A stretch of 64,000 nt of DNA from Candidatus Binatia bacterium (GTDB lineage Bacteria > Desulfobacterota > Binatia > UBA12015): assembly GCA_029248525.1 (NCBI GenBank), contig JAQWJE010000049.1:549836-613835 (forward strand), read 5' to 3'. The position numbers and the translations under genes are program-made. The notes beneath the pieces were generated by a model. That model saw nothing but the letters and a program-made list of their open reading frames with translations, had not been told where the DNA came from and did not search any database. Within the stretch, counting starts at the first letter, position 1; every line of letters begins with the position of its first letter. Positions 1-64,000 of the stretch are shown one piece after another.

Positions 1-496
1 ATACGAAGATTTTCTCGAAACCAAAGTGAACCAGCCCGGCAGAGACGCCGACGATGTCCACGATCGCATCAAATGCGCCGACTTCATGAAAATGAACATC
101 GTCGAGTTCCTTGCCATGGACGCGACTCTCGGCCACCGCGAGCGCACGAAAGATGCGGGTTGCATACTCGGTGGTCTGCTCTCCCAGATTGGCCGCGACG
201 ATGCGCTCGTGAATCTCCCGATAGGAATGGTGGTTGGTATGCGCATGCTCATGAGAATGTGAATGCGCGCCACGGTCTGTGCCAGGCTCTTCTTTTTGAT
301 CGCCAATCCAGACGTCTGCTTTCGTGGCGCGAATTCCGTTCTTATGAACCTCGCGGCACCGAACTTCCACGCCGGGCATTTCGAGCTTCTGGATCTGTTC
401 GTCAAGGACGCTCGGCGGCAAGCCGAGATCCAGCAGGCTCCCGAGCACCATGTCGCCTGCGATTCCGGAAAAGGCATCGAAGTAAGCAATCCTCAT
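1..496 (-). CDS. larC: Nickel-pincer cofactor biosynthesis protein LarC (DUF111), N-terminal part; gene runs off the window start
   Basis: Reverse-strand translation from ATG (complement of 494-496) reads MRIAYFDAFSGIAGDMVLGSLLDLG...HSHSHEHAHTNHHS...HFHEVGAFDAIVDIVG. This is the typical LarC/DUF111 N-terminus with the His-rich stretch. The frame is open to position 1 (not in the ORF track because there is no stop inside the window). Confidence 0.7.
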   Translation of the reverse strand, partial: MRIAYFDAFSGIAGDMVLGSLLDLGLPPSVLDEQIQKLEMPGVEVRCREVHKNGIRATKADVWIGDQKEEPGTDRGAHSHSHEHAHTNHHSYREIHERIVAANLGEQTTEYATRIFRALAVAESRVHGKELDDVHFHEVGAFDAIVDIVGVSAGLVHFGFEKIFV

Positions 497-529
497 GATG
501 ACGACCTACCAACGATCGGCCCCATGACG

Positions 530-1879
530 CTAGTCCAACTCGCTGAGGCTCTCGGCGCGTTCGACAGCTTCGAGAAAGAGGCGGTGGAAATTGGCTCGCG
601 TACCTAGGATCTGGATGAAGGAGTCCAAGCCCACCAGCGCACGCCCGAGAAAAACGCTATGCGGCGGGGGAGACCGGAACACGCCGCTCTCGATTCTCAG
701 CTGGGCTGACTTCATGGCTCGGGAGATGGAGCCGTATTCCTGAGGATCGTACTCTCGGTCGAGGGTCGCGGGTTCAAAGATCAAATCAACAACCTCGATC
801 GTTGAGGTGGGGTCGTCGGAGGCCTCGAGGTAGCCCAGTGCAACGAGGGCGGCAATCTTTTCATCACGGCGATTATCCAGAATCCCGCGAGCAAGCCGGA
901 CGTAGCTTTGCCGGGTCTCTTCTTCCAGCACCCGGATTGACCCAAAGTCGAGGATGCCCATATGCGGATGATAGGTGATCAGATAATTTCCGGGATGAGG
1001 GTCGGTATGGATGACGCCGAACTCGAGAATTTGCTGCCATAGCGTCTGCTGAAACTTGATGGCCACCCAATCCTTGATGTCCTGATCAATGCCCGGCTTC
1101 ATGATGTCGGCCAATTTGTAGCCGTCGATATAGCTTAGGGTGAGAACGCGGCGCGAGGAGAGTTCGTGGAAGACCTGCGGAATCAGAATCTCGTCATCGT
1201 CAGCAAACATCTCCGCAAACCAGTCGGTGTTTCGGGCCTCGTTTTCGTAGTCGAGTTCTTCGCCAAGGCGCTCTTCCATTTCCTGATGAAGAGCGTCGGC
1301 ATCGATGGGTTGCCGAAAAAGGTCACGGCCGATCATGGTGAAGGTGTGCAACAAAGTCTTGAGGTTGCGCAGATCCTGCTCGACAGTCTTTTCCACTCCC
1401 GGATACTGCACTTTCACGACGATCGGGGTGCCGTCGGTGAGAGTGCCTCGATGAACTTGACCGAGCGAGGCAGCGGCGAAGGCCTCAGCTTCGAAGGATC
1501 CAAAAAGATCGTCGATCTTCCCGCCCAATTCCGCTTCGACGCGTTCGCGAATCATGTCGAATGGCATGGGAGGAACATCGGACTGTACAACTGACAAAAC
1601 CTCAAGGACTTCTGTCGGGAGGATATCGTTTCTCATGCTGAGCATCTGCATCAGCTTGAGGAAGGTGCCGCGGAGTTCCTGAGAGCCTTCGACGATCAGC
1701 ATCGCATTCCGCAGATGGGTGTCGAGGATTCCCTCGGCGCGTTCGTCGCCGCTCTGGAAAGGGCGTTTGAGAGCATTCACGAGGTAGTTGCCACTGACCT
1801 GTGTCGTCATCGTGCCCATTTTGAGCGCACGGCGGGCTCTTCCCGTCGTGAGTCCGGCTTTATCCTTCCGTGTGGCCAT
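530..1879 (-). CDS. ABC1/UbiB-family atypical protein kinase
   Basis: ORF 530..1948 contains the ABC1 kinase-like core (VHTDPHPGNYL, DFG-like ILDFGSI). The start is probably internal (MATRK at 1879 or MGTM at 1819), because the upstream larB ends at 1860. Confidence 0.7.
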   Translation of the reverse strand: MATRKDKAGLTTGRARRALKMGTMTTQVSGNYLVNALKRPFQSGDERAEGILDTHLRNAMLIVEGSQELRGTFLKLMQMLSMRNDILPTEVLEVLSVVQSDVPPMPFDMIRERVEAELGGKIDDLFGSFEAEAFAAASLGQVHRGTLTDGTPIVVKVQYPGVEKTVEQDLRNLKTLLHTFTMIGRDLFRQPIDADALHQEMEERLGEELDYENEARNTDWFAEMFADDDEILIPQVFHELSSRRVLTLSYIDGYKLADIMKPGIDQDIKDWVAIKFQQTLWQQILEFGVIHTDPHPGNYLITYHPHMGILDFGSIRVLEEETRQSYVRLARGILDNRRDEKIAALVALGYLEASDDPTSTIEVVDLIFEPATLDREYDPQEYGSISRAMKSAQLRIESGVFRSPPPHSVFLGRALVGLDSFIQILGTRANFHRLFLEAVERAESLSELD

Positions 1880-2633
1880 CGTTCCTCGGTGTATTAATCT
1901 GGGCGGCTGCCATTGCTGCCCCGAACCCGTTGTCGATATTGACGACACTGATCCCGGCCGCGCAAGAAGTCAGCATGCCGAACAGAGCGGTGAGCCCGTT
2001 CATGGCGGCGCCATAACCCACGCTTGTAGGCACGCCGATTACGGGACGCTCGACCAGTCCCGCAACTACGCTGGGCAGCGCTCCCTCCATGCCGGCGGCG
2101 ACAATCAGGACATTGGCATCGGCAATTGTTTGGTGGGATGCGAGGAGACGGTGCAGGCCGGCGACACCGACATCGAAGAGGCGCTCGACAGGGTGCCCGA
2201 GGACTTCGAGTGTTGCGATGGCTTCCTCGGCAACCGGGAGATCTGTGGTGCCGGCGGCCATGACGAGGATCTTTCCGATGGGGGCTGGGTCCGGCCGGTA
2301 GTTCTGGATGCGCACGATTCTCGGTGTTGGCAAAAACTCCGCCTCGGGAATTTCCTCCTGAACAGCTCGCGCAGCTTCGTCGGAGATCCGGGTGACGAGG
2401 ACGTTCTGCTTCGTCGCGTGCAGGCTCTTCGAGATTGCCACAATTTGTTCAGGGGTCTTGCCCTCGCCGAAGATGACTTCGGGAGCCCCTGTGCGAAGAG
2501 CACGGTGGTGGTCGACGCGAGCAAACTCGAGGTCTTCGAAGGGGAGAGATTTCAAGTTCTGGAGCGCCTCGGCGGGATCGAGTTTGCCGTCGCGCACGTC
2601 CTCGAGAAGCGCTTGTAGTTTTTGCGGGCTCAC
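1860..2633 (-). CDS. larB: Nickel-pincer cofactor biosynthesis protein LarB (PurE-like AIR carboxylase family)
   Basis: 257 aa. It has the N-terminal LarB-specific extension (LEDVRDGKLDPAEAL...VDHHRALRTGAPEVIFGEGKT) followed by a PurE-like fold (VLIVAAGMEGALPSVVAGL...VIGVPTSVGYG). Confidence 0.75.
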   Translation of the reverse strand: MSPQKLQALLEDVRDGKLDPAEALQNLKSLPFEDLEFARVDHHRALRTGAPEVIFGEGKTPEQIVAISKSLHATKQNVLVTRISDEAARAVQEEIPEAEFLPTPRIVRIQNYRPDPAPIGKILVMAAGTTDLPVAEEAIATLEVLGHPVERLFDVGVAGLHRLLASHQTIADANVLIVAAGMEGALPSVVAGLVERPVIGVPTSVGYGAAMNGLTALFGMLTSCAAGISVVNIDNGFGAAMAAAQINTPRNDGHTEG

Positions 2634-3742
2634 GTTTCGACTCCTTTGCTCTCGACCTCAATCTCCTCGATAGATCGATCGCGCGTTTTCAGAATACGAA
2701 GTCTTGCATAAGGGAGTTCGCAGATCTCGTCGACCGATGGCACCCGCTCGAAGTGATTCAGCAAGAGACCGCCCAGAGTTTCATAATCCCCTTCGGGTAG
2801 CCGCCATGGAAAACGTTCGTTCAATTCCTTGACTTCGGCCCTGGCTCGAACGCGGCAGGTGCCATTCGTTTGAACCTGTACGGGGTCGTTTTCGCGATCA
2901 TACTCGTCAGCGATTTCGCCGACGACTTCTTCGAGGAGATCTTCCATCGCCACGATGCCGACGGCGCCGCCATATTCGTCGATCACGACCGCGAGATTCA
3001 CTCCCTCGGCTTGCATGCGTCGTAGAACGTCGTTGGCCAGAATCATGTCCGGAACAAATGTCACGGGCTTCATGATCTCCTTCACCCGCTGCTGGTTCTG
3101 CGCGGTGAGAAGGTCGAATGCGTGAATCATTCCGGTGATATTTGGCATCCGCTCATGGAAGATGGGCAGCCGGGAAAGACCTTGGTGCTTCACTACACGA
3201 ATCGCCTGCGCCACAGAAGAATCTTCGCGTAGCGCCGTGATATCGACCAGGGGCACCATCACATCCTTGACCTGAACATCAGCGAAGTCGAAGACCCGAC
3301 GGATCATTTGTCGTTCTTCGCCAACATCTTCGGAGGCGTCCTTGGCGAGGAGGGTGGACATTTGGGAACGGCTCCATGCAGGGCCATCCGGCTCACGGGC
3401 ACCTCCCGTCCAGGCACCGAGGGCGCGGAAGATTTGATCTCCCTGCAGGCCGTCGCGGGTAAATGCACGGGGGAGGCCATCGCCGATCAAGAGGGTCAGC
3501 GGTGTCATCAGGATCGTGATGATCAAACCAGTAGACCCCAGTGCCGTAAAGGCGAGGAGACCCAGTCCCAAAGCGACGGAGGCGGTCGCAACCTCGGCAA
3601 TCAGGAAAGAACCCTGAAGGATGTCGTTCCACGATTCGGTTCGCGGGCCACGCAGGCAGGCGGTCTCCTTGGAGACCGCAAGAGTTCGAGCGATGAAGCC
3701 GCCGAGCACAAGCGAGGCAGAGATCCACAGCATCATGTTCAT
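2630..3742 (-). CDS. Hemolysin-family / DUF21-CBS-CorC_HlyC membrane transporter-associated protein
   Basis: 370 aa with N-terminal TM segments, tandem CBS region and a C-terminal CorC/HlyC transporter-associated domain. Its ATG overlaps the stop of the upstream paralog (ATGA). Confidence 0.8.
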   Translation of the reverse strand: MNMMLWISASLVLGGFIARTLAVSKETACLRGPRTESWNDILQGSFLIAEVATASVALGLGLLAFTALGSTGLIITILMTPLTLLIGDGLPRAFTRDGLQGDQIFRALGAWTGGAREPDGPAWSRSQMSTLLAKDASEDVGEERQMIRRVFDFADVQVKDVMVPLVDITALREDSSVAQAIRVVKHQGLSRLPIFHERMPNITGMIHAFDLLTAQNQQRVKEIMKPVTFVPDMILANDVLRRMQAEGVNLAVVIDEYGGAVGIVAMEDLLEEVVGEIADEYDRENDPVQVQTNGTCRVRARAEVKELNERFPWRLPEGDYETLGGLLLNHFERVPSVDEICELPYARLRILKTRDRSIEEIEVESKGVET

Positions 3743-4926
3743 TCGACAGGCTCCACACGGACACGCCGCAGGACGGTGCCTTCGCGACGTTCCACCGTGA
3801 ATCGGAGTTGCGCCATTTCGACCGTCTCGGCGACGCGCGGTATTCGACCAAGTTCTGCCATCAGCAGCCCGCCTACCGTGCTGGCCGAGCCATCGGATTC
3901 AATCGGCCTGTCGATCAATTCCGCCAACTCCTGAATCGGGAGCCGGCCAGAGACGAGGAGGTTGTGCCCGGATCGGATGTAGTCGGGGATTTCCTGATCG
4001 TCACCTTCGTCGCGAATCTCGCCGAAGAGTTCTTCGAGAAGATCCTCCATTGTAACCAGCCCGATCAGACTCCCAAGATCATCGAAGACCATTGCGAGAT
4101 GAGTTTTCCGGCGCTTGAATTCGCGAAAGGCCGTATCGACTTGAGTATCCGGTGCCACGATTTCGACTGGGTGCAAAAATGATTCGAGATCGAAATCATT
4201 TTCCAGCTTTCGTCCGAGTAAATCCTTTACATAGAGGATCCCTGCGATCTCTTCGTCATTGTCGCGACGGATCGGGATCCGTGCAAAACGCGCTTCGTCG
4301 ACTTTGGCGATCAAATCATCTGCCGAGATATCGATGGGCAGCGAGAAGATATCGACCCGCGGTGTCATGACTTCATGGACGGAGCGGCTACCGAAGGACC
4401 GGACATTGGCGAGAAGATCGCGCTCGTCGGGCTCAAGCTCGTGTGCCCAGGCAACGGTTTCTTCGTCCTCGGCATAGTTCCCGTCTTCACCGGTGGTTTG
4501 GCTGCGCGCAGCGTCTTGTCCCATGACGCGGAGGGTGCGGCTTAGCGGGAGGAGCAATCCGACCAGTGCCCAAATGCGCCCCTGCATCGGTGGCGGACGT
4601 TTTTGAGATCGCTTTCGGGTGATCATCGATGAGGTCCAGGCGAGAAATACCAGAATAGCGGCACCCCAGGCTGTGCCGGGGGTGAGGAGCAACCCGGCCG
4701 CGACAGCCGCTGCCAGAATCGTGTCGCGGCAAAGCCAGAGAGCCGTCAGGGCCGCGCGAGGAAAGACGCGGGCGTCGCGCACGGCGGCCGGATCTTCGCG
4801 CTCCGGGGTTCGGCGAATATTCAGAAGAAGCGCGCTCTCGGCGCGTGCGACCTGTGCGGCTGAAAATACGACCAGGCCTGCGGTTGCTACCTGCGTCAGC
4901 GGTAGAATCCAGAGGGAGAGGCTCAT
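3739..4926 (-). CDS. Hemolysin-family / DUF21-CBS-CorC_HlyC protein (paralog)
   Basis: Same architecture as the gene above. The start is chosen at [12 protein letters not shown] (ATG complement 4924-4926), which overlaps the thiL stop as ATGA. The longer ORF start at 5055 overlaps thiL. Confidence 0.8.
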   Translation of the reverse strand: MSLSLWILPLTQVATAGLVVFSAAQVARAESALLLNIRRTPEREDPAAVRDARVFPRAALTALWLCRDTILAAAVAAGLLLTPGTAWGAAILVFLAWTSSMITRKRSQKRPPPMQGRIWALVGLLLPLSRTLRVMGQDAARSQTTGEDGNYAEDEETVAWAHELEPDERDLLANVRSFGSRSVHEVMTPRVDIFSLPIDISADDLIAKVDEARFARIPIRRDNDEEIAGILYVKDLLGRKLENDFDLESFLHPVEIVAPDTQVDTAFREFKRRKTHLAMVFDDLGSLIGLVTMEDLLEELFGEIRDEGDDQEIPDYIRSGHNLLVSGRLPIQELAELIDRPIESDGSASTVGGLLMAELGRIPRVAETVEMAQLRFTVERREGTVLRRVRVEPVE

Positions 4927-5921
4927 GAGGTTTCTCTCGCGAAGTGATCGAAGCCATGGCGGGTCGGCCGATGCGGGGCCCCCATGCCATCCATGAGGGA
5001 GATCGAACCGATTTGATCCGTGGTGCTTCCGATGACGCTCAGGCCAATCCCGCATTGGCCAGCCAGTTTGGCGAGATCGCGGTCGAGGCTTCGGGGCAAG
5101 GTGACCAGCAGTTCGTAGTCTTCGCCGCCGTTGGCCGCGAAATCGGCGCCGGACTGATCCTTTTTGTCTACGGCCGAGCTACGCGGCAACGACTCGCGTT
5201 CGACGACCGCGCCGACCCCGCTGGCTCGGCAGAGGTGCCCAAGATCAGCGAGGAGACCATCCGAGATATCGATCGCGGAAGTGGCTCCCGCGCGGGCTAG
5301 GACCTGACCGGCACGAAGCCGGGGTTTGGGGCGGGTAAATTTCTCACGCAGTGCGGGCCCGGGAATTTCACCGGATTCCCATAGGTGGACCGCAAGGGCC
5401 GCATCGCCAAGGTTGCCCGTGACGACGAGAAGTTCGTCGGGAGACGCTCCCGATCGCAGCAGGGCGGGCCCGTCCAACCTGCCCAAAGCAGTGATGGTGA
5501 TCGAGAGCTCTGCGCCTCGACTCAGGTTACCCCCAGCAAGGATTGCTCCCTGATTGCGTGCCTCGTGCGCGACCGCCATGGTCAAGGCCTCGGTGGTCGT
5601 CTCTGAGATGGTCTCCGGGAGAATCAGTGAGAGCAGGATGCGCGTGGGGGTCGCGCCCATCGCGGCGAGGTCGCTGAGATTAGCGGCCACCGCCCGGCAT
5701 CCCAATTCTTCAGGGGAGACCCAACCCGAGCGGAAATGCACGTTCTCCACCAACGCATCGGTGGTGGCGACCATCGAGCCGTCCTGCGGAGCGAAAACCG
5801 CGCCATCATCTCCCGGTCCGATTTCTCCCGCAGAGAGCGGGGTCTCCGCTTGAAGACGATCGCAGAGATTTTTCAGGAAGGCGTGCTCTCGGCCTTCGGC
5901 TATAGAGTCCCCGTCAGGCAA
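4923..5921 (-). CDS. thiL: Thiamine-monophosphate kinase
   Basis: AIR-synthase-related fold with ThiL hallmarks ([39 protein letters not shown]). The ORF-track start at 6044 overlaps dnaJ by 130 nt. A TTG start (complement of 5919-5921) is proposed; the exact start is uncertain. Confidence 0.7.
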
Positions 5922-7017
5922 ATCGTTCGCGAACCTTGTCGAAAAAGCTTTTGTGTTGCGGATGAACTTCCTCGCCGAAAGTATCAGCGAGTTCGGCCAG
6001 CAATTCGCGCTGACGTTCGTCGAGCCGGCGAGGTGTTTCGACAATCACGCGAACCAGTTGGTCGCCGCGGCCGTAACCGTGCAGGTCTGTAACCCCACGG
6101 CCACGCAGTCGGAAGACGCTTCCCGACTGCGTGCCTTCCTTGATTTTCATCGTCACCGATCCTTCGATGGTCGGGACTTCAAGCTCGGTTCCCAGCGAAG
6201 CTTGCGGGAAGGTGATTGTGACCTCGCAAAGAACGTCATTGCCTTCGCGTCGGAAAAGATCGTGTTCCTTGACCTGAACGACGACAAATAGATCACCGGC
6301 CGCGCCACCTGGGCCGGGCTCGCCTTCGCCGCGCAGCTTCAGGCGGGTTCCATGGTCAACGCCGCCCGGGATTTTGACATCCAGTGATTGCTGTTTGCGA
6401 ACCTGACCTGATCCCCGGCACGGGTCGCATGGGTTCTCGACAACGCTTCCCCGGCCGTTGCAGGTCGAGCAGGTCTTGGCGACCGAGAAGAATCCCTGTT
6501 GGAAGCGAACCTGCCCGGCTCCCCGACATGTCCTGCAATTGACCGGCTTCGCGCCGTCTTTCCCGCCGGTTCCATCGCATGTCTGGCAATTGATATGCCG
6601 CGGGATGTCGATCTTTTTCTCGACACCGAAGCAGGCTTCCTCAAAGGAGATCTCGAGGGAATAGCTGAGGTCGTCGCCCCGGCGCCGGCGCCCGCCGCGA
6701 CGTGAACCGCCGCCGAAGAAGTCACCGAAGATATCGCCAAAGATGTCCTCAAATCCTTCGGAATTGAATCCGAATCCGGAGCCGCCACCTTCGAACGCCG
6801 CGTGACCAAATCGATCGTATTGCGCGCGCTGATCGTCGTCCGACAGGATCTGGTAGGCTTCCGAGGCCTCGCGAAATTTGGCTTCTGCCTGCGGATTATC
6901 CGGATTTCGATCCGGGTGGTACTTCAGAGCGAGTTTCCGAAACGATTTTTTGATCGTTTCGCCGTCGGCCGTTCGTTCGATGCCGAGTACTTCGTAGTAA
7001 TCAATCTTGGAGGCCAC
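5914..7017 (-). CDS. dnaJ: Molecular chaperone DnaJ
   Basis: J-domain ([10 protein letters not shown]...[11 protein letters not shown]), G/F-rich region and four CxxCxGxG zinc-finger repeats. GTG start at complement 7015-7017 gives [12 protein letters not shown] with GGAGG 10 nt upstream. Confidence 0.9.
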
Positions 7018-7085
7018 GCTCGCTCCCGATCCTCCAGCAAGAAGGGGCACGACCGAAGTCGCGCCCCTTTCCACAAGAGATTTGG

Positions 7086-9017
7086 TTAGTTTTTGACTTC
7101 TTCGAAGTCGGCGTCGACGACATCTTCGTCTTCAGGCGGTTGCGTCGAATCTCCTGATTCGCCCCCGGCCCCATTCATGTCGGGACCAGCCTCGCCAGCC
7201 TCCGCGGCCGTCTTGGCATATATTGCCTCGGCCAATTTATGAGCCGATTGGGTCAGTGTTGCGGCTGCGGCCTGCAGTGCGTCGGCGTCGGCGTCCGTAT
7301 CTTCCTGAACCTTCTTGGCATCGGCGATGGCCGTTTCGATTGCGGCCTTGTCTTCATCCGCCAGAGACTCGCCATTGTCGGCCAGTGATTTCTCGGTCTG
7401 GTAGATCAGCGAATCGAGCTGGTTCCGTGCCTCGATCGATGCACGCCGCTTTTGATCTTCTTCGGCGTGGGTCTCGGCATCATCAACCATCTTCTGGATT
7501 TCTTCTTCCGAGAGACCCGATGAAGCGGTGATTTGAATGGATTGTTCCTTCCCGGTTCCGAGATCCTTGGCGCTGACCGCGACGATGCCGTTAGCATCAA
7601 TATCGAACGAAACCTCGATCTGGGGCAATCCACGAGGAGCTGCGGGAATGCCGACGAGATCGAATTGGCCGAGCAATTTATTGTGCTCCGCCATCTCGCG
7701 TTCGCCCTGAAAGACTCGAATCGTCACGGCCGTCTGGTTATCCGAGGCGGTCGAGAAAGTTTGGCCTTTCTTGGTCGGGATGGTGGTGTTCTTCTCGATC
7801 AGTCGGGTGCAGACGCCGCCCAGAGTTTCGATCCCCAGCGACAAAGGCGTCACATCAAGAAGGAGTACATCCTTGACGTCTCCTTGCAGGACACCGCCCT
7901 GGATGGCCGCGCCGACCGCGACAACTTCATCCGGGTTCACTCCCTTATGGGGCTCCTTGCCGAAGAGCTTGCGGACGCGCTCCTGAACCGCCGGCATCCG
8001 GATCATGCCGCCCACGAGGACGACTTCGTCGATGTCGGAGGTGGACAAGCCGGCATCCTTGAGCGCGGTAATGCACGGGGCGTCGAGGCGGTCGAGGAGG
8101 TCCGAGCAGAGCGCTTCGAGTTTGGCCCGGGAGAGTTTCAGATTAAGGTGCTTCGGGCCCGAGGCATCCGCCGTAACGAAGGGAAGGTTGATATCCGTCT
8201 CGGAAGAGCTCGAGAGTTCGATCTTGGCTTTTTCGGCCGCTTCCTTCAGACGCTGCAGAGCCATGCGGTCCTGCCGCAGATCGATGCCCTGATCTTTCTG
8301 GAATTCCTCGGCCAGGTAGTCGATGATGCGTTGGTCGAAATCTTCTCCACCGAGAAAGGTGTCACCGTGGGTCGATTTAACCTCGAACACGCCATCGCCG
8401 ACTTCGAGAATCGAGATATCGAAGGTGCCGCCGCCGAGATCGAAAACGGCGATCTTTTCGTCCGCCTTCTTGTCGAGACCATAGGCCAAGGCAGCGGCCG
8501 TGGGCTCGTTGATGATACGTTTGACCTCCAAACCGGCGATCTTGCCGGCATCCTTGGTCGCCTGACGCTGACTGTCATTGAAATACGCCGGCACCGTAAC
8601 GACGGCCTCGGTGACTTCTTCGCCGAGATAGTCTTCAGCGGTCTGCTTCATTTTTTGGAGAATAAATGCCGAAATTTCGGCGGGGTTGTAACTCGTTCCG
8701 CGGCTTTCGACCCACGCGTCGCCGTTATCGCTTCGGACGACCTTGTAGGGGAGCAGGGCGCTGGCGGCCTGAACATCGGAGTCATCAAAGCGTCGCCCGA
8801 TCAATCTCTTGATCGCGAAGACTGTATTCTCCGGGTTGGTGACGGCCTGTCGACGGGCGACCTGGCCAGTCAGTCGCTCGCCATTTTCCGCGAAAGCGAC
8901 GGTGGACGGAGTGGTTCGTGCGCCTTCGGAGTTCGTGATGACCTGAGGGTCGCCGCCTTCGACGACCGCGACACAAGAGTTGGTGGTTCCCAGATCGATA
9001 CCAATGACCTTGCCCAT
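7086..9017 (-). CDS. dnaK: Molecular chaperone DnaK (Hsp70)
   Basis: 643 aa, [18 protein letters not shown]..., full Hsp70 signature set. Confidence 0.95.
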
Positions 9018-9166
9018 TTTGGATAATTCCCCTTATTGCGGAGTCGATAAGGTCCTCTCAAACGGCATCAGGGACGCAAAAGACGACGATCGACTCTAAA
9101 TTTTGGATTTTTGGTGGTTCCCCGGAAAGATAAGCACGATTTCCCGGGCGACAAGGTCCAAGTGAC

Positions 9167-9784
9167 CTATTTTCTCGGTGCTTCGGACTCTGCGGTGGGG
9201 GCTTGGGCGACGGTCACCTGAGAAGCTCTGAGGAGCCGGTCGTGGAGCCGGTAGCCGGGAAGATGCTCATCGATGACGTGCCCCGGCATTTCTTGCGTCG
9301 TGGGGATTTGGGCCAGAGCCTCGTGTTCCGCCGGATCAAACGGCCGTCCGACTGACTCGAGGCGTGTCACTCCGTGGCGTTCGAGCGTGCTTTTGAGCCC
9401 GGTCAGGACCATTGTGACGCCTTCCTGCAGGCCTTGCAGGGCGGACCCCTCTTCTGCTGCGCTGGCAGCCCTTTCGAGGTTGTCCACGCTGCTCAAAAGG
9501 TCCCGGAGCAGCCCTTCGGCTGCGAAGCGCAGGGATTCGGTCTTGTCCCGGAGCATGCGCTTTTTGAAATTTTCGACTTCGGCGCGGTCCCGCAAATGTT
9601 CATCTCGGGCCACGGCAACGGCGTCGGTTTTTTCGGCGAGAGACTGGCGCAGCTCACTGATCAACGCGAGCGCCTCTTCGAGAGTCTCGGGCTGTGCGAT
9701 TTCGGTCGGGGCCTGGCCATCGAGGCCTTCCGGTAAATCTTGATTTTCCTCGTGTTTTTCAGATTCTTTTTCAATATCGCTCAT
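9167..9784 (-). CDS. grpE: Nucleotide exchange factor GrpE
   Basis: The GrpE fold starts at MSDIEKESEKHEEN (ATG complement 9782-9784). The upstream part of ORF 9167..9991 looks non-coding. The C-terminal region is a conserved GrpE dimerisation/beta domain. Confidence 0.85.
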   Translation of the reverse strand: MSDIEKESEKHEENQDLPEGLDGQAPTEIAQPETLEEALALISELRQSLAEKTDAVAVARDEHLRDRAEVENFKKRMLRDKTESLRFAAEGLLRDLLSSVDNLERAASAAEEGSALQGLQEGVTMVLTGLKSTLERHGVTRLESVGRPFDPAEHEALAQIPTTQEMPGHVIDEHLPGYRLHDRLLRASQVTVAQAPTAESEAPRK

Positions 9785-9951
9785 CGAGAGGGTGCCTCGG
9801 AAAGGGGGCCCGTCAGGGGATTCCCATGTCAATTCAGGTCGCGCGCACGGCGAAAACCTAAGCACGGCATCAGCGTCTGTCAACGCGGCGGGGCGGATCA
9901 AGCCAAATGCGAAGCCTCGGTCCGAGCGGGGATGCGTGATAGACTCGGCGA

Positions 9952-10764
9952 GTGCGCGGTTCCACCTCACCTGCGATTGTCCTCCGGACAATTCCCTTCG
10001 GCGAATCGGATAAAATCGTGACGCTTTTGTCGCAAGATGCGGGAAAGATCACTGGTATCGCCAAGGGAGCGAAGCGCTCACGGAAACGCTTTGGTGCCGC
10101 ACTCGAGCTCTTTTGCCACATTCGCCTCGATTACCGGGAGCGCCGGGGTTCCGACCTCGCATTTCTCGAACGCGCCGTGATTCTGCGTCCCTGGAGCGGA
10201 TTGGTCTCTTCTCTCGAGCGCTATGTCGCGGCGACTCATATCGTCGAAGTTGCTGATAAAATGTCCGCGGAACGCGAGGTTGGTAGTGACCTCTATGATG
10301 TCGTGGTGGCGGCGCTGGAGCGTCTGGAACGGGCAGAGCCCTGCGCTGCGACGCTGCGGATTTTCGAATTGGCCGTGCTGGCCGTGTCCGGTTACGGCCC
10401 TGATTTCTCGGTTTGCGTTGGCTGTTCCAGCGAATTTCAGGCGTTTGATCGGGGGGCCCGGTTGCACGTCGCTGGTGGGGGCCTGCTGTGCAGCCAGTGT
10501 GCGGGTCCGGAGGCCTCGGGCCTTCTTCTCGGACCCGATAGCGTAGATTGCCTGCACCGCCTGACGGGCCTGGTCGCCGTGGGGTTACCGAACGAAACAC
10601 GGGATACCTTCTGCGGAACCTCGCTTTTTTCGGTGGACGAACATTTGGAGATCGACTCGGCCCGGCACCGTGTCGCCAGTGAGCTCCGGCTGGCGGTCGC
10701 GGCGCTGATCGAACCCCATTTGCGCTCGCCCCTGCGCTCCCTCGATCTAATGAGCGGTATCTGA
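9952..10764 (+). CDS. recO: DNA repair protein RecO
   Basis: GTG start. IVLRTIPFGESDKIVTLLSQDAGKI is the typical RecO N-terminus, and a Cys-rich motif (CVGCSS...CSQC) follows. 270 aa. Confidence 0.8.
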   Translation: MRGSTSPAIVLRTIPFGESDKIVTLLSQDAGKITGIAKGAKRSRKRFGAALELFCHIRLDYRERRGSDLAFLERAVILRPWSGLVSSLERYVAATHIVEVADKMSAEREVGSDLYDVVVAALERLERAEPCAATLRIFELAVLAVSGYGPDFSVCVGCSSEFQAFDRGARLHVAGGGLLCSQCAGPEASGLLLGPDSVDCLHRLTGLVAVGLPNETRDTFCGTSLFSVDEHLEIDSARHRVASELRLAVAALIEPHLRSPLRSLDLMSGI

Positions 10765-11634
10765 CGGGCCCGAGCCAGGACCCAGTTTGTCGGCGTGGGC
10801 GTCCCGGATCGTGGTCAGGGAAAATTGCTCGCAGAGCCGCTTCAATTTGCTCGACATTTTTTGCCGGCCCAGCCGATTGAAGAATCGAATATAGCCCGGA
10901 GTTCCGGGCAGTTTGGGGGATTTCGGGTCGATTTCCCAAGGATGGGTGTAGACAATCGCCGGCCCGGATTCTCGGTTATATCGTTGCAGAAAGTGCGCGG
11001 TTACTGCGAAGGGAAGTGCCCGGAGGGTGAAACCGCCGCCGGCCAGAGGAAGAGTATGCCCTGTCGGGAGTTGAGACAGGGGCAGTGGAAACTCCCAAAG
11101 GCCCGACGCGAGGCGCCCGGGCAGACCTTCGGGGGTGATATACTCGGCTGCTGCTGGTTGGTAACGCAGCGGAAGCCAGCTGGAGTCCCATTGGAAGCCT
11201 GCCTCGGCGACACAATCCAGCGCCCATAGGTCCGCTGCTTCGCGGAGGAAAAACGGTGCCCGAAAACCGGCTACCGGACTGCCGACAAGGTTCTCGAGGG
11301 TTTCCCGCGACCGGCGAAGGTCTTCGCGGACCTCGTCGGGTTTCCGGTCGCCAAGAGGAAGATGTCGCGTGCCGTGGGAGGCAATTTCATGCCCGCGTGC
11401 GTGCGCTTCGCGCAGTAATTCCGGATGTTTTCCGGCCAGAGAGGCGAGGCAGAAGAGTGTGGCCCGCGTGTCGGTCTCCTCGAGAATCTCCAGCATTCTC
11501 CGGAGGTTTTCCTCGACTCGTGGGCCGTGCAGGGCAATTTCCGCGTCGGTCGCGGGGCCGGAGCCACGAGATTCATCATGGTACCAGTCCTCCACATCGA
11601 TGGTGAGAGCGTTACGAACCGGATTCATGGGCAT
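10747..11634 (-). CDS. Polysaccharide deacetylase family protein (NodB homology, DUF3473-type)
   Basis: TIDVEDWYH...FCLASLAGKHPEL...GHEIASHG are NodB-type metal-binding motifs. It resembles the EPS-locus-associated deacetylase subfamily. Confidence 0.7.
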   Translation of the reverse strand: MPMNPVRNALTIDVEDWYHDESRGSGPATDAEIALHGPRVEENLRRMLEILEETDTRATLFCLASLAGKHPELLREAHARGHEIASHGTRHLPLGDRKPDEVREDLRRSRETLENLVGSPVAGFRAPFFLREAADLWALDCVAEAGFQWDSSWLPLRYQPAAAEYITPEGLPGRLASGLWEFPLPLSQLPTGHTLPLAGGGFTLRALPFAVTAHFLQRYNRESGPAIVYTHPWEIDPKSPKLPGTPGYIRFFNRLGRQKMSSKLKRLCEQFSLTTIRDAHADKLGPGSGPSDTAH

Positions 11635-11679
11635 TTACTAGCAGACTTCGGCCGACCCGGGGGAGCGGGTCGGTCCCGG

Positions 11680-12321
11680 CTAAAAAATCCCCGGGATCAG
11701 GCGCCAGGAATGTGCCTGATAGTCTCGATAAGCGCTGCCGAATTTGGTTTCGAGCACGGCTTCCTCATTGGCCATGCGCAAAAGGGTCAACGGCAACCAG
11801 ACACCGAGGGCAACGCCGAGTGCGAGGGGGCTTCGGACGGCCAAAGCCGTTCCGACGGCGATCAAAAGCAGACTTGCGTAGCTGGGATGGCGAATCCACG
11901 CGAACGGACCTTCCTCGACGAGCCGGTGCTCGTTGGCAACCAGAAGCTTGACCGTGAAATGTTCGCCCATAACGCGCGCGACCCACTGCCGAAGAACGAG
12001 GCCCCCGGTGATCAGAAGAGCGCCGCTGATCTCGATCAGACTCGGCCACCGGAGGTGCATGATCGGCTCACGGTTCTGGAAGGCGCCTGTTGCGAGAATG
12101 GCGAGAAACCCGAGCTGCATGCCCCAACCGGTCCAATCCCCACCATTGGCCGACTCACCGGCTTCGCGGCGACCCAGATCGAAGGAGGTGAAGCCGGCGG
12201 CCAACGCAAGGATGATGGCCTCGGGTGAAGCCATTTGTCCCGCCCAACCCACAAGGAGGGCGGCAAGCCCCCCTCGGACCCAGGGGATCATGGTCGCGAG
12301 GTTTGAAGTAGAAGAAGACAC
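11680..12321 (-). CDS. Isoprenylcysteine carboxyl methyltransferase (ICMT)/phospholipid methyltransferase-family membrane methyltransferase
   Basis: Multi-TM protein with the C-terminal ICMT/PEMT motif: EHRLVEEGPFAWIRHPSYASLLL. Confidence 0.6.
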   Translation of the reverse strand: MSSSTSNLATMIPWVRGGLAALLVGWAGQMASPEAIILALAAGFTSFDLGRREAGESANGGDWTGWGMQLGFLAILATGAFQNREPIMHLRWPSLIEISGALLITGGLVLRQWVARVMGEHFTVKLLVANEHRLVEEGPFAWIRHPSYASLLLIAVGTALAVRSPLALGVALGVWLPLTLLRMANEEAVLETKFGSAYRDYQAHSWRLIPGIF

Positions 12322-12361
12322 ATACCCCTCATAGCCGAAAACGGCACCCGCAATCGAGTCC

Positions 12362-13363
12362 TCAGCCGACTCGGAGGCTGGAGGCGCTCGACCCCGGGCG
12401 TCTGCCGAATCGACCGGGGATCGTGAGATGCTGCGCGGAACCGGGACGCCAGGCGCGGCGTTGGCGCGCCACGCGCTCGCGACTGGACCGGTCGAGCCAG
12501 GGCCATAAAAGTCCCGCTCCGAGCAGATTCAGGTAACGCAGCACAAGGTAGAGGAGGTAGCCTCCACCCCCGAGGCGCTTCCAGACAAATAGGTCTTCGG
12601 AGATGGCGGCCTGTTGTTGTCGGGCCGGAGATTGTCGCCGAACGTCGCCACCATGGGTGACGGTGGCCTCCGCACAGAACAGAACGGAGCCCCCGGCCTG
12701 CTGCATGCGATGACAAAAGTCGAGCTCTTCACAGTAGAGGAAATAGTCGTCATCAAAGCCCCCGATCTCTTGCGCCTTCCGGCGTCGAGTCATGAGAAAA
12801 GAGCCTTGTACGGCATCGGTGATATGGGTCACGCTCTGCTGCTTCCGGGCCGTCTCCGGAAATTTTTCGGCCAGCACCTGCGGTGCCAGTCGCCGCAGAA
12901 AGGGGCGCGCCAGGGGTTGGTTGGCCAGCGCAGCCATCGGACCCGGCCAACTGGGTCGGGGGAAGGCACTTCTTTGGAAAGATCCATCACGATCCCGGTG
13001 CGCACAGCCGACGATATCGATCGGCGTTGGCCAATCTCGGGCAGCAGACAGGCAGGTTTCAATCGCGGCATTCTGCAGCCGGGTATCGGGGTTGAGCAGA
13101 AGCACCCAGTCGTGTCCGGCAATATCCAACCCGAAGTTTACTGCAGCAGCAAACCCCGGATTGTCGGGTGCGGTCCGCCAATGAACGTCGGGGTGCGCTT
13201 CCAGCACTCGATTTCGAGCGTCGGGGTTTCCTTCGTTGTCGATGACGATCAATTCCAATTCGAGATTGGGGCTTCTGCGCCGCACGCAGCTCAAGGCACC
13301 GAGAACTTCGTCGGTGTCTCGGTAGTGGACGAGAATGACGCTGACGGTGTTCACGGCCGACAT
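12362..13363 (-). CDS. Glycosyltransferase family 2
   Basis: VSVILVHYRD...LELIVIDNEGNPD... is a GT2 DxD-type fold. The start is set at MSAVNTVSV, which overlaps the upstream GT2 stop. Confidence 0.75.
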   Translation of the reverse strand: MSAVNTVSVILVHYRDTDEVLGALSCVRRRSPNLELELIVIDNEGNPDARNRVLEAHPDVHWRTAPDNPGFAAAVNFGLDIAGHDWVLLLNPDTRLQNAAIETCLSAARDWPTPIDIVGCAHRDRDGSFQRSAFPRPSWPGPMAALANQPLARPFLRRLAPQVLAEKFPETARKQQSVTHITDAVQGSFLMTRRRKAQEIGGFDDDYFLYCEELDFCHRMQQAGGSVLFCAEATVTHGGDVRRQSPARQQQAAISEDLFVWKRLGGGGYLLYLVLRYLNLLGAGLLWPWLDRSSRERVARQRRAWRPGSAQHLTIPGRFGRRPGSSASSLRVG

Positions 13364-14370
13364 ATCGGACACCTTGCCGGTCGTGGTTGGCCGGTGGCGA
13401 ACCTTAGCGAATTCCACCAGACACCGGCTCCCCAGAAGAGATGAATGGTGGGAAAGATAATCAGCAACCGTCCGAGGTGGGCTGTCGAACTCGGAAATGC
13501 AGTGATCATGGCTGCGACGACTACAAGCGAGCAATAGCTCGCAATCAGCAGATAGCAGGCCGAGGCCGCGAGGGGCAGGAATACCCCGAGGCTCGCCGTG
13601 ACCATCAGTGCCGCCAAAAACAGAGGTGGCACAAGTTGGCGCCATTTCATCGAGGCCGGATGTTTCCAGAGGGTATAAGCTCGCCAGCGCCCGTAGCGAA
13701 GATATTGATGGCGCAAGGCCGCCCAGTTGGACCGGGGTGTGTAGGTGGAATGAATGCGCGGCGAGAGCAGAATCCGCCCCCCCGACTCGCTCAGACGAAT
13801 ATTGAGTTCGGAATCTTCGTTGGCGTGGGCTTGCTCGTCAAACCCGTCCAGGCCGCGCAAGGTCCCCGTGCGCCAGGCTCCGAGATAGACCGTATCGACG
13901 AACTTCTCCTGATCGGAATAATGAAAATGGGAATTGCCCAGACCGAAGGGCGTACTCGTCGCCAGCGAAATCGCTTCGCCCATCGGACTTGTCCCCCGGG
14001 GGTTCATCCGACCGCCGACATTTTCGGCACGCCCCTCGCCCAGGAGTTGAATGCAAGTCTCCACATAGTCGGCGGCAATCGTCGTACGCGCATCGACCCG
14101 GATGAAGAATTCCCCACGCGCTTCCTTGAGGGCGAGGTTCAACGCGGGTGCCTGGTAGCGCGCCGGATTCCGGAGCAGGCGCAGGCGAGGTTCGTTGCTC
14201 GAGATGCTCTCCACGATCAAGCAGGTCTTGTCCCGGGAGCCTCCGTCGACCACGAGAATCTCGATTTCGTGAGCCGGCATGGTTTGCGTGCATATGGCCT
14301 CGAGCGTTTGTCGGATGGAGGGTTCCTCGTCGAGAACCGGAATCGCGATCGTGACTCGAGGGGCGCTCAT
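13351..14370 (-). CDS. Glycosyltransferase family 2 with C-terminal TM segments
   Basis: VTIAIPVLDEEPSI...ILVVDGGSRDKT is GT2. The start at MSAPRV overlaps the GT4 stop as ATGA. Confidence 0.75.
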   Translation of the reverse strand: MSAPRVTIAIPVLDEEPSIRQTLEAICTQTMPAHEIEILVVDGGSRDKTCLIVESISSNEPRLRLLRNPARYQAPALNLALKEARGEFFIRVDARTTIAADYVETCIQLLGEGRAENVGGRMNPRGTSPMGEAISLATSTPFGLGNSHFHYSDQEKFVDTVYLGAWRTGTLRGLDGFDEQAHANEDSELNIRLSESGGRILLSPRIHSTYTPRSNWAALRHQYLRYGRWRAYTLWKHPASMKWRQLVPPLFLAALMVTASLGVFLPLAASACYLLIASYCSLVVVAAMITAFPSSTAHLGRLLIIFPTIHLFWGAGVWWNSLRFATGQPRPARCPICRP

Positions 14371-15569
14371 GCGTTGGCTCTTTTTGTTTCGACGACTTCC
14401 GCATAGGTCTGGGCGAGTTGGTCCCCGAGAGCATCCCATCCGTAGTGGCGTCGGACGAGGTCGAGTCCGGCCGCACCCATTTTTTCGCGGGCGTTGCGAT
14501 CTTGCAGGAGTGCCGCGATTGCTCGCACGAGTTCATCCGGGGTGTCCGCGATCTGCAAATCTCTGCCGTCGACGGCCTCGATGCCCTCCGCTCCGACGGT
14601 CGTGGAGACCACGGGGCGCCCCAAAGCCATCGCCTCGAGAATTTTGATGCGGATTCCGGATCCTACGCGGGTGGGTGCCAGAAAGACAGCACCGCGAAGA
14701 ATCTCGGGTCGCACGTCGTTTACGTAGCCGGCAATATCGATGCCCTTGTTTGCGGCATCTTCTCGAGCTTCGGCCGGAATCTCCTTACCGACGATGGTAA
14801 GCCGCGCCTCGGGCTGCACCCTCCGCATCTCCGGCCAAACCTCCCGGCACAGAAAGAGCAGTCCGTCGCGGGTAGGCCCCCAGGAGTAGTCACCTGTGGT
14901 GACGACACGTTGCTCGTCGGGCAAGCAGTCGGGGTCGGGTTGGAAAAACTCGAGATCGACGCCATCCGGCAATACTTTCACGGAGGCTTGAGGTGCAAGT
15001 TGATGGAGCTGCGCGGCATCGACTGCTGTGACCGCGAGGCATTGGTCGAATCGCGCACACGATATTGCCTCATATCGAGCAACAGCGCGGGACTGAGCGC
15101 GGATCAGGGGTCGAAGAAAGGGTCGAGCCGCTGTTTCGGCGTATCTCTCGAGAATCCTGCTTTCGACATTATGTTGGCGAAGGATCGTAGGGAGCTGAGG
15201 TGGGATAGCCTGGACGTAGGCGGCCGTATGCAGATGGTCGAAGTGGACGATATCTATGTCGCGGCTTTCGCAGAGATCGGCGGCCCGTTTTGCAACGGCG
15301 CGCGAATGAAAGCGCGACATAGCCAGGGGGCGTTCGGAGGTGGCAGCATCCAGCAGCGAGAAGATGGATCCGGTCCGGTCCTCGACAGTGACGATATGAT
15401 CGCAGAGGGGTGCCAAGGCGGGAATGCCTTCGCGCGGATCTTCCTGGCAGAGACTCAGCAAGGTCAATTCATGGTGGCGGCCGATCTGGCGCACCAACTG
15501 GTAGAGCGCCATCCGACCACCGTTGTCGGGCGGCCAGGGGAGCTGAGGCGTGATTTGCAGAACATGCAT
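14367..15569 (-). CDS. Glycosyltransferase family 4 (group 1)
   Basis: 400 aa; MHVLQITPQLPWPPDNGGRMALYQ... and a C-terminal GT4 EX7E-type region. Confidence 0.8.
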   Translation of the reverse strand: MHVLQITPQLPWPPDNGGRMALYQLVRQIGRHHELTLLSLCQEDPREGIPALAPLCDHIVTVEDRTGSIFSLLDAATSERPLAMSRFHSRAVAKRAADLCESRDIDIVHFDHLHTAAYVQAIPPQLPTILRQHNVESRILERYAETAARPFLRPLIRAQSRAVARYEAISCARFDQCLAVTAVDAAQLHQLAPQASVKVLPDGVDLEFFQPDPDCLPDEQRVVTTGDYSWGPTRDGLLFLCREVWPEMRRVQPEARLTIVGKEIPAEAREDAANKGIDIAGYVNDVRPEILRGAVFLAPTRVGSGIRIKILEAMALGRPVVSTTVGAEGIEAVDGRDLQIADTPDELVRAIAALLQDRNAREKMGAAGLDLVRRHYGWDALGDQLAQTYAEVVETKRANA

Positions 15570-15578
15570 GATTTGGTC

Positions 15579-15599
15579 GGAGGGACTCGAAGTCCCTCC
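15579..15599. terminator. Perfect 9-bp stem / 3-nt loop hairpin (GGAGGGACT-cga-AGTCCCTCC) between the chemosensory operon and the GT operon
   Basis: Seen directly in the sequence. A T-rich run (TTACTTCTTG) follows on the plus strand only. It may act as an intercistronic terminator/attenuator or an RNA-stability element. Confidence 0.4.
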
Positions 15600-15646
15600 T
15601 TACTTCTTGCATGTCGTGGTGGAAATTTCTGCCAGTGGCGTCGATT

Positions 15647-18430
15647 TCAGAGTTCGGGAAGGACCGCCTCAAGTGCGGCGATGACGGCCTCCTGTGTGAA
15701 GGGTTTGGTGAGATAACCGCTTGCCCCTGATTGTTGCGCCAATTGGCGGTGTTTTTCACTGCCGCGTGAACTGCAGATAATGACGGGAATTTCCTTGAGC
15801 TGAGGATCGTTTCGGACCGCATGAAGGAGCTCGTATCCATGCATTCGCGGCATCTCCAGATCGGTAATCAGAACACGGTATTGCCCACTGCGCAGCCGGT
15901 CGAGAGCCTCGCGGCCGTCGACAGCGGTGTCCCCGGAAACGCCGGCGCCTTCCAGAAAATGATGCGCGAGTTTACGGACACTGATCGAATCTTCCGCCCA
16001 CAGGACGGCTGCTTCGGAGATTTCGGTTCGTTTCTCGAGTGGACGGTCCGCACCCGAGGGGTGTTCCCGCCAAGCGGCATGAAGTCGGCTGGCGTCGAGG
16101 GCAAAGACGACATTTCCATCCCCTCGCAGCGTCGCACTGCTGATGAACGGATGATTATGGAAAAGAGGGCCGAGCGGCCGAATTACCGCTTCCCGCTGCG
16201 ACTCGATCTTCTCCACGAGCAGAGCGACCCGAGTGTCGCCACAGCGCAGGATCACGGCGGTTTGTGGGTCGGCACCGGGCGGGCATCCCAGGAGACGGTG
16301 CAGCGGCAGTGCCGGAAGCCAATCGTTTTCGAAGGCAACGAGATAGCGTTCTTCCTGCTCCTGCAGATCCTCGGGATTGATATTGATCACGGTTTCGACC
16401 GGGCCCTGTGTCAGGGCGATGGTCTCCGTCCCCGCCCGCAACAGGAGGATTTGCTCAATCATCGAGGTCAGGGGGATATGAATTCGAATTTCGGTGCCCT
16501 GCTCGCGCTCGGCTTGAATCGTGACCGAACCTCTAAGTCGGGCAACCTCGGATGCGACGACATCCATGCCAACGCCGCGACCCGATACCGTGTCGGCTGT
16601 TTCCTGCGTCGAGAATCCCGGCTCGAAGATCAGGCCGGAGAGGTAATCAGGGTCGGACGAGCGGCTCTCGTCGAGGATTTTACGCTCTCGGGCGCGGTTC
16701 CGGATCGAATTGAAATCCAGACCGGCGCCGTCATCCTGAACACGAATCTCGACATGGCCGTGGCTTTGTTTCGCATCCAGTGTGATTCGCCCTGCAGCCG
16801 ATTTGCCCTGCTGGCGACGTTCCTCAGGCCGCTGAATTCCGTGGGCGACGGCGTTGCGGACGAGGTGGAGCAAGGGGCCGTATAGAGACTCGATCAGAGA
16901 TCGATCGAGTTGAACGTCCCCCCCATGGCATTCAAAAAGGACTTCTTTTCCGGACTGACGTGCCGCATCTCTTGCGGCATGGGCGAGTCGGCGGTGCAAG
17001 GAGTCCAGCGAAACCAGACGCATATCGCTCACAGTGCGTTGCAGGCTGGAGGTCACTTTGGAGATCTGACGCGACTCGTCGCCAAGAGAGTCAAGAAGCA
17101 GCCCCACCTGTTCGACGACCTCCGAGGTATCCGATGCGAGTTCGACCAGAGTACGGGTCAGGACGTTGAAGTCGTCATATTTATCAAATTCGAGATCCGT
17201 AAAAGCATCGAGGTGTGTAGGCCCGCGGGCCTCGCCTGTGGGTGTTGGTGTTGCCGCGGGTTTTGGCTGATGGAATTCAAAACTTCGAAACCCCTCAATC
17301 GTTTCCCCCAGTCGCATCCGGTCGACGCTGAGCTTCTCCCGCATTTCCTGAATGGCCGACATTCCATCGTCGAGTTGTGTCCGGCTGACCACCAATTCGC
17401 TGATGCGGCTCATTAGAAGATCCAGTCGGCTGCTGTGCACCCGAATCACGCCACCATCGGTATCTTTGGCCGGGGCGATGGGGGGCGGTCGTTGCGGCTG
17501 GGAAGCCGACTCCCCGGCCGTTCGAAGCGTGTTCTCCGCAGGGGGGGGCTGCGCGGTCATCTTCGCCAGGGCCGTCTCGACAAGATCTTTCGGATTCCGC
17601 AGGATCAGACTTTGGTGCTGTTGTTGTCTGGATTCGGCAATCAACCCGGCGGCCGAGTCGAGGATCTGCAGAAGACAATCGTGCAGATCCGTGGCGGGGA
17701 CGGATTTGCGCTTTTCCAGAACTTCTTCGAGCAGCGTCTCGCCGGCCTCCATCTGGGCGACAATCCCGGCTAGCTCCACGGCCGCCGCCGCACCTTTCAG
17801 CGTATGGAATTGGCGAAAAAGAGTCCGCAAAGGAGCGGGGTCACCGGGCTCCGCTTCCAGAAGAACCATTGCATTTTCCGCAGCCTCGAGCGCGGCATCT
17901 GCGTCGAGGCGGAAGGCGTCGAGCATCTCCCTGTCAAAGGCTTCCCTTTCGGGGTCGGGAGGCGCGGCAGGTGCGGTCTCGGTTGGCCCGTCGGATTCGC
18001 CTTGCCGAGCTGCCGTCGCCGCTATTTCGAGGGCTTCCTCGGGTGAGGGGAGACCGGCTTCAGCGCATAATTTGCACAGGCTGGGACTGATTTCAGAGAA
18101 AAAGGCATGGCTCAGAGGTAGTTCCGGACCCTGTTCCTCCGGGCCTTCGAATGCGGTCTGCAAATTGCGGCCGAGTTCACTCAAGTCCTCCATGCCGACA
18201 GTTGCCGCACTTCCCTTCACCGTATGGAATTGACTCCCAAGGGCAGCACAGGCTTCTTCCTGCTGGCCCGGATCGGCAAGGGCCGCGAGATATTGCTCAA
18301 GGCTCTGAAGGATTTCGGGGAGCTCTTCGCGAAATGTTTCTCGCAGGTCCTCAGCGAGAGAGCTCTCAAAGCTGTCCAGTTCCGGCGATATGGGCAGGGA
18401 TTTACTATGCGTTTCGTTTTCGGAATCCAT
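15647..18430 (-). CDS. CheA-CheY hybrid histidine kinase (two Hpt domains, HATPase, CheW-like domain, C-terminal receiver)
   Basis: Two Hpt motifs (FHTVKGSAATV and FHTLKGAAAAV), HATPase_c (VQDDGAGLD...GRGVGMDV), a CheW-like domain and a REC domain (VLITDLEMPRMHGYEL...YLTKPF). Confidence 0.9.
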   Translation of the reverse strand: MDSENETHSKSLPISPELDSFESSLAEDLRETFREELPEILQSLEQYLAALADPGQQEEACAALGSQFHTVKGSAATVGMEDLSELGRNLQTAFEGPEEQGPELPLSHAFFSEISPSLCKLCAEAGLPSPEEALEIAATAARQGESDGPTETAPAAPPDPEREAFDREMLDAFRLDADAALEAAENAMVLLEAEPGDPAPLRTLFRQFHTLKGAAAAVELAGIVAQMEAGETLLEEVLEKRKSVPATDLHDCLLQILDSAAGLIAESRQQQHQSLILRNPKDLVETALAKMTAQPPPAENTLRTAGESASQPQRPPPIAPAKDTDGGVIRVHSSRLDLLMSRISELVVSRTQLDDGMSAIQEMREKLSVDRMRLGETIEGFRSFEFHQPKPAATPTPTGEARGPTHLDAFTDLEFDKYDDFNVLTRTLVELASDTSEVVEQVGLLLDSLGDESRQISKVTSSLQRTVSDMRLVSLDSLHRRLAHAARDAARQSGKEVLFECHGGDVQLDRSLIESLYGPLLHLVRNAVAHGIQRPEERRQQGKSAAGRITLDAKQSHGHVEIRVQDDGAGLDFNSIRNRARERKILDESRSSDPDYLSGLIFEPGFSTQETADTVSGRGVGMDVVASEVARLRGSVTIQAEREQGTEIRIHIPLTSMIEQILLLRAGTETIALTQGPVETVININPEDLQEQEERYLVAFENDWLPALPLHRLLGCPPGADPQTAVILRCGDTRVALLVEKIESQREAVIRPLGPLFHNHPFISSATLRGDGNVVFALDASRLHAAWREHPSGADRPLEKRTEISEAAVLWAEDSISVRKLAHHFLEGAGVSGDTAVDGREALDRLRSGQYRVLITDLEMPRMHGYELLHAVRNDPQLKEIPVIICSSRGSEKHRQLAQQSGASGYLTKPFTQEAVIAALEAVLPEL

Positions 18431-18452
18431 GCAAAGCCCCTTTCGAGTCCGT

Positions 18453-19877
18453 TCAGACAGAAGGTGCGACCGAGTTTGGTTGCTGGATCGTCAGGCATAA
18501 TTCGAGAAGCGCCTCGCTCCGATGACGAGTCGTTTCCTCGGCGACTTCCAGCTTGCGGGCGACGTTTTCGATTTGTTCGAGGGCAGATTCAATCTGGTCG
18601 GCCGCGGCGCATTGTGACGTCGCCGTATGGGTGACCGCATCGACAGCGGCATGCGCGCTTTCGGCTTCCTGTCGCAGCTTCTGGATCGAGCGCTCGGCCG
18701 CCGCCGCTGCAGCCGAGTGCATTTCAATCCGCTCGCCTTGCCGGTCCATTCCACCGACGGCTTCGCCAATATCATTCTGAATTCCGCGAATCAGCCGATC
18801 GACTTCCTTGGCTGCCTGAGAGGCTTTCTCCGCAAGCTTGCGCACCTCCTCGGCGACGACGGTAAAACCGTGGCCCTGCTCTCCGGCCCTCGAGGCTTCG
18901 ATGGCTGCGTTCAGCGCGAGCATATCGGTCTGTGCCGACATTTTGGAGATGGTGCCGGTGATCGCGGCTATCTGCATGGAACGCTCACCCAGCCGTTTGA
19001 TCTTGACGGTCGCAGCCCGGGTTTCCCGCTGGAGTCCCTCCATGCCCGCATTGAGGTCGGAGATAGCGGACTGGCTCTGCTTGCCGGCCTGCTCGGCGAG
19101 GCTGCTGGAGTCGATGGCCTCCTGGCATAAACTCGTGAGTCGCTGGTTCTGGACCTTGAGTTGATCGGCATCCTCCGAGGTGGCGGCACAGACCTCCCTT
19201 TGGGCCAGAGCATCGCCGTGCGCAGCATGGGCCGCCAGCCGAACCTGCTCAGCCGAATGTCCGATCCCCTGTGATATATTCGCGAGGTCCTCATCGCGAG
19301 CACCGAGCTCCTCGAGGGTCTGGTTGAGCCGTAGCCCCAGCTCTGCAAAATCTCCCTTGAGATCGCATCGAGAGTCCCGTTCACCGGCCTGATGCCGAGA
19401 CAGGGTGTTTGTCATGGATTTGATGGCTCTCTCGACAACGATTCGATGCTCGACGAGGTGCTGGTGCTGGAGATCCCAGCTGTCCAGAATACGATTGACC
19501 GCCCGACAGGATTCAGCTGCAGGCCCGGAGCCCTCGGCGGGTAGTCGGGTTTCATAATGTCCGCGTTGCATCTTGCGCAGAGCGGCCGGTAGATCCCGCA
19601 GGCCTCCCGCGAAGGACTGCCAGAGGTGTCGGCCGAGAACCCAGCCGAAAACGCTAGCCAGGATTGCCGAGATCCCCGTCGCCAAACTCAGGGAGAGGAC
19701 GCCCGGCTCCATCAGAAACCCTTCGAGCACGAGGAAGGCCAATATCCCCTGCATGCCTGCAATGATCATGGCCAGGAGGGCGATTTTCCCCGCGCCTTCT
19801 CGACTCCAATCGTGATCCTTGCGTGAGGCAGACGCGACTCCTGGAGCCAGGGGGGTTAATTTCTCTGCAGTGGCCAT
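18453..19877 (-). CDS. Methyl-accepting chemotaxis protein: two closely spaced TM helices, no periplasmic domain, HAMP, MCP signalling domain
   Basis: MCP highly conserved domain ([38 protein letters not shown]). The N-terminus has two TM segments separated by only a few residues. Confidence 0.9.
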
Positions 19878-20359
19878 GGCTCACCTCTCTCGTCTGTCGT
19901 GATTGCCGCAAAGTCGGCCCGAATAACCTCCGCCACCTCGCGGAGAAAAAGCTGTCCGTCCAAAATAATGGTCTGGCTGTCGCCTCGGCGCACCACACCC
20001 CGAATCAGGTGCTGTGGCATCCCGAGTTCGTGAGGGGGTAGGGAGTGAATCTCCCAGGGCGCGAAATGTTGTACGGCAAGAACTTCGTCGACACCGGCTG
20101 CGACTCGCAGGTCGCCTTCGGCGAGAACGATCAGGCTCCGGGGACATTCGTCGCCCGAAGGTTGGCGGTGGAGGAAAGTCGCCAGTGAGATCAGTGGCAG
20201 GATTTCTCCACGCAGATTGAAGGCACCCAGAAGTCCGGCGGGCGCACGTGGAATTTCCGTATACCGCCGTCGCTCGACGACTTCGCCTGCGACCTCGGTA
20301 GAGAACGCGAATTGGGTCTGGTTGCTGCGAAAGAGGCAATGGTCGCCGTGCGCATTCAT
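19856..20359 (-). CDS. cheW: Chemotaxis coupling protein CheW
   Basis: 167-aa CheW-like domain ([19 protein letters not shown]...[20 protein letters not shown]). Confidence 0.85.
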
Positions 20360-21456
20360 AGCTCGATGACCTCGGGCAGACCCGCTTCCGTCGGAGGAGA
20401 GGCTGTTCCTGTCAGGGCGGGAATGGTGTTCAGCGACTCATGGCAGGGCAGATCGGCATCGGCGGGATCCTCGTTCTCGTTGGATCCCAGACGACAGAGG
20501 CAACTGCGTTCCGGAAGTCTCTGCAGGGCCCGGGTCAGCGTTTCATCCGGAGGTCCGTCGAGAAGAAGGACTTCCGGTTGCAGAATCGCGGCGAGGTGGG
20601 GCAGGAGTTCGAAATGGCGGTAGAGGAAAATCCATCTGGATTTTTCGGCCTCGGAGATCTCGCTCTCGAGGGCCTCTGTCACGGATGCTGCCGAGGTCGA
20701 GACCAGAATGCGAGAGGGAACCACTGGAACTCGAAGATATTGTCCCTGCGTGCGGGCGAGGAGCAGGCTCGCCTGACAAAGCGCGGTATGCGCCGCGACG
20801 AGTTCGGCCCCGGGATCGATAATTTGCCCTTGGGGGTTCAGGTGGATGTTCCGAGGGATCCTCTCACGCCGCCGGCGAAGTGTCAGGACTTCAGAGGTCG
20901 CCTTGTCGAGCAGTTCGAGAATGGACTGGTTATCGGTTGTGACGCTTCGTTGGCTGGCCAGCGAGGCGGTCTCCTCCAGCGATTGGAGGAGGTGGCGAAA
21001 CCCGACTTCGACGGACTGCAATCCGCCGCGTTGTGGCGCCGATCTTCCCGGCGCAGGGCGATCGACCCGAGGAGGTGCTGTGTGGCGATTTTCTGCCAAT
21101 GCATGGGAGACAACACTCAGAACAACCTTGGGCTTGAAAGGCTTCGTGATGTAGCTGACGACATTCTGCGCATCCTCGTACGCCTGTCGAATCGAGGTTC
21201 CCTTGGCGGATACCAGCACAACAGGTGTGGATTGCGTGAGCGGAATTTCTTCCAATGCCGCGCAGACGTCGGGCCCCCTCATATCGGGCAGGACGTAGTC
21301 GAGAAGGATGAGCTGCGGATCGAAATTGGCCGCAGCCTCGAGCGCATCTTTCCCGGTAGCCGCGAGTTGAAGATCGTAGCCCTCGGGTTTGAGGATCATC
21401 TCCAACGCGCGTCGAATTGTCAGTGAATCGTCGACGATCAGAATACGAGCGCTCAT
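20356..21456 (-). CDS. Response regulator: N-terminal CheY-like receiver fused to a ~240-aa C-terminal domain of unknown function
   Basis: The REC domain is complete (ILIVDDS...LILLDYVLPDM...YITKPF). The C-terminal half has no recognisable motif. Its ATG overlaps the upstream stop and its stop overlaps the cheW start. Confidence 0.8.
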   Translation of the reverse strand: MSARILIVDDSLTIRRALEMILKPEGYDLQLAATGKDALEAAANFDPQLILLDYVLPDMRGPDVCAALEEIPLTQSTPVVLVSAKGTSIRQAYEDAQNVVSYITKPFKPKVVLSVVSHALAENRHTAPPRVDRPAPGRSAPQRGGLQSVEVGFRHLLQSLEETASLASQRSVTTDNQSILELLDKATSEVLTLRRRRERIPRNIHLNPQGQIIDPGAELVAAHTALCQASLLLARTQGQYLRVPVVPSRILVSTSAASVTEALESEISEAEKSRWIFLYRHFELLPHLAAILQPEVLLLDGPPDETLTRALQRLPERSCLCRLGSNENEDPADADLPCHESLNTIPALTGTASPPTEAGLPEVIEL

Positions 21457-21968
21457 GAATGGCGCTCTCGTACACGCTGCGCAAGGAGGTCGGGAGAAAA
21501 GATCATCAATGGTGTTTCCTCACGAAATTGCAGATGGATTCCGAACGAACCATCGTCCAATCGGGCGAGCGGGACGATCGGGTACGCGCCCAGGTCCTCA
21601 ATGCCGACAAATGTCTCGGCTCCGACAGCGACGGTGCCGATCGTGGTCTGGACCAGCGCGGTCCAACCGTGGGTGCGTGGCCCGGGAGCCGGACGAGCAC
21701 CGCTGATCTCCGTCAGTTCCAGTCGGGGAAAATCTGCAGGGGGCGGCGGTCCATCGGATCGACTCTCGGTATCCGTATGATGAAAAATCCGCGTAACGGT
21801 CCCCATCGCGAGCCCGACCGGGCAGCCTTCGCTTTCCAGGATTACCAACAGATTGTCGGTGGCCAGTTGTTCATCTGCCTCATGCACGCTCACGATTCCC
21901 CCGTGGAAGTTGCCCTGACTGCTTCTTTCCCACTCGCCCTGCGATGCTGGATCGGAAGTCCCCGGCAA
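21453..21968 (-). CDS. Hypothetical protein, first gene of the chemosensory operon (possible degenerate CheW-like domain)
   Basis: 171-aa ORF with a TTG start at 21968 (start uncertain). There is weak resemblance to CheW segments (LLVILESEGCPVGLAMGTVTRI). Coding is supported mainly by the ATGA coupling to the next gene. Confidence 0.35.
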   Translation of the reverse strand: MPGTSDPASQGEWERSSQGNFHGGIVSVHEADEQLATDNLLVILESEGCPVGLAMGTVTRIFHHTDTESRSDGPPPPADFPRLELTEISGARPAPGPRTHGWTALVQTTIGTVAVGAETFVGIEDLGAYPIVPLARLDDGSFGIHLQFREETPLMIFSPDLLAQRVRERHS

Positions 21969-22071
21969 GGACTTGAGCGCTTTCTCGTCTCCGCCGGGAT
22001 GGTCAAGAAGCAGGTCGGGGCGTCCGATGGGAATTTTGTCGGCGTCGGGCCGATGCGGAACGGTTGGAGAA

Positions 22072-23856
22072 TTTATGTACGGAGACCAGGTTGGAGAGGT
22101 TGTTGAGGGCGGCGGGGGCTCGGAGTCGACCAGATTTTTGGTGATCTCGCTCCTGCAGACTCTGGTGCAACTGCCATCGGGGTTTAACGATTCATCCCGC
22201 GATTCGGCTTTCGATTCGGCTCTGTCGGTCCTGCAGGATCGGTTGGGTCTTTCCGGCGTCTATCTTTTGGGGCCGCGCTGCCGCTCGGGACTGGCCGCAG
22301 GAGGGATTCCCGCAGAAGTCGAGGATATTCTTTTTGAGGGGGAAGCTACGGGGGAGTCGCTGTTGGGGCGGGTCTCCAGAGAGCAGCGTATTTTCCTGCT
22401 CGGTCGACGCAGCACCGAGCCCTGCATGAATCGAATCCGCCAGCTGGATCTGGATTGGCAGGCCGTCGCGCTGGTTCCTCTTCGACCAGCATCCGGCGCG
22501 TCGGTAATTTTGGTGCTTGCCGCATCTGACGGCACGCTCCTCTCTCCTGAAATTCTTGCGACCTTGCACCCGGTCTTTCGCTTTATCGCGGGGTCTCTGA
22601 ATCTTTCCGATTCAGGCGAGCCATCGCCCGAGGGAGCGATGCCAGGGGTCGAGGACCTCGAGGTCGAACTCGAGGCGCTTCGATCACGCAACACCGAGGT
22701 GGAGGATCTCCTCCGCGTGGCGGGCGAGGCAACCGCTGCCGGCGAAGCAGGGATGCGGCTCGAGATCGAGGATGCGCGCGTCCAGATCGCGGAGCTGGAG
22801 ACCTCCCTTGCCAGCGCGACAGCGAAGCCCGCGGAGGTTCCCTGCGAAGATTGTATGGTTCTGCGCCGCAAGGCCGCGGCGAACGAGTTACGCATGCAGA
22901 CTCTGGAGCAGGATCTGGCCGAGCTTCGCCTGCTCGCCGATGTCGCGGAAGTCGCTTCTGTTGCGATCGATGCGCCCGCGAACAAGGTGGCGCTCTCTCC
23001 GGTGATTGCTCTCGAGGACGAGCCGGTAGAAGCGGTGGCCCTTGGCGCCATGGCCGAAGCTGCGGTCGCCGAGTTGGCGAGTGTCGCTGAACCCGAGAGG
23101 ATGGATCCGCCAGACGAACTGCCGGGGCCGGTTCTGGTTCCCGAGGCGGCGAAGGTCGCTGGCGCTCCGGAGCCCTGGGTTCTCTGTTGTGCCGAGGGTT
23201 CGCGTCCGATGTTTGAAGAACTCGCCAGATTTGCCGGTGATCAAGCGATGCCGATCTTTTCATCGGAGGATCTCGAAATATCGCCGGGCCGACGCCTCCT
23301 GCTGGTGAACCTGCTCGTGGATGATCCTGCCGAGATAGTTGCGGCGATGGAGGAATCTCACCTTGATCTGCGGCTTCTCGCCTATGCCGCCCGAGGCAAG
23401 AGTGGCGCTGCATTGGGAGAAATTGGATGGTTGGCCTCATCGCTTCCCGCGGAGGAGGCGCTGGCCGAGATCCGAAACCATCATGGGCTGCCGGAACGAA
23501 CACTGCTGGTCAGCGCGCGACTACGCGAAATGGCGCCCCTGCGAGAAGCTCTGACCAATGAAGGGAGTTCGGTGGCCATGGCTTGTGATGCGCGGCAGGC
23601 TCTCGACCTCCTCGAGATTGTCCAGCAACCCGATGCGGTGATCCTCGATTTGGCAGTGGAGGGAGCGGTGACGCTCGCTCTCGCCGCACGCCTCTATCGG
23701 GAAAACCCTTCGACAGGGTTGCAGATTTTCCTCCTCGCGCCGGAGAAGTCGAGGCTGCCGGAGTTTCGCGCCGATACTGCATGGGCCGAGGTTTTGCGCC
23801 CTTTCGGGATCCCCGACCTGCAGCGTTTGATCGCGCCCTGGGCCCGATTGCCCTGA
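22072..23856 (+). CDS. Hypothetical regulatory protein: GAF-like N-terminal domain, Ala/Glu-rich coiled coil, two receiver-like (pseudo-receiver) domains
   Basis: The ORF track gives 21973 (TTG). An ATG at 22072 with GGAGA 5-6 nt upstream is preferred. A GAF-like block (VYLLGP...IFLLGRRS...VALVPL) is followed by heptad-rich AELETSLASATAK...LRMQTLEQDLAELRLLADV. REC-like segments lacking the N-terminal acidic pair follow (LLLVNLLVDDPAEI; AVILDLAVEGAV...FLLAPEKS). Confidence 0.5.
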   Translation, partial: FMYGDQVGEVVEGGGGSESTRFLVISLLQTLVQLPSGFNDSSRDSAFDSALSVLQDRLGLSGVYLLGPRCRSGLAAGGIPAEVEDILFEGEATGESLLGRVSREQRIFLLGRRSTEPCMNRIRQLDLDWQAVALVPLRPASGASVILVLAASDGTLLSPEILATLHPVFRFIAGSLNLSDSGEPSPEGAMPGVEDLEVELEALRSRNTEVEDLLRVAGEATAAGEAGMRLEIEDARVQIAELETSLASATAKPAEVPCEDCMVLRRKAAANELRMQTLEQDLAELRLLADVAEVASVAIDAPANKVALSPVIALEDEPVEAVALGAMAEAAVAELASVAEPERMDPPDELPGPVLVPEAAKVAGAPEPWVLCCAEGSRPMFEELARFAGDQAMPIFSSEDLEISPGRRLLLVNLLVDDPAEIVAAMEESHLDLRLLAYAARGKSGAALGEIGWLASSLPAEEALAEIRNHHGLPERTLLVSARLREMAPLREALTNEGSSVAMACDARQALDLLEIVQQPDAVILDLAVEGAVTLALAARLYRENPSTGLQIFLLAPEKSRLPEFRADTAWAEVLRPFGIPDLQRLIAPWARLP

Positions 23857-23967
23857 AAGAGTTTACGGCTCCGGACCGGGTATCCCTTTGCGCAAGGGCC
23901 TGCCGTTGGTAACCACACCTGAGAGTCTCTGCCGATCCACGGTGGCGACCGAGCAAGTGGGGATCCA

Positions 23968-25311
23968 ATGGCCCAGTCCAAGAAAACGTCCAAAGGCACA
24001 CCATCTGAAGATCGGATGGAGCGAATCGTCAATCTCTGCAAGCGCCGGGGCCTGGTATTCCCCTCCAGCGATATTTACGGGGGGTTGTCGAGTTGCTGGG
24101 ACTACGGTCCGATCGGCGTCGAGCTGAAGCGCAACGTCAAAGAGGCGTGGTGGCGTGATATGGTGTGGGGCCGTGGCGATATTCTGGGGCTCGATTGTTC
24201 GATTCTGATGCACCCCAAGGTGTGGGAGGCCTCGGGCCATATCGACGGATTTACGGACCCTTTGGTGGATTGTCGCAAATGCAAGAAGCGCTACCGCGAA
24301 GACCATCTGGAGGACACGGCGAAATGTCCTGACCCGAAATGTGGCGGGGAACTGACGCCGGCACGCAATTTCAATCTCATGTTCAAGACGTTCATGGGCC
24401 CCGTCGAAGACACCGCCAGTACGGTATTTATGCGACCGGAGACGGCGCAGGGGATGTTCGTGAACTTCTCCAACGTCCTGGACACCCAGCGCGTAAAACT
24501 ACCATTCGGTGTAGCGCAGGTCGGCAAGTCCTTCCGCAACGAAATCACTCCGGGCAACTTCCTTTTCCGCACCCGTGAATTCGAGCAGATGGAGATGGAG
24601 TTCTTCATTGCCCCCGAGGAAGAGGCGCAGTGGTACGAGTATTGGAAGAATGAGAGGTACGATTGGTACCTGCGGAACGGGATCAAGAAAGACAAGCTTC
24701 GCCTTCGGGAACATGAAGCCGACGAGCTGGCGCACTACGCACGTGGGTGCGCGGACGTCGAGTATGAATTCCCTTTCGGTTGGTCCGAACTCGAAGGGAT
24801 TGCCAGCCGAACCGATTATGATCTGGGCAAGCACGCTGAACATAGCGGCAAGGACCTGAGCTATTTCGACGAAGAAAAAAAGGAACGCTACCGTCCTTTC
24901 GTGATTGAGCCCGCCGCCGGAGCGGATCGCGCGACTCTGGCCTTCCTGGTCGATGCCTATGATGAGGACGAGGTCGACGGCGATATTCGCGTCGTTTTAC
25001 GCCTGCATCCCCGTTTGGCGCCGGTGAAAGTGGCGATTCTCCCTCTGTTGCGCAAGCTCGGCCAGCCGGAGAAAGCACGCGAGATCCATGCCCGCCTGCG
25101 GCCGAATATGGTCACGCAATATGATCAATCCGGATCCATCGGGCGCCGCTACCGCCGTCAGGACGAGATTGGCACACCCTTTTGCGTCACCGTCGACCAC
25201 CAATCGATGGAGGACGGTACGGTCACTCTGCGCGATCGAGACGCCCTGACGCAAGACCGGGTTCACGAAGACGATTTGCAGGGCGAGCTGATGAAGCGGC
25301 TCTTCGGCTAG
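23968..25311 (+). CDS. glyQS: Glycine--tRNA ligase (alpha2-type, GlyQS)
   Basis: 447 aa; class II aaRS motifs and a GlyRS anticodon-binding domain (RGLVFPSSDIYGGL...FRNEITPGNFLFRTREFEQMEMEFF). Confidence 0.9.
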   Translation: MAQSKKTSKGTPSEDRMERIVNLCKRRGLVFPSSDIYGGLSSCWDYGPIGVELKRNVKEAWWRDMVWGRGDILGLDCSILMHPKVWEASGHIDGFTDPLVDCRKCKKRYREDHLEDTAKCPDPKCGGELTPARNFNLMFKTFMGPVEDTASTVFMRPETAQGMFVNFSNVLDTQRVKLPFGVAQVGKSFRNEITPGNFLFRTREFEQMEMEFFIAPEEEAQWYEYWKNERYDWYLRNGIKKDKLRLREHEADELAHYARGCADVEYEFPFGWSELEGIASRTDYDLGKHAEHSGKDLSYFDEEKKERYRPFVIEPAAGADRATLAFLVDAYDEDEVDGDIRVVLRLHPRLAPVKVAILPLLRKLGQPEKAREIHARLRPNMVTQYDQSGSIGRRYRRQDEIGTPFCVTVDHQSMEDGTVTLRDRDALTQDRVHEDDLQGELMKRLFG

Positions 25312-26420
25312 ATTTCCGCATCCGCCGATTCCAGCGGCGGGACCGGGAAGCCGAGCATGACAGGTTCGGCCTCGAGTCGGACGCCGAACTGATTTTCCAC
25401 GCCGTCACGGATCGTGCGGGCAAAGGCTAGCAGCTCGTCGGTGCTGCTTCCGCCGTGGTTGATCAACGCCAGAGTATGACGTGAGGAGAGGCCGACTCTG
25501 CCCTCGGTCTGGCCACGTGAAAACCCGCTATGTTCAATCAACCAGGCGGCCGGGATTTTTCGACACCCCGGTGTGGCGGGGAAGGTCGGGATTGTGGACG
25601 TCGGGGCGAGGACCCCCTGCGTGCGAGCATCGACTTCCAGAGCCGCCACCTGCGCCTCCGGCAGGATCGGATTGAGGAAAAACGATCCCGCGCTTCGGTG
25701 GTTCGGGTCTGTGGGGTCGTAGACCATGGATTTGCTGCGACGCAATTCGAGCACGGCCTCACGGCAGGAGGCCAGCGTGATGGGTCCGCGTGCGCGTACC
25801 GCTTGCTCGAGCCCGGGGTAGCGGAGCGCGGGCGCCTGCCGGGATCGCAGGTGTAGAGTGATTCCCGTCACAATCCAACGCTCCGACTCGCGCTTGAGAC
25901 GGCTGTCGCGGTAGGCGAAGGCGAGTTCGTCGGCAGCGAGAGTGGCGGCATGATGGGTGGTCCGGTCGATCACTTGCACCTGGACCAGAGTCTCGGAAAT
26001 CTCCTGACCGTAGGCACCGATATTTTGCAGGGGTGCGGCGCCACAGCGTCCCGGTATGCCCGAGAGGCATTCGATTCCGGAGAGTTCCGCGGTCACGGCG
26101 GCCGCGACGATATCATCCCAGTTTTCGCCGGCAGCGATGCTCCAGACCTCGCCGTCGGCGACCGGCTCTCGTCGAATCCCCCGAGTGCCGATACGCAAGA
26201 CCAGGCCTGCAAGACCGGCATCGGCGACCACGATATTCGAGCCGCCACCGACCGTTGTCAACCGTTGCTTGTTCTGGTCAGCCCAGGCGAGAGCCGCCGG
26301 AATTTCTTCGTCGCGCATCGCCTCGAAAAAATAAGTGGCGGGTCCGCCCAGTTCCAAAGTGGTGCAGTCGCGCAAGGGGATCCCCCGGCGCACGGAAATC
26401 GGTTGCGGGTGCAAGCTCAT
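25308..26420 (-). CDS. murB: UDP-N-acetylenolpyruvoylglucosamine reductase
   Basis: FAD-binding PCMH domain (TTLELGGPATYFFEA...TTVGGGSNIVV) and MurB C-terminal domain. The start at MSLHPQ (ATG complement 26418-26420) overlaps the acyltransferase stop. The upstream 240 codons of the 608-aa ORF are spurious. Confidence 0.85.
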   Translation of the reverse strand: MSLHPQPISVRRGIPLRDCTTLELGGPATYFFEAMRDEEIPAALAWADQNKQRLTTVGGGSNIVVADAGLAGLVLRIGTRGIRREPVADGEVWSIAAGENWDDIVAAAVTAELSGIECLSGIPGRCGAAPLQNIGAYGQEISETLVQVQVIDRTTHHAATLAADELAFAYRDSRLKRESERWIVTGITLHLRSRQAPALRYPGLEQAVRARGPITLASCREAVLELRRSKSMVYDPTDPNHRSAGSFFLNPILPEAQVAALEVDARTQGVLAPTSTIPTFPATPGCRKIPAAWLIEHSGFSRGQTEGRVGLSSRHTLALINHGGSSTDELLAFARTIRDGVENQFGVRLEAEPVMLGFPVPPLESADAEI

Positions 26421-27628
26421 GACTCCTGCCGACGTCGAGCCCAGGCGATCGCGGGGAGCTCGACGTATCGCCGCGACAGCGCCCCTAGTAAAGCCGATCC
26501 GGGTATCACGAGAAGGACCATCTTCAGAAACGAAGCATCTCCCTGGCCACCCGCCCAGCCAAGCGTCTCTCCAAAGAGCAGGATCAGCGGGAAATGCCAG
26601 AGAAAGATTCCGTAGCTCACGTCGCCGAGCCATCGCGCGAGCGGGTTGGCCATCAACCATTGCCCGCGCGGGCTGGCCACGGCACTGAGGGTCATCAGGG
26701 TCGCAAATGCGGCTGCGGGGATAATATCGTCGAGGTATCTTGCGTAGAAAGTCTCGGGGTTTCCGTTCTCCGAGCTTCCGTAGGCCACGATCGACAAGAT
26801 CAGAGCGGTGACACTGACGATCTGTGCCAAGCCGACAGGCGGCAGGCTCTCCGCGCTGCGGCGGCGCCATAGATAGGCAAAGACCAGTGCGCCGGTCATG
26901 CCGAAGGCGAAGTGTGCGGCATACCCGGGGAACTGAGCAGCGAGGCGAGCGCCGCCGCCCGAGCCGATCTGAAATCCCAGCAGCGCTCCGAGGGACGGGA
27001 GGAGATGGCCGCTCATGCGTGTGGCGAGGGCTATCGCGATGCCGAGGACGAGCCCGAGCCGCGGTCGGCGATAATAGAAGCCCGCGATAAGAGGGAGTGC
27101 GGCGTAGAACAGAACCTCGATGGAAAGCGACCACAGGGCCCCATTGACCCCAAAGCCCATGATGGCGTGGCGAAAGCCCAGCTGGCGGATCAGCCAGCTC
27201 GGGGTTTCGTGCTGGAGAAACAAGAAGTGAGATAGCAGAACGGCGAGGCCACCGGTCGCCGTCCAGGGCGAAGGGAAGCGCGTCAGAACCGGCGTGAGGA
27301 AGGATTGGAAGAGCAGGGCGACGTAGTAGGCGGGCGCGATCCGCGCGAAACGTCGCCGGGCATAGTCACCAAGGCGCCCCATCTGTCCGCTGCGGCGGAC
27401 TGCGGGTAGAAAAAGGACGAATCCACTGAGAACGAAGAAGAAATCGACGCCGAGCCCCGTTCCGATCAGGAAATCCCGGAAAGCACCGGCGTCGAGTTTT
27501 GGGTCGGTCATCAGCCAACAATGGAAAATCGTGACCATCAGGGCTGCCAGCCCGCGAAATCCGTCCAGAACAGGAATATGCCCGGGGATTTCCTCATCCG
27601 AGAGCGTATGGGGGTTTTTCGAGGTCAT
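26417..27628 (-). CDS. Acyltransferase family 3 (OafA/YrhL-like membrane O-acyltransferase)
   Basis: IPVLDGFRGLAALMVTIFHCW... with a multi-TM body. The start is MTSKNPH (ATG complement 27626-27628). Confidence 0.8.
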   Translation of the reverse strand: MTSKNPHTLSDEEIPGHIPVLDGFRGLAALMVTIFHCWLMTDPKLDAGAFRDFLIGTGLGVDFFFVLSGFVLFLPAVRRSGQMGRLGDYARRRFARIAPAYYVALLFQSFLTPVLTRFPSPWTATGGLAVLLSHFLFLQHETPSWLIRQLGFRHAIMGFGVNGALWSLSIEVLFYAALPLIAGFYYRRPRLGLVLGIAIALATRMSGHLLPSLGALLGFQIGSGGGARLAAQFPGYAAHFAFGMTGALVFAYLWRRRSAESLPPVGLAQIVSVTALILSIVAYGSSENGNPETFYARYLDDIIPAAAFATLMTLSAVASPRGQWLMANPLARWLGDVSYGIFLWHFPLILLFGETLGWAGGQGDASFLKMVLLVIPGSALLGALSRRYVELPAIAWARRRQES

Positions 27629-27861
27629 GGACTTTGCCGCCAATTCGCAGGAACCAGAGCTGAAGTCCAGCCAGAAAGATTCCTCTCTGCGCCCGCGACC
27701 CCTGCAGGTGGGGACTTCGGGAGCCCGTCTAAATCCGCTCGAGGCCCGGTTTTCCTGCCAGATACCGTGGCGGGTTCGCGGGCGGCTTGGTAGGGAAATG
27801 CGCTTACGGTCTGCGCGAAGCGCGCGATCAGGACCGCATCCGAGAAGGGAATCCAGCGAAA

Positions 27862-30705
27862 ATGGCACGTGGCAAAAAAAGCGCTCCGACAGCGGGGCGG
27901 GCAAAGCAGAAGAAAGTTACCCGGAAAACGGCACCCAAGCGTGTGGCCAAGAAGGCCTCGGCAAAGAAAGCCTCTGCGAAATCAAGCGCGGCCAAGCCCG
28001 TAAAATACGCATATTCCTTCGGCGGTGGGCGAGCCGACGGGAATGCAAAACAAAAGAATCTGCTCGGCGGCAAAGGTGCCAACCTCGCCGAGATGGCTTC
28101 CCTCGGGCTGCCGGTGCCTCCCGGCTTTTCGATTTCGACAGAACTCTGCACTTACTATTATGACCACGGCCGGCAGTATCCCGATACTCTAGACGGACAG
28201 GTTCGGCGTGCCGTAGCAAAGGTCGAGAAAATCATGGACCAGAAATTCGGGGATGCCTCGAATCCTCTGCTGGTCTCGGTGCGCTCGGGCGCACGCGTCT
28301 CGATGCCGGGCATGATGGATACGGTCCTGAACCTCGGGATGAATGATGCCACGGTAGCTGGTCTGGCCGCCGCTTCGGGCAACGAGCGCTTCGCCTGGGA
28401 CTCCTACCGTCGTTTTGTGCAGATGTATGGCGATGTCGTCCTGGGCATGAAGCCGGAGAATAAATCCGAAACGGATCCGTTCGAGGATCTCATCGAGGCA
28501 AAAAAAGAAGCTCGTGGGGTCGAGGGCGATCTCGATCTGACGACCGACGACCTGCGCCAACTCGTGGACGAGTTCAAGGCCATGGTAAAGAGAAGTACCG
28601 GCAAGACCTTCCCCGAAGATCCCTGGGAGCAGTTGTGGGGTGCCGTCGGCGCTGTTTTTGGCAGCTGGATGAACGATCGCGCGATTACCTATCGTCGCCT
28701 CTATAATATTCCCGCCGATTGGGGAACTGCTGTGAACGTGCAGGCGATGGTTTATGGAAACCTAGGCGACGATTGCGCAACTGGCGTCGCCTTCACCCGC
28801 GATCCAGGCAACGGCGAGAAGGCGTTTTACGGAGAATTCCTCGTGAACGCGCAGGGCGAAGATGTCGTCGCGGGAACGCGGACGCCGCAAAAGGCGACCA
28901 TCGTGGCCTCGCGTATTGTGGCCAAGGCCAGCGGCATGACCGAAGCGAAGCGAAAAAAGACCATGCCTTCGCTCGAAGAAGTGATGCCGAAGGCCTACCG
29001 CGAACTGCGCAAGATCTCGACGACCCTGGAGAAGCATTACCGGGATATGCAGGACATCGAGTTCACGATCGAGCGCAATCGCCTCTTCATGCTGCAGACG
29101 CGTAACGGAAAGCGGACGGCTGCGGCTGCTCTCAAGATCGCCTGCGATATGGTCAAGGAGAAGCTGATCGACACCAACACCGCCGTGATGCGAGTCGATC
29201 CTTCGGCACTGGACTCCCTGCTCCATCCTCAGGTCGACCCCAAGGCGGCCAAGGATGTGCTCGCCAAGGGACTTCCGGCGTCGCCCGGTGCGGCCGCCGG
29301 AGAAATCGTCTTCAATGCGGACGATGCGGCCAATGCTGGCAAGGACGGTCGAAAGACCATTCTGGTTCGGGTCGAGACATCCCCCGAAGATATTCATGGC
29401 ATGCACGCGGCCGAAGGCATTCTCACGGCTCGTGGTGGCGCGACTTCGCACGCTGCTGTCGTGGGCCGGGGCATGGGCAAGCCGTGCGTGGTCGGATGTG
29501 CTGCTCTGCGGATCGACTATAATGCGCAGACGGTCACCGTCGGTGACCGGGTGCTGCGCGCAGGCGATGCGATGAGTCTCGATGGCGCGACCGGGGAAAT
29601 TTTCGTTGGCTTGGTGCCGACGGTGGAGCCGGAACTGTCCGGAGATTTCGGCAAGTTGATGAAGTGGGCGGACAAGGCTCGCACCATGAAGGTGCGCGCG
29701 AACGCAGACTCGCCACATGACGCCACGGTGGCTCGCGAATTCGGAGCCGAAGGAATCGGCCTCTGCCGCACCGAGCATATGTTCTTTGATGGTGACCGTA
29801 TTGATGCGGTCCGCGAGATGATTCTTGCCGAAGATGAGTCCGGTCGCCGCAAGGCTCTGGCGAAAATCCTGCCGATGCAGAAGCAGGACTTTGTCGGCAT
29901 CTTCAAGGCGATGGCTGGGTTGCCGGTTACCGTGCGTCTCCTCGATCCTCCCCTCCACGAGTTCCTGCCCCATACGGACAAGGAGATCACGGATCTGGCG
30001 CATAAAATTGGCGTCAAGCCCAAGCTTCTCAAGGAGAAGCGCGACAGCTTGCACGAGCTCAACCCGATGCTCGGTCATCGTGGCTGTCGACTCGGGGTCA
30101 CGTTCCCCGAAATCTACGAGATTCAGGTTCGGGCCATTATGGAAGCCGCCTGTGAGCTTTCTCGAAAGAAGGTCAAAGTCATTCCGGAGATCATGATTCC
30201 TCTGGTGGGCGTGGACAAGGAGTTGGAGCGCCTGCGCGAACTGGCTGTTCAGGTCGCCGAAGCGGTGAAGAAAGAATACCGCGCACGGGTCTCCTATAGT
30301 ATCGGTACAATGATCGAGGTGCCTCGCGCTGCAATTACCGCAGACGAGGTGGCCGAGCATGCGGACTTCTATTCGTTCGGCACCAACGATTTGACCCAGA
30401 TGACGATGGGGCTGTCTCGCGATGATGCGGGTAAATTCCTTCCCTATTATGTCGAGCATGGTGTTCTGGAAACCGATCCCTTTGTGTCACTCGACCAGAC
30501 GGGCGTTGGATTCCTCGTGGATCATGCCGTCCGCGCAGCGCGAAAGGTCAAGAAGGATCTGAAGTGCGGCATCTGTGGTGAACATGGTGGCGATCCCTCC
30601 TCGGTGATCTTCTGCCACAAGGTTGGCCTGGATTACGTTTCCTGCTCTCCGTTCCGAGTGCCGGTCGCTCGGCTTGCGGCCGCGCACGCGGCTCTGGGCG
30701 CCTGA
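27862..30705 (+). CDS. ppdK: Pyruvate, phosphate dikinase with a ~45-aa Lys/Ala-rich N-terminal extension
   Basis: Full PPDK (ATP-grasp, central His domain GGATSHAAVVGRGMGKPCVVG, PEP-utilising TIM barrel). The conserved start block NLLGGKGANLAEM is preceded by MARGKKSAPTAGRAKQKKVTRKTAPKRVAKKASAKKASAKSSAAKP. Confidence 0.9.
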   Translation: MARGKKSAPTAGRAKQKKVTRKTAPKRVAKKASAKKASAKSSAAKPVKYAYSFGGGRADGNAKQKNLLGGKGANLAEMASLGLPVPPGFSISTELCTYYYDHGRQYPDTLDGQVRRAVAKVEKIMDQKFGDASNPLLVSVRSGARVSMPGMMDTVLNLGMNDATVAGLAAASGNERFAWDSYRRFVQMYGDVVLGMKPENKSETDPFEDLIEAKKEARGVEGDLDLTTDDLRQLVDEFKAMVKRSTGKTFPEDPWEQLWGAVGAVFGSWMNDRAITYRRLYNIPADWGTAVNVQAMVYGNLGDDCATGVAFTRDPGNGEKAFYGEFLVNAQGEDVVAGTRTPQKATIVASRIVAKASGMTEAKRKKTMPSLEEVMPKAYRELRKISTTLEKHYRDMQDIEFTIERNRLFMLQTRNGKRTAAAALKIACDMVKEKLIDTNTAVMRVDPSALDSLLHPQVDPKAAKDVLAKGLPASPGAAAGEIVFNADDAANAGKDGRKTILVRVETSPEDIHGMHAAEGILTARGGATSHAAVVGRGMGKPCVVGCAALRIDYNAQTVTVGDRVLRAGDAMSLDGATGEIFVGLVPTVEPELSGDFGKLMKWADKARTMKVRANADSPHDATVAREFGAEGIGLCRTEHMFFDGDRIDAVREMILAEDESGRRKALAKILPMQKQDFVGIFKAMAGLPVTVRLLDPPLHEFLPHTDKEITDLAHKIGVKPKLLKEKRDSLHELNPMLGHRGCRLGVTFPEIYEIQVRAIMEAACELSRKKVKVIPEIMIPLVGVDKELERLRELAVQVAEAVKKEYRARVSYSIGTMIEVPRAAITADEVAEHADFYSFGTNDLTQMTMGLSRDDAGKFLPYYVEHGVLETDPFVSLDQTGVGFLVDHAVRAARKVKKDLKCGICGEHGGDPSSVIFCHKVGLDYVSCSPFRVPVARLAAAHAALGA

Positions 30706-30734
30706 GCGATTCAGCTCCGCCGGATCAAAGGTAC

Positions 30735-30779
30735 AAGAAATCCCGATCGGCTCCGTGCCGGTCGGGATTTCTTGTTTGG
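30735..30779 (+). terminator. Rho-independent terminator after ppdK
   Basis: 16-bp stem AAGAAATCCCGAtCGG / CCGgTCGGGATTTCTT with a 7-nt loop, followed by TGTTTGG. It lies 30 nt after the ppdK stop. Confidence 0.7.
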
Positions 30780-30864
30780 GCCTCCGAGCGAAAATAACAT
30801 TGAATATCTGGCCCCGGGGAGACGCTTCGGTGGAAACAATTCTCAACCCGGGTAGACTCGGGGG

Positions 30865-31740
30865 ATGGCAGCCATCCAAGTTCCGATCGACGGTGCGACA
30901 CGAATCGTGGGCATCATCGGAGATCCTGTCGAACATTCACGATCGCCCGCCATGCATAACGCGGCGTTTCGCGCGCTGGGAATTCCATGGGCCTATATTC
31001 CCTTCCCGGTGTACGGACGGAATGTCGGTGCGGCGGTGCGTGGTGTGCGGGCTCTCGGGATTACCGGGATCAACGTCACCATTCCTCACAAGGAAGCGGT
31101 TCTCCGTCATCTCGATGAGTTGACCGAGACCGCGCGGGCTTGTCGAGCGGTAAATACGATCATCAATCGGCGCGGCACGCTGGTGGGCGACAATACGGAT
31201 GCACCCGGTCTGACACGTGATTGGTCCGAAATTGGTTTGTCCGAAAAAGTCGACCTTGGGGTGGTCCTGGGTGCAGGAGGCGCTGCTCGTGCGGCTGCTG
31301 TGGCCCTGAGCAAACGGGCAAGGCGGATTGTCATCGCGGCGCGGCGTTCTCCTCGCGCTCGCGCTCTGGCGCGAGACATGAATCGGATTTCTCACGTTCC
31401 CGTCACAGGCGTGCAGCTCAGCGAACTGGCGCCGGAGCACCCCGCGTCAGCCGACCATCTGGGCGGCGCGGCGATTGTGGTCAACGCGACTTCCGTCGGG
31501 ATGAACGGCGAAGATTTCTTCCCGCTGGATATTGCCGCGACGCCGCGAGATTGTCGTTTCTACGATCTGATCTACACCGCGAACCGGACGCCCTTTCTGG
31601 CGATGGCAGCGTCAAGCCGTCGGCCCGTCTTCAACGGTTTGGGGATGCTCCTCCATCAGGGTGCGCTTGCTTTCGAGGAATGGACAGGTCAGCCCGCACC
31701 TCTGGATGTGATGCGCCGGGCTCTTCGCGCTCGTAAATGA
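30865..31740 (+). CDS. aroE: Shikimate dehydrogenase
   Basis: IVGIIGDPVEHSRSPAMHNAAFRALGI...NVTIPHKEAV...VGDNTDAPGL...LGAGGAARA. Confidence 0.85.
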   Translation: MAAIQVPIDGATRIVGIIGDPVEHSRSPAMHNAAFRALGIPWAYIPFPVYGRNVGAAVRGVRALGITGINVTIPHKEAVLRHLDELTETARACRAVNTIINRRGTLVGDNTDAPGLTRDWSEIGLSEKVDLGVVLGAGGAARAAAVALSKRARRIVIAARRSPRARALARDMNRISHVPVTGVQLSELAPEHPASADHLGGAAIVVNATSVGMNGEDFFPLDIAATPRDCRFYDLIYTANRTPFLAMAASSRRPVFNGLGMLLHQGALAFEEWTGQPAPLDVMRRALRARK

Positions 31741-33497
31741 AAAAATTTCAACGCGGCGGAAGACGTCGCGAGCCCCCCCCGCGGCCATCTGACGATCTCG
31801 AGCCTTGTTTGCGGGCGCTCGATGGTCGATCCTACGGCGATTACCGTTGTCTCGAGGGCGATCCTTTCTCGCTGGGCTCGTTCACTCTGACATTCGATCG
31901 TGTGCAAGCAGACCCCTTTGCGCCACCAAGTCGTCTGAGCGTGGAAATCCCGACGCTCTGGCTGGATTTGCCGGCGGAAACCCGCAGCACCCTCGATCAA
32001 TGTCGCGCGTCCGGAGATTTCCTGCACCGAGCCTTGCGGGTAAGCATGTGCGCCGGCGCAGGCGCCGGTGGGTCGCGCGCATCAGGTGTCCTCGGGATGG
32101 TGGCCGTCGGTCAGGAAGTCCTCGACCGCAGCGCGGTATTGGTCCGCGCCGACGGCAGCTGCCGAATACGACTCACAGCCGGACTCCCGGCCACGGGTCG
32201 CCGGATTCGTGGTCGCGCCGCTGTGTCGATGTTTCTCGACAGCTTGCCCCGGATCCTGAACGAAGCCATCAGCACCGAGGCACTGGACCATGCAGCTTTG
32301 AGGCATCAGGTTGCGGTTGTCGAAGATCAGGTTTTCCTGCGGCAGGAGTTGCGGAAGCGCGGGTTGGTCGCCTTCCTCGGAGACGGCGCAATTCTGCCGC
32401 GAGCGAGCGGTATCGACGATCGTCCACTCGTATCCGGGTTGCCGATTCTGGCGCCGCCGTCTCTAGCCATTGAAATCGAGTTGCCCCACGCCGGTCGAAT
32501 CCGTGGGATGGGGATTCCGGAGGGCGTCACGCTGATTGTCGGCGGGAGCTATCACGGCAAGTCGACTCTCCTGCAGGCGATGGCGCGCTCGGTTTGGGAT
32601 CAGATCCCCGGAGACGGCCGCGAAAGGTGCGTGTCACGGAGCGAGACCGTCTGCGTCCGTGCCGAAAATGGTCGATCGATCGCTGGTGTCGATTTACGAC
32701 CGTTTCTGAGAAATCTTCCGCTTGATCGGCCGACCGAAAACTTCTGTACCGCGGACGCTTCGGGAGCGACTTCGCAGGCGGCAGCGGTTCTTGAGTCTAT
32801 CGAAGCCGGTGCCACGGCCTTGCTGGTGGATGAGGATACCGCAGCCACCAATTTCATGATCCGAGACGCGCGAATGCGCCGCCTGGTGCCGTCGAGCGAG
32901 GAGCCGATTACCCCCTACCTCGACCGTGTGCGCCAGTTGGCTGAAGAGAAAAAAGTTTCTTCGGTTCTCGTCGTGGGCGGGGCGGGGGATTATCTGGATG
33001 TGGCCGATACGGTGATTCGCATGGCGAGCTATGCGCCCTGCGAGGTGACGGAGGAGGCCCACCGCATTGCCGGTGAGCTGCCCGCGAGCATATCCGAGGG
33101 ACCGCAAGCGCCGGGCGAGTGGCCCCTTGCGGCGCTTCGCTATCCGCAGCCGCGCTCGTTTGTCGCATCGGGTCGGGGTCGATCGGCGCGCGTCCGGCGA
33201 GGGGATGGCTACCGGCTTGCCTTCGGGGATCAGACGCTTGATCTTTCGGCAGCCGAACAATTGGTCGACCCGGGACAGGTGGCGCTGATCGGCGATCTGC
33301 TTCTGTATCTGGGTCGCGAGCTCTGTGACGGCACGGTCACGCTTACCGATCTTCTCGCTTCGGTCGGAGAGGATCTTCGGTGCCGTGGCGTCGGTGCTCT
33401 GGCCGCGCCCGGGTTTGGCGACCGGGCCGCTGTCCGTCCGCTCGATCTGGCCTTTGCCATCAATCGGCTGCGTTCTCTCGTGTGCAGCAGGGCCTGA
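31737..33497 (+). CDS. Predicted ABC-class ATPase of unknown function (pfam09818-like)
   Basis: 586 aa. N-terminal LDGRSYGDYRCLEG...RVQADPFAPPSRL, Walker A GGSYHGKSTLLQA and Walker B LLVDEDTAATNF. Its ATG overlaps the aroE stop. Confidence 0.55.
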   Translation: MKKFQRGGRRREPPPRPSDDLEPCLRALDGRSYGDYRCLEGDPFSLGSFTLTFDRVQADPFAPPSRLSVEIPTLWLDLPAETRSTLDQCRASGDFLHRALRVSMCAGAGAGGSRASGVLGMVAVGQEVLDRSAVLVRADGSCRIRLTAGLPATGRRIRGRAAVSMFLDSLPRILNEAISTEALDHAALRHQVAVVEDQVFLRQELRKRGLVAFLGDGAILPRASGIDDRPLVSGLPILAPPSLAIEIELPHAGRIRGMGIPEGVTLIVGGSYHGKSTLLQAMARSVWDQIPGDGRERCVSRSETVCVRAENGRSIAGVDLRPFLRNLPLDRPTENFCTADASGATSQAAAVLESIEAGATALLVDEDTAATNFMIRDARMRRLVPSSEEPITPYLDRVRQLAEEKKVSSVLVVGGAGDYLDVADTVIRMASYAPCEVTEEAHRIAGELPASISEGPQAPGEWPLAALRYPQPRSFVASGRGRSARVRRGDGYRLAFGDQTLDLSAAEQLVDPGQVALIGDLLLYLGRELCDGTVTLTDLLASVGEDLRCRGVGALAAPGFGDRAAVRPLDLAFAINRLRSLVCSRA

Positions 33498-33644
33498 AAA
33501 TACTGGTTCCGCAGGACTTTCAGACGAATTGCGTCATCGGCCATGGAAGCATGACTATGCGGGGCAGTAGAGCAAAGCCTATAAATATCGCGTTTGCGCT
33601 AAGGGTCGTGCGCAAAGCGCCGATAGGTCTATCGAGGTCAATTT

Positions 33645-35399
33645 GTGGGCAGCGTAGAATCATTGGTCAAGCGGGGTGGCGGTACCGAGCGTAATGCGCA
33701 GGTTCCGACCAGCCGTGTCGGGGAGCTTCTCCTGCGACAGGGTCTGATTGCCGAGGGCGACCTTCGCCTGGCGCAATCTCGTTTGCGTGAAGCTGGTGGT
33801 GCACTGACGACTCATATTGTGCGCCAATGTGAGATCACGGAGGCGGATCTCCTGACGGCCTTGCAGGAAGAATATCATCTTCCGGTCGTCGATCCCGGAT
33901 CGCTGGAACTTGCGGATGAGTTGGTGGATGTTTTGCCCGCAGTAATCGCGATCAAATTTCAGGTTGTCCCGGTTAATTTGAGCCGAACGACGCTGACGCT
34001 GGCGATGGCCGACCCCTCCAACCTGGCTGCCATCAATGAAGTCAAATTTCTCACCGGATTCGATGTCCGTGCAGCCATTGCGAGTCCGACATCGGTCGAG
34101 AAATGTATCGAGCGCCACTACGAGCAGAACGTCAATTATGGCGACGTTCTCTCCGAACTTGGTGATGAGGATATGGAAGTCGTTCGAGCGGACGAAGACT
34201 TCGACCTCAAACAGTTGGAAAAAGCCACGGAAGAGGCGCCGGTCGTCAAGCTGGTCAACGCGCTTTTAGCCGATGCGATCAAGAAAAGAGCTTCGGATAT
34301 TCACATCGAGCCGTACGAGAAATCTCTGCGCGTTCGCTTTCGTGTGGATGGCGTTCTGCAAGAGATCATGCAGCCGCCGCTGAAATTGAAGAACGCGATT
34401 ACCTCTCGGATCAAGGTGATGGCCTCTCTCGATATTGCGGAGCGCCGGTTGCCGCAGGACGGACGTATCAAGGTGAAATTGGCGCAGGGGCGTGAGATCG
34501 ATCTACGTGTCTCGACCTTGCCGACCCTTTTCGGTGAAAAAGTGGTTCTGCGAATCCTCGACAAGAATGGCGTGCAACTCGACCTGGAAAAGCTCGGATT
34601 CACAGGCCAATCGTTGGCGCATTTTCAGGAGGCGATCGCCCAGCCCTACGGGATGATTCTCGTTACGGGCCCGACAGGGTCGGGCAAGACCACGACTCTG
34701 TACTCGGCGCTTGCGCAATTGAATGATGCGGGCACCAATATCTCGACAGCCGAGGATCCCGTCGAATATAATCTGCCCGGCATCAATCAGATGCAGACCC
34801 ACGAGGATATCGGTCTGAATTTTGCGGCCGCGCTGCGATCGTTTCTTCGTCAGGATCCCGATGTGATCATGGTGGGTGAGATCCGCGATTTTGAAACCGC
34901 CGAAATTTCGGTGAAAGCTGCACTGACCGGGCATCTTGTCTTTTCGACAGTGCATACCAACGATGCGCCTTCGACGGTCAATCGTCTGCTGAATATGGGC
35001 ATCGAACCGTTCCTGATCGCTTCTTCGGTGAATTTGATCATGGCGCAACGTCTGGCTCGAAGTGTTTGTCCAAAATGCCGCGAGCCCTATGAATTACCGA
35101 TGCAGGCGTTGATTGACCTTGGCGTCCCTGCCGAGGAAGCCGCCCCTGTCCAGACATGGAAAGGGAAAGGCTGCTCGCATTGCGGGGATACAGGTTATCG
35201 CGGGCGCACCGCGCTCTACGAAGTGATGCGGGTCACCGATGAGCTCCGGGAGTTGGTGCTTGCCGGAGCGACAGCCACCGAACTCAAGCAACAGGCCGTT
35301 CAGGATGGAATGGTCACCCTGCGGCAGGCGGGGATCACGAAAATCTCCGCCGGGGAGACCACGGTGGAAGAGGTCATGCGCGTCACTATGGCCGACTGA
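33645..35399 (+). CDS. pilB: Type IV pilus assembly ATPase PilB (GspE family)
   Basis: N-terminal T2SE_Nter domain (VGELLLRQGLIAEGDL...VPVNLSRTTLTLAMADPSN...VKFLTGFDV) closely resembles Myxococcus PilB. Walker A GPTGSGKTTTLY and a tetracysteine motif (CPKCR...CSHCGDTG) follow. GTG start; a TTG at 33663 is also possible. Confidence 0.9.
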   Translation: MGSVESLVKRGGGTERNAQVPTSRVGELLLRQGLIAEGDLRLAQSRLREAGGALTTHIVRQCEITEADLLTALQEEYHLPVVDPGSLELADELVDVLPAVIAIKFQVVPVNLSRTTLTLAMADPSNLAAINEVKFLTGFDVRAAIASPTSVEKCIERHYEQNVNYGDVLSELGDEDMEVVRADEDFDLKQLEKATEEAPVVKLVNALLADAIKKRASDIHIEPYEKSLRVRFRVDGVLQEIMQPPLKLKNAITSRIKVMASLDIAERRLPQDGRIKVKLAQGREIDLRVSTLPTLFGEKVVLRILDKNGVQLDLEKLGFTGQSLAHFQEAIAQPYGMILVTGPTGSGKTTTLYSALAQLNDAGTNISTAEDPVEYNLPGINQMQTHEDIGLNFAAALRSFLRQDPDVIMVGEIRDFETAEISVKAALTGHLVFSTVHTNDAPSTVNRLLNMGIEPFLIASSVNLIMAQRLARSVCPKCREPYELPMQALIDLGVPAEEAAPVQTWKGKGCSHCGDTGYRGRTALYEVMRVTDELRELVLAGATATELKQQAVQDGMVTLRQAGITKISAGETTVEEVMRVTMAD

Positions 35400-35537
35400 T
35401 CGAGGTTGCTCCATTCAAGAAACCATCAGCGGCTACCGAAGGATCAGACAGAAATTGGGTCGAGTTGAGGGATGCATGAGTGCTGCTCAATGCAGGGTTG
35501 GCACGAACAAGCGGACGATTCGGGGAGGGATTTCAAA

Positions 35538-36653
35538 ATGCAGATGCAGGATTTTTTCGAAGCGATGGCCGATCAGGGAGCTTCCGATTTGCACCTCACG
35601 GAGGGGGCCGCGCCCACCATCCGCATTCACGGAGAGATGACACCCCTGGAACATCCGCGACTCAATTCCACCGAGACCCGGCAGCTCTGTTACAGCGTCC
35701 TCTCGGAGGAGCAGAAAAAGCAATTCGAGGAAGAATCCGAGTTGGATTTCTCGTTCGGCGTGCAGGGAATCTCGCGTTTTCGCGGCAACCTCTTTGTGCA
35801 GAAGGGCGCGGTCGGTGCTGTCTTCCGCGCCATCCCCCACGAGGTGCCGCCGATCGCAGATCTAGGTCTACCTCGAACTGTCGAAGATTTGATCAAGCTC
35901 CCCCGGGGCCTGGTTCTGGTGACCGGCCCTACAGGGAGCGGCAAGTCCACGACGATGGCCTCGATGGTTGATCAAATCAACGAAACCCGCGCCGAACATA
36001 TCATGACCGTCGAAGATCCAATCGAGTTCATTCATCCTCATAAGCGCTGCGTGGTTAACCAGCGAGAAGTTTTTGCAGATACGCAAAGTTTTGGTCAGGC
36101 CTTGAAGCATATTCTGCGTCAGGATCCGGATGTGGTTCTGGTTGGTGAGTTGCGGGATCTGGAAACAATCGAAGCCGCTTTGACGATTGCGGAGACCGGA
36201 CATCTGGTCTTTGCGACCCTCCATACGAATTCGGCAGTGCAGACAATCAACCGTGTGATCGATGTCTTTCCGGCGCACCAGCAATCGCAGGTCCGAGCCC
36301 AGCTTTCCCTGGTTCTCGAAGCGGTCATTTCACAGACATTATTGCCCCGTGCGGACAAGGATGGCCGCGTCATGGCCTGCGAATTGATGATCCCGAATGC
36401 AGCAATACGGAATTTGATCCGCGAAGAGAAAGTCCACCAACTCTACTCGCAGATGCAGGTGGGCCAGGACAAAAACGGTATGGTGACGTTGTCCCAGTCC
36501 CTCCTGGACCTGCACAGTCGCGGAATGATCTCACGTGAAGCTGCTTTGCTCGCAGCGACCGAATCCGAGGAACTGGAACGCATGATGGGCGCGTCGCCCA
36601 CCGACCGTCAGAAGGGTGGCGGGGTTTCCCCGCGCATCACTTTGGCACGCTGA
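35538..36653 (+). CDS. pilT: Twitching-motility retraction ATPase PilT
   Basis: ATG 35538 with GGGGAGGGA upstream gives MQMQDFFEAMADQGASDLHLTEGAAPTIRIHGEM. Walker A GPTGSGKSTT, ILRQDPDVVLVGELRD and the AIRNLIRE motif typical of PilT/PilU are present. Confidence 0.85.
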   Translation: MQMQDFFEAMADQGASDLHLTEGAAPTIRIHGEMTPLEHPRLNSTETRQLCYSVLSEEQKKQFEEESELDFSFGVQGISRFRGNLFVQKGAVGAVFRAIPHEVPPIADLGLPRTVEDLIKLPRGLVLVTGPTGSGKSTTMASMVDQINETRAEHIMTVEDPIEFIHPHKRCVVNQREVFADTQSFGQALKHILRQDPDVVLVGELRDLETIEAALTIAETGHLVFATLHTNSAVQTINRVIDVFPAHQQSQVRAQLSLVLEAVISQTLLPRADKDGRVMACELMIPNAAIRNLIREEKVHQLYSQMQVGQDKNGMVTLSQSLLDLHSRGMISREAALLAATESEELERMMGASPTDRQKGGGVSPRITLAR

Positions 36654-36661
36654 GGTTTCTG

Positions 36662-37885
36662 ATGCCTGTTTTTGCATACGAAGGCCGGACGGCCAGTGGC
36701 AAGATTCTGCGCGGCGATATGGAAGCCGACTCCCGGGAGGCGGTGATTTCCCGACTGCGCTCCCAACGCATTCAACCGATTACCAAGAAGATCAAGGAAA
36801 AGGGCAAAGGCCTTTCTCGCGAAATTAATCTTCCAACGATTGGAAACCCGGTCTCGCAGCAGGAAGTGGTGGTTTTCACCCGTCAGCTGACCACAATGGT
36901 CGAGTCGGGGATGCCGCTTGTCCAGACGCTCGACATTCTCGGGTTGCAGAGCGAGAACAAGCATTTCAAGAAAGAAATTCTCGCGGTCAAGGAATCTGTC
37001 GAATCCGGAGCGACATTCTCCGAAGCATTGCACCGCTTTCCCGGCACCTGGGACGAGCTCTATACGAATATGGTTCAGGCGGGCGAGATTGGCGGGATCC
37101 TCGATACGATTCTGTCCCGGCTCTCTGTCTATATGGAGAAATCGCTCTCTCTCAAGCGTAAAATCAAAGGAGCGATGATCTATCCGGTCACCATTCTATC
37201 GGTCGCCGTTGCTGTGACCATGGTGCTTCTGGTGTTCGTGATCCCGGTTTTCGGGGAACTCTTCGGTAGTTTCGGGCAGGCGCTTCCCTTGCCGACGCAG
37301 TTGGTCATCAACCTCTCGGATTTTGTGATTCAGTACGTGCATTGGATGCTTCTGAGTTTCGCGTTGGTGGTCTTCGGTATACGGCAGGCGGCCCGGACGG
37401 AACAGGGACGAACGATTCTGGATCGTCTGCTGTTGAAAATGCCGGTGCTCGGTTCGTTGTTGCTCAAGGCCTCGGTAGCCCGATTTTCGAGAACTCTCGG
37501 AACGCTGGTCTCCTCGGGCGTCCCGATTCTGGATGCGCTGACGATCACGGCGAAAACCGCTGGCAACAAGGTGGTTGAAAAAGCCGGCTTTTCCGTTCGG
37601 GAAAGTATTAGCCAGGGGCATACCATGCTCGAGCCCTTGCTGGCCTCGGGCGTTTTTCCCCCGATGGTCTGTCAGATGATCGGTGCCGGTGAGATGACCG
37701 GGTCGATCGATCAGATGCTGCAGAAAGTCGCTGATTTCTACGAAGAGGAAGTCGATAACGCGGTGGCCAACCTGACGGCATTGATGGAGCCTCTGGTGAT
37801 CGTGGTACTGGGTGTGATCATCGGCGGATTGGTGGTCTCGATGTATCTTCCGATCTTTCAGATGGGCTCGGTCCTCGGCGCCTGA
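36662..37885 (+). CDS. pilC: Type IV pilus platform protein PilC (GspF family)
   Basis: 407 aa with two T2SSF repeats (LTTMVESGMPLVQTL...; FSRTLGTLVSSGVPILDAL). Confidence 0.9.
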   Translation: MPVFAYEGRTASGKILRGDMEADSREAVISRLRSQRIQPITKKIKEKGKGLSREINLPTIGNPVSQQEVVVFTRQLTTMVESGMPLVQTLDILGLQSENKHFKKEILAVKESVESGATFSEALHRFPGTWDELYTNMVQAGEIGGILDTILSRLSVYMEKSLSLKRKIKGAMIYPVTILSVAVAVTMVLLVFVIPVFGELFGSFGQALPLPTQLVINLSDFVIQYVHWMLLSFALVVFGIRQAARTEQGRTILDRLLLKMPVLGSLLLKASVARFSRTLGTLVSSGVPILDALTITAKTAGNKVVEKAGFSVRESISQGHTMLEPLLASGVFPPMVCQMIGAGEMTGSIDQMLQKVADFYEEEVDNAVANLTALMEPLVIVVLGVIIGGLVVSMYLPIFQMGSVLGA

Positions 37886-39600
37886 TGGACCGAGAGGGGA
37901 TGACGGCGGCATCGCCCGCTCGCGGGATGCGTATCCTGCTCCTCGCTCGACTCCTGATTGTCGCTACCTTTGTCGTCGCTATTCTGAGCTGGCTCTTTGC
38001 CACTAGTGCGGTGTTCTTCGCCGGTGAGTTCCGCCCGGGAATGATCCGCGCGATCGCGGTGGACGGGTTGGCGCTGGCGGCCCTGGCAGTTGCTTCCGGG
38101 TGGTTGGCCCAAAAGCTCGAAGGTGCCCAGCAGGAACTTTTCCGCACGAATGCGGCCATGGATCGTTTGAGTGCGGTGCATGCCGCCTTGGCGACTGGTC
38201 TCGAGTGCGGCGTAGTTGTTCTGGATGGAGTTGGTCAGATCCGGTCGGCCAATCCGGCCGCACAAAGGATTCTCGGTTGTCCGACACAGGAACTGCTGGG
38301 TCGCCGACTGACTTCGTTGGTCCCGCTCCTGCTGCGAGGGCAGCCGGATGCCGGCGGGTTTCAGGACTGCGAGCAGCGATTGCCTTCGGGGCAATCGCGC
38401 AAGCTGCACATCCGCCGTGTGCCGCTCGACAATTCGGCAATTCGCTCTGGCGGCGAGGTTGTCGTTCTGCAGGAACTTTCAGCCGAGCCGATTGTTGCAG
38501 GGGCAGCCGCGCTGTCGCTACCTTTGTCCGAAAATAACCTGCAGGCCCAAAAGGATTTTCTGGTCGGCGACGGGAGCGGGATGCAGGAGGTGCGACGGTT
38601 GATCGGTAAAGTCGCGGCGGCACCGGCTACCGTGTTGATCACTGGGGAGAGCGGCACGGGCAAGGAGCTGGTGGCTCAGGCGATTCATGCCGCGAGTGAA
38701 CGAGCCTCCGGCCCCTTTGTCGTGGTGAATTGTGGAGCGATTCCCGAAGGCTTGATGGAGAGCGAATTGTTTGGCCATATCCGGGGTGCCTTCACGGGAG
38801 CGGAGAGCCACCGGACGGGCCTGTTTCGGCAGGCGCAGGGCGGGACCCTGTTTCTCGACGAGGTTGGGGAATTGACACAAGCGCTTCAGGTGCGACTGCT
38901 GCGTGTCCTGCAGGAAAAGGTGGTGACACCGGTCGGCGGCAAAAATCCTGTATCGCTGGATGTGCGCGTGTTGGCGGCAACGAATCGATCGCTCGAGGCT
39001 GAAGTTCGCGCAGAGAGATTTCGGCAGGACCTCTTTTACAGACTCGCTGTGATCACGATTGAAATTCCGCCGCTGCGCGAAAGGATGGAGGATCTGCCGG
39101 CGCTTCTCGAACATTTCCTGCAGCAAGCAGTGCTACGTCACCGCCGAGCCATTCGTGGAATCGATCGGGAGGCGATGCAATGCCTGCAGGGGGGCCGCTA
39201 CCCGGGGAACGTGCGGGAACTGAAAAATATCGTCGAATACGCGGTGACTCTCGCCGAGTCGGAGGAGTTGACGCGAGAGGACCTTCCCGAGGCGTTGCGC
39301 AAAATAGCAGGAACCCCGGACCCCGAAGAAATTGCCCCGCACGCAACCCTGGTAGCCGAGGTTCCGGTCGGAGGCGGAGATCAGACGCGACAGGATTTGC
39401 TCGATTTTGCGTCCCGGATCTCCGAGAGTTTGGATGAACGACTGGCACGGACCGAACGAGATCTGATTCTCGAGGCGCTGGATCGCGCGTCTGGAGTCAA
39501 AAAGCACGCGGCCGCGCTGCTTGGCGTGAATTATCGGTCCTTGCGTCACCGCCTCCAGAAGCACGGAATTGCGGGCCGCTCGGGCCGGGCGCGCTTTTGA
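37885..39600 (+). CDS. Membrane-anchored PAS-sensor sigma-54-dependent transcriptional activator (no receiver domain), Fis-type HTH
   Basis: N-terminal TM helices plus a PAS-like block (GVVVLDGVGQIRSANPAAQRILG). The sigma-54 AAA+ core follows (VLITGESGTGKELVAQAIH...GAFTGA...ESELFGH), then a C-terminal HTH (AAALLGVNYRSLRHRL). Its ATG overlaps the pilC stop. Confidence 0.85.
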   Translation: MDREGMTAASPARGMRILLLARLLIVATFVVAILSWLFATSAVFFAGEFRPGMIRAIAVDGLALAALAVASGWLAQKLEGAQQELFRTNAAMDRLSAVHAALATGLECGVVVLDGVGQIRSANPAAQRILGCPTQELLGRRLTSLVPLLLRGQPDAGGFQDCEQRLPSGQSRKLHIRRVPLDNSAIRSGGEVVVLQELSAEPIVAGAAALSLPLSENNLQAQKDFLVGDGSGMQEVRRLIGKVAAAPATVLITGESGTGKELVAQAIHAASERASGPFVVVNCGAIPEGLMESELFGHIRGAFTGAESHRTGLFRQAQGGTLFLDEVGELTQALQVRLLRVLQEKVVTPVGGKNPVSLDVRVLAATNRSLEAEVRAERFRQDLFYRLAVITIEIPPLRERMEDLPALLEHFLQQAVLRHRRAIRGIDREAMQCLQGGRYPGNVRELKNIVEYAVTLAESEELTREDLPEALRKIAGTPDPEEIAPHATLVAEVPVGGGDQTRQDLLDFASRISESLDERLARTERDLILEALDRASGVKKHAAALLGVNYRSLRHRLQKHGIAGRSGRARF

Positions 39601-39815
39601 GAATGGCGCGGCTCTCCCGCCGCGATTGTTGCCGCCCCAGCATGCGCACGTTTTGTCAGCGGTGTTCGGATTTTGCCACCGCGTGTACGAAAACGTCGAA
39701 ATCCTGCCGCTCGGGCAGCGTCAGAAACATGACGTTTCGGACAAATCCCGTCCATGGAAGTAAATAAGTCAATAATAACAAGGACTTACCTGAATTACTC
39801 CACGGGCGCTCCACG

Positions 39816-39831
39816 TGGCACCGACCTTGCA
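39816..39831 (+). promoter_or_regulatory. Sigma-54 (-24/-12) promoter of pilA: TGGCAC-cgacc-TTGCA
   Basis: An exact match to the TGGCAC-N5-TTGCW consensus lies 97 nt upstream of the pilA ATG. The imperfect inverted repeat GTCAGAAAC-N5-GTTTCGGAC (39720-39742) about 85 bp further upstream is a candidate UAS. Confidence 0.7.
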
Positions 39832-39927
39832 ACGGGAGGGATTGGAAGCCGCGCGCCGATTCGCGTCGGCAAAATAGACCGCGGTGGTAGCGCAACGGCG
39901 CTCGGTACCGACACTGGAGGATGGCAA

Positions 39928-40314
39928 ATGGAAATGATCAAGAATCTGAAGGAGCGAGACGAAAAGGGCTTTACCCTGATTGAATTGCTCGTCGTTGTAG
40001 CAATCATCGGAATTTTGGCGGCGATCGCGATTCCGCAGTTCTCGGCCTACCGGGAGCAGGGTTTCGACGCTCAGGCCTCTTCGCATCTGCGTAATATTGC
40101 GCTGGCACAGGAAGCCTATTTCGCGCAGGAAGCCACCTATGCAGCGGATGTCGCGTCACTGGCCCCGGCCGTGCAGACGGATTCGGATATTCCGGTCACC
40201 GTGGCTCTCAAGACCGGTGGTTTCACGTTGCAGGCGGCCCACGCCAGCGGCGGTAAAACTTTCAACTGGGACTCCACGCTGGGTGGTTTGCAAGCCGATA
40301 GCGGCGGCGAATAG
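39928..40314 (+). CDS. pilA: Type IVa major pilin PilA
   Basis: MEMIKNLKERDEKG | FTLIELLVVVAIIGILAAIAIPQF is the class III signal peptide, with the conserved Glu at +5. There is GGAGG 7 nt upstream. 128 aa. Confidence 0.85.
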   Translation: MEMIKNLKERDEKGFTLIELLVVVAIIGILAAIAIPQFSAYREQGFDAQASSHLRNIALAQEAYFAQEATYAADVASLAPAVQTDSDIPVTVALKTGGFTLQAAHASGGKTFNWDSTLGGLQADSGGE

Positions 40315-40339
40315 ATTTCATCTCAGCGAGCTTTCGAGA

Positions 40340-40379
40340 AATGGCGCCACTCCTCCGGGGGTGGCGCCATTCTTGTTTC
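40340..40379 (+). terminator. Rho-independent terminator after pilA
   Basis: Perfect 10-bp inverted repeat AATGGCGCCA...TGGCGCCATT with a 12-nt loop, followed by CTTGTTTC. It lies 25 nt after the pilA stop. Confidence 0.7.
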
Positions 40380-40440
40380 AGGCTCTTTTTCAGAGGCCGC
40401 TCCGAGGGATCGCTGGCCAGTAGGGGCGGGGAATGCGACC

Positions 40441-41241
40441 ATGACATCCGTGGATTTGGAAACTTTCATGCTTCTTCTGGTCTTGGTGACGGGGGCGATG
40501 GTTGGCAGTTTTTTGAATGTCGTCATCCATCGTGTCCCCCGTGGGGAAAGCGTTGTTACCCCGCGATCACGTTGCCCGAGCTGTCAGCACGAAATTTCCT
40601 GGTGGGAAAATATTCCTGTGGTCTCGTGGCTTCTGCTCCGAGGGCGTTGCCGGGGCTGTGGGGAAGCAATTTCTTTCCGCTACGTTCTGGTGGAGATCCT
40701 GGCTGCCCTTCTCGCGGGCCTGTTGTTTTTCAGATTTGGCCCGACGGTAATTTTTCTATTCTTTACGTATTTTGCCCTCAATCTGCTCGCGCTGACCTAT
40801 ATTGACCTCGACCATCAATTATTGCCTGACCGCTTGACCTTGAGTGGCTTGGGGGTCGGGTTGCTGGGAGCGCCGTTCGTTTTACCCGGGGAGCCCGGCC
40901 CGGCATTTCTTTTCGCCCTGCAGGGGGCGCTGGTGGGCGGAGGACTGCTTTACGGGGTTGCCTGGGCCTACGAGAAAATGACCGGGCGACAGGGCATGGG
41001 CGGCGGCGATATCAAATTTCTCGCCATGATCGGGGCTTTTCTCGGCTGGGAGGGCGCGCTGCTTTCGCTCTTTCTCGGGTCGCTGGCGGGGTCGCTGATC
41101 GGCTTGGCGCTCATGCTCGGCCGCGGCGCGAATCGTCGATTGGCATTGCCGTTTGGTCCTTTTCTGGCGATTGGTGCTCTGGTCACCCTCCTGTGGGGGC
41201 CGCAGATCCTGCACTGGTATTTCGGCTCGCTGCGGCTCTGA
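40441..41241 (+). CDS. pilD: Prepilin peptidase / N-methyltransferase PilD (peptidase A24)
   Basis: N-terminal tetracysteine (CPSCQHEISWWENIPVVSWLLLRGRCRGC), multi-TM body and the catalytic-Asp region. Confidence 0.9.
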   Translation: MTSVDLETFMLLLVLVTGAMVGSFLNVVIHRVPRGESVVTPRSRCPSCQHEISWWENIPVVSWLLLRGRCRGCGEAISFRYVLVEILAALLAGLLFFRFGPTVIFLFFTYFALNLLALTYIDLDHQLLPDRLTLSGLGVGLLGAPFVLPGEPGPAFLFALQGALVGGGLLYGVAWAYEKMTGRQGMGGGDIKFLAMIGAFLGWEGALLSLFLGSLAGSLIGLALMLGRGANRRLALPFGPFLAIGALVTLLWGPQILHWYFGSLRL

Positions 41242-41321
41242 TTTTTGTTGGCGAACGTTTTTTTCGCCGGCATACTGGGAAGAGCACCGGCAGCCAGGCG
41301 CGCAAAAGGGAGAACAACGCC

Positions 41322-41969
41322 ATGACTCATGAAAATTGGACCACGCAAGCGAAAAGCAGCATGCGAATTGCGTGCGCGACCCTCGGAGTACTCGGATTGA
41401 TTTCGACGGGATGGTTGACGGCAGCGAACGCGGCCATGTCGGTTGTGGGCTCGAGTTATGGCCGTGATTGCTATCTCAGCGCCTCGATGGGAGGCGATAG
41501 TCAGCAAGAGATTCATAAATGTCGGATGGCCCTGACCTTGGAACGTTTGGGGGATCGCGACCGCGCGGCGACTCTGGTCAACCTGGGAATCATTCTGACC
41601 CATGCGGCGCGCCACGATGAAGCGATCAGTTCATTTGATTCTGCGGAGAAGATCAATCCGGGCCTCACCGAGGCGATGATCAATCGGGGGAACAGCTATA
41701 TCCACCAGCGAGAATTCATGCTTGCGATTGCGGAGTATGATCGCAGCCTGAAGCTGGGCACACGTCGGCGCGCGGAGGCTTTTGCGAACCGCGGTCTCGC
41801 CCACGAATACGTGGCGGACTATCCGCGAGCAGCAAGCGATTATGCGTGTGCGCTCGCTCATCGCGAGGGCTTTCCCAAAGTCGACCGTGGTCTGACTCGC
41901 GTGCGTACCAAAGGGGTCGAGATTCCGGAATGTCCCGTCGAGTTAATCGTGAGCTACGATACAGACTGA
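41322..41969 (+). CDS. Secreted TPR-repeat protein (possible PilF/Tgl-like pilus biogenesis factor)
   Basis: Signal peptide (MRIACATLGVLGLISTGWLTAANA) and TPR-like repeats (NRGNSYIHQREFMLAIAEYDRSL...ANRGLAHEYVADYPRAASDY). It lies between pilD and the minor pilins. Confidence 0.5.
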   Translation: MTHENWTTQAKSSMRIACATLGVLGLISTGWLTAANAAMSVVGSSYGRDCYLSASMGGDSQQEIHKCRMALTLERLGDRDRAATLVNLGIILTHAARHDEAISSFDSAEKINPGLTEAMINRGNSYIHQREFMLAIAEYDRSLKLGTRRRAEAFANRGLAHEYVADYPRAASDYACALAHREGFPKVDRGLTRVRTKGVEIPECPVELIVSYDTD

Positions 41970-42055
41970 GGGCTCCGGACGGGCGTCTTGCGCTCCGGCA
42001 CACGATGATCGCCTCCGGGATTGTTACTCGATTCCGCCAGGTTTAATTCTGCCGA

Positions 42056-42493
42056 ATGCCTCTTTGCAGAAACGTTCGTCGGTGGCCCGGAGATCGTGGT
42101 TTCACGGTTCCCGAATTATGTCTGGTTTTGACTTTGATGGGGATCCTCGGAGGCATCGGGTTGTTTTCCCTCCGATCGCAGTTGGATGGTGCGCGTTTGA
42201 CCGAGGGGGCGGCGCGCATTGCGGCGACGCTTTTTGAGTCGCGGGCGGGCGCCATCCATGAGGGACGCATCTGGCGGGTCGAGGTGTATCGGAATGCTCT
42301 TCGGCTGCATGCGGGCGGGCGAAATTTTGGCGGAGTTCCGATGCCCGAGGGGGTGCGGCTTACGTTGAACTCGAATGGGGATGTTCGTTTCTACCCGGAT
42401 GGGCATGCCGAAAACGGAACCTTTCGTCTGGCCAATCCGTTCGGGGAAAAAACGGTAGTCCTCAACCAGCGCGGTCGTGTGCGGTTGCCATGA
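42056..42493 (+). CDS. Minor pseudopilin, GspH/FimU-like (prepilin-type N-terminus)
   Basis: The leader MPLCRNVRRWPGDRG is followed by FTVPELCLVLTLMGILGGIG. Confidence 0.6.
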   Translation: MPLCRNVRRWPGDRGFTVPELCLVLTLMGILGGIGLFSLRSQLDGARLTEGAARIAATLFESRAGAIHEGRIWRVEVYRNALRLHAGGRNFGGVPMPEGVRLTLNSNGDVRFYPDGHAENGTFRLANPFGEKTVVLNQRGRVRLP

Positions 42494-42882
42494 TGCCGGG
42501 GAAGGAGAATCGACAGTTTCGTCGCGGCATTGCTGATTCCGGGTTCGGCCTGATCGAAGTGCTGGCCGCCCTTTGCCTGATCCTTGCGGCGAGCATGGTC
42601 AGCTTGTCCGCGGGTTCGGCGAGTTGGCGCGCTTTTCGTACCGCTCGTCTCGAGGCGGAGGGGCTGGCGGCCGGTCGCGACAAAATAGAGGAATTGATCG
42701 CTCTGCTCCCTGCGCGCAGGGTGGGCGGACACGATCAATGGGGCCATGGAACGGCCCAGTTTACCCGGACCTGGCAAGTCCGGCCCTGGGTTGGATACCC
42801 GGGTTTGCAGAGACTGGAGGTACGAACGAGCTGGTTGGATGAGGATCTTGTGATCCTCGATCTTGCAGCGGTGGCACGATGA
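42490..42882 (+). CDS. Minor pseudopilin, GspI/PilV-like
   Basis: A prepilin-type cleavage/methylation N-terminus (SG | FGLIEVLAALCLILAAS) is present. 130 aa, ATGA overlap. Confidence 0.55.
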   Translation: MMPGKENRQFRRGIADSGFGLIEVLAALCLILAASMVSLSAGSASWRAFRTARLEAEGLAAGRDKIEELIALLPARRVGGHDQWGHGTAQFTRTWQVRPWVGYPGLQRLEVRTSWLDEDLVILDLAAVAR

Positions 42883-43508
42883 ATCCTGCACCTGTCTCTG
42901 GTCCGGGTTCTGGCGCCGGTTTTTCTTTGGTCGAACTTCTGGTTTCGATGGGATTGGGGACCATGGTTCTGGCGACCGGGGTGGCTCTGGTTTTGGGACA
43001 TGCCCGGTGGACCTTCCAGTTGCGTCAGGAGGCACACGCGCTCGCCGGTTTGCACTGGGCGATCGAGCAGACGGCCGCAGATCTTTACAGTACAGGGGTC
43101 GACCCACAGGGCATCCACCCGCTTGATCCCCTCGAAATCAGTCGGCATGCATTCTCGCGGGCCGCCGACCTTGACGGTGACGGGCGTGTGGACACTCGCT
43201 CGGCCGAGTCTGTGTCCGTCCTTCTTTCTCCGCAGGGTGATCTGATCCGGCAGGTTGGTCGGCAGCGGATGGCTCTTCTGTCGGGCGTGGCGCCCGGGGG
43301 ATTCTCCCTGCAAACTTTCGATCGCTTCGGTGAACGCACGGAGCCAGCGGCATCCGCCGGGCCAAGGGGTTCCCTGATGCCTCCATCGAATGCTGATGCG
43401 GAGGTTGCTCGAGTGCTCTTTCAGATGGATACCTTGCGTGGAGGCCGTTTGACCTCGAGCGTGGCACTGCGTTGGGTGGCCCGACGCGAGAACGCAACCC
43501 TTCCATGA
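42879..43508 (+). CDS. Minor pseudopilin, GspJ/PilW-like
   Basis: N-terminus AG | FSLVELLVSMGLGTMVLATGVALV. 209 aa. Confidence 0.55.
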   Translation: MNPAPVSGPGSGAGFSLVELLVSMGLGTMVLATGVALVLGHARWTFQLRQEAHALAGLHWAIEQTAADLYSTGVDPQGIHPLDPLEISRHAFSRAADLDGDGRVDTRSAESVSVLLSPQGDLIRQVGRQRMALLSGVAPGGFSLQTFDRFGERTEPAASAGPRGSLMPPSNADAEVARVLFQMDTLRGGRLTSSVALRWVARRENATLP

Positions 43509-44518
43509 ACAACGAAAGGGGATCCATTTTGCTCGCGGCCCTGAGCTTGGTGCTGTTGGTCGGCGTGAGCGCCGGGAGCGTTTGGTTCTGGCTCCGCGCA
43601 GACTTGCGCTCGATCGGTCAGGGACGTGCGACTCTTCAGGCCCTCTACACCGCGGAGGCCGGACTTCTCGGTGCAGCGAACAGTCTGTCGCCGCGCCTGG
43701 AACCCTTACCCTCCGACGCGGAGCTGATGCTTTTAGCGGAAGCGAGATTGGTGGAATTCCCCGGCCCACCGCATGGCTTTCGCCTATCCTCGTGGCGATC
43801 CGACCGCTCGGCCGACGGATCGAGAGAAGTATCCGTCGTGGCCGAGTCCGAGGCTGCGGGGGGCGCGGGGCGAGCTCTCGAAGGTGTTCTGGTTCGTGCT
43901 CGCGAGCCCTATGCGCCGGCGAGTCTGCTGATCGTTACGGGTGAGCTCCGTGTGTTCCCGGGCGAGGCCCCTGAATTCTCCGCGACCGGCGATCCGGTGA
44001 TCGAAGTCCTCGGGGACAGCGATGTGGCGCCGCTCGCCGCCGGGGACCATGAAGCGGCGCGTGCACTGGAACTCCTGGAGCGGCGCGGTTCGTTTGCCCT
44101 TCGAGGGGAGGGCGGGGTCATAACGGCTCGACCGATACCGGTAGATCTTTTTCTCGCGGAAGGGCAACGAGAGGCCGTCTCGGCGGGCAGCCGTGGGTTC
44201 CGATCCTCACCGAGCGAGGTGCTCTACCTGCAGGAAGGGATCGTGAAAGATTTTCAGGGTGATGGTCTTCTCGTCGTGGTCGGTGATCTTCGGCTGGAAG
44301 GGGTGGTCGATTTTGCCGGTGTCATTCTTGTTGGGGGTACGCTCGAGCTGTCGACCTCGGAATGCAGCATCAGAGGATTTGTTCAGGTGCATGCGCTGCA
44401 TGCCTCCTCCCCCTGCACGTTTCGTCGAGACTCCGCTGCGGTAGCCGGGGCTGATGCGCTTCAGGCATTGCCGCGAGAGGCACGCTTGCGTGCCGCTATC
44501 GCCGCCGTCCGGCGCTGA
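43505..44518 (+). CDS. GspK/PilX-like minor pseudopilin (non-cleaved hydrophobic N-terminus)
   Basis: MNNERGSILLAALSLVLLVGVSAG is a GspK-type N-terminus. About 337 aa. Its ATG overlaps the upstream stop. Confidence 0.5.
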   Translation: MNNERGSILLAALSLVLLVGVSAGSVWFWLRADLRSIGQGRATLQALYTAEAGLLGAANSLSPRLEPLPSDAELMLLAEARLVEFPGPPHGFRLSSWRSDRSADGSREVSVVAESEAAGGAGRALEGVLVRAREPYAPASLLIVTGELRVFPGEAPEFSATGDPVIEVLGDSDVAPLAAGDHEAARALELLERRGSFALRGEGGVITARPIPVDLFLAEGQREAVSAGSRGFRSSPSEVLYLQEGIVKDFQGDGLLVVVGDLRLEGVVDFAGVILVGGTLELSTSECSIRGFVQVHALHASSPCTFRRDSAAVAGADALQALPREARLRAAIAAVRR

Positions 44519-44520
44519 GT

Positions 44521-45285
44521 TCAGCCTGCGTTATGAGAATTGCGACCCAGGTCGAACGGTTTCTCAACGAGGAGCGTTTCCAGGACTTTCCCGTCCCTGG
44601 CGACCCACGGTCGGTCTTCATAAGTGGTTCCATCTTCGGCATTCGTGGCGTCAGCCTTCGCATACTGGATCACCCATGCGCGCCTTTCACGATCCGTCGA
44701 ATGGTTGCCGACGGTTTTGTGTACAAGCAGGGATGAGAAAATCAGAAGATCACCGGCTTGAGCATTCAAGGCGATTGCACCGGAGGCTTCCACCTCCGGG
44801 ATCACCCAGTGGACATCGCGTAGTTCATGCGATTGCTGACCGTGGCGATGGGAGCCGGGGATGACCAGGAGACCGCCGTTGTTCAAATCGGAGTCGTCCA
44901 GGGCCAGCCAGAACGTGAGATATTCCGGTACTTGGCCGCGTTGGTAGCCGTTGTCCTGGTGCCAATCGATATGGCTCCCGGAGCCCGGCGATTTATTGAT
45001 CCCCTGATCCCACCAAAAGCGGATATCGGGCCCCAGACGATCAATGGCGAGCCCCACCAAATCGGGATGAGTGAGGATTTTTCGAAGCGGATCGCTGCGG
45101 AAATTGAGCATCGCGCGATAGGGAAATTTTCCATCGACCTCATTGCCCAAAGTCTGTTTTTCCGGGCGCACGAGAATATCGTACTCGTGGCGGATGATTT
45201 CGAGATGCTCGTCGTCGAGAACCTGTCCCAGGTTCACGAAGCCGACTTCGTCCAGGGCGTGTTGTTGCTTCGGGGAGAGGCTCAT
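44521..45285 (-). CDS. Phytanoyl-CoA dioxygenase (PhyH) family Fe(II)/2-oxoglutarate oxygenase
   Basis: 254 aa with a HxD...H facial triad (HIDWHQDNGY ... PGSHRHG). It lies antisense between the two minor-pilin operons. Confidence 0.75.
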   Translation of the reverse strand: MSLSPKQQHALDEVGFVNLGQVLDDEHLEIIRHEYDILVRPEKQTLGNEVDGKFPYRAMLNFRSDPLRKILTHPDLVGLAIDRLGPDIRFWWDQGINKSPGSGSHIDWHQDNGYQRGQVPEYLTFWLALDDSDLNNGGLLVIPGSHRHGQQSHELRDVHWVIPEVEASGAIALNAQAGDLLIFSSLLVHKTVGNHSTDRERRAWVIQYAKADATNAEDGTTYEDRPWVARDGKVLETLLVEKPFDLGRNSHNAG

Positions 45286-45539
45286 ATAGCGGCAACATCC
45301 TGCGGCTCCGGCCCGGCGTCAAGGGGGCGGCACGGTACGCCAAGGCGTTTGGGCAGGGATTTGCGCTGACGGAAATGTACGGACCGTTCAAATATCGTCA
45401 AAATATCGACGCTTGGCGTGCTTGGGCAAACTCGAGGATTGACATCAAGCTACTGAAATTACTGAATAATATAAAATTCCGCCCACGACCGCCTCCGAGG
45501 AACGAAGATTGCAATGACAAGGGCTGGAGGATTGTGATT

Positions 45540-46121
45540 GTGGCAGCGAAAAACCAGAAAAAGCAGCAAGCCCGCGGCGGCCTTCTCCGCAATGAGGGGG
45601 GATTGAGCTTGATGGAGGTGATGGTCGCGACCGGAATGATCATGATCCTCGCGGGAATCGCTGCTCCCCAATACTCGCAAATTGCTCGCCAGATGCGAGC
45701 CAGCGCGGCGGCCTCTCAGCTCCTTGGTAATCTTGCTTACGCTCGCGCGCAGAGTATTCGCACCGGCGTCCGTCACTATGTTTCGACAACGGGAGAGGCG
45801 GGAGTTTCCTATCGGGTCCAACGTGTGGGTACGAATAATATGATCGTGCCGGAAGAGGATCCCGTCCTCCGTGCGATCGATCTGCGCGAATCGATGCCCG
45901 GTGTGGAATTCGATCTGAACGGAGCGGAGACCGGTCCTTACGGAAATGCAGTCGAGGTTGCAGCTCCAGCGGCGCCGATCGTATTCACGGCGCGCGGAAT
46001 GCCGTTGGATACCGGAGCTTATTATGTCCGGACATCCGAAGGCTCTGTTGCCTACGCGGTGTCGGTAACAGGAGCGGGTCGAGCACGTCTTTGGCGGCAG
46101 ACCGAGGCTGGCTGGCAATGA
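45540..46121 (+). CDS. Minor pilin FimT/GspH-like
   Basis: Prepilin-type N-terminus GG | LSLMEVMVATGMIMILAGIAAPQY and GspH-like body (ASQLLGNLAYARAQSIRTG). The ORF track starts at 45375. GTG 45540 is preferred (GGAGG 9 nt upstream, 20-aa basic leader); the start is uncertain. Confidence 0.55.
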   Translation: MAAKNQKKQQARGGLLRNEGGLSLMEVMVATGMIMILAGIAAPQYSQIARQMRASAAASQLLGNLAYARAQSIRTGVRHYVSTTGEAGVSYRVQRVGTNNMIVPEEDPVLRAIDLRESMPGVEFDLNGAETGPYGNAVEVAAPAAPIVFTARGMPLDTGAYYVRTSEGSVAYAVSVTGAGRARLWRQTEAGWQ

Positions 46122-46492
46122 AGCGGCTCGGATCGGAAGATGGATTCACTATCATCGAAACGCTCGTTGCGATGGTTCTGATTGCGATTGCCTTTCTCGG
46201 GCTCGCAGGTGTTCATACGGTTTCGGCGAAGGCACAGTCTCTCGGGAACAATTTGGGCTTGGCGACTCATCTGGCTGACCAGCACATCGAGGAATCCTTG
46301 CGCACATCTTTTGATTCCATTGTGACCACCTGGGAACTCGAGGAACGCGAGGGTGTTTCCTTCACGGTGGTGCGGATTGTTTCGGAGATTGGCGTCGCCA
46401 AAAAAGTGGAGGTGCTGGTTCTCTGGAACGAGCGGCTTGGCCTGCGTTCGATTACTCTTTCCTCGCTGGTAAGTCAGGTGACCAACGCATGA
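46118..46492 (+). CDS. pilV: Type IV pilus minor pilin PilV
   Basis: MKRLGSEDG | FTIIETLVAMVLIAIAFLGLAG. ATGA overlap with the upstream gene. Confidence 0.65.
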   Translation: MKRLGSEDGFTIIETLVAMVLIAIAFLGLAGVHTVSAKAQSLGNNLGLATHLADQHIEESLRTSFDSIVTTWELEEREGVSFTVVRIVSEIGVAKKVEVLVLWNERLGLRSITLSSLVSQVTNA

Positions 46493-47286
46493 AGTCTTCA
46501 GCGCAGCTGCGATCGCAAAAAGGCTTTTCATTGATCGAGATGCTTGTCGCGATCACGATCGGAGGTTCGATTCTCGGCAGTATGGTTGGGGCCATGACGG
46601 CGCAGAGCCGCAGTGCCTCCTACCAGCAGGGCCTTGCCGATGCGCAATTGACCAGCCGCGCGATTGGATACCTCTTTCAGCAAGATTTGCGGATGGCGGG
46701 ATATGGAATGCTGGGCGTTGGTGCCGAAACCGGCCTTTCGCCGGTTTCCTACGCCACACAGACCGGGCGACAGGAGCTGACGCTGCGGGGAGCCTTTGGC
46801 GATGTGCGCAGCGTACTTGTGGAAACGGCCGGAGCCGGCAGCGCATCAATTCAGGTTGCTGCGGGTTCCAATTTTGTGGTGGGCGAAGTGGTTCTGATCG
46901 ATAGCGGACTGAGTTCGGAGACCGGAACGATCGCCGGGCTGCAGACCATCGACGGTGCTCTGCAGATTCAGCTCGAAGGTTCTCTGGCACACCAATATCC
47001 GATGGGGACCAAGGTCACTGAAATCGAGGAGATCATCTGGCTTCTCGAAGATGGCATTTTTCGTCGAAACGGCTCCGTGATGGGCGACAATATGCGAGAA
47101 TTGCAGCTCGAGTTCATTGACCAGGACGGGGATATTTCGTCCTCGCCGTCGGATGATCTGCGTGCCGTGAAGATTGTTCTGCGGACAGCACAGGCGACCG
47201 GACTCCCGGATGACCCGGAAGCCTCTTCCACAATGCAGACTGAAGTTAATGTTCGTAATTTGGCGTTTCGTTTCCAAATGGGGTGA
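46489..47286 (+). CDS. pilW: Type IV pilus minor pilin PilW
   Basis: MKSSAQLRSQKG | FSLIEMLVAITIGGSILG. 265 aa. Confidence 0.65.
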   Translation: MKSSAQLRSQKGFSLIEMLVAITIGGSILGSMVGAMTAQSRSASYQQGLADAQLTSRAIGYLFQQDLRMAGYGMLGVGAETGLSPVSYATQTGRQELTLRGAFGDVRSVLVETAGAGSASIQVAAGSNFVVGEVVLIDSGLSSETGTIAGLQTIDGALQIQLEGSLAHQYPMGTKVTEIEEIIWLLEDGIFRRNGSVMGDNMRELQLEFIDQDGDISSSPSDDLRAVKIVLRTAQATGLPDDPEASSTMQTEVNVRNLAFRFQMG

Positions 47287-47780
47287 TGGAAATGGTGAGA
47301 CTTCGCGATGAACAGGGGATAGTGATGCTGGCCGCATTGGGGATGGTTGCCATTCTGGCGGGCATTTCGCTGGCGGTGGCCAGTAGTGGGCAAATGTCGA
47401 CCATCGGGGGATCGCTCAGCGTGGAGTCGGTGCGCGCCTTCTACGCCGCTGACGGCGGGGTCTTTTATGCCTTGGGCGAGGCCGAGAATTTCGATCCAGA
47501 CATTGCTCGAACGACCGATCTCAGTCAGATACCGGTGGCTCTGGATGCCGAAGTTGCGTCGGCTTTTGTTGGCTATGAATCACTGCCGGGGAATTTGATG
47601 ATCCGGACAACGGATGGTCGACTGCGCCCCGCTCAATTCGGTCAGGGTGCAGGGCTGGGGAAAATGTTCATGTTTCAGATCGATTCACGGAAAGTCTCGG
47701 GCCAATCAGGTCTGGCGTCGCGGAGTCATGTGCGAATGACCGCTGCGCGTCCCGGACCATGTATGGAATGTGGAGGCTGA
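47283..47780 (+). CDS. pilX: Type IV pilus minor pilin PilX (PilX_N type)
   Basis: MMEMVRLRDEQGIVMLAALGMVAILAGISLAVASS. 165 aa. Confidence 0.6.
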   Translation: MMEMVRLRDEQGIVMLAALGMVAILAGISLAVASSGQMSTIGGSLSVESVRAFYAADGGVFYALGEAENFDPDIARTTDLSQIPVALDAEVASAFVGYESLPGNLMIRTTDGRLRPAQFGQGAGLGKMFMFQIDSRKVSGQSGLASRSHVRMTAARPGPCMECGG

Positions 47781-50700
47781 TCCGGTGGTGCCCGAGCTTG
47801 AATTTGGGGGACGGCCGCGGCTCTCGGTGAGTTTGCATCAATGGCGACGAATCTTGCTCGCAGGTTTTCTGCTGACATTTCTCTCGACTGGTTCGGCCCT
47901 CGCCTTGGACACGGATATATTCACAGGCGCGAAAGTGGACCCGAATGTCCTGATCGTTTTCGATAATTCGGGAAGCATGGGGAATGTCGCCTACAATGTC
48001 TATCCCGGTGGTGAATATACGGGCGACTATGAACCTGGTCTCGTCTACTCTCGATGCCGCTCCAAAAATGGTGTGGCGGGAGGCAATGTGCGCTCGGACT
48101 GCAGTTGCCGTCGAACACAATCTACCTACGAGGTTGATGAAAGTAGTTGTGCGGGTTCCATGGTCGACTTGATTCCGGGACCCGGGGGCGACGATATTGA
48201 TGATCGCGAGTCGCGACGTCGGCTTGGAAGCCGGTTGAATTTTGAAACCAACCCGCCGCGGAATTGCAGTTTGCCCCCTCTCGAAGCCTGCTCGAGTGAC
48301 ACCGATTGTCCAGGCGAAGACAATACTTGCGTCGAGCAGAATAAAATGGCGATCGCCAAGGGGGTGATGGTCGCTGCTTTGAATAATAGCGCCCATGAAG
48401 ATGTCCGGTTTGGGATGACCGTGTTCAACCCGGCTTCACTGAACTACAGTACGCTCGATTATTTCAATGAGGGATCGGTTACCTCATGGCACAATAATAA
48501 CGACGCGTTTGTATTTCCCGTGCAGGACATGGATGCCGCCGCGCGTGGCGAGCTGACCGCAATTATTCAGGGGCTGCAGGCCGAAGGTGGTACACCGACG
48601 ACGCACCGATTGATCGATGCCTGGGAGTACTTCAACGGCCAGATCGCGGCGAGCGGTTTTTCGACATCGCCGGTCGAAGAGACTTGCCAGCGGAACTATG
48701 TGCTGATGGTCACCGATGGCGTGCCCGAGGTTGAGGGCGACGAACTGGAATGGACACAGTCAGAGTGTCGCTTTGATCGGTTGGAAAATTTTGTCGGAAG
48801 TCCGGGCGATTTGAATGGTGATGGCAAGGAGGATCCGGCGAGCCCGGCATACCTCGCCAATACGGGCGAAATGTTCAACTGCGGCTCGGATTATCTCGAC
48901 GACGCGATGCTGAAGATTCGAGGGGAATATCCGTTGGGGAACACGGAAAACCAGCCCCTCTCCCTTTTCGCAATTTCGTTCGGGTTTGATTATTGCGAGG
49001 AGCCTGCCGAAGGCGATCTGTCACCGGGTGCGGGGTCTTTGCTCTGGCGCGCCTCGGAGAAGTACGGTGGTGGAGAATGCCTCTCGGCAGCGGATCCCGA
49101 GGATCTCGATGATGCTTTGCGGGAAGCCATCAATCTGATCAAGAATGATGCGCAGGCTTTTGTCGCGCCGGTGGTTCCCGTGAGCCAGACCAACCGAACA
49201 GAGTCGGGTGATCGTCTCTATGTGGCGCTCTTCAGCCCGCGCGAGGGCGGGACTGAATGGCCGGGCAACCTGAAGAAGTACGGGTTGAACAAGGATGAGG
49301 GCGCTATCTGTAACGCATCCACGCCTGAGTGTACGCTCGGCGGCAGCGGTGCCGCCACGCTTGAGGATGGCACGCTTCTCGCAACGGCTGAGTCGTTCTG
49401 GGATGCCGCGAGCGGGGGGCCATCGGGTAACTCGGTGACCTCCGGCGGCGTGGGCGGGCTTCTTCTCCAGAGAGATGTTCTCTCGCGAGAGATTTACACC
49501 TATACCGAAACGGCGACAGGCAACCTGGGCGGCGTGGACCTGACCGCGGACGCGCAGGCCTTCTCGCGTGAAAACGAAGCTCTGACGCCCGGGCTTTTGG
49601 GACTCTCCTCGACAGATACGGATACGCGCAATCAGCTGATTGATTATGTTTACGGTCTGGATTCGTTCGATACCAACGATGATGGGGTCGTCACGGAGAA
49701 ACGTGGCTGGATTCTAGGGGATATTATCCACTCCATTCCCCTGATCATTCGCTACGAAGAAACCGACGAGGATGCGCTGATTCTCGTCGGGGCCAACGAC
49801 GGACTTCTGCATGCTTTTGATGATGAGACAGGGGAGGAGCTATGGGCATTCCTCCCCCCCGACGTTCTTTCCAATTTGCCAGAGCTTCAACCAGACGAAG
49901 GGGGTGAGCATCCCTACTTCGCCGATGCTTCGCCCAAGATCTGGGAAGATGACGGAAAAAAAATCGTCGTTTTTGGTCTGGGCCGAGGGGGGCGAGCGTA
50001 CTACGGCCTGGATGTGACCAGCCGAGTTGCTCCGAAGCTGCTGTGGCGGATCAATTCGACAACTTCCGCCTATACGGAATTGGGCTATTCTCACTCGACG
50101 CCGGTGTTGACTCGCTTCGGTCCGGCCGGAGGCGCTCCTGTTGCCGTGGTGGGTGGAGGATATGATTTCTATTTTGATGCTGCCGATGCGGATACGCCGA
50201 ACCCGAGCGGCCACGGGCGCGCTCTCTATGCAATCGATTTGCATACGGGCGATCGTTTAGGTTTTGCGCAGGTGCCCGGGATGGATTTTGCAATTCCCAG
50301 CGATCCTCTCCTCTTTGATATCAATGGCGATGGTCAATTTGATCGGGGCTATATCGGTGATCTGGGCGGTAACCTGTGGCGAATTCGCGACGATTTTCAG
50401 GTGGACCGAATCTTCGCTACCCCGACGGGTCAGCGTATTTTCTATCGTCCCGATGCTGTGGTGAATTCTGGTTCGGTGATGGTTTATTTCGGCACCGGAG
50501 ATCGATCGAACCCCTTGTCGACAGATATTGTCGATCGATTTTATGCGGTCCGGGATACGGGGCTTGATAATCTGGCCGAGAGCTCTCTGGTCGATGTGAC
50601 GCAGAATATACCGGCCCCGGGTAGCCCACAGGAAGAGGCTCTTGCGAATTCGATCGCAGCCAAGGATGGGTGGTTTATTCGGCTCGAGGGTGAAGGCGAA

Positions 50701-51093
50701 AAAATCCTTGCTTCGCCCACCGTATTTTTCAACGTGGGCTTTGCGACCTTCACACCCTCGGCGGCCTCGTGTGCTGCGGGTGGCGATGCACGGATCTACC
50801 TTCTGAATCCGCTGAACGGAGCTCCGACTCTCGATCTCGCCGGAACGAGCGGCGGTAGCTTGGGCGACGGCAGCGGCACAGGTTCGGGGCCTGATGGTGA
50901 TCTGGTAGCGGGGGATCGTTGGGTGATGGTCGGCCAGAGTATCCCGACTTCGCTGAAGGTCACTTTCGGTGACGATGAAACCAAGGCTTTTTTCGGAGTG
51001 ACCAAGGGTGGTGGCATCGCGCTGCAGCCATTGGCTCTGCCACAGATTGCCGGCAATGTGATTCCCGTGGATTGGCGGCAAGTCTATGAATAA
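47770..51093 (+). CDS. pilY1: PilY1-like pilus tip adhesin / biogenesis factor with N-terminal vWA domain and C-terminal PilY1 beta-propeller domain
   Basis: vWA MIDAS (VLIVFDNSGSMG) and a large C-terminal PilY1/PilC-type domain. The ORF track starts at GTG 47770. GTG 47827 gives a better signal peptide (SLHQWRRILLAGFLLTFLSTGSALA); the start is uncertain. Confidence 0.8.
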   Translation: MEADPVVPELEFGGRPRLSVSLHQWRRILLAGFLLTFLSTGSALALDTDIFTGAKVDPNVLIVFDNSGSMGNVAYNVYPGGEYTGDYEPGLVYSRCRSKNGVAGGNVRSDCSCRRTQSTYEVDESSCAGSMVDLIPGPGGDDIDDRESRRRLGSRLNFETNPPRNCSLPPLEACSSDTDCPGEDNTCVEQNKMAIAKGVMVAALNNSAHEDVRFGMTVFNPASLNYSTLDYFNEGSVTSWHNNNDAFVFPVQDMDAAARGELTAIIQGLQAEGGTPTTHRLIDAWEYFNGQIAASGFSTSPVEETCQRNYVLMVTDGVPEVEGDELEWTQSECRFDRLENFVGSPGDLNGDGKEDPASPAYLANTGEMFNCGSDYLDDAMLKIRGEYPLGNTENQPLSLFAISFGFDYCEEPAEGDLSPGAGSLLWRASEKYGGGECLSAADPEDLDDALREAINLIKNDAQAFVAPVVPVSQTNRTESGDRLYVALFSPREGGTEWPGNLKKYGLNKDEGAICNASTPECTLGGSGAATLEDGTLLATAESFWDAASGGPSGNSVTSGGVGGLLLQRDVLSREIYTYTETATGNLGGVDLTADAQAFSRENEALTPGLLGLSSTDTDTRNQLIDYVYGLDSFDTNDDGVVTEKRGWILGDIIHSIPLIIRYEETDEDALILVGANDGLLHAFDDETGEELWAFLPPDVLSNLPELQPDEGGEHPYFADASPKIWEDDGKKIVVFGLGRGGRAYYGLDVTSRVAPKLLWRINSTTSAYTELGYSHSTPVLTRFGPAGGAPVAVVGGGYDFYFDAADADTPNPSGHGRALYAIDLHTGDRLGFAQVPGMDFAIPSDPLLFDINGDGQFDRGYIGDLGGNLWRIRDDFQVDRIFATPTGQRIFYRPDAVVNSGSVMVYFGTGDRSNPLSTDIVDRFYAVRDTGLDNLAESSLVDVTQNIPAPGSPQEEALANSIAAKDGWFIRLEGEGEKILASPTVFFNVGFATFTPSAASCAAGGDARIYLLNPLNGAPTLDLAGTSGGSLGDGSGTGSGPDGDLVAGDRWVMVGQSIPTSLKVTFGDDETKAFFGVTKGGGIALQPLALPQIAGNVIPVDWRQVYE

Positions 51094-51403
51094 TCGGATG
51101 AGAGTTTCGCGTCCCAGCCGCGTCCGTCTTCTCGGATGCGCCCTGGGTTTGTGCTTGTTGGGAGCGGCCTACGATGTCGCGGCCCAGGAAGCCCCCCGAT
51201 TGGTGGAGGGCAAAGTGACCTATATCGAGGCCAGCGCGGTCGAGGTCGACGGTGTTCGCGGGTTGATCGTTCCCCAGTCCTCAGTGATCTCCAGCGGCCG
51301 AGAAGTGGGGATCGGTGGAGTCCGGCGGGGGATGCCGGCTCGGCTCGAGCTTGATGCGTCCGGACGGGTCTTGGAGCTCCGGCTGTCCGGAGTTGTCGAG
51401 TGA
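51086..51403 (+). CDS. Small secreted hypothetical protein immediately downstream of pilY1
   Basis: 105 aa with a signal peptide (MRVSRPSRVRLLGCALGLCLLGAAYDVAAQEAP). Its ATG overlaps the pilY1 stop (ATGAATAA). There is no recognisable domain. Confidence 0.4.
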   Translation: MNNRMRVSRPSRVRLLGCALGLCLLGAAYDVAAQEAPRLVEGKVTYIEASAVEVDGVRGLIVPQSSVISSGREVGIGGVRRGMPARLELDASGRVLELRLSGVVE

Positions 51404-51599
51404 TCGAAAATGCTTGAATGATTTCTGGCGAGTTTCGTCCCAGAGAATGGATGCGTTTTCGGAGACTGAGACGCCCATGGACTCCGACAGGCTGAACGCA
51501 GCTACAGCGGCATAGTGGTATGTCGCTGAACACCTACGGTTCCGGGTGTCGGGGTTTCCTCCTCCACCTCGGTACCCGGACCGCAGGTTGCCTGCCGGA

Positions 51600-52685
51600 T
51601 CAGGAGTTCTGGATGCCCTTGCGGGATTCAAAATAGATCACCTGATCCCTCTCGATCGTGCGTAAATCCTGTCGCGCTTCGAGCAGGTTGAGGTGAGCGA
51701 TCGTTTCCATCACCGCAGCCCCTCGGTTGAACCGCTGTTCTTCGGGGTCTCCCTCGAAGACCCATTTAAAGGCATGCTGGGCCACCTCGTAGGCGCTGGC
51801 CGGTTTCTTCTGCAGATAGTCCAGCATCTCCCGCATCCGATGCTCATGATGGGCGATCAGCTGCCGGGCGCGGCGGCTATGGTCAGGATAGATTCCCCCA
51901 TGGGCCGGAGCGACAAAGCGAATGCCTTCGAGCGCTGCGATCTTCTCCTGCGAGGCAATGAAGTCGCCGAGAGGGTTCTGGGGTCCCCCCGCAAAGACGC
52001 CAATATGCGGGGTGATTTTAGGCAAAAGGTGATCCCCCACGAAAAGAGCACCCGTGTGGTGCTCGAGAAAGCAGCAATGTCCGGCGGTATGGCCAGGCGT
52101 ATGGATCACCTCGAATTCGCGATTGCCCAGCTGGAGTCGCTCGCCATCGACAAGTTCGTGGTCCGTTTGCGGAGCCGGCCGGAAACCATCTGCCCAGACG
52201 TTGGCCGGCTTGGGGGCCTCCTTGACCTCGGGGGGAATCGGGATGCCGTGGCGTCGGACATGATCAACCATGGTGGACCCCGACATTTCGCTCATCCACG
52301 CAATGGTTTCGCGCTCCTTGGGGTGGAGGTAGATCCTCGTGCCGAAGTCCTCGACGAGGGCTGCCGAAGCACCAAAATGATCGGGGTGGTGATGCGTGGC
52401 GAGCAGATATTTCAACGAACCCGGAGCAACGCCGATCCTGTCCAGCGCCGAACGGAAAGCCTCTCGGCTGGGGGGTCGAGCTGTCCCGGTATCGATCAGG
52501 GCCCACTCCCCGTTCCCCAGATCGACCAGGTAGACATTAATGATTGTCGGTTTCGCCGGGAGGGGCAGGAAGACTTCATGAATTCCCTGACCCAGATCGA
52601 CCGTCTTCCCTCCTTCGGGTCCTTGAATACTCACTCGTGAATCCGATTCTCGATCTCGAAGGTGACCTTGCAGCGAACACGCCAT
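51600..52685 (-). CDS. MBL-fold metallo-hydrolase
   Basis: HHHPDHFGA motif (H-x-H-x-D-H) and IDTG... in a beta-lactamase-fold core. The start may be internal, because the upstream dodecin gene ends at 52631. Confidence 0.7.
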   Translation of the reverse strand: MACSLQGHLRDRESDSRVSIQGPEGGKTVDLGQGIHEVFLPLPAKPTIINVYLVDLGNGEWALIDTGTARPPSREAFRSALDRIGVAPGSLKYLLATHHHPDHFGASAALVEDFGTRIYLHPKERETIAWMSEMSGSTMVDHVRRHGIPIPPEVKEAPKPANVWADGFRPAPQTDHELVDGERLQLGNREFEVIHTPGHTAGHCCFLEHHTGALFVGDHLLPKITPHIGVFAGGPQNPLGDFIASQEKIAALEGIRFVAPAHGGIYPDHSRRARQLIAHHEHRMREMLDYLQKKPASAYEVAQHAFKWVFEGDPEEQRFNRGAAVMETIAHLNLLEARQDLRTIERDQVIYFESRKGIQNS

Positions 52686-52843
52686 CCCTGAACTCGTCCT
52701 TCTTCCACAAGGGCTGTCGTTTTCACCAGTTCGACCTCGCTGATGCTCGACAGGGTCACGGAAGCTCGTGAGATCGCGAGTTCGACAGCATCCTCGATCG
52801 AATTCGAGGAGGTACCAATCAGTTCTACGACTTTTTCTACCAC
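52631..52843 (-). CDS. Dodecin-family flavin-binding protein (70 aa)
   Basis: VVEKVVELIGTSSNSIEDAVELAISRASVTLSSISEVELVKTTALVEEGRVQGWRVRCKVTFEIENRIHE matches the dodecin fold pattern. GTG start at complement 52841-52843 with GGAAGGA upstream. The N-terminal 110 codons of ORF 52631..53179 overlap the TPR gene and are rejected. Confidence 0.6.
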   Translation of the reverse strand: MVEKVVELIGTSSNSIEDAVELAISRASVTLSSISEVELVKTTALVEEGRVQGWRVRCKVTFEIENRIHE

Positions 52844-52865
52844 GGCGTGATTTCCTTCCGTTGGG

Positions 52866-53585
52866 CTAGCGAGCAAGAATCTCGACGGCGCATCCCGAGC
52901 AGCTTTTCTGCAAGGCCTCAGCGAATTTTTTGACACTTTCCTGCTCCCGCGTCGAACCGGAGGCGTCTGCGAGCTTTCGTGCTTCGGCAACCATGGATGC
53001 GGCTTGAACGGTATTTTCGTCGATATTGTAGGCTTCCGCCAGTTCGAGTCGTTTTCCGATGGATTGTGGGTCGAGTTCCAGAGCGCGTCTGAGCAAGCGA
53101 ATGCCCTCCGGCACATTGCCGCCGAGCAGGAAGGGGAGCTTGACCAACATGCCTCCGCGTGACCCGAGAGCATCGGCATGGTCGGGGTTCAATTCCAATA
53201 CGAGGTCGAGCTCCCGCTGCAACGAAGGCAATTGCACAGCTCCGAGGGCCAATCCCTGCATTTGGGCGAGCCGCCCGCGTGCGGCGAAGTGCAGGAAATG
53301 AGCGTCTGCGCTCTCGGGGAGAAGCTCGACCGCTCGCTCCGAATGACGCTCCGCAGCAAGATACGCTTCACGTTGCTTGGCAGAGGTCTCGGCATTCTCG
53401 GCCTCGTCCAGCCGCTGGCTTGCCAGGCTCAGTTGACGATCGCCTTCGGTTTGGTGGCCCTCAGGAGTCTGCGGGGTCGTTGGTGGCGTCTTCGGCTCGG
53501 CCACGGCGATTTCTGCCCCGAGCGAGAGCAGAGCTGCGATGGCCACAGTGCCGACCCTCAGGCCAGCATTTTTCAAAGGGTTCAT
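52866..53585 (-). CDS. Secreted TPR-repeat protein
   Basis: Signal peptide MNPLKNAGLRVGTVAIAALLSLGAEIAVA plus TPR-like helical repeats. The start is ATG complement 53583-53585. Confidence 0.5.
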   Translation of the reverse strand: MNPLKNAGLRVGTVAIAALLSLGAEIAVAEPKTPPTTPQTPEGHQTEGDRQLSLASQRLDEAENAETSAKQREAYLAAERHSERAVELLPESADAHFLHFAARGRLAQMQGLALGAVQLPSLQRELDLVLELNPDHADALGSRGGMLVKLPFLLGGNVPEGIRLLRRALELDPQSIGKRLELAEAYNIDENTVQAASMVAEARKLADASGSTREQESVKKFAEALQKSCSGCAVEILAR

Positions 53586-53676
53586 TTTCCTCGTTGACTG
53601 CATTTCGACCACGCGAGTAGCATCGGGAATCGACCAGCGGGAATCTACCTCCGGTCACGACGACGTTCGGATCCAT

Positions 53677-54489
53677 ATGAAACTTCACGCTCCATCAAAT
53701 CGCAATACCTCTCTGGAAAAAGCGAGCAGGATACTCTTCGCTTTCGATGAAGAGACCTCACAACTCGGCGTCATGGATATCGCCCGCCGAGTGGGGTTGA
53801 ACAAAAGCACGGTGAGCCGATTCGTCTCCAGTCTGACCGACCTTGGGCTTTTGGAGCGGGTGGAAGGGGGTCGCAAGGTCCGGCTTTCGCTCCGGCTCTA
53901 CGAGATCGGGATGCTCGCGGTCCGCCACCGACCGATCCTGGGTATCGTCGGATCGACTTTGACGCGCACCGCGGCGCGCGCCGGTGAAACCTGTGCTGTC
54001 AGCGTGTTGATTGGTGATGAGATTGTCTTCCTCGAGCGAGCAGGTGGCGGTCGCGAGTCGGTTCGACTGGAGTTGGGGCGTCGTTTCCCTGCAGCTACTT
54101 CGTCAGCCGGACAAGTGCTTCTGGCCGGGGCGGATCTGGATGATGCAGGGCCCGTGGTTTCGACGTTCGAGTTTGCGCAAGCGGAAAATGAGGACGATCG
54201 TGCCCTGAAAGCAATCCGTAGTATTGGATATGCGACTGAAGTGGGACAGATGATTGATGGCGTCAGTTCGGTCGCGGCTCCAATCCTGGATCGATCGGGT
54301 TCGCCGGTCGCGGCGCTGGCGGTTCTGACCAACCGCGGGCACGCTGGGGAGCCGATTCCCGCAAAGCTGGTCGAGACGGTCACTTCGGCCGCCGCCGAGG
54401 TGTCCGGAAAATTGGGATACTATCGCGCAAGGAAGGGCGAGAGGAGGAACGAGCGTCAGCCTCGATCGCTTCGCGCGGAGGCCGGCTGA
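53677..54489 (+). CDS. IclR-family transcriptional regulator
   Basis: N-terminal wHTH (LEKASRILFAFDEETSQLGVMDIARRVGLNKSTVSRFVSSLTDLGLLER) and an IclR effector domain. Confidence 0.85.
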   Translation: MKLHAPSNRNTSLEKASRILFAFDEETSQLGVMDIARRVGLNKSTVSRFVSSLTDLGLLERVEGGRKVRLSLRLYEIGMLAVRHRPILGIVGSTLTRTAARAGETCAVSVLIGDEIVFLERAGGGRESVRLELGRRFPAATSSAGQVLLAGADLDDAGPVVSTFEFAQAENEDDRALKAIRSIGYATEVGQMIDGVSSVAAPILDRSGSPVAALAVLTNRGHAGEPIPAKLVETVTSAAAEVSGKLGYYRARKGERRNERQPRSLRAEAG

Positions 54490-54536
54490 AGGCTCGCTTC
54501 GCCACGACTTGAGGATCTGATCCCGCTACCATCACC

Positions 54537-54926
54537 TTGTCATCCAATCTCGAAAATATGGTGCGGAAGTTTTACTCGGACTGGTCGGTCGTTTCCCCCG
54601 CCAGAATCGCCGAGTATTTCACCGAGGAGGCTATCTTCAGGACTCCCCTGCAGGTCCACCCCGTCGCGGGCCCCGCGGCGATCGCCGGAAACATCGAGAT
54701 TTTCCGTGCTCGTTTTGAGGACGTGGATGTTGAAGTCCTCACGATCATGTCGTCCGGGCAAACAGTGCTCTGTGAGCACCTCTGGCACTATTACCTTACG
54801 CGCGGCGCGGAATTTCAGGTCGCCGCGCAGGACAGGTTTACTTTTGAAGAAGAGCGAATCTCGTCGTGGCGTAGCTATTTTGACCCTCTGACTCTGACAG
54901 CGAAGGTGGATCTCGGGGAGAGTTGA
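54537..54926 (+). CDS. NTF2-like / SnoaL-like (limonene-epoxide-hydrolase-like) small enzyme
   Basis: 129 aa; VRKFYSDW...EEAIFRTP... and a cone-shaped alpha+beta barrel pattern. Confidence 0.5.
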   Translation: MSSNLENMVRKFYSDWSVVSPARIAEYFTEEAIFRTPLQVHPVAGPAAIAGNIEIFRARFEDVDVEVLTIMSSGQTVLCEHLWHYYLTRGAEFQVAAQDRFTFEEERISSWRSYFDPLTLTAKVDLGES

Positions 54927-54999
54927 GGGCCGCTTGCCTTGACGGATTGTTCTTCTGCTCATACGCCAAGGCAGGACCGATTATTGAGGAGGCGAGAGC

Positions 55000-55929
55000 A
55001 TGGGATTTCCCGAGTGGTTTCAAGAACTGGCAAAGAAGGTTTCCAACAAGGGCCGATGGGGTGATGCGGACGAACTCGGGACATTGAATTTGATTACCCC
55101 CGAAGCAACCTTGCGGGGGGTGGCCACCGTCAAGCGAGGTGAGTCTTTTTCTCTGGCGATTCCGCTGGACCGTGAAGGCCCGCAAACGGGACGAATCCCC
55201 AACCGAATCAACCCCCTGCATACGATGACCGGGATCAATACGCCGTTTACCGGGGACCCCGACAAGACATGTCTTTCGGACGATGTGATTTCGATGGGGA
55301 CGCAGGCTGCCACGCATTGGGATGCTCTTGCCCACGCGAGTTACGCTGGCACGATGTACAACGATCATCCTTCTGCGATGATTCGCGCGGAAACCGGAGC
55401 CATGGTTTGCGGTATCGAAAAGGTGAAGACTCTGGTGACGCGAGGCGTCCTGTTGGACCTTGCGCGCTTCAAGGGACGGGAAAGACTCGAGCCGGGCTTG
55501 GTCATTACCCCGGAGCTTCTCGAAGATTGTCTGCAGTCGACCGGTCTCACTCTGGAACCTGGCGATGTGTTGCTCGTACGAACCGGGCATATCACCAATT
55601 TGGCGATCGGCGATCGCGATGCCTACCGTGTCCCGGCCCCCGGCTTCGGGGTTCAATCGACACTCTGGTTCAAGGAGAAAAATCTCGCTGCGGTGGCGAA
55701 TGATACGATTGCTTTCGAGGTCTGGCCGGGAGAGGACCCCGCGACGCTCTTCCCGGTCCATATGCTGAATCTGGTCGACGCGGGGCTGACGCAGGGCCAA
55801 AACTGGCAACTGGAGCAACTTGCCGAGGATTGCGCGAGCGATGGGGTGTATGAGTTTTTGCTGAGCGCCACGCCCGAGCCGATCGTGGGTGGCACCGGTG
55901 CACCGGTGAATCCGGTCGCGACAAAATAA
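55000..55929 (+). CDS. Cyclase-family protein (kynurenine-formamidase-like)
   Basis: pfam04199-like fold; the HWDALAHASY motif matches the HxGTHxDxPxH-type metal site. Confidence 0.75.
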   Translation: MGFPEWFQELAKKVSNKGRWGDADELGTLNLITPEATLRGVATVKRGESFSLAIPLDREGPQTGRIPNRINPLHTMTGINTPFTGDPDKTCLSDDVISMGTQAATHWDALAHASYAGTMYNDHPSAMIRAETGAMVCGIEKVKTLVTRGVLLDLARFKGRERLEPGLVITPELLEDCLQSTGLTLEPGDVLLVRTGHITNLAIGDRDAYRVPAPGFGVQSTLWFKEKNLAAVANDTIAFEVWPGEDPATLFPVHMLNLVDAGLTQGQNWQLEQLAEDCASDGVYEFLLSATPEPIVGGTGAPVNPVATK

Positions 55930-55944
55930 GCATCGAGCATTCGG

Positions 55945-57108
55945 TTGGATCTGACCTATACGGCAGCGGAGGAGGTCTTTCGCGGCCAGCTTCGTGAATT
56001 CCTCGCCCGGAATGTTCCGGGGGAGGAGCCGCCGGATGATCCGGATGCGGAGTTTGGCTGGCTGCGGTTGTTCCAGAGGCGAATGTTCGCCGGTGGGTGG
56101 TGCGGCATTCATTGGCCCAAGGCTTTTGGTGGGCGCGATGCCACCCCGACAGAGCAGGCAATTTTTGTCGAGGAGATGGCGCGCGCGCGTGCCCCGCAGC
56201 TGGTGAACCGGGTTGGCATCAATAATGTCGGCCCGACGATCATGCACTACGGAACGGAGGCTCAAAGGCAGCGTTGGCTTCCCGGAATTCTGTCCGCAGA
56301 TGAGATTTGGTGCCAGTTGTACTCGGAACCGGATGCGGGATCGGATCTGGCGTCACTGCGCACTGCAGCGATCGCAGATGGGGATGGATGGCGTGTTTCG
56401 GGTCAGAAAGTTTGGACGTCATATGCGCAGCATGCGCAATGGGGGATACTTCTGGCGCGCACCGACGCCGCAGCACCGCCTCATCGGGGAATTTCTTACT
56501 TCGTTGTGGAGATGAATCAGCCCGGGGTTGAGGTCCGTCCCCTCCGCCAACTCGATGGAAGTGTCGATTTCAATGAGGTTTTTCTCGAAGATGTCCGGAT
56601 ACCGTCGGATCATTTGATTGGGAACCGTGATGAGGGTTGGAAAATTTCCACCCTGACTCTGGCACATGAGCGCGGGACGAATTTCGCTTTCAAGGAGCAG
56701 GCTTTGGCGAAGATTGCGCTTCAGGAAATCCTCGAGGAAGCAGGCCGGCGGGGCCGACTGGCTGACCCCGTGTTCCGGCAGGCGGCGGCGCGACTTCATA
56801 CGGAAGTCGAAATCATGCGACTGCTGAATTTGGGGACTCTGACCAGAATCGGACGCGGGGAGGTCCCGGGCGCGGAAACTTCGATCGTCAAGGAGCATTG
56901 GTCACGTCTGGTGCAAGACCTCGGTGATCTCTCCCTGCAAGTGCTCGGTGCTGCGGGCCAATTGCGGCAGACCACCGACCATTCACCTGGGGGTGGGAGA
57001 TTCGTGCAGCGTATGCTTTTCTCCCGCGCGGCATCAATTGCCGGTGGAACAAGCGAGATTCAGAAGAATATCATAGCGCAGCGGCTGCTGGGATTGCCGC
57101 GCACCTGA
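55945..57108 (+). CDS. Acyl-CoA dehydrogenase family protein
   Basis: 387 aa with ACAD N/M/C domains (WCQLYSEPDAGSDLASLRT...; C-terminal GGTSEIQKNIIAQRLLGLPR). Confidence 0.85.
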   Translation: MDLTYTAAEEVFRGQLREFLARNVPGEEPPDDPDAEFGWLRLFQRRMFAGGWCGIHWPKAFGGRDATPTEQAIFVEEMARARAPQLVNRVGINNVGPTIMHYGTEAQRQRWLPGILSADEIWCQLYSEPDAGSDLASLRTAAIADGDGWRVSGQKVWTSYAQHAQWGILLARTDAAAPPHRGISYFVVEMNQPGVEVRPLRQLDGSVDFNEVFLEDVRIPSDHLIGNRDEGWKISTLTLAHERGTNFAFKEQALAKIALQEILEEAGRRGRLADPVFRQAAARLHTEVEIMRLLNLGTLTRIGRGEVPGAETSIVKEHWSRLVQDLGDLSLQVLGAAGQLRQTTDHSPGGGRFVQRMLFSRAASIAGGTSEIQKNIIAQRLLGLPRT

Positions 57109-57121
57109 GGAGAACCACGAG

Positions 57122-58171
57122 ATGGCACACGATCTGGGCAAAGGTTGGCTGGGGAACTTTTTTGAGGACTTCGAGCTGGGAAAAGAGCAGGTCTGTGCGC
57201 CACCGCGCGTCATCGGGGCGCCGGAGACCGCCCTTCATATCGGCACGACCAACGATCGGCAGGCTCGCTTCTGCGGCGGCGAAGGACGGATGCATCCATT
57301 GGTTGTCTTCCATACTGTCATCGGCCAGACGGTCCGAAATATTTCGCTGAACTCTCCGGCCAACCTCGGCTATTCGAAGATGATCTGGCATGCACCGGTT
57401 TTCGCGGGCGATGAAATCACCACAACGATCAAGATCGTCGGGCTCAAGGAGAATTCCAACGGCAAGACGGGAAATTGTTTTGTCGAGACGACGGGCCGGA
57501 ACCAGTCCGGCGAAATAGTTCTGCAATATACGCGATGGGTAATGGTCCGAAAGCGCGACCACGATACCGCAACGCCTTATCTGGAGAACCCGGTAACGCC
57601 GAGTCTCGCAAGTCAGGTCGAAGTAGCCGAATTGCCCGCCTGGTCCGGCGACCTCAGCCGCTCCGAGAAGACCGGCGGGGCTTATTTCTTCGAAGACTAT
57701 GAGCCTGGCGAACGAATCTTTCACCACGACGGCATGACGGTGAATCATACCGACCATATGCAGTATACGCGCCTGTGGCAGAACTCGGCCAAGGTTCATT
57801 TCGACGAAATTTTGACCGATGGAAAGCCATTGGTGTACGGAGGTTTCCCGTTTTCGATCGCATACGCCCAGAGTCTGAACGGCCTGGAGAATCGCTCGGG
57901 GATGGTGGCCATGAACTCCGGAGCCCACGCGAACCCTTGCTATAGCGGTACAACGATCTATTCCTTCACGGAAGTGCTCGAAGCGCATGATCTCGTAGAC
58001 CAACCTTATGGTGCCTTGCGCTTACGTTTGGTCGGGGTGAAGGATTTGAATCCTGCGGATCACAAGGACTTCGATATCGGGGAAGATAACGGCAAGGGTC
58101 GGATCAAATATGACCCTCGAGTTCTTTTGTGCATGGATATCTGGGAGTTGATGCCAAAACGAGCGAGCTGA
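57122..58171 (+). CDS. MaoC-like (R)-hydratase / double hot-dog fold protein
   Basis: 349 aa with an N-terminal hot-dog fold (MIWHAPVFAGDEITTTIKIVGLKENSNGKTGNCFVETTG) and a second hot-dog-like half. Confidence 0.65.
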   Translation: MAHDLGKGWLGNFFEDFELGKEQVCAPPRVIGAPETALHIGTTNDRQARFCGGEGRMHPLVVFHTVIGQTVRNISLNSPANLGYSKMIWHAPVFAGDEITTTIKIVGLKENSNGKTGNCFVETTGRNQSGEIVLQYTRWVMVRKRDHDTATPYLENPVTPSLASQVEVAELPAWSGDLSRSEKTGGAYFFEDYEPGERIFHHDGMTVNHTDHMQYTRLWQNSAKVHFDEILTDGKPLVYGGFPFSIAYAQSLNGLENRSGMVAMNSGAHANPCYSGTTIYSFTEVLEAHDLVDQPYGALRLRLVGVKDLNPADHKDFDIGEDNGKGRIKYDPRVLLCMDIWELMPKRAS

Positions 58172-58208
58172 TCCGAACTCGGTAGGGGTTGCGCTTGCCG
58201 AGGCCGGA

Positions 58209-58709
58209 TCAAGGATTGGATGACTCCAGTCGCAGAAGCCCTGCGAGAGGTTCAATGCCGACGATGCGCCATCGCCCACCAGGGCCCGGTGCCAACGTGA
58301 GGTCAACTGGCAGGCCTTTTGGCGTCAAAGTGAGCCGGGCAAATGGCCCATCGCGTCTCATCCCCCACCAGGCATGAGCAAATTCGCTCGGGGTAATCGA
58401 GGCTGGCTCGACAGGATCGTCGAAGATTGTCCGTATGCGGCCGCCCTCGAGCAGGGTCAGGGCGATGGCGCCAATGCCGAAACCTTCGCTGGTCTGCAGA
58501 TCGCCCCGGGCGATTTCGTTCAGGCCCCGCTGAGCGACGGCTGTAAAATCGATCAATCTCGAGATTTCGGTCGTATTGCGAGTATCGATGGCCTGGGTCA
58601 GCCGAACCAATGTCCAGGTCGGGGTCAGTGGCAGGGCTGCGGCGCCAAGGCCCAGCAGAACTGAAAGAAGGACGCCGCAAGCGGTGCCGAGCCAAAAACC
58701 GCGCTTCAT
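58209..58709 (-). CDS. Hypothetical exported protein (DUF2939-like?)
   Basis: 166 aa; signal peptide MKRGFWLGTACGVLLSVLLGLGAAA; no catalytic motif recognised. Confidence 0.35.
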   Translation of the reverse strand: MKRGFWLGTACGVLLSVLLGLGAAALPLTPTWTLVRLTQAIDTRNTTEISRLIDFTAVAQRGLNEIARGDLQTSEGFGIGAIALTLLEGGRIRTIFDDPVEPASITPSEFAHAWWGMRRDGPFARLTLTPKGLPVDLTLAPGPGGRWRIVGIEPLAGLLRLESSNP

Positions 58710-58766
58710 GGGACGAACTATTCAGGATTCGAGGTCCTTCGTCCAACTCTCCATCCGGTTTTCCGG

Positions 58767-59702
58767 ATGGAGAGAGTTGGAACCATCGAGGCAAAGCGAT
58801 TGCGCAAGGGCGGTGGTCTTCTCTACGGTGGGGGTGTGCGCATCGATCAGATACTCGCCCGACCAGATCCCGTGTTCTCTTTTGAGTTTTTTCCGCCCAA
58901 GACAGATGCGGGCCGAGAAGCGCTTGTGGGCACGATCGATGAGCTGAAACCGCTCGACCCAGCCTACGTTTCCGTGACCTATGGCGCGATGGGATCCAAC
59001 CGCGGTCAGGTCATCGAGATCGTCAGTGAGATCAAGAACCGGATCGGGATCGAGGCGATGGCTCACCTCACCTGTGTCGGCCATACCCGCGAGGAGCTTT
59101 CATCCGTTCTTGACGATTTGGCGTCTGTGGGGATCGAAAATGTTTTGGCGTTGCGCGGGGATCCCCCACCGGGAACGGACTTTCAGGCCACGCGAGGTGG
59201 CTTTGCACATGCCGCGGATCTGGTGGCATTGATTCGAAAGCGGGGAGGGTTCTGCATTGGCGGCGCGGCTTATCCGGAAGTCCATCCCGACGCCCCGGAC
59301 GCGGAGACGGACCTTGGCCATCTCCGAGCCAAAGTGGGGGCGGGCACTGATTTTTTGGTGAGCCAACTTTTTTTCGACAATCAGGATTACTTTTCTTTCC
59401 TGACACAAGTTCGTCAGGCTGGAATCGAAGTCCCTGTTCTCCCCGGGATTATGCCGGTGACGAACCTCGGCCAGGTGAAACGGTTCACCGATATGTGTGG
59501 CGCGGCTTTGCCGGCAGATTTGCTTCGGGCGCTGGAGGAGGCCGGCGATGACGAGGCTGCCGTTCTGGAGATCGGCGTCGAGCACGCGTTGCAGCAATGC
59601 CGCGATCTACTCAAGGGGGGCGCCCCGGGAGTTCATTTTTATACCTTGAATAAAAGTGCCTCGACACGCGAGATCTTGACGCGATTACGTGCCGACGACT
59701 GA
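58767..59702 (+). CDS. metF: Methylenetetrahydrofolate reductase
   Basis: The SFEFFPPKT start block and a TIM-barrel MetF fold (SVTYGAMGSNRG...HLTCVGHT...LALRGDPP). Confidence 0.85.
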   Translation: MERVGTIEAKRLRKGGGLLYGGGVRIDQILARPDPVFSFEFFPPKTDAGREALVGTIDELKPLDPAYVSVTYGAMGSNRGQVIEIVSEIKNRIGIEAMAHLTCVGHTREELSSVLDDLASVGIENVLALRGDPPPGTDFQATRGGFAHAADLVALIRKRGGFCIGGAAYPEVHPDAPDAETDLGHLRAKVGAGTDFLVSQLFFDNQDYFSFLTQVRQAGIEVPVLPGIMPVTNLGQVKRFTDMCGAALPADLLRALEEAGDDEAAVLEIGVEHALQQCRDLLKGGAPGVHFYTLNKSASTREILTRLRADD

Positions 59703-59708
59703 GGGGCG

Positions 59709-61805
59709 CTATTCGATGTGGTAAATCCCGTTAGCGTCGAGTCGAGCGGTCTGGCCCCGGTAGATCACCACGGTTGTGAGGCGTTCCTCGATGATCGCCG
59801 GCCCCGCAATCTTTTGCCGGGCCTTCAGACTTTCTCCGTCGTAGATGGGTGTCGAGACCCAACGCCCCTCGAGGAAGGTCCGGCGCTTTTCCTTTGCGCG
59901 GGCGGGTTTTCCGGAACCGGGCAAGCGGGTCAGGCGAGGCTTTTCGCTCCCGGCCCGGGCCTCCACCCCGATCGCCCGAAGGATCGGTCCCTGATCACGC
60001 GATGCGTAAGTATGCAGCTTTTCGTGCAAGGCGTGAAAGTCCTCGACCAGAGATTTGAGAGCGGCTCGGTTGAAGGTACCGTTGCCGCGAAGAGGAACTT
60101 TCAGGTCGAAAGTCTGCCCGGGGTAGCAGATATGAGCCACGCGATCGAAGTCGGCCTTGGCTGTCGAGAAGCCGGCCGATCGAAGGGCAGCCTTGGATTC
60201 GGCCTGCATTTCCCGGAACAATCGTTGTAGTTCGCGGCAATCGGCACGGGCCATCGGGGTGATGCAGGACCGGAGTTCGATGATCTTGGGGTCGGTGAGG
60301 AGAAGACCCAGAGCCGAAAAGGTTGGTGCACTTTTAGGTATCAGGATTTTTCGAATTCCGAGTTCTCGAGCCTGCATACCAGCGTGCAGTGCGCCGTTGC
60401 CTCCGAAAGCCACCAGCGGCAGCTTGCGTGCGTCGACGCCCTGACTCGCCGAGACGCGCTGAATGGCGTTCGCCATATTCGCATTGACGAGACGGAAGAT
60501 CCCGAGAGCGGCTTCTTCGACCGAAGCCAAGCCAAGCGGTTTTCGGATTTGCTCGTCGATGGCCTTGCGTGCACCTTCCACATCCAGAGAGAGTTCGCCC
60601 CCGTAGAAGAAGTCCGGGTTGAGGTAGCCCAAGACCGCATTGGCGTCCGTCACCGTCGGCCGATCGCCCCCGCGGCGATAGCAAATCGGTCCTGGTTCCG
60701 CGCCAGCGCTTTCCGGTCCGACATGCAGAGCTCCTGCGACCACGCTGGCAATCGATCCACCTCCGGCGCCTACCGACTGGACGTCCACCATGGGCAACCC
60801 GATGAGATAGCGATGATGCCAGTTCCACGAAGATTCAACAGCGGGCTGTCCGTCGCGGACCAGACAGACGTCGTAGCTGGTGCCACCCATATCGACCGAG
60901 ATGAAGTCCCGGATATTCGCGGTTGCAGCCATATGGCAGGCGGCGATCACGCCGCCTGCGGGACCGGAGCCAAGCACGCTGACCGCGCGATCGGCGACCC
61001 AGTCGGCTGTCATCAAGCCGCCATTTGATTGGATCATCAACAGTTGGTGGGGAAAGCCCTGTTCGGCCAGTTCCTGCTGCAGGTTCCCGAGGTACCTTCG
61101 TATTACAGGGGATACAAAGGCATTGACGAGGGTGGTGGAGGTCCTCTCGAATTCGGGCGCTTTGGCCAGCACCTCGTGCGAGAGGGAAATGTCGACGCCC
61201 GGCAATTCCTCGCGCGCAATCTCCCGGACCCGGCTTTCGTGGGTTCCATCGAGAAAGGAGAAGAGGAAGACGACGGCGAGCGATTCGACCTCCTGCTTTT
61301 TCATCCGACGCATGGCCCGCCGAACGGCGGTCTCGTCGAGCGCGTCCACGATGGCTCCTTTGTGGTCGAGGCGCTCGGGAACTCCGTAGCGCTCTCGGCG
61401 TCGCGCGATCGGCGTGGGCGGGGGTAGTCCCGGGTCCCAGATGTTTTCCTTGAATCCGCGCCGAAGCTCGATTTCATCACGGTGGCCTTCGCTGGTAATC
61501 AGACCCGTTCGCGCACCATTCATCTGGATCAAGGTATTGTCGGCGGTGGTGGTGCCGTGCACGATACGGTCCGTCTGGCACAGGAGATCGGGCAAGGAGA
61601 TCCCCTCGTGTTCTGCGAGCCGACGGAGTCCTTCCATGACGCCCCGGCTTTGGTCCTGCGGTGTCGTGGCGGTTTTGTCGATGTGAATAGACTGGTCCGG
61701 TCGTACGAGAACCAGATCGGTAAAGGTGCCCCCCACATCCACGCCGATTCGGTAGCCGGCTGCGCCTGCTCGCTTCTTTTTCTGGTTGCTCCGGGGGGTG
61801 CTCAT
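59709..61805 (-). CDS. hyuA: Hydantoinase A / 5-oxoprolinase subunit A family (HyuA)
   Basis: IGVDVGGTFTDLVLV N-terminal ASKHA motif; 698 aa. Confidence 0.85.
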   Translation of the reverse strand: MSTPRSNQKKKRAGAAGYRIGVDVGGTFTDLVLVRPDQSIHIDKTATTPQDQSRGVMEGLRRLAEHEGISLPDLLCQTDRIVHGTTTADNTLIQMNGARTGLITSEGHRDEIELRRGFKENIWDPGLPPPTPIARRRERYGVPERLDHKGAIVDALDETAVRRAMRRMKKQEVESLAVVFLFSFLDGTHESRVREIAREELPGVDISLSHEVLAKAPEFERTSTTLVNAFVSPVIRRYLGNLQQELAEQGFPHQLLMIQSNGGLMTADWVADRAVSVLGSGPAGGVIAACHMAATANIRDFISVDMGGTSYDVCLVRDGQPAVESSWNWHHRYLIGLPMVDVQSVGAGGGSIASVVAGALHVGPESAGAEPGPICYRRGGDRPTVTDANAVLGYLNPDFFYGGELSLDVEGARKAIDEQIRKPLGLASVEEAALGIFRLVNANMANAIQRVSASQGVDARKLPLVAFGGNGALHAGMQARELGIRKILIPKSAPTFSALGLLLTDPKIIELRSCITPMARADCRELQRLFREMQAESKAALRSAGFSTAKADFDRVAHICYPGQTFDLKVPLRGNGTFNRAALKSLVEDFHALHEKLHTYASRDQGPILRAIGVEARAGSEKPRLTRLPGSGKPARAKEKRRTFLEGRWVSTPIYDGESLKARQKIAGPAIIEERLTTVVIYRGQTARLDANGIYHIE

Positions 61806-63712
61806 GCGACACCCGCCTGTTTGGCATGCATGGCTTTGCGTAACTCTGCGGTTTTCGTTCGATCGATTTTCAGCGTGAGATTTTCGAGAGAGCCGCGCAA
61901 GACGACGCCGTAGTCCTTGCGCGCGGCCCGAACCGAGACGTATTCGTCGAGCACATCCTCCAGTACTTTTTCAGGTGGTCGCGCCAGCGGGTCGCCCCAT
62001 CCTCCTCCGCCGCCATAATAATATTCGTAACACTCGCCAGGCTGGTGGGGCACCTGCTCGGACAGGATCCCGACCTCTTGTCCTTCGCCGCGTCGGACGA
62101 CTTTTGTGAGCAGGTGGTTGGCGGCTCCGTCGTGTCCTCCGGCGATTCCCGGCATGGGGTACTTTCGTCCAACGACGTAGGTGTAGACAGTTGCGGGGAC
62201 GAGAACCTGTTTGCGATAAAGGCTGCCGCAGCCGCCACGGAATTCGCCGGGGCCACCGGAATCCGTGAGATAGTCTCGCCAGAGTTGTCGTGAGGGGAAA
62301 ATGGATTCGTTGATTTCGGCCGTCGCGCGGATGAGGTTTCCAAAGCTGACATTCATCGCGCCCCAACCGTCCTGTCCCTCACAGGCCCCGCAGTAGGCTG
62401 CAAATGTATCGACAGAATGGTCGATAAAAGTCTCGCCTGTATCCGGATGTTCTCCGAAGATCACCGTAGGCATCCCCATTTTATAGACCTGCGGGCAGGC
62501 TTTGGCCGGCACGGCTTGCGCCAAAGCTTTCGCGATCGCTTCACCGACCTCGGTTCCCGGATGATGTGTGCCGGCGGCTACGGAACGACCCTCTTTGGGG
62601 TTGAGGCAGCAATCTTCCGGGACGATCAAATCAATGGAATCAAAAAAACCCTCGTTCTTCGGAATATCTGCCGGCATCATGGACGCCAGTTGGGCGACGA
62701 CGTAGCCTCGCGTATTGCCAAAGGTGGAGTAGGCCTGAATTTCCGGCCGGTCATCCGAACCCGTGAAGTCGATCGTGATCGAAGACCCGCGAATCGTGAT
62801 CTTGCAGTGGACGTGAATGTCGGGGTTGCCTTTGGGGTCGTGGTCCACCCACGTATCGGATTCGTAGACGCCATCGGGCCAGCTGGCGACTTCGGCTCGG
62901 AATCTTTTTTTGGCGTAAGCAACCATGGCATCCACGGATTGCCTGACGGTAAAGTTGCCGTAACGTTCGCAAAGCTCCCCGAGGCGACGGGCCCCAATTT
63001 GTGCCGCACCGATTTGAGCGCGAATATCACCGGAAAAAGTCGGCGTCCGATTGTTGGTCTCGAGCATATAGAGGATGTCCTTGCGCTCGACTCCGCGATC
63101 GATGACTTTGATCGCCGGGAATCGGACACCCTCGGCCCAGATGTCGAGGGCATCCACGTTGTAGCCACCAGGCGCGCCGCCTCCGGTGTCCGCATGGTGG
63201 CATTGGATCGAGGCGATCAGAACTAACTCACCCTTGTGGAAGACGGGGGCATAAATGTTGTAGTCAGGGAGATGGCCGCCACCGTGATAGGGATCATTGC
63301 TCAGCAGCACGTCGCCTTCGTGGAGCCCTTCCTCGGCAAAGAAATCGAGCGCGAATTTTACCGGCAGCGTGCTCGAGAGCATGAATTGAGGAATGCCGAC
63401 CGAGAGTGCGGCAAGGCAGCCCCGCGCATCCAGAATTGTCGCATTTCTTTCGTTGGATTGATTGAGAATCGGCGTTGTGGCTGTGAGCGATACGTGGGTG
63501 GCCATTTCGAAGGCGACGGTTTCCATGAACCCCCGAATGATTTGGGTGGTGACAGGGTCCACATCTGCGGTTTTGCCTCGGCGCGTCATGGTTGTCTCTC
63601 CTCGGTATTCAATCGATTGACCGGTTTGAGACTTCCCCTGACCTGTGCAGGTTGTCAACGATGAAGCGACAATCGCTGTTGCGGCGTGGATCGGTTTGGT
63701 GGAGGAGGGCAT
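61802..63712 (-). CDS. hyuB: Hydantoinase B / oxoprolinase family (HyuB)
   Basis: 636 aa; N-terminal DPVTTQIIRGFMETVAFEMATHV... is the Hydantoinase_B pattern. Its stop overlaps the hyuA start. Confidence 0.85.
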   Translation of the reverse strand: MPSSTKPIHAATAIVASSLTTCTGQGKSQTGQSIEYRGETTMTRRGKTADVDPVTTQIIRGFMETVAFEMATHVSLTATTPILNQSNERNATILDARGCLAALSVGIPQFMLSSTLPVKFALDFFAEEGLHEGDVLLSNDPYHGGGHLPDYNIYAPVFHKGELVLIASIQCHHADTGGGAPGGYNVDALDIWAEGVRFPAIKVIDRGVERKDILYMLETNNRTPTFSGDIRAQIGAAQIGARRLGELCERYGNFTVRQSVDAMVAYAKKRFRAEVASWPDGVYESDTWVDHDPKGNPDIHVHCKITIRGSSITIDFTGSDDRPEIQAYSTFGNTRGYVVAQLASMMPADIPKNEGFFDSIDLIVPEDCCLNPKEGRSVAAGTHHPGTEVGEAIAKALAQAVPAKACPQVYKMGMPTVIFGEHPDTGETFIDHSVDTFAAYCGACEGQDGWGAMNVSFGNLIRATAEINESIFPSRQLWRDYLTDSGGPGEFRGGCGSLYRKQVLVPATVYTYVVGRKYPMPGIAGGHDGAANHLLTKVVRRGEGQEVGILSEQVPHQPGECYEYYYGGGGGWGDPLARPPEKVLEDVLDEYVSVRAARKDYGVVLRGSLENLTLKIDRTKTAELRKAMHAKQAGVA

Positions 63713-63715
63713 AGA

Positions 63716-64000
63716 ATGAAGAGATTGACGGGGAAAAATGCGTTGGTGACCGGGGGGGCGCAGGGCATCGGGAAATCGATCGCACTCGCTTTTGCTCGTG
63801 AGGGCGCGTCGGTCGCGGTGGCGGATCTGGTACCCGAGGGCGCGGCAAGTACCGCGGCGGCGCTCGAAGACCTGGGCGGCCGAGGACTCTCTCTTCCGGG
63901 TGATGTCGGACGAGTCGAGGATTGCGAGGCCATGGTCTCTGATACAGTTGAGGCTTTTGGCGGGCTGGATATTGTGGTCAACGCGGCAGCCTGGGCCGAG
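63716..64000 (+). CDS. SDR-family oxidoreductase (partial, 3' end beyond window)
   Basis: MKRLTGKNALVTGGAQGIGKSIA... contains the TGxxxGxG Rossmann motif. Confidence 0.75.
   Translation, partial: MKRLTGKNALVTGGAQGIGKSIALAFAREGASVAVADLVPEGAASTAAALEDLGGRGLSLPGDVGRVEDCEAMVSDTVEAFGGLDIVVNAAAWAE

Follow-up and report, generated by a model that had tools for sequence, protein, structure and literature searches.

Organisation of the pilA locus

The locus lies in a 64,000-nt stretch of contig JAQWJE010000049.1 (assembly GCA_029248525.1; positions 549,836 to 613,835, forward strand), called here the window, from the uncultured Candidatus Binatia bacterium (GTDB Bacteria; Desulfobacterota; Binatia; UBA12015). 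The gene order is aroE, ABC-type ATPase, pilB, pilT, pilC, EBP, pilA and pilD, where EBP denotes a putative sigma-54 activator of 571 aa. The EBP ATG and the pilC stop codon share bases (TGATG).

36662..37885, + strand: pilC, T2SSF platform protein (Pfam T2SSF, E 6e-66), stop codon overlapping the EBP start
37885..39600, + strand: EBP, predicted membrane-anchored one-component sigma-54 activator, PilS-sensor::PilR-output fusion
39928..40314, + strand: pilA, major type IV pilin (Pfam N_methyl; NCBIfam PilA_Myxo/GFxxxE)
40340..40381, + strand: intrinsic terminator downstream of pilA (14-bp stem, T-rich tail)
40441..41241, + strand: pilD, prepilin peptidase (Pfam A24_N_bact and Peptidase_A24)

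The predicted pilin leader of 14 aa, MEMIKNLKERDEKG, is cleaved before F, and the mature N-terminus FTLIELLVVVAIIGILAAIAIPQF contains both Glu5 and Pro22.

Domain structure of the activator

An earlier sequence-only reading had described EBP as a 571-aa protein with TM helices, a PAS-like sensor, a sigma-54 AAA+ core and a Fis-type HTH, devoid of receiver and kinase domains. Pfam, hydropathy and an AlphaFold2 (AF2) model with a mean pLDDT of 83 agree with this layout.

37915..38109, + strand: TM hairpin, TM1 aa 11-46 and TM2 aa 51-75 (hydropathy, AF2 helices, alignment to the family)
38110..38478, + strand: signalling helix extending TM2 without a break (aa 76-104), then PAS (aa 105-198), predicted cytoplasmic (Pfam, AF2)
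38479..38562, + strand: PAS-AAA+ linker, aa 199-226, variable (low AF2 pLDDT, raised dN/dS)
38563..39312, + strand: sigma-54 AAA+ core and lid, aa 227-476 (Pfam, PDB matches)
39385..39564, + strand: Fis-type HTH, aa 501-560, separated from AAA+ by a disordered linker, aa 477-500 (Pfam HTH_8, AF2)

Both aa 12-49 and aa 51-75 are strongly hydrophobic, with Kyte-Doolittle means over 19 residues peaking at 2.69 and 1.83, respectively. In the AF2 model, helix 11-46 and helix 51-104 are joined by a 4-residue loop, and the second helix passes without a break into the PAS, which has five strands (105-198); beyond it come a coil modelled at low confidence (199-230), the AAA+ domain (231-475), a disordered stretch (476-500) and the HTH (501-560). 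Pfam matched PAS/PAS_4/PAS_8 (about aa 102-203), Sigma54_activat (PF00158, aa 227-393, E 3e-69), AAA_lid_14 and HTH_8 (aa 520-560, E 1.6e-10), and the PDB matches to ZraR, NtrC1, FleQ and PspF all start at aa 217-229. The AAA+ core is intact, with every catalytic motif present: Walker A GESGTGKE (38644-38667), ESELFGH (aa 292-298), GAFTGA (aa 301-306; 38785-38802) and Walker B DE (aa 325-326). F303 and T304 of GAFTGA are invariant in 60 aligned family members, where the other motif positions are invariant or conserved in at least 90%.

No Response_reg, HisKA or HATPase_c match was obtained in the Pfam scan of EBP, and the AF2 model contains no receiver-type alpha/beta fold. A hidden receiver has no room, because the gap between PAS and AAA+ spans only ~25 residues; the degenerate receiver that the sequence-only reading had named as a threat to its proposal was not found there.

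In the three closest orthologues, dN/dS of ~0.04-0.23 for the TM, PAS, AAA+ and HTH regions (0.10-0.17 for PAS) shows purifying selection on every folded domain. The PAS-AAA+ linker has a raised dN/dS and an identity of 27-42% in these orthologues and 12% in L009. Such a disordered, freely evolving linker (aa 199-226) would suit a latent membrane precursor from which a protease, cutting the linker, frees a soluble AAA+-HTH activator. Other membrane-tethered transcription factors are released by proteolysis, and cleavage would remove the geometric problem of a membrane-bound hexamer. However, no conserved protease gene or recognisable cleavage motif was found at the related loci, where the pilA promoter always lies ~170-1450 bp from the activator's own stop codon, as a tethered, cis-acting factor needs. 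We consider proteolytic release improbable.

Relation to PilS and PilR

In a related contig, L016, pilB-pilT-pilC-pilS-pilR is found in the slot held here by EBP. The C-terminal 343 residues of EBP are 51% identical to the syntenic PilR of L016, starting just past the PilR receiver. The sensor-half profile matches PilS-type kinases (6TM_PilS-PAS-HisKA-HATPase_c) with E values of 1e-46 to 1e-31 over 83-96% of its length, and the TM2-helix-PAS segment aligns to PilS kinase P0123. Profile-profile comparison (hhalign) with PilS of P. aeruginosa, Kingella and Neisseria gave a probability of 98.2% (E 5e-14, 214 columns). The synteny and the two sets of alignments support the earlier proposal that a single, apparently membrane-anchored protein has replaced the PilS/PilR pair at the pilA locus.

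The window protein belongs, as a short form, to a large family laid out as 6TM_PilS + PAS + AAA+ + HTH. This family is confined to MAGs of uncultured organisms, from Binatia and Methylomirabilota and from lineages given as Deltaproteobacteria or Thermodesulfobacteriota. It has no name of its own, and databases annotate its members as 'PilR' or 'sigma 54-interacting regulator'. About 100 of the best 120 homologues combine 6TM_PilS, PAS, Sigma54_activat and HTH_8 without Response_reg, and the window EBP is 40-49% identical to ~100 members over 86-96% of the query. The order pilC-EBP-pilA was present in 20/20 loci examined; L004, L005, L007 and L018-L027, among others, have this context. The window EBP is not a one-off protein.

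The six-helix PilS domain (6TM_PilS, PF25323) gave no match in the window EBP at E <= 0.01, whereas relatives of 650-780 aa match it with E values of 5e-9 to 2e-19. Alignment with these relatives shows that TM1 and the last helix are kept and ~125 aa are deleted internally, so that the TM hairpin is what is left of a 6TM_PilS domain. The window sub-clade has two of the six PilS helices left and four lost. Because only two helices remain and 6TM_PilS is not matched, pilin sensing may be altered or lost in this sub-clade.

37948..37950, + strand: Arg22 codon, TM1 (conservation in the family; hhalign pairing with PilS Arg24)

In hhalign, EBP Arg22 (P0086 Arg20) pairs with Arg24 of P. aeruginosa PilS, whose sequence, like the function ascribed to Arg24, comes from PMC6528607 and its supplement. 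In the account given there, which cites Kilmury & Burrows 2016, PilS Arg24 and pilin Glu5 and Pro22 are important for the PilS-PilA interaction and autoregulation.

The same activator and target could nevertheless be served by another input, the PAS domain or the hairpin sensing a small ligand, redox or membrane state, and the hairpin perhaps being mainly an anchor. PAS domains are general ligand sensors, and that of EBP is under purifying selection; the loss of four of the six PilS helices points the same way. For Neisseria Nps, the account in PMC6528607 has the signal staying undefined despite tests. Against a non-pilin input, the Arg24 equivalent is kept in at least 90% of 60 family members, short forms included, TM1 is conserved like the AAA+ core in the closest orthologue, and the pilin retains Glu5 and Pro22. 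We hold a non-pilin input to be rather unlikely.

Promoter and upstream region of pilA

The interval between EBP and pilA contains the following elements.

39651..39708, no strand assigned: three further conserved blocks TTTTGTCAGCGGTGTTCGG, ATTTTGCCACC and TACGAAAACGTCGAAATCCTGCC, candidate additional enhancers (intergenic alignment, orthologous loci)
39720..39742, no strand assigned: palindrome GTCAGAAAC-ATGAC-GTTTCGGAC, candidate primary enhancer (UAS), conserved and unique in the window
39743..39799, no strand assigned: AT-rich spacer, possible bending site (G+C 27-35%; AACAAG partly conserved in the intergenic alignment)
39816..39831, + strand: sigma-54 promoter TGGCACCGACCTTGCA, TGGCAC-N5-TTGCA (GG-N10-GC), exact consensus match
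39842..39927, + strand: pilA leader, highly conserved (intergenic alignment with orthologous loci)

TGGCACCGACCTTGCA is the sole exact match to TGGCAC-N5-TTGCW in the 64 kb, with 0.03 expected. This -24/-12 element lies 216 bp after the EBP stop codon and, exactly as the sequence-only reading had it, 97 nt before the pilA ATG (39928); TGGCA[CT]-N5-TTGC precedes pilA in 18/18 related loci scanned. Transcription of pilA would start near 39842. No sigma-70-like promoter was found across 37500-40500. The leader carries an inverted repeat, GCCGA-N6-TCGGC (39855-39870), and a Shine-Dalgarno sequence, GGAGGA (39916-39921); an RNA structure in the leader was without support, and an Rfam search gave no match.

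The palindrome, also proposed earlier, occurs once in the 64-kb window, with its centre ~86 bp upstream of -24. Its identity in L010, L011 and L014 is 23/23, 22/23 and 22/23 while dS is 1.7-2.5, and both the palindrome and the further upstream blocks are conserved though synonymous sites are saturated (dS above 1.5). The upstream motif is not alike between sub-clades, and the exact binding site is therefore only loosely placed. The AT-rich tract noticed earlier between palindrome and promoter was recovered, with a G+C of 27-35% at 39740-39799 versus 55-72% in the flanks. At 39776-39788 the IHF consensus is matched at 12/13 positions, but matches this good occur at chance frequency in the window; IHF-type bending is possible on the basis of the AT-richness and this one weak match. 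The large 6TM-sensor family, the retained Arg24 equivalent and the extra conserved upstream blocks were absent from the sequence-only reading.

A separate canonical PilS/PilR pair elsewhere might control pilA, EBP being accessory or serving other sigma-54 promoters. The genome was read over 64 kb, and myxobacteria carry more than one PilSR-like pair. However, the fused gene holds the pilS-pilR slot in every related locus and is adjoined by the conserved sigma-54 pilA promoter and upstream sites. The 64-kb window contains no second EBP, PilS-like kinase or pilS/pilR pair, and the palindrome is single-copy. Control by a separate pair thus appears decidedly improbable.

Proposed mechanism

We think it likely that EBP is a phosphorelay-free PilS-PilR fusion, that is, a membrane-anchored one-component sigma-54 activator of pilA whose most likely input is pilin. 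Pilin transcription would then probably be controlled from the membrane without phosphorylation, as deduced from the absence of receiver and kinase domains. The fusion would descend from pilS-pilR by loss of the kinase core (DHp/CA) and the receiver domain, so that a flexible linker now connects the sensor part of PilS, made up of membrane helices, signalling helix and PAS, with the AAA+ and HTH output part of PilR. Translated as the final cistron of pilB-pilT-pilC, EBP would span the inner membrane twice, its helical hairpin leaving both termini on the cytoplasmic side. Its HTH would bind the palindrome, and probably also the blocks at 39651-39708, adjoining its own gene. With the AT-rich spacer permitting DNA looping, the AAA+ ring, powered by ATP and acting through its GAFTGA loops, would convert the closed complex of sigma-54 at 39816-39831 to the open form; pilA would then be transcribed as a monocistronic mRNA up to the terminator at 40340. 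The sensor module would set EBP activity directly, without phosphotransfer. We infer both the identity and the sign of the signal: judging from PilS homology, EBP most likely responds to the inner-membrane pool of unassembled pilin, sensed via TM1 Arg22 and pilin Glu5, which would provide pilin homeostasis. A known parallel is Geobacter PilR, which activates an RpoN-dependent pilA promoter immediately downstream of pilR (PMC2725144).

Two features sit less easily with this fusion. The linker, disordered in the AF2 model and variable, would obscure the signal path from membrane to ATPase, and a hexamer carrying 12 membrane helices could act only if the promoter is kept at the membrane. We know of no described precedent for such a tethered hexamer among sigma-54 activators, which are thought of as soluble hexamers looping DNA. 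With 12 to 36 membrane helices as anchors, an activator must do its work at the membrane, and the promoter adjoining its own gene is the probable target. More tentatively, and with less than even confidence, the EBP family could be the first membrane-integral sigma-54 AAA+ activator, reading pilin in the bilayer through its PilS helices and conserved Arg and opening the pilA promoter while tethered. If so, sigma-54 open-complex formation would occur at the membrane, on DNA beside the regulator's gene, and the 2-TM form of the window would mark the smallest part of PilS able to sense pilin.

Textbook control of type IV pilin genes is by PilS-PilR, and the way in which the membrane domain of PilS senses the pilin pool is still to be worked out in the field. 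EBP would offer a natural PilS sensor wired straight to a sigma-54 ATPase, with the kinase/phosphatase step gone, so that a single protein and a single promoter would suffice to follow pilin sensing; the 2-TM variant would narrow down which PilS helices are needed. Comparative data suggest that, in several uncultured lineages, a two-component system has been reduced to one component that still works.

Comparison with known systems

The PilS-PilR systems of P. aeruginosa, Myxococcus xanthus, Geobacter sulfurreducens, Kingella and commensal Neisseria (Nps/Npa) share with EBP the chromosomal slot between pilC and pilA (L016), a homologous sensor (6TM_PilS family and PAS, with the Arg24 equivalent), a homologous AAA+-HTH output and the target, a sigma-54 pilA promoter (PMC2725144, PMC6528607). 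Unlike them, EBP is one polypeptide without DHp/CA core or receiver, and hence without phosphotransfer. Unlike PilR, the activator itself is predicted to be membrane-integral, and in the window sub-clade the 6TM domain is reduced to a 2-TM hairpin.

Rsp of Neisseria gonorrhoeae, an nps-npa fusion, likewise joins PilS-like and PilR-like genes in a single ORF (PMC6528607, PMC10269533). Rsp has been described as a modified remnant that apparently takes no part in transcription of pilE, which is RpoD-dependent in pathogenic Neisseria (PMC6528607). By analogy, EBP might be a non-functional remnant of a decayed two-component system; unlike Rsp, however, the EBP family shows conservation and purifying selection, and its partner is an intact sigma-54 pilA promoter. 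The catalytic motifs of EBP are all intact, dN/dS is low in every folded domain, and across its wide range the family keeps its synteny, promoter and upstream sites, which makes decay very improbable.

Soluble PAS/GAF/V4R sigma-54 activators (NifA, TyrR, DmpR/XylR, Desulfovibrio PAS-type EBPs) also have a sensor fused directly to AAA+-HTH and act without phosphorylation on a target promoter adjoining the regulator gene (PMC4641369). These activators are cytoplasmic, whereas EBP has membrane helices inherited, by homology, from a histidine-kinase sensor. ToxR, TcpP and CadC (PMC10269533) resemble EBP as one-component DNA-binding activators that stay in the inner membrane. Their fold, topology and mechanism are unrelated to those of EBP. 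ToxR-type proteins, unlike EBP, are not built as an N-terminal membrane sensor with a sigma-54 AAA+ motor as output.

Domain organization of the regulator

The gene between pilC and pilA encodes a 571-residue protein (EBP) with the following elements.

37885-39600, + strand: EBP ORF, 571 codons
about aa 102-203 of EBP: PAS (Pfam)
aa 227-393 of EBP: Sigma54_activat (Pfam, E 3e-69)
aa 398-476 of EBP: AAA_lid_14 (Pfam)
aa 520-560 of EBP: HTH_8 (Pfam)

The start ATG shares bases with the pilC stop codon (TGATG), so that the N-terminus cannot extend further in this frame. P0135, a 566-aa protein of the same 90% cluster, has a length that fits a start at the second in-frame ATG (Met6, 37900), this start being deduced from length alone. 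The true start of EBP may be either 37885 or 37900; the domain layout is the same in both cases. Walker A (GESGTGKE), Walker B (DE, aa 325-326), ESELFGH and GAFTGA are all intact. Hydropathy gives two hydrophobic stretches, aa 12-49 and aa 51-75. In the AlphaFold2 model (60 homologues as input, mean pLDDT 83), helix 11-46 and a 4-residue loop are followed by helix 51-104, which runs unbroken into a PAS domain with five strands (105-198). A coil of low confidence (199-230) leads to the AAA+ module (231-475), a disordered segment (476-500) and the HTH (501-560). The layout proposed in the sequence-only reading (TM helices, PAS, sigma-54 AAA+ and HTH) is thus borne out by Pfam, hydropathy and modelling. 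A hidden receiver domain was considered and rejected: Pfam finds no Response_reg, HisKA or HATPase_c on EBP, and since PAS and AAA+ are only about 25 residues apart, the check for a degenerate receiver between them was negative.

Matches to the ZraR, NtrC1, FleQ and PspF structures all start at residues 217-229, and residues 1-216 have no sequence-level match in the PDB; the first 216 residues are therefore without a solved relative. EBP reaches the NCBIfam cut-off of none of the named EBP equivalogs (NifA, NtrC, AtoC and others) and so receives no curated name. The database record of the identical protein, from a Candidatus Binatia MAG, reads 'sigma 54-interacting transcriptional regulator'.

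dN/dS, calculated for the three nearest orthologues (L010, L011 and L014), was about 0.05 for AAA+, about 0.08 for the HTH, 0.10-0.17 for PAS and 0.06-0.23 across the membrane and helix segment, ratios that are rough because dS is saturated. The linkers (aa 201-226 and 477-500) are almost unconstrained, and dN/dS is higher against the more distant L009. The low ratios in the folded domains, rough as they are, exclude a decaying gene or decayed remnant.

A PilS-type sensor joined to a PilR-type output

Searched as a profile, the sensor half (6TM and PAS) matched PilS-type kinases (E 1e-46 to 1e-31) across 83-96% of the profile length; these kinases have the organization 6TM_PilS-PAS-HisKA-HATPase_c (555-587 aa). 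One of them, P0123, lies in the canonical arrangement pilB-pilT-pilC-pilS-pilR, where the pair occupies the slot of the fused gene of the window. EBP residues 63-147 align to the TM6-helix-PAS portion of P0123, and residues 226-568 are 51% identical to PilR of the same locus, from just past its receiver domain. The shared slot supports the proposed replacement of a PilS/PilR pair. Homology of both halves, together with this slot, argues that pilS and pilR were joined, and the EBP gene is best read as a pilS-pilR fusion minus the DHp/CA core and the receiver.

Four close relatives of 564-571 aa are 73-79% identical to EBP, and a fifth, of 598 aa, shares 58% identity with it; their contigs keep the order pilT-pilC-EBP-pilA-pilD of the window. 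Roughly 100 of the best 120 matches are long forms of 650-780 aa, with 40-49% identity across 86-96% of the query. Their domains are PF25323 (6TM_PilS, 'PilS-like transmembrane domain'), PAS, Sigma54_activat and HTH_8 without a receiver, and many are named 'PilR' by JGI. Their contigs again read (aroE)-pilB-pilT-pilC-EBP-pilA. Aligned to them, EBP has lost about 125 internal residues and with them the middle helices, so that TM1 and the final helix remain. When GTDB species representatives were searched with a narrower sensor alignment, about ten true members came back along with unrelated PAS matches, and the window's own species was not recovered; each of these members is from an uncultured MAG carrying the name Binatia, Deltaproteobacteria or Thermodesulfobacteriota. 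Methylomirabilota members were found at NCBI as well. At each of 20 loci, a pilin with the mature N-terminus FTLIELLVVVAIIGILAAIAIPQF is encoded after the fused gene. The collapsed PilS-PilR activator is conserved across several uncultured lineages, and the window holds a further reduced 2-TM form.

Two loci deserve separate mention. In the L027 member (about 3200-3400), GESGTVTE replaces GESGTGKE, so the Walker A lysine is lost; the copy may be inactive, or the assembly may be wrong at this point. On the Methylomirabilota contig L008 (3603-5485), the sigma-54 promoter lies before a pilin ORF that was not called, and with a second pilin gene about 1 kb further, the fused regulator is followed by tandem pilins.

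P. aeruginosa PilS senses pilin in the membrane, and PilS Arg24, pilin Glu5 and pilin Pro22 are described as important for interaction and autoregulation (PMC6528607, citing Kilmury & Burrows 2016). PilS N-termini from the supplement of PMC6528607 were compared as a profile with the family sensor half (probability 98.2%, E 5e-14, 214 columns). Arg22 of the window protein pairs with PilS Arg24 in this alignment. The two lie two columns apart in a plain MAFFT alignment, an offset resolved by the profile-profile alignment and the identical R-x5-R spacing. Arg22 is conserved at 90% or more in 60 family members, short forms among them, and the window pilin carries both Glu5 and Pro22. We infer that the PilS-derived helices of EBP read the pilin pool.

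The pilA promoter region

39720-39742: palindrome GTCAGAAAC-ATGAC-GTTTCGGAC, occurring once in the window
39816-39831: sigma-54 promoter TGGCACCGACCTTGCA, 97 nt before the pilA ATG at 39928
39842-39927: pilA leader, with inverted repeat GCCGA-N6-TCGGC at 39855-39870
40340-40371: strong terminator after pilA

The -24/-12 element noticed before pilA proved exact and unique: it is the sole exact TGGCAC-N5-TTGCW match in 64 kb (0.03 expected), and no sigma-70-like promoter was found within 37500-40500. TGGCA[C/T]-N5-TTGC precedes the pilin in 18/18 loci scanned for a promoter. The gene callers (L001-L003) give a pilA of 186 aa from ATG 39754 (39754-40314), which spans the promoter and leader. A conserved SD (GGAGGA, 39916-39921), the ATG and orthologue calls of 128-129 aa indicate 39928 as the true start.

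The palindrome also stood up to comparison. In the intergenic alignment (EBP-pilA regions of close-relative loci) it is retained at 23/23, 22/23 and 22/23 positions, with perfect dyad symmetry in L014. Three extra blocks (39651-39708), the -24/-12 element and a very conserved leader are also retained, and the palindrome-promoter spacer shows little conservation except AACAAG. Since synonymous sites are saturated between close orthologues (dS 1.7-2.5), the conserved non-coding blocks reflect selection. In L014, a GNAT acetyltransferase gene on the opposite strand (4384-4836) separates the EBP stop codon from the upstream sites; despite this insertion, upstream sites and promoter stay beside pilA with unchanged spacing. 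As for the spacer, the AT-rich tract was confirmed (G+C down to 27-35%) but IHF-type bending was not: the lone IHF-consensus match there (12/13, 39776-39788) is at chance frequency, and the interval is retained as 'AT-rich, possibly bent'.

We inspected the 230 nt before each promoter for shared k-mers and motifs and rejected one family-wide enhancer motif, as the dyads differ by sub-clade and no single consensus is definable. The longer 6TM relatives at L023 and L025 carry GTGACG-N9-CGTCAC upstream of their sigma-54 promoters, unlike the window palindrome. The family HTH is nearly invariant although these dyads differ. The window palindrome contains CGTCA-N6-TGACG, and a CGTCA/TGACG core may be the true recognition element.

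Conservation of the pilA leader exceeds that of the upstream sites, even in L009, the 58%-identity relative. An RNA element was rejected as a supported structure: the minimum free energy of the leader is no better than that of shuffled sequence (z +1.06), covariation is almost absent and Rfam gives no match. The leader may act as an operator, or may bind a protein or a small RNA.

Neighbouring genes

15650-21456, - strand: chemosensory cluster (CheA-type hybrid, MCP, receiver-domain protein)
42056-51093, same orientation: minor-pilin/PilY1 block, downstream of pilD and a TPR protein

Upstream of EBP lie aroE, an ABC-type ATPase, pilB, pilT and pilC, and downstream pilA and pilD. The minor-pilin/PilY1 block holds several small ORFs without Pfam match, a GspH-like protein, an N_methyl minor pilin and a 1107-aa PilY1-domain protein. 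The chemosensory cluster encodes a 927-aa hybrid (Hpt-HATPase_c-CheW-REC), a 474-aa MCP and a 366-aa receiver-domain protein, and may be a Pil-Chp/Frz-like pathway controlling pili. In the relative at L004, Response_reg and CheX genes lie upstream of pilB. No second PilSR was seen within the 64-kb window, where the hybrid and the 366-aa protein carry the only other receiver domains.

Mechanism and comparison with known systems

The initial observation was confirmed, and the overall reading was supported and extended. The domain content supports EBP as a putative membrane-anchored sigma-54 activator for pilA, for which phosphotransfer control would not be possible. A signal could cross the disordered PAS-AAA+ linker through control of oligomerisation or docking of PAS onto the ATPase, among other possibilities; proteolytic release of the activator part is an alternative to such crossing. 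The target promoter lies within a few hundred bp of the regulator stop codon in every case, and the regulator is translated directly after PilC, a membrane protein. Both features fit action in cis at the membrane, where EBP would operate. Taken together, the comparisons support EBP as a predicted PilS-PilR circuit collapsed into a single membrane-integral sigma-54 activator.

The fused domain combination is already visible in databases. Full-text searches, with subscription journals mostly outside their reach, brought up neither a membrane-anchored sigma-54 activator nor a functional PilS-PilR fusion, and the only precedent for a fusion in searchable full text was gonococcal Rsp. Geobacter PilR, which activates an RpoN-dependent pilA promoter directly downstream of pilR (PMC2725144), is the canonical parallel to EBP and pilA. 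In contrast, gonococcal Rsp, an nps-npa fusion, is described as a modified remnant without an apparent role in pilE transcription (PMC6528607, PMC10269533), from which the evidence of purifying selection sets the EBP family apart.

Follow-up and report, generated by a model that had tools for sequence, protein, structure and literature searches.

An uncultured Candidatus Binatia bacterium (not a Myxococcus) carries two sets of minor-pilin genes in tandem within a type IVa pilus locus, which raises the question of whether they tip one pilus in two ways, serve two different systems or simply work together. One minor pilin of the locus (S2d, Table 1) is 100% identical to a protein from a Candidatus Binatia MAG, and Binatia gives the sole GTDB genome match. 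From the stretch of 64,000 nucleotides that was analyzed (the window; GC 0.56-0.62), we favor two alternative priming and tip complexes for one pilus machine, with a rough probability of 0.6. The sequence-only reading had already put this forward, and it is still the best interpretation.

Gene content and promoters of the locus

The sequence-only reading had assigned nine genes to two minor-pilin modules. All nine were found in place on the + strand (Table 1), and the modules stand as distinct and non-recent. Set 1 (42056-44518) comprises four overlapping pilin-like genes, and set 2 (45541-51403) comprises four pilin-like genes, pilY1 and the gene of a small secreted protein. Gene order is H-I-J-K in both sets, and adjoining genes within each set share 4-11 bases. 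Scanning all six frames of the 64 kb for motifs detected exactly seven prepilin N-termini of the form G/FxxxE (pilA and three per set; the slash follows Gly-1) and exactly two K-type N-termini without Glu5. Both sets are composed like T4aP core minor pilins: class III signal peptides that include Gly-1 and Glu5 are present in the H, I and J proteins, and the K proteins have Gly-1 without Glu5.

Table 1. Features of the pilus locus (positions in the window; S1 and S2, sets 1 and 2)
Feature	Position	Strand	Remarks
pilB	33645-35399	+	Pfam T2SSE+MshEN
pilT	35472-36653	+	Pfam T2SSE
pilC	36662-37885	+	Pfam T2SSF
PilR-like PAS-sigma54 activator without receiver domain	37885-39600	+	Pfam Sigma54_activat, AAA_lid_14, HTH_8, PAS
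sigma-54 promoter upstream of pilA	39816-39831	+	TGGCAC-N5-TTGCA; sole zero-mismatch match in the window
pilA, major type IVa pilin	39928-40314	+	KG/FTLIELLVV...; Pfam N_methyl 4e-10
terminator 3' of pilA	40340-40371		14-bp stem; conserved, with compensatory changes
pilD, prepilin peptidase	40441-41241	+	Pfam A24_N_bact + Peptidase_A24
secreted TPR protein, between pilD and set 1	41322-41969	+	Pfam TPR_1/2
S1a, H-position minor pilin, GspH/FimT-like	42056-42493	+	145 aa, RG/FTVPE
S1b, I-position minor pilin	42490-42882	+	130 aa, SG/FGLIE
S1c, J-position minor pilin, PilW family	42879-43508	+	209 aa, AG/FSLVE
S1d, K-position tip pilin	43505-44518	+	337 aa from ATG; ERG/SILLA, no Glu5
phytanoyl-CoA dioxygenase-like gene, between sets 1 and 2	44521-45285	-	Pfam PhyH 1e-25
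candidate sigma-54 promoter, 28 nt upstream of S2a	45498-45513	+	GGAAC-N5-TTGCA; two mismatches
S2a, H-position minor pilin, FimT/FimU/GspH family	45541-46121	+	193 aa, GG/LSLME
S2b, I-position minor pilin, PilV-like	46118-46492	+	124 aa, DG/FTIIE
S2c, J-position minor pilin, PilW family	46489-47286	+	265 aa, KG/FSLIE
S2d, small K-position pilin, PilX-like	47283-47780	+	165 aa, EQG/IVMLA, no Glu5
PilY1	47770-51093	+	1107 aa; signal peptide, MIDAS-like motif, beta-propeller, C-terminus ...VDWRQVYE
S2f, small secreted protein	51086-51403	+	overlaps pilY1 stop codon; tenth conserved gene

According to Pfam, only one set of pilB, pilT, pilC and pilD is present within the window. The pilMNOPQ genes are absent from the 64-kb window, so a second machine may be encoded elsewhere in the genome. 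The TPR protein gene between pilD and set 1 is kept in closer relatives. Deeper relatives have an SGNH/GDSL hydrolase in place of the phytanoyl-CoA dioxygenase-like gene, which probably stands outside the pilus system.

The two modules are transcribed separately. A scan upstream of S1a detected no sigma-54 promoter, and module 1 follows pilD and the TPR gene without a promoter of this type. For the candidate site upstream of S2a, sigma-54 matches with two mismatches occur in the window at chance level (22 found versus 24.6 expected); what speaks for the site is only its conservation, with GG and TTGC invariant in six loci and the rest of the spacer 66% identical. Module 2 thus apparently has a promoter of the pilA type, and the two modules may differ in their regulation.

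Kinship and conservation of the two sets

The two sets had been ascribed to different types, GspH/I/J/K for the first and FimT-PilV-PilW-PilX for the second. This division failed the test that had been proposed with it, since the best cross-set profile matches in hhalign pair equivalent positions (95% over 126 columns for S1a-S2a, 92% over 105 for S1b-S2b, 96% over 72 for S1c-S2c), both J proteins match PilW profiles and no S1d relative matches GspK. The sets match position by position, but not as a simple duplication: on profile evidence they are anciently diverged, deep paralogous modules. They also differ in tip build.

Among the H-position proteins, S2a passes the Pfam GspH model (PF12019; 32 bits versus a cutoff of 21). 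S1a reaches ~1e-8 with NCBIfam XpsH/PpdA/GspH, under the cutoffs, and has no Pfam match itself; its orthologues show weak or faint PF12019 matches. In the I position, S2b scores 23 bits with N_methyl and 1.9e-5 with NCBIfam PilV, the latter under cutoff. In the J position, S2c matches an alignment of PF16074-bearing PilW proteins (hhalign 98.4%, E 4.9e-15), and S1c matches PilW at 98.1% (E 8.5e-14, 142 columns) with a reference set that was itself taken from S1c matches. Distant proteins reached with the S1c profile contain PF16074 (PilW), and T2SSJ is absent from all of them. A loop of S1c, ADLDGDGxVD, is conserved, with D97, D99 and G102 invariant.

These assignments bear on the proposal that set 1 forms the tip of a T2SS-like endopilus, which would secrete protein via PilBCD. 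Set 1 shares gene order and a Glu5-less K protein with T2SS GspH-I-J-K (3ci0, 5vtm; PMC13533445), its fourth protein is about the size of GspK, it has no PilY1, and S1a gives weak XpsH/GspH matches. However, the Pfam GspH model also includes FimT/FimU-type pilins, S1c sides with PilW and not with GspJ, and the 53 S1d relatives include 22 that match PilX_N (PF14341, best E 3.3e-11) and none that matches the GspK (T2SSK) model. The large domain of S1d is a beta-solenoid instead of the GspK alpha-domain. Moreover, set 1 lies among T4aP genes. Neither in the window nor in more than 15 related loci is it adjoined by the major pseudopilin gene gspG, by gspC/D/L/M or by the gsp operon that the sequence-only reading had considered. 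Given the positional matches, the PilW and PilX_N affinity and the lack of an adjoining gsp operon, T2SS-like secretion is very improbable.

Set 1 lies behind pilD and before set 2 in all of the more than 15 related loci, and the tandem is kept in every sufficiently long related locus across Binatia, down to ~30% S1d identity. Set 1 is faster-evolving, yet under purifying selection (dN/dS of 0.25-0.33). The strict linkage of the two sets in all long loci would also suit a scheme in which they are not alternatives, with set 1 co-assembling as accessory minor pilins of a PilY1-tipped complex or acting as a redundant back-up paralogue that has no specialized role; in M. xanthus, either of minor-pilin clusters 1 and 3 suffices for pilus formation (PMC7541494). 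We consider this scheme rather unlikely. Sets 1 and 2 encode one Glu5-less capping K subunit each, and a filament tip holds only one; set 1 is intact in lineages with ~30% K identity, at a dN/dS of ~0.3; and the promoter contexts of the two sets are unlike. The K architectures are also very dissimilar, which argues for different tips.

Tip proteins of the two sets

The N-terminus of S1d had been taken as non-cleavable. However, Gly at -1 is kept (invariant in family alignment A1, at least 90% in A5) and only Glu5 is absent, so that S1d is probably cleavable. S1d itself has no family match; the NCBIfam GspK model reaches E 0.35, and this in the N-terminal helix alone. The A5 profile of the S1d family matches Thermus ComZ (6qvi_A, E 1.8e-12) in a stretch limited to the pilin core and the first part of the solenoid, and the shallow A1 profile (6 sequences) has no ComZ match. 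In the AlphaFold (AF2) model of S1d (pLDDT 92, pTM 0.87), a helix (4-60) and a sheet (91-150) are followed by a solenoid reaching to 307, a second helix (310-319) and finally a strand (326-333); the model thus combines a pilin fold, a beta-solenoid like that of ice-binding proteins and a C-terminal beta-strand. This fold appears similar to that of ComZ; Foldseek against the PDB returned no significant match. Judging from the secondary-structure string and the likeness to ComZ, strand 326-333 may pair with the pilin sheet. With pilin fold, solenoid and C-terminal strand in one protein, the tip is probably capped without PilY1. A C-terminal [GS]W[RKQ][EQ]xx, which resembles the VDWRQVYE of PilY1 at this locus, occurs in about 30 of the 53 members of the S1d family; the clade of the window's own S1d has lost this W-R-E-like motif and ends in ...LPREARLRAAIAAVRR.

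S2d had been described as a small PilX of the PilX_N type. Its profile does match the S1d-family profile over the PilX_N region (hhalign 96.7%, E 3.7e-10), but neither S2d nor S1d matches PF14341 directly in Pfam. The claim that PilY1 belongs to the second set only was confirmed, and by its matches this protein is a bona fide PilY1: it passes PF05567 (54 bits versus a cutoff of 28.1), it matches the P. aeruginosa PilY1 structure 3hx6 (E 1.7e-20), and its Ca-loop DINGDGQFD aligns with DNNSDGVAD of 3hx6. As to the vWA domain reported for it, a MIDAS-like motif is present (D65xSxS, T275, D316), whereas the VWA_2 HMM matches with E 0.23 only and over just 16 residues. S2f has no Pfam family and is kept 3' of PilY1 in all long loci. 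In three related loci set 2 lacks PilY1; set 2 is therefore not absolutely PilY1-dependent, unless pilY1 now lies in another part of these genomes.

Proposed alternative tips in comparison with known systems

If the two sets are alternatives, each module would form its own priming and tip complex and start polymerization of the same PilA on the same machine, resulting in pili with different tips and, possibly, different tip ligands. In a published model, the strand that completes the K sheet comes either in trans from PilY1 or in cis from the K protein itself (PMC13533445). In module 1, S1d would give the last strand of this sheet in cis and its solenoid would itself be the cap, which would make PilY1 unnecessary; by its model, S1d can be likened to the K subunit of T2SS, which is self-sufficient through its own terminal strand (PMC13533445). 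Module 2 would be canonical: the C-terminal strand of PilY1 would finish the sheet of the small PilX-like K pilin in trans, with PilY1 placed on top as a calcium-regulated adhesin and S2f as a small secreted accessory protein.

Such an arrangement varies on themes known from Myxococcus, cyanobacteria and Thermus. The pilA1-pilA2-pilA3-comZ cluster of Thermus thermophilus (6qvi; PMC6561018, PMC5131608) resembles set 1 in that three Glu5 pilins precede a large K protein, no PilY1 is present, and a beta-solenoid interrupts the pilin fold of ComZ before the last strand, as it probably does in S1d. In contrast to ComZ, S1d is far smaller and has a solenoid most like those of ice-binding proteins; set 1 also adjoins a second, PilY1-type set and belongs to a different phylum. 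In cyanobacteria (Synechocystis), two core minor-pilin sets prime specialized filaments from shared machinery, and the PilX solenoid, which like that of S1d resembles ice-binding proteins, was proposed to replace the PilY1 plug (bioRxiv 10.64898/2026.02.12.705559). However, cyanobacteria have a solenoid PilX in both sets and generally no PilY1, whereas the present locus combines one solenoid-type and one PilY1-type set in adjacent positions.

The likeness to Thermus also allows a functional refinement of the two-tip explanation, in which set 1 is a competence (DNA-uptake) tip module, S1d is a tip DNA receptor that primes short competence pili, and set 2 with PilY1 is used for adhesion and twitching. 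We regard this refinement as possible but doubtful. The S1d family shares homology and apparently a similar fold with ComZ, ComZ binds DNA and was proposed as a tip receptor (PMC6561018), one solenoid-PilX set of cyanobacteria serves competence and another motility, and PilA has a weak ComP_DUS match (E 2e-4, under cutoff). Yet S1d has 337 residues compared to 534 in the crystallized ComZ chain, with a match confined to pilin core and solenoid start, comEA, comEC and dprA do not occur within the window, and the solenoid PilX of cyanobacteria also acts in motility and adhesion (bioRxiv 10.64898/2026.02.12.705559).

For the two-tip explanation as such, clusters 1-3 of Myxococcus xanthus (PMC7541494) provide a parallel, as several FimU-PilV-PilW-PilX modules there work with a single major pilin and a single T4aP machine, PilX has PilX_N and lacks Glu5, and PilY1 is the tip. 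However, all three Myxococcus clusters contain PilY1 and are dispersed, whereas at the present locus PilY1 belongs to one of two sets, and these are in tandem.

Organization and family assignment of the two minor-pilin sets

Beside a single set of pilus genes, the window (GC content 56-62%) encodes two minor-pilin modules: set 1, comprising four translationally coupled genes (S1a-d, in the H, I, J and K positions), and set 2, comprising six coupled genes (S2a-d, pilY1 and S2f). A six-frame motif scan of the window returned exactly seven prepilin N-termini of the G|FxxxE type, in PilA, S1a-c and S2a-c, and exactly two 'ERG|hydrophobic' N-termini that lack Glu5 (S1d and S2d), in agreement with the tandem arrangement proposed in the sequence-only reading.

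Features of the pilus region and of other loci in the window
Feature	Position	Strand	Remarks
hybrid CheA	15647-18430	-	two Hpt matches, CheW-like and receiver domains
MCP	18453-19877	-	
response regulator	20356-21456	-	366 aa
ORF	21973-23856	+	627 aa
aroE and ABC-class ATPase		+	upstream of pilB
pilB	33645-35399	+	
pilT	35472-36653	+	
pilC	36662-37885	+	
PAS-sigma54 activator	37885-39600	+	PAS, AAA+ and HTH domains
sigma-54 site	39816-39831		TGGCAC-N5-TTGCA, upstream of pilA
pilA	39928-40314	+	strong terminator downstream
terminator hairpin	40340-40371		after pilA
pilD	40441-41241	+	
secreted TPR protein	41322-41969	+	
S1a	42056-42493	+	set 1, coupled
S1b	42490-42882	+	set 1, coupled
S1c	42879-43508	+	set 1, coupled
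S1c acidic loop	43150-43200		residues about 92-110
S1d	43505-44518	+	set 1, coupled
S1d Cys 287 and 304	about 44363-44416		
phytanoyl-CoA-dioxygenase-like (PhyH) gene	44521-45285	-	between sets
candidate sigma-54 element	45498-45513		GGAAC-N5-TTGCA, 28 nt upstream of S2a
S2a	45541-46121	+	set 2, coupled
S2b	46118-46492	+	set 2, coupled
S2c	46489-47286	+	set 2, coupled
S2d	47283-47780	+	set 2, coupled
PilY1	47770-51093	+	set 2, coupled
S2f	51086-51403	+	set 2, coupled

Searches of all nine proteins, and of S1c and S2c orthologues as sets, against the Pfam and NCBIfam models gave only N_methyl and weak GspH matches and did not separate the sets: S2a scored above the cutoff of the Pfam GspH model, which takes in FimT/FimU-type pilins too, S1a had sub-threshold matches to GspH, XpsH and PpdA, and the remaining pilins matched the N-methyl motif only. 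Because the proteins were barely classified in this way, orthologue profiles were built from related loci and compared between the sets. The top cross-set match of each set-1 protein was the same-position protein of set 2, with probabilities of 95% for S1a-S2a (126 aligned columns), 92% for S1b-S2b (105 columns), 96% for S1c-S2c (72 columns) and 96.7% for the S1d family and S2d (E 3.7e-10, 64 N-terminal columns). Proteins reached by the S1c profile search include carriers of PF16074, named PilW, to which both S1c (E 8.5e-14) and S2c (E 4.9e-15) align, and include no carriers of the GspJ model. Only five close homologues of S1d were found among 5.8 billion proteins, and running HMMER over all 1.84 billion representatives yielded 66 relatives of 300-445 aa. 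Among the 53 relatives scanned, 22 matched Pfam PilX_N and none matched a GspK model.

On the basis of the positional profile matches, the PilW alignments and the PilX_N matches of S1d relatives in place of GspK, both sets are classified by sequence as T4aP-type FimU/T-PilV-PilW-PilX modules that are deep paralogues. The earlier view that they represent different evolutionary types (GspH/I/J/K versus FimT-PilVWX) is thus not upheld, nor is its GspK-like assignment of S1d, and a pairing of one T2SS-type with one T4P-type set was rejected. The HMM classification suggested there did not tell the sets apart when run directly, while profile comparison paired them position by position. Although the sets share a type, a simple recent duplication is rejected as well, since their similarity is deep and detectable at the profile level only. 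The K-position protein of set 1 lacks Glu5. It had been called non-cleavable, but because Gly-1 is conserved, S1d is probably cleaved.

Conservation of the tandem arrangement

Related loci were searched for with a 13-sequence alignment of the S1d family. The order pilD-(TPR)-S1a-d-(one opposite-strand gene)-S2a-d-PilY1-S2f-MBL-dodecin was found in every sufficiently long related locus, except that PilY1 is absent from three of them (L034-L036), and is kept at 94%, 63%, 55%, 48% and 37% S1d identity, as well as in five long loci with about 31-33%. Across the entire region, a JGI metagenome contig matches the window at 99-100% identity. S2d is 100% identical to a protein of a Candidatus Binatia bacterium MAG, and a search of 185,579 species genomes gave a single match, to another Binatia MAG. 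A Myxococcus origin was rejected. We found no literature on Binatia pili or T2SS. No gsp gene adjoins the pilin sets in any of these related loci, which makes the T2SS-like secretion role once suggested for set 1 very improbable, and the idea can be dropped.

The two sets differ in their rates of change. Set 1 evolves faster than set 2, with mean pairwise identities among close relatives of 54-70% and 76-88%, respectively, and with S1d about 31% and PilY1 about 63% identical at depth. Set-1 dN/dS values of 0.25-0.33 against the 94%-identical relative indicate purifying selection. The PhyH-like 2OG/Fe(II) oxygenase gene between the sets is convergent to S1d, with 2 bp between the stop codons. 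It is unlikely to be a component of the system: the interposed gene switches from PhyH in the window's clade to an SGNH/GDSL (AlgX-like) hydrolase in deeper Binatia clades and is therefore a probable passenger.

Predicted tip architectures

Minor-pilin tip complexes settle whether a type IV pilus forms and what it binds. Recent work distinguishes tips completed and plugged by PilY1 from those in which the K pilin alone does so (GspK, ComZ, cyanobacterial PilX and CpaL). The K-pilin sheet needs completion by a final strand, which comes either in trans, from the C-terminal end of PilY1/PilC, or in cis, from GspK, ComGG or CpaL itself (Ellison et al., PMC13533445); a terminal-strand motif is absent from that paper.

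A confident AlphaFold2 model of S1d required a 53-sequence alignment (pLDDT 92, pTM 0.87), as a 6-sequence alignment reached a pLDDT of 45 only. The predicted order is a long helix at the N-terminus (4-60), then a beta-sheet (91-150), a beta-solenoid flanked by helices and extending to about residue 307, a further helix (310-319) and a C-terminal strand (326-333). Foldseek gave no significant PDB match to this model, and PDB profile searches with four shallow alignments matched the N-terminal helix only. Cyanobacterial PilX has the same ice-binding-like solenoid, proposed to replace the PilY1 plug. The model of S1d fits the cis class, and we infer the terminal-strand pairing from it. A C-terminal [GS]W[RKQ][EQ]xx motif in about 30 of 53 family members resembles the VDWRQVYE end of PilY1 here; its Trp is lost in the window's own S1d clade. 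Cys 287 and Cys 304, at the solenoid end, are invariant in the 13-sequence family alignment and probably form a disulfide. In S1c, an FSRxADLDGDGxVD loop with D97, D99 and G102 invariant in 12 orthologues is similar to a calcium site of the EF-hand or DxDxDG kind.

In set 2, PilY1 directly follows the small K-position pilin S2d (165 aa). It matches PF05567 (54 bits) and 3hx6 (E 1.7e-20, calcium loop aligned), so that the earlier identification of a PilY1 stands and set 2 is assigned by homology to the trans class; the vWA domain ascribed to it is supported by a MIDAS-like motif only. The S2d profile had no match in PDB, and comparison of the PilY1 C-terminus with solved PilY1 for the terminal motif gave no usable match. 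In the three metagenome loci without PilY1, S2f begins about 50-250 bp past the S2d stop codon (in L034, 12568-13627), set 1 and the remaining synteny are intact, and pilY1 has been either lost or moved elsewhere in those genomes. S2f itself is a small secreted protein of about 100 aa without a Pfam family. Its gene, which overlaps the stop codon of pilY1, is a member of the second set and occurs in every long related locus, also where PilY1 is lacking. By analogy with TfcP in Myxococcus cluster 1, S2f may act as an accessory factor of PilY1 or the tip.

We favor, with a probability of about 0.6, two alternative priming/tip complexes that serve a single T4aP machine and a single major pilin, of which the first would be a self-capped ComZ-like solenoid and the second PilY1-capped. 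That one tip of each class is encoded adjacently, and that the pair is kept together across a whole uncultured class, suggests that the two tip types complement rather than exclude each other. Co-assembly of the sets, or plain redundancy, is disfavored and seems quite improbable, and a specifically competence-type set 1 is a plausible refinement, if an unlikely one. Every ingredient has a precedent, with three minor-pilin clusters in Myxococcus and dual sets in cyanobacteria for several tip sets and Thermus ComZ for a solenoid tip pilin; the theme is thus known, and the locus reveals no new machine. S1d (337 aa) and its family of compact ComZ-like solenoid pilins could lend themselves to structural work.

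Putative regulation of the pilus genes

The site upstream of pilA is the sole perfect sigma-54 site in the window and lies near the activator gene. The activator is without a receiver domain, no pilS-like kinase gene is present, and two related loci (L001 and L004) have no PAS-sigma54 activator at that position. The hairpin after pilA is retained in relatives, with compensatory changes in its stem, suggesting that pilA is a monocistronic unit. The weaker element upstream of S2a is a candidate sigma-54 promoter of set 2, its GG and TTGC (GG-N10-GC) being invariant in six loci amid a poorly conserved spacer. Neither a sigma-54 nor another conserved promoter was found upstream of S1a, so that set 1 may be transcribed by readthrough from pilD-TPR.

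More tentatively than the two alternative complexes themselves, we consider that Binatia may encode two switchable tip architectures side by side for one T4aP machine and major pilin. The first would be a cis-completed, self-capped solenoid-PilX, apparently with no sigma-54 promoter of its own, and the second a trans-completed PilY1 tip under sigma-54 control. If this reading is true, both ways of licensing a tip would coexist for one filament in a single lineage for the first time. With natural variants that already lack PilY1, the lineage would then offer a natural testing ground for the beta-strand-addition model and for the way in which cells select a pilus tip.

Farther upstream, the 627-aa ORF had no Pfam match at E 1e-3. 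The chemosensory cluster (15647-21456, minus strand) may exert a Pil-Chp/Frz-like control of the pilus.
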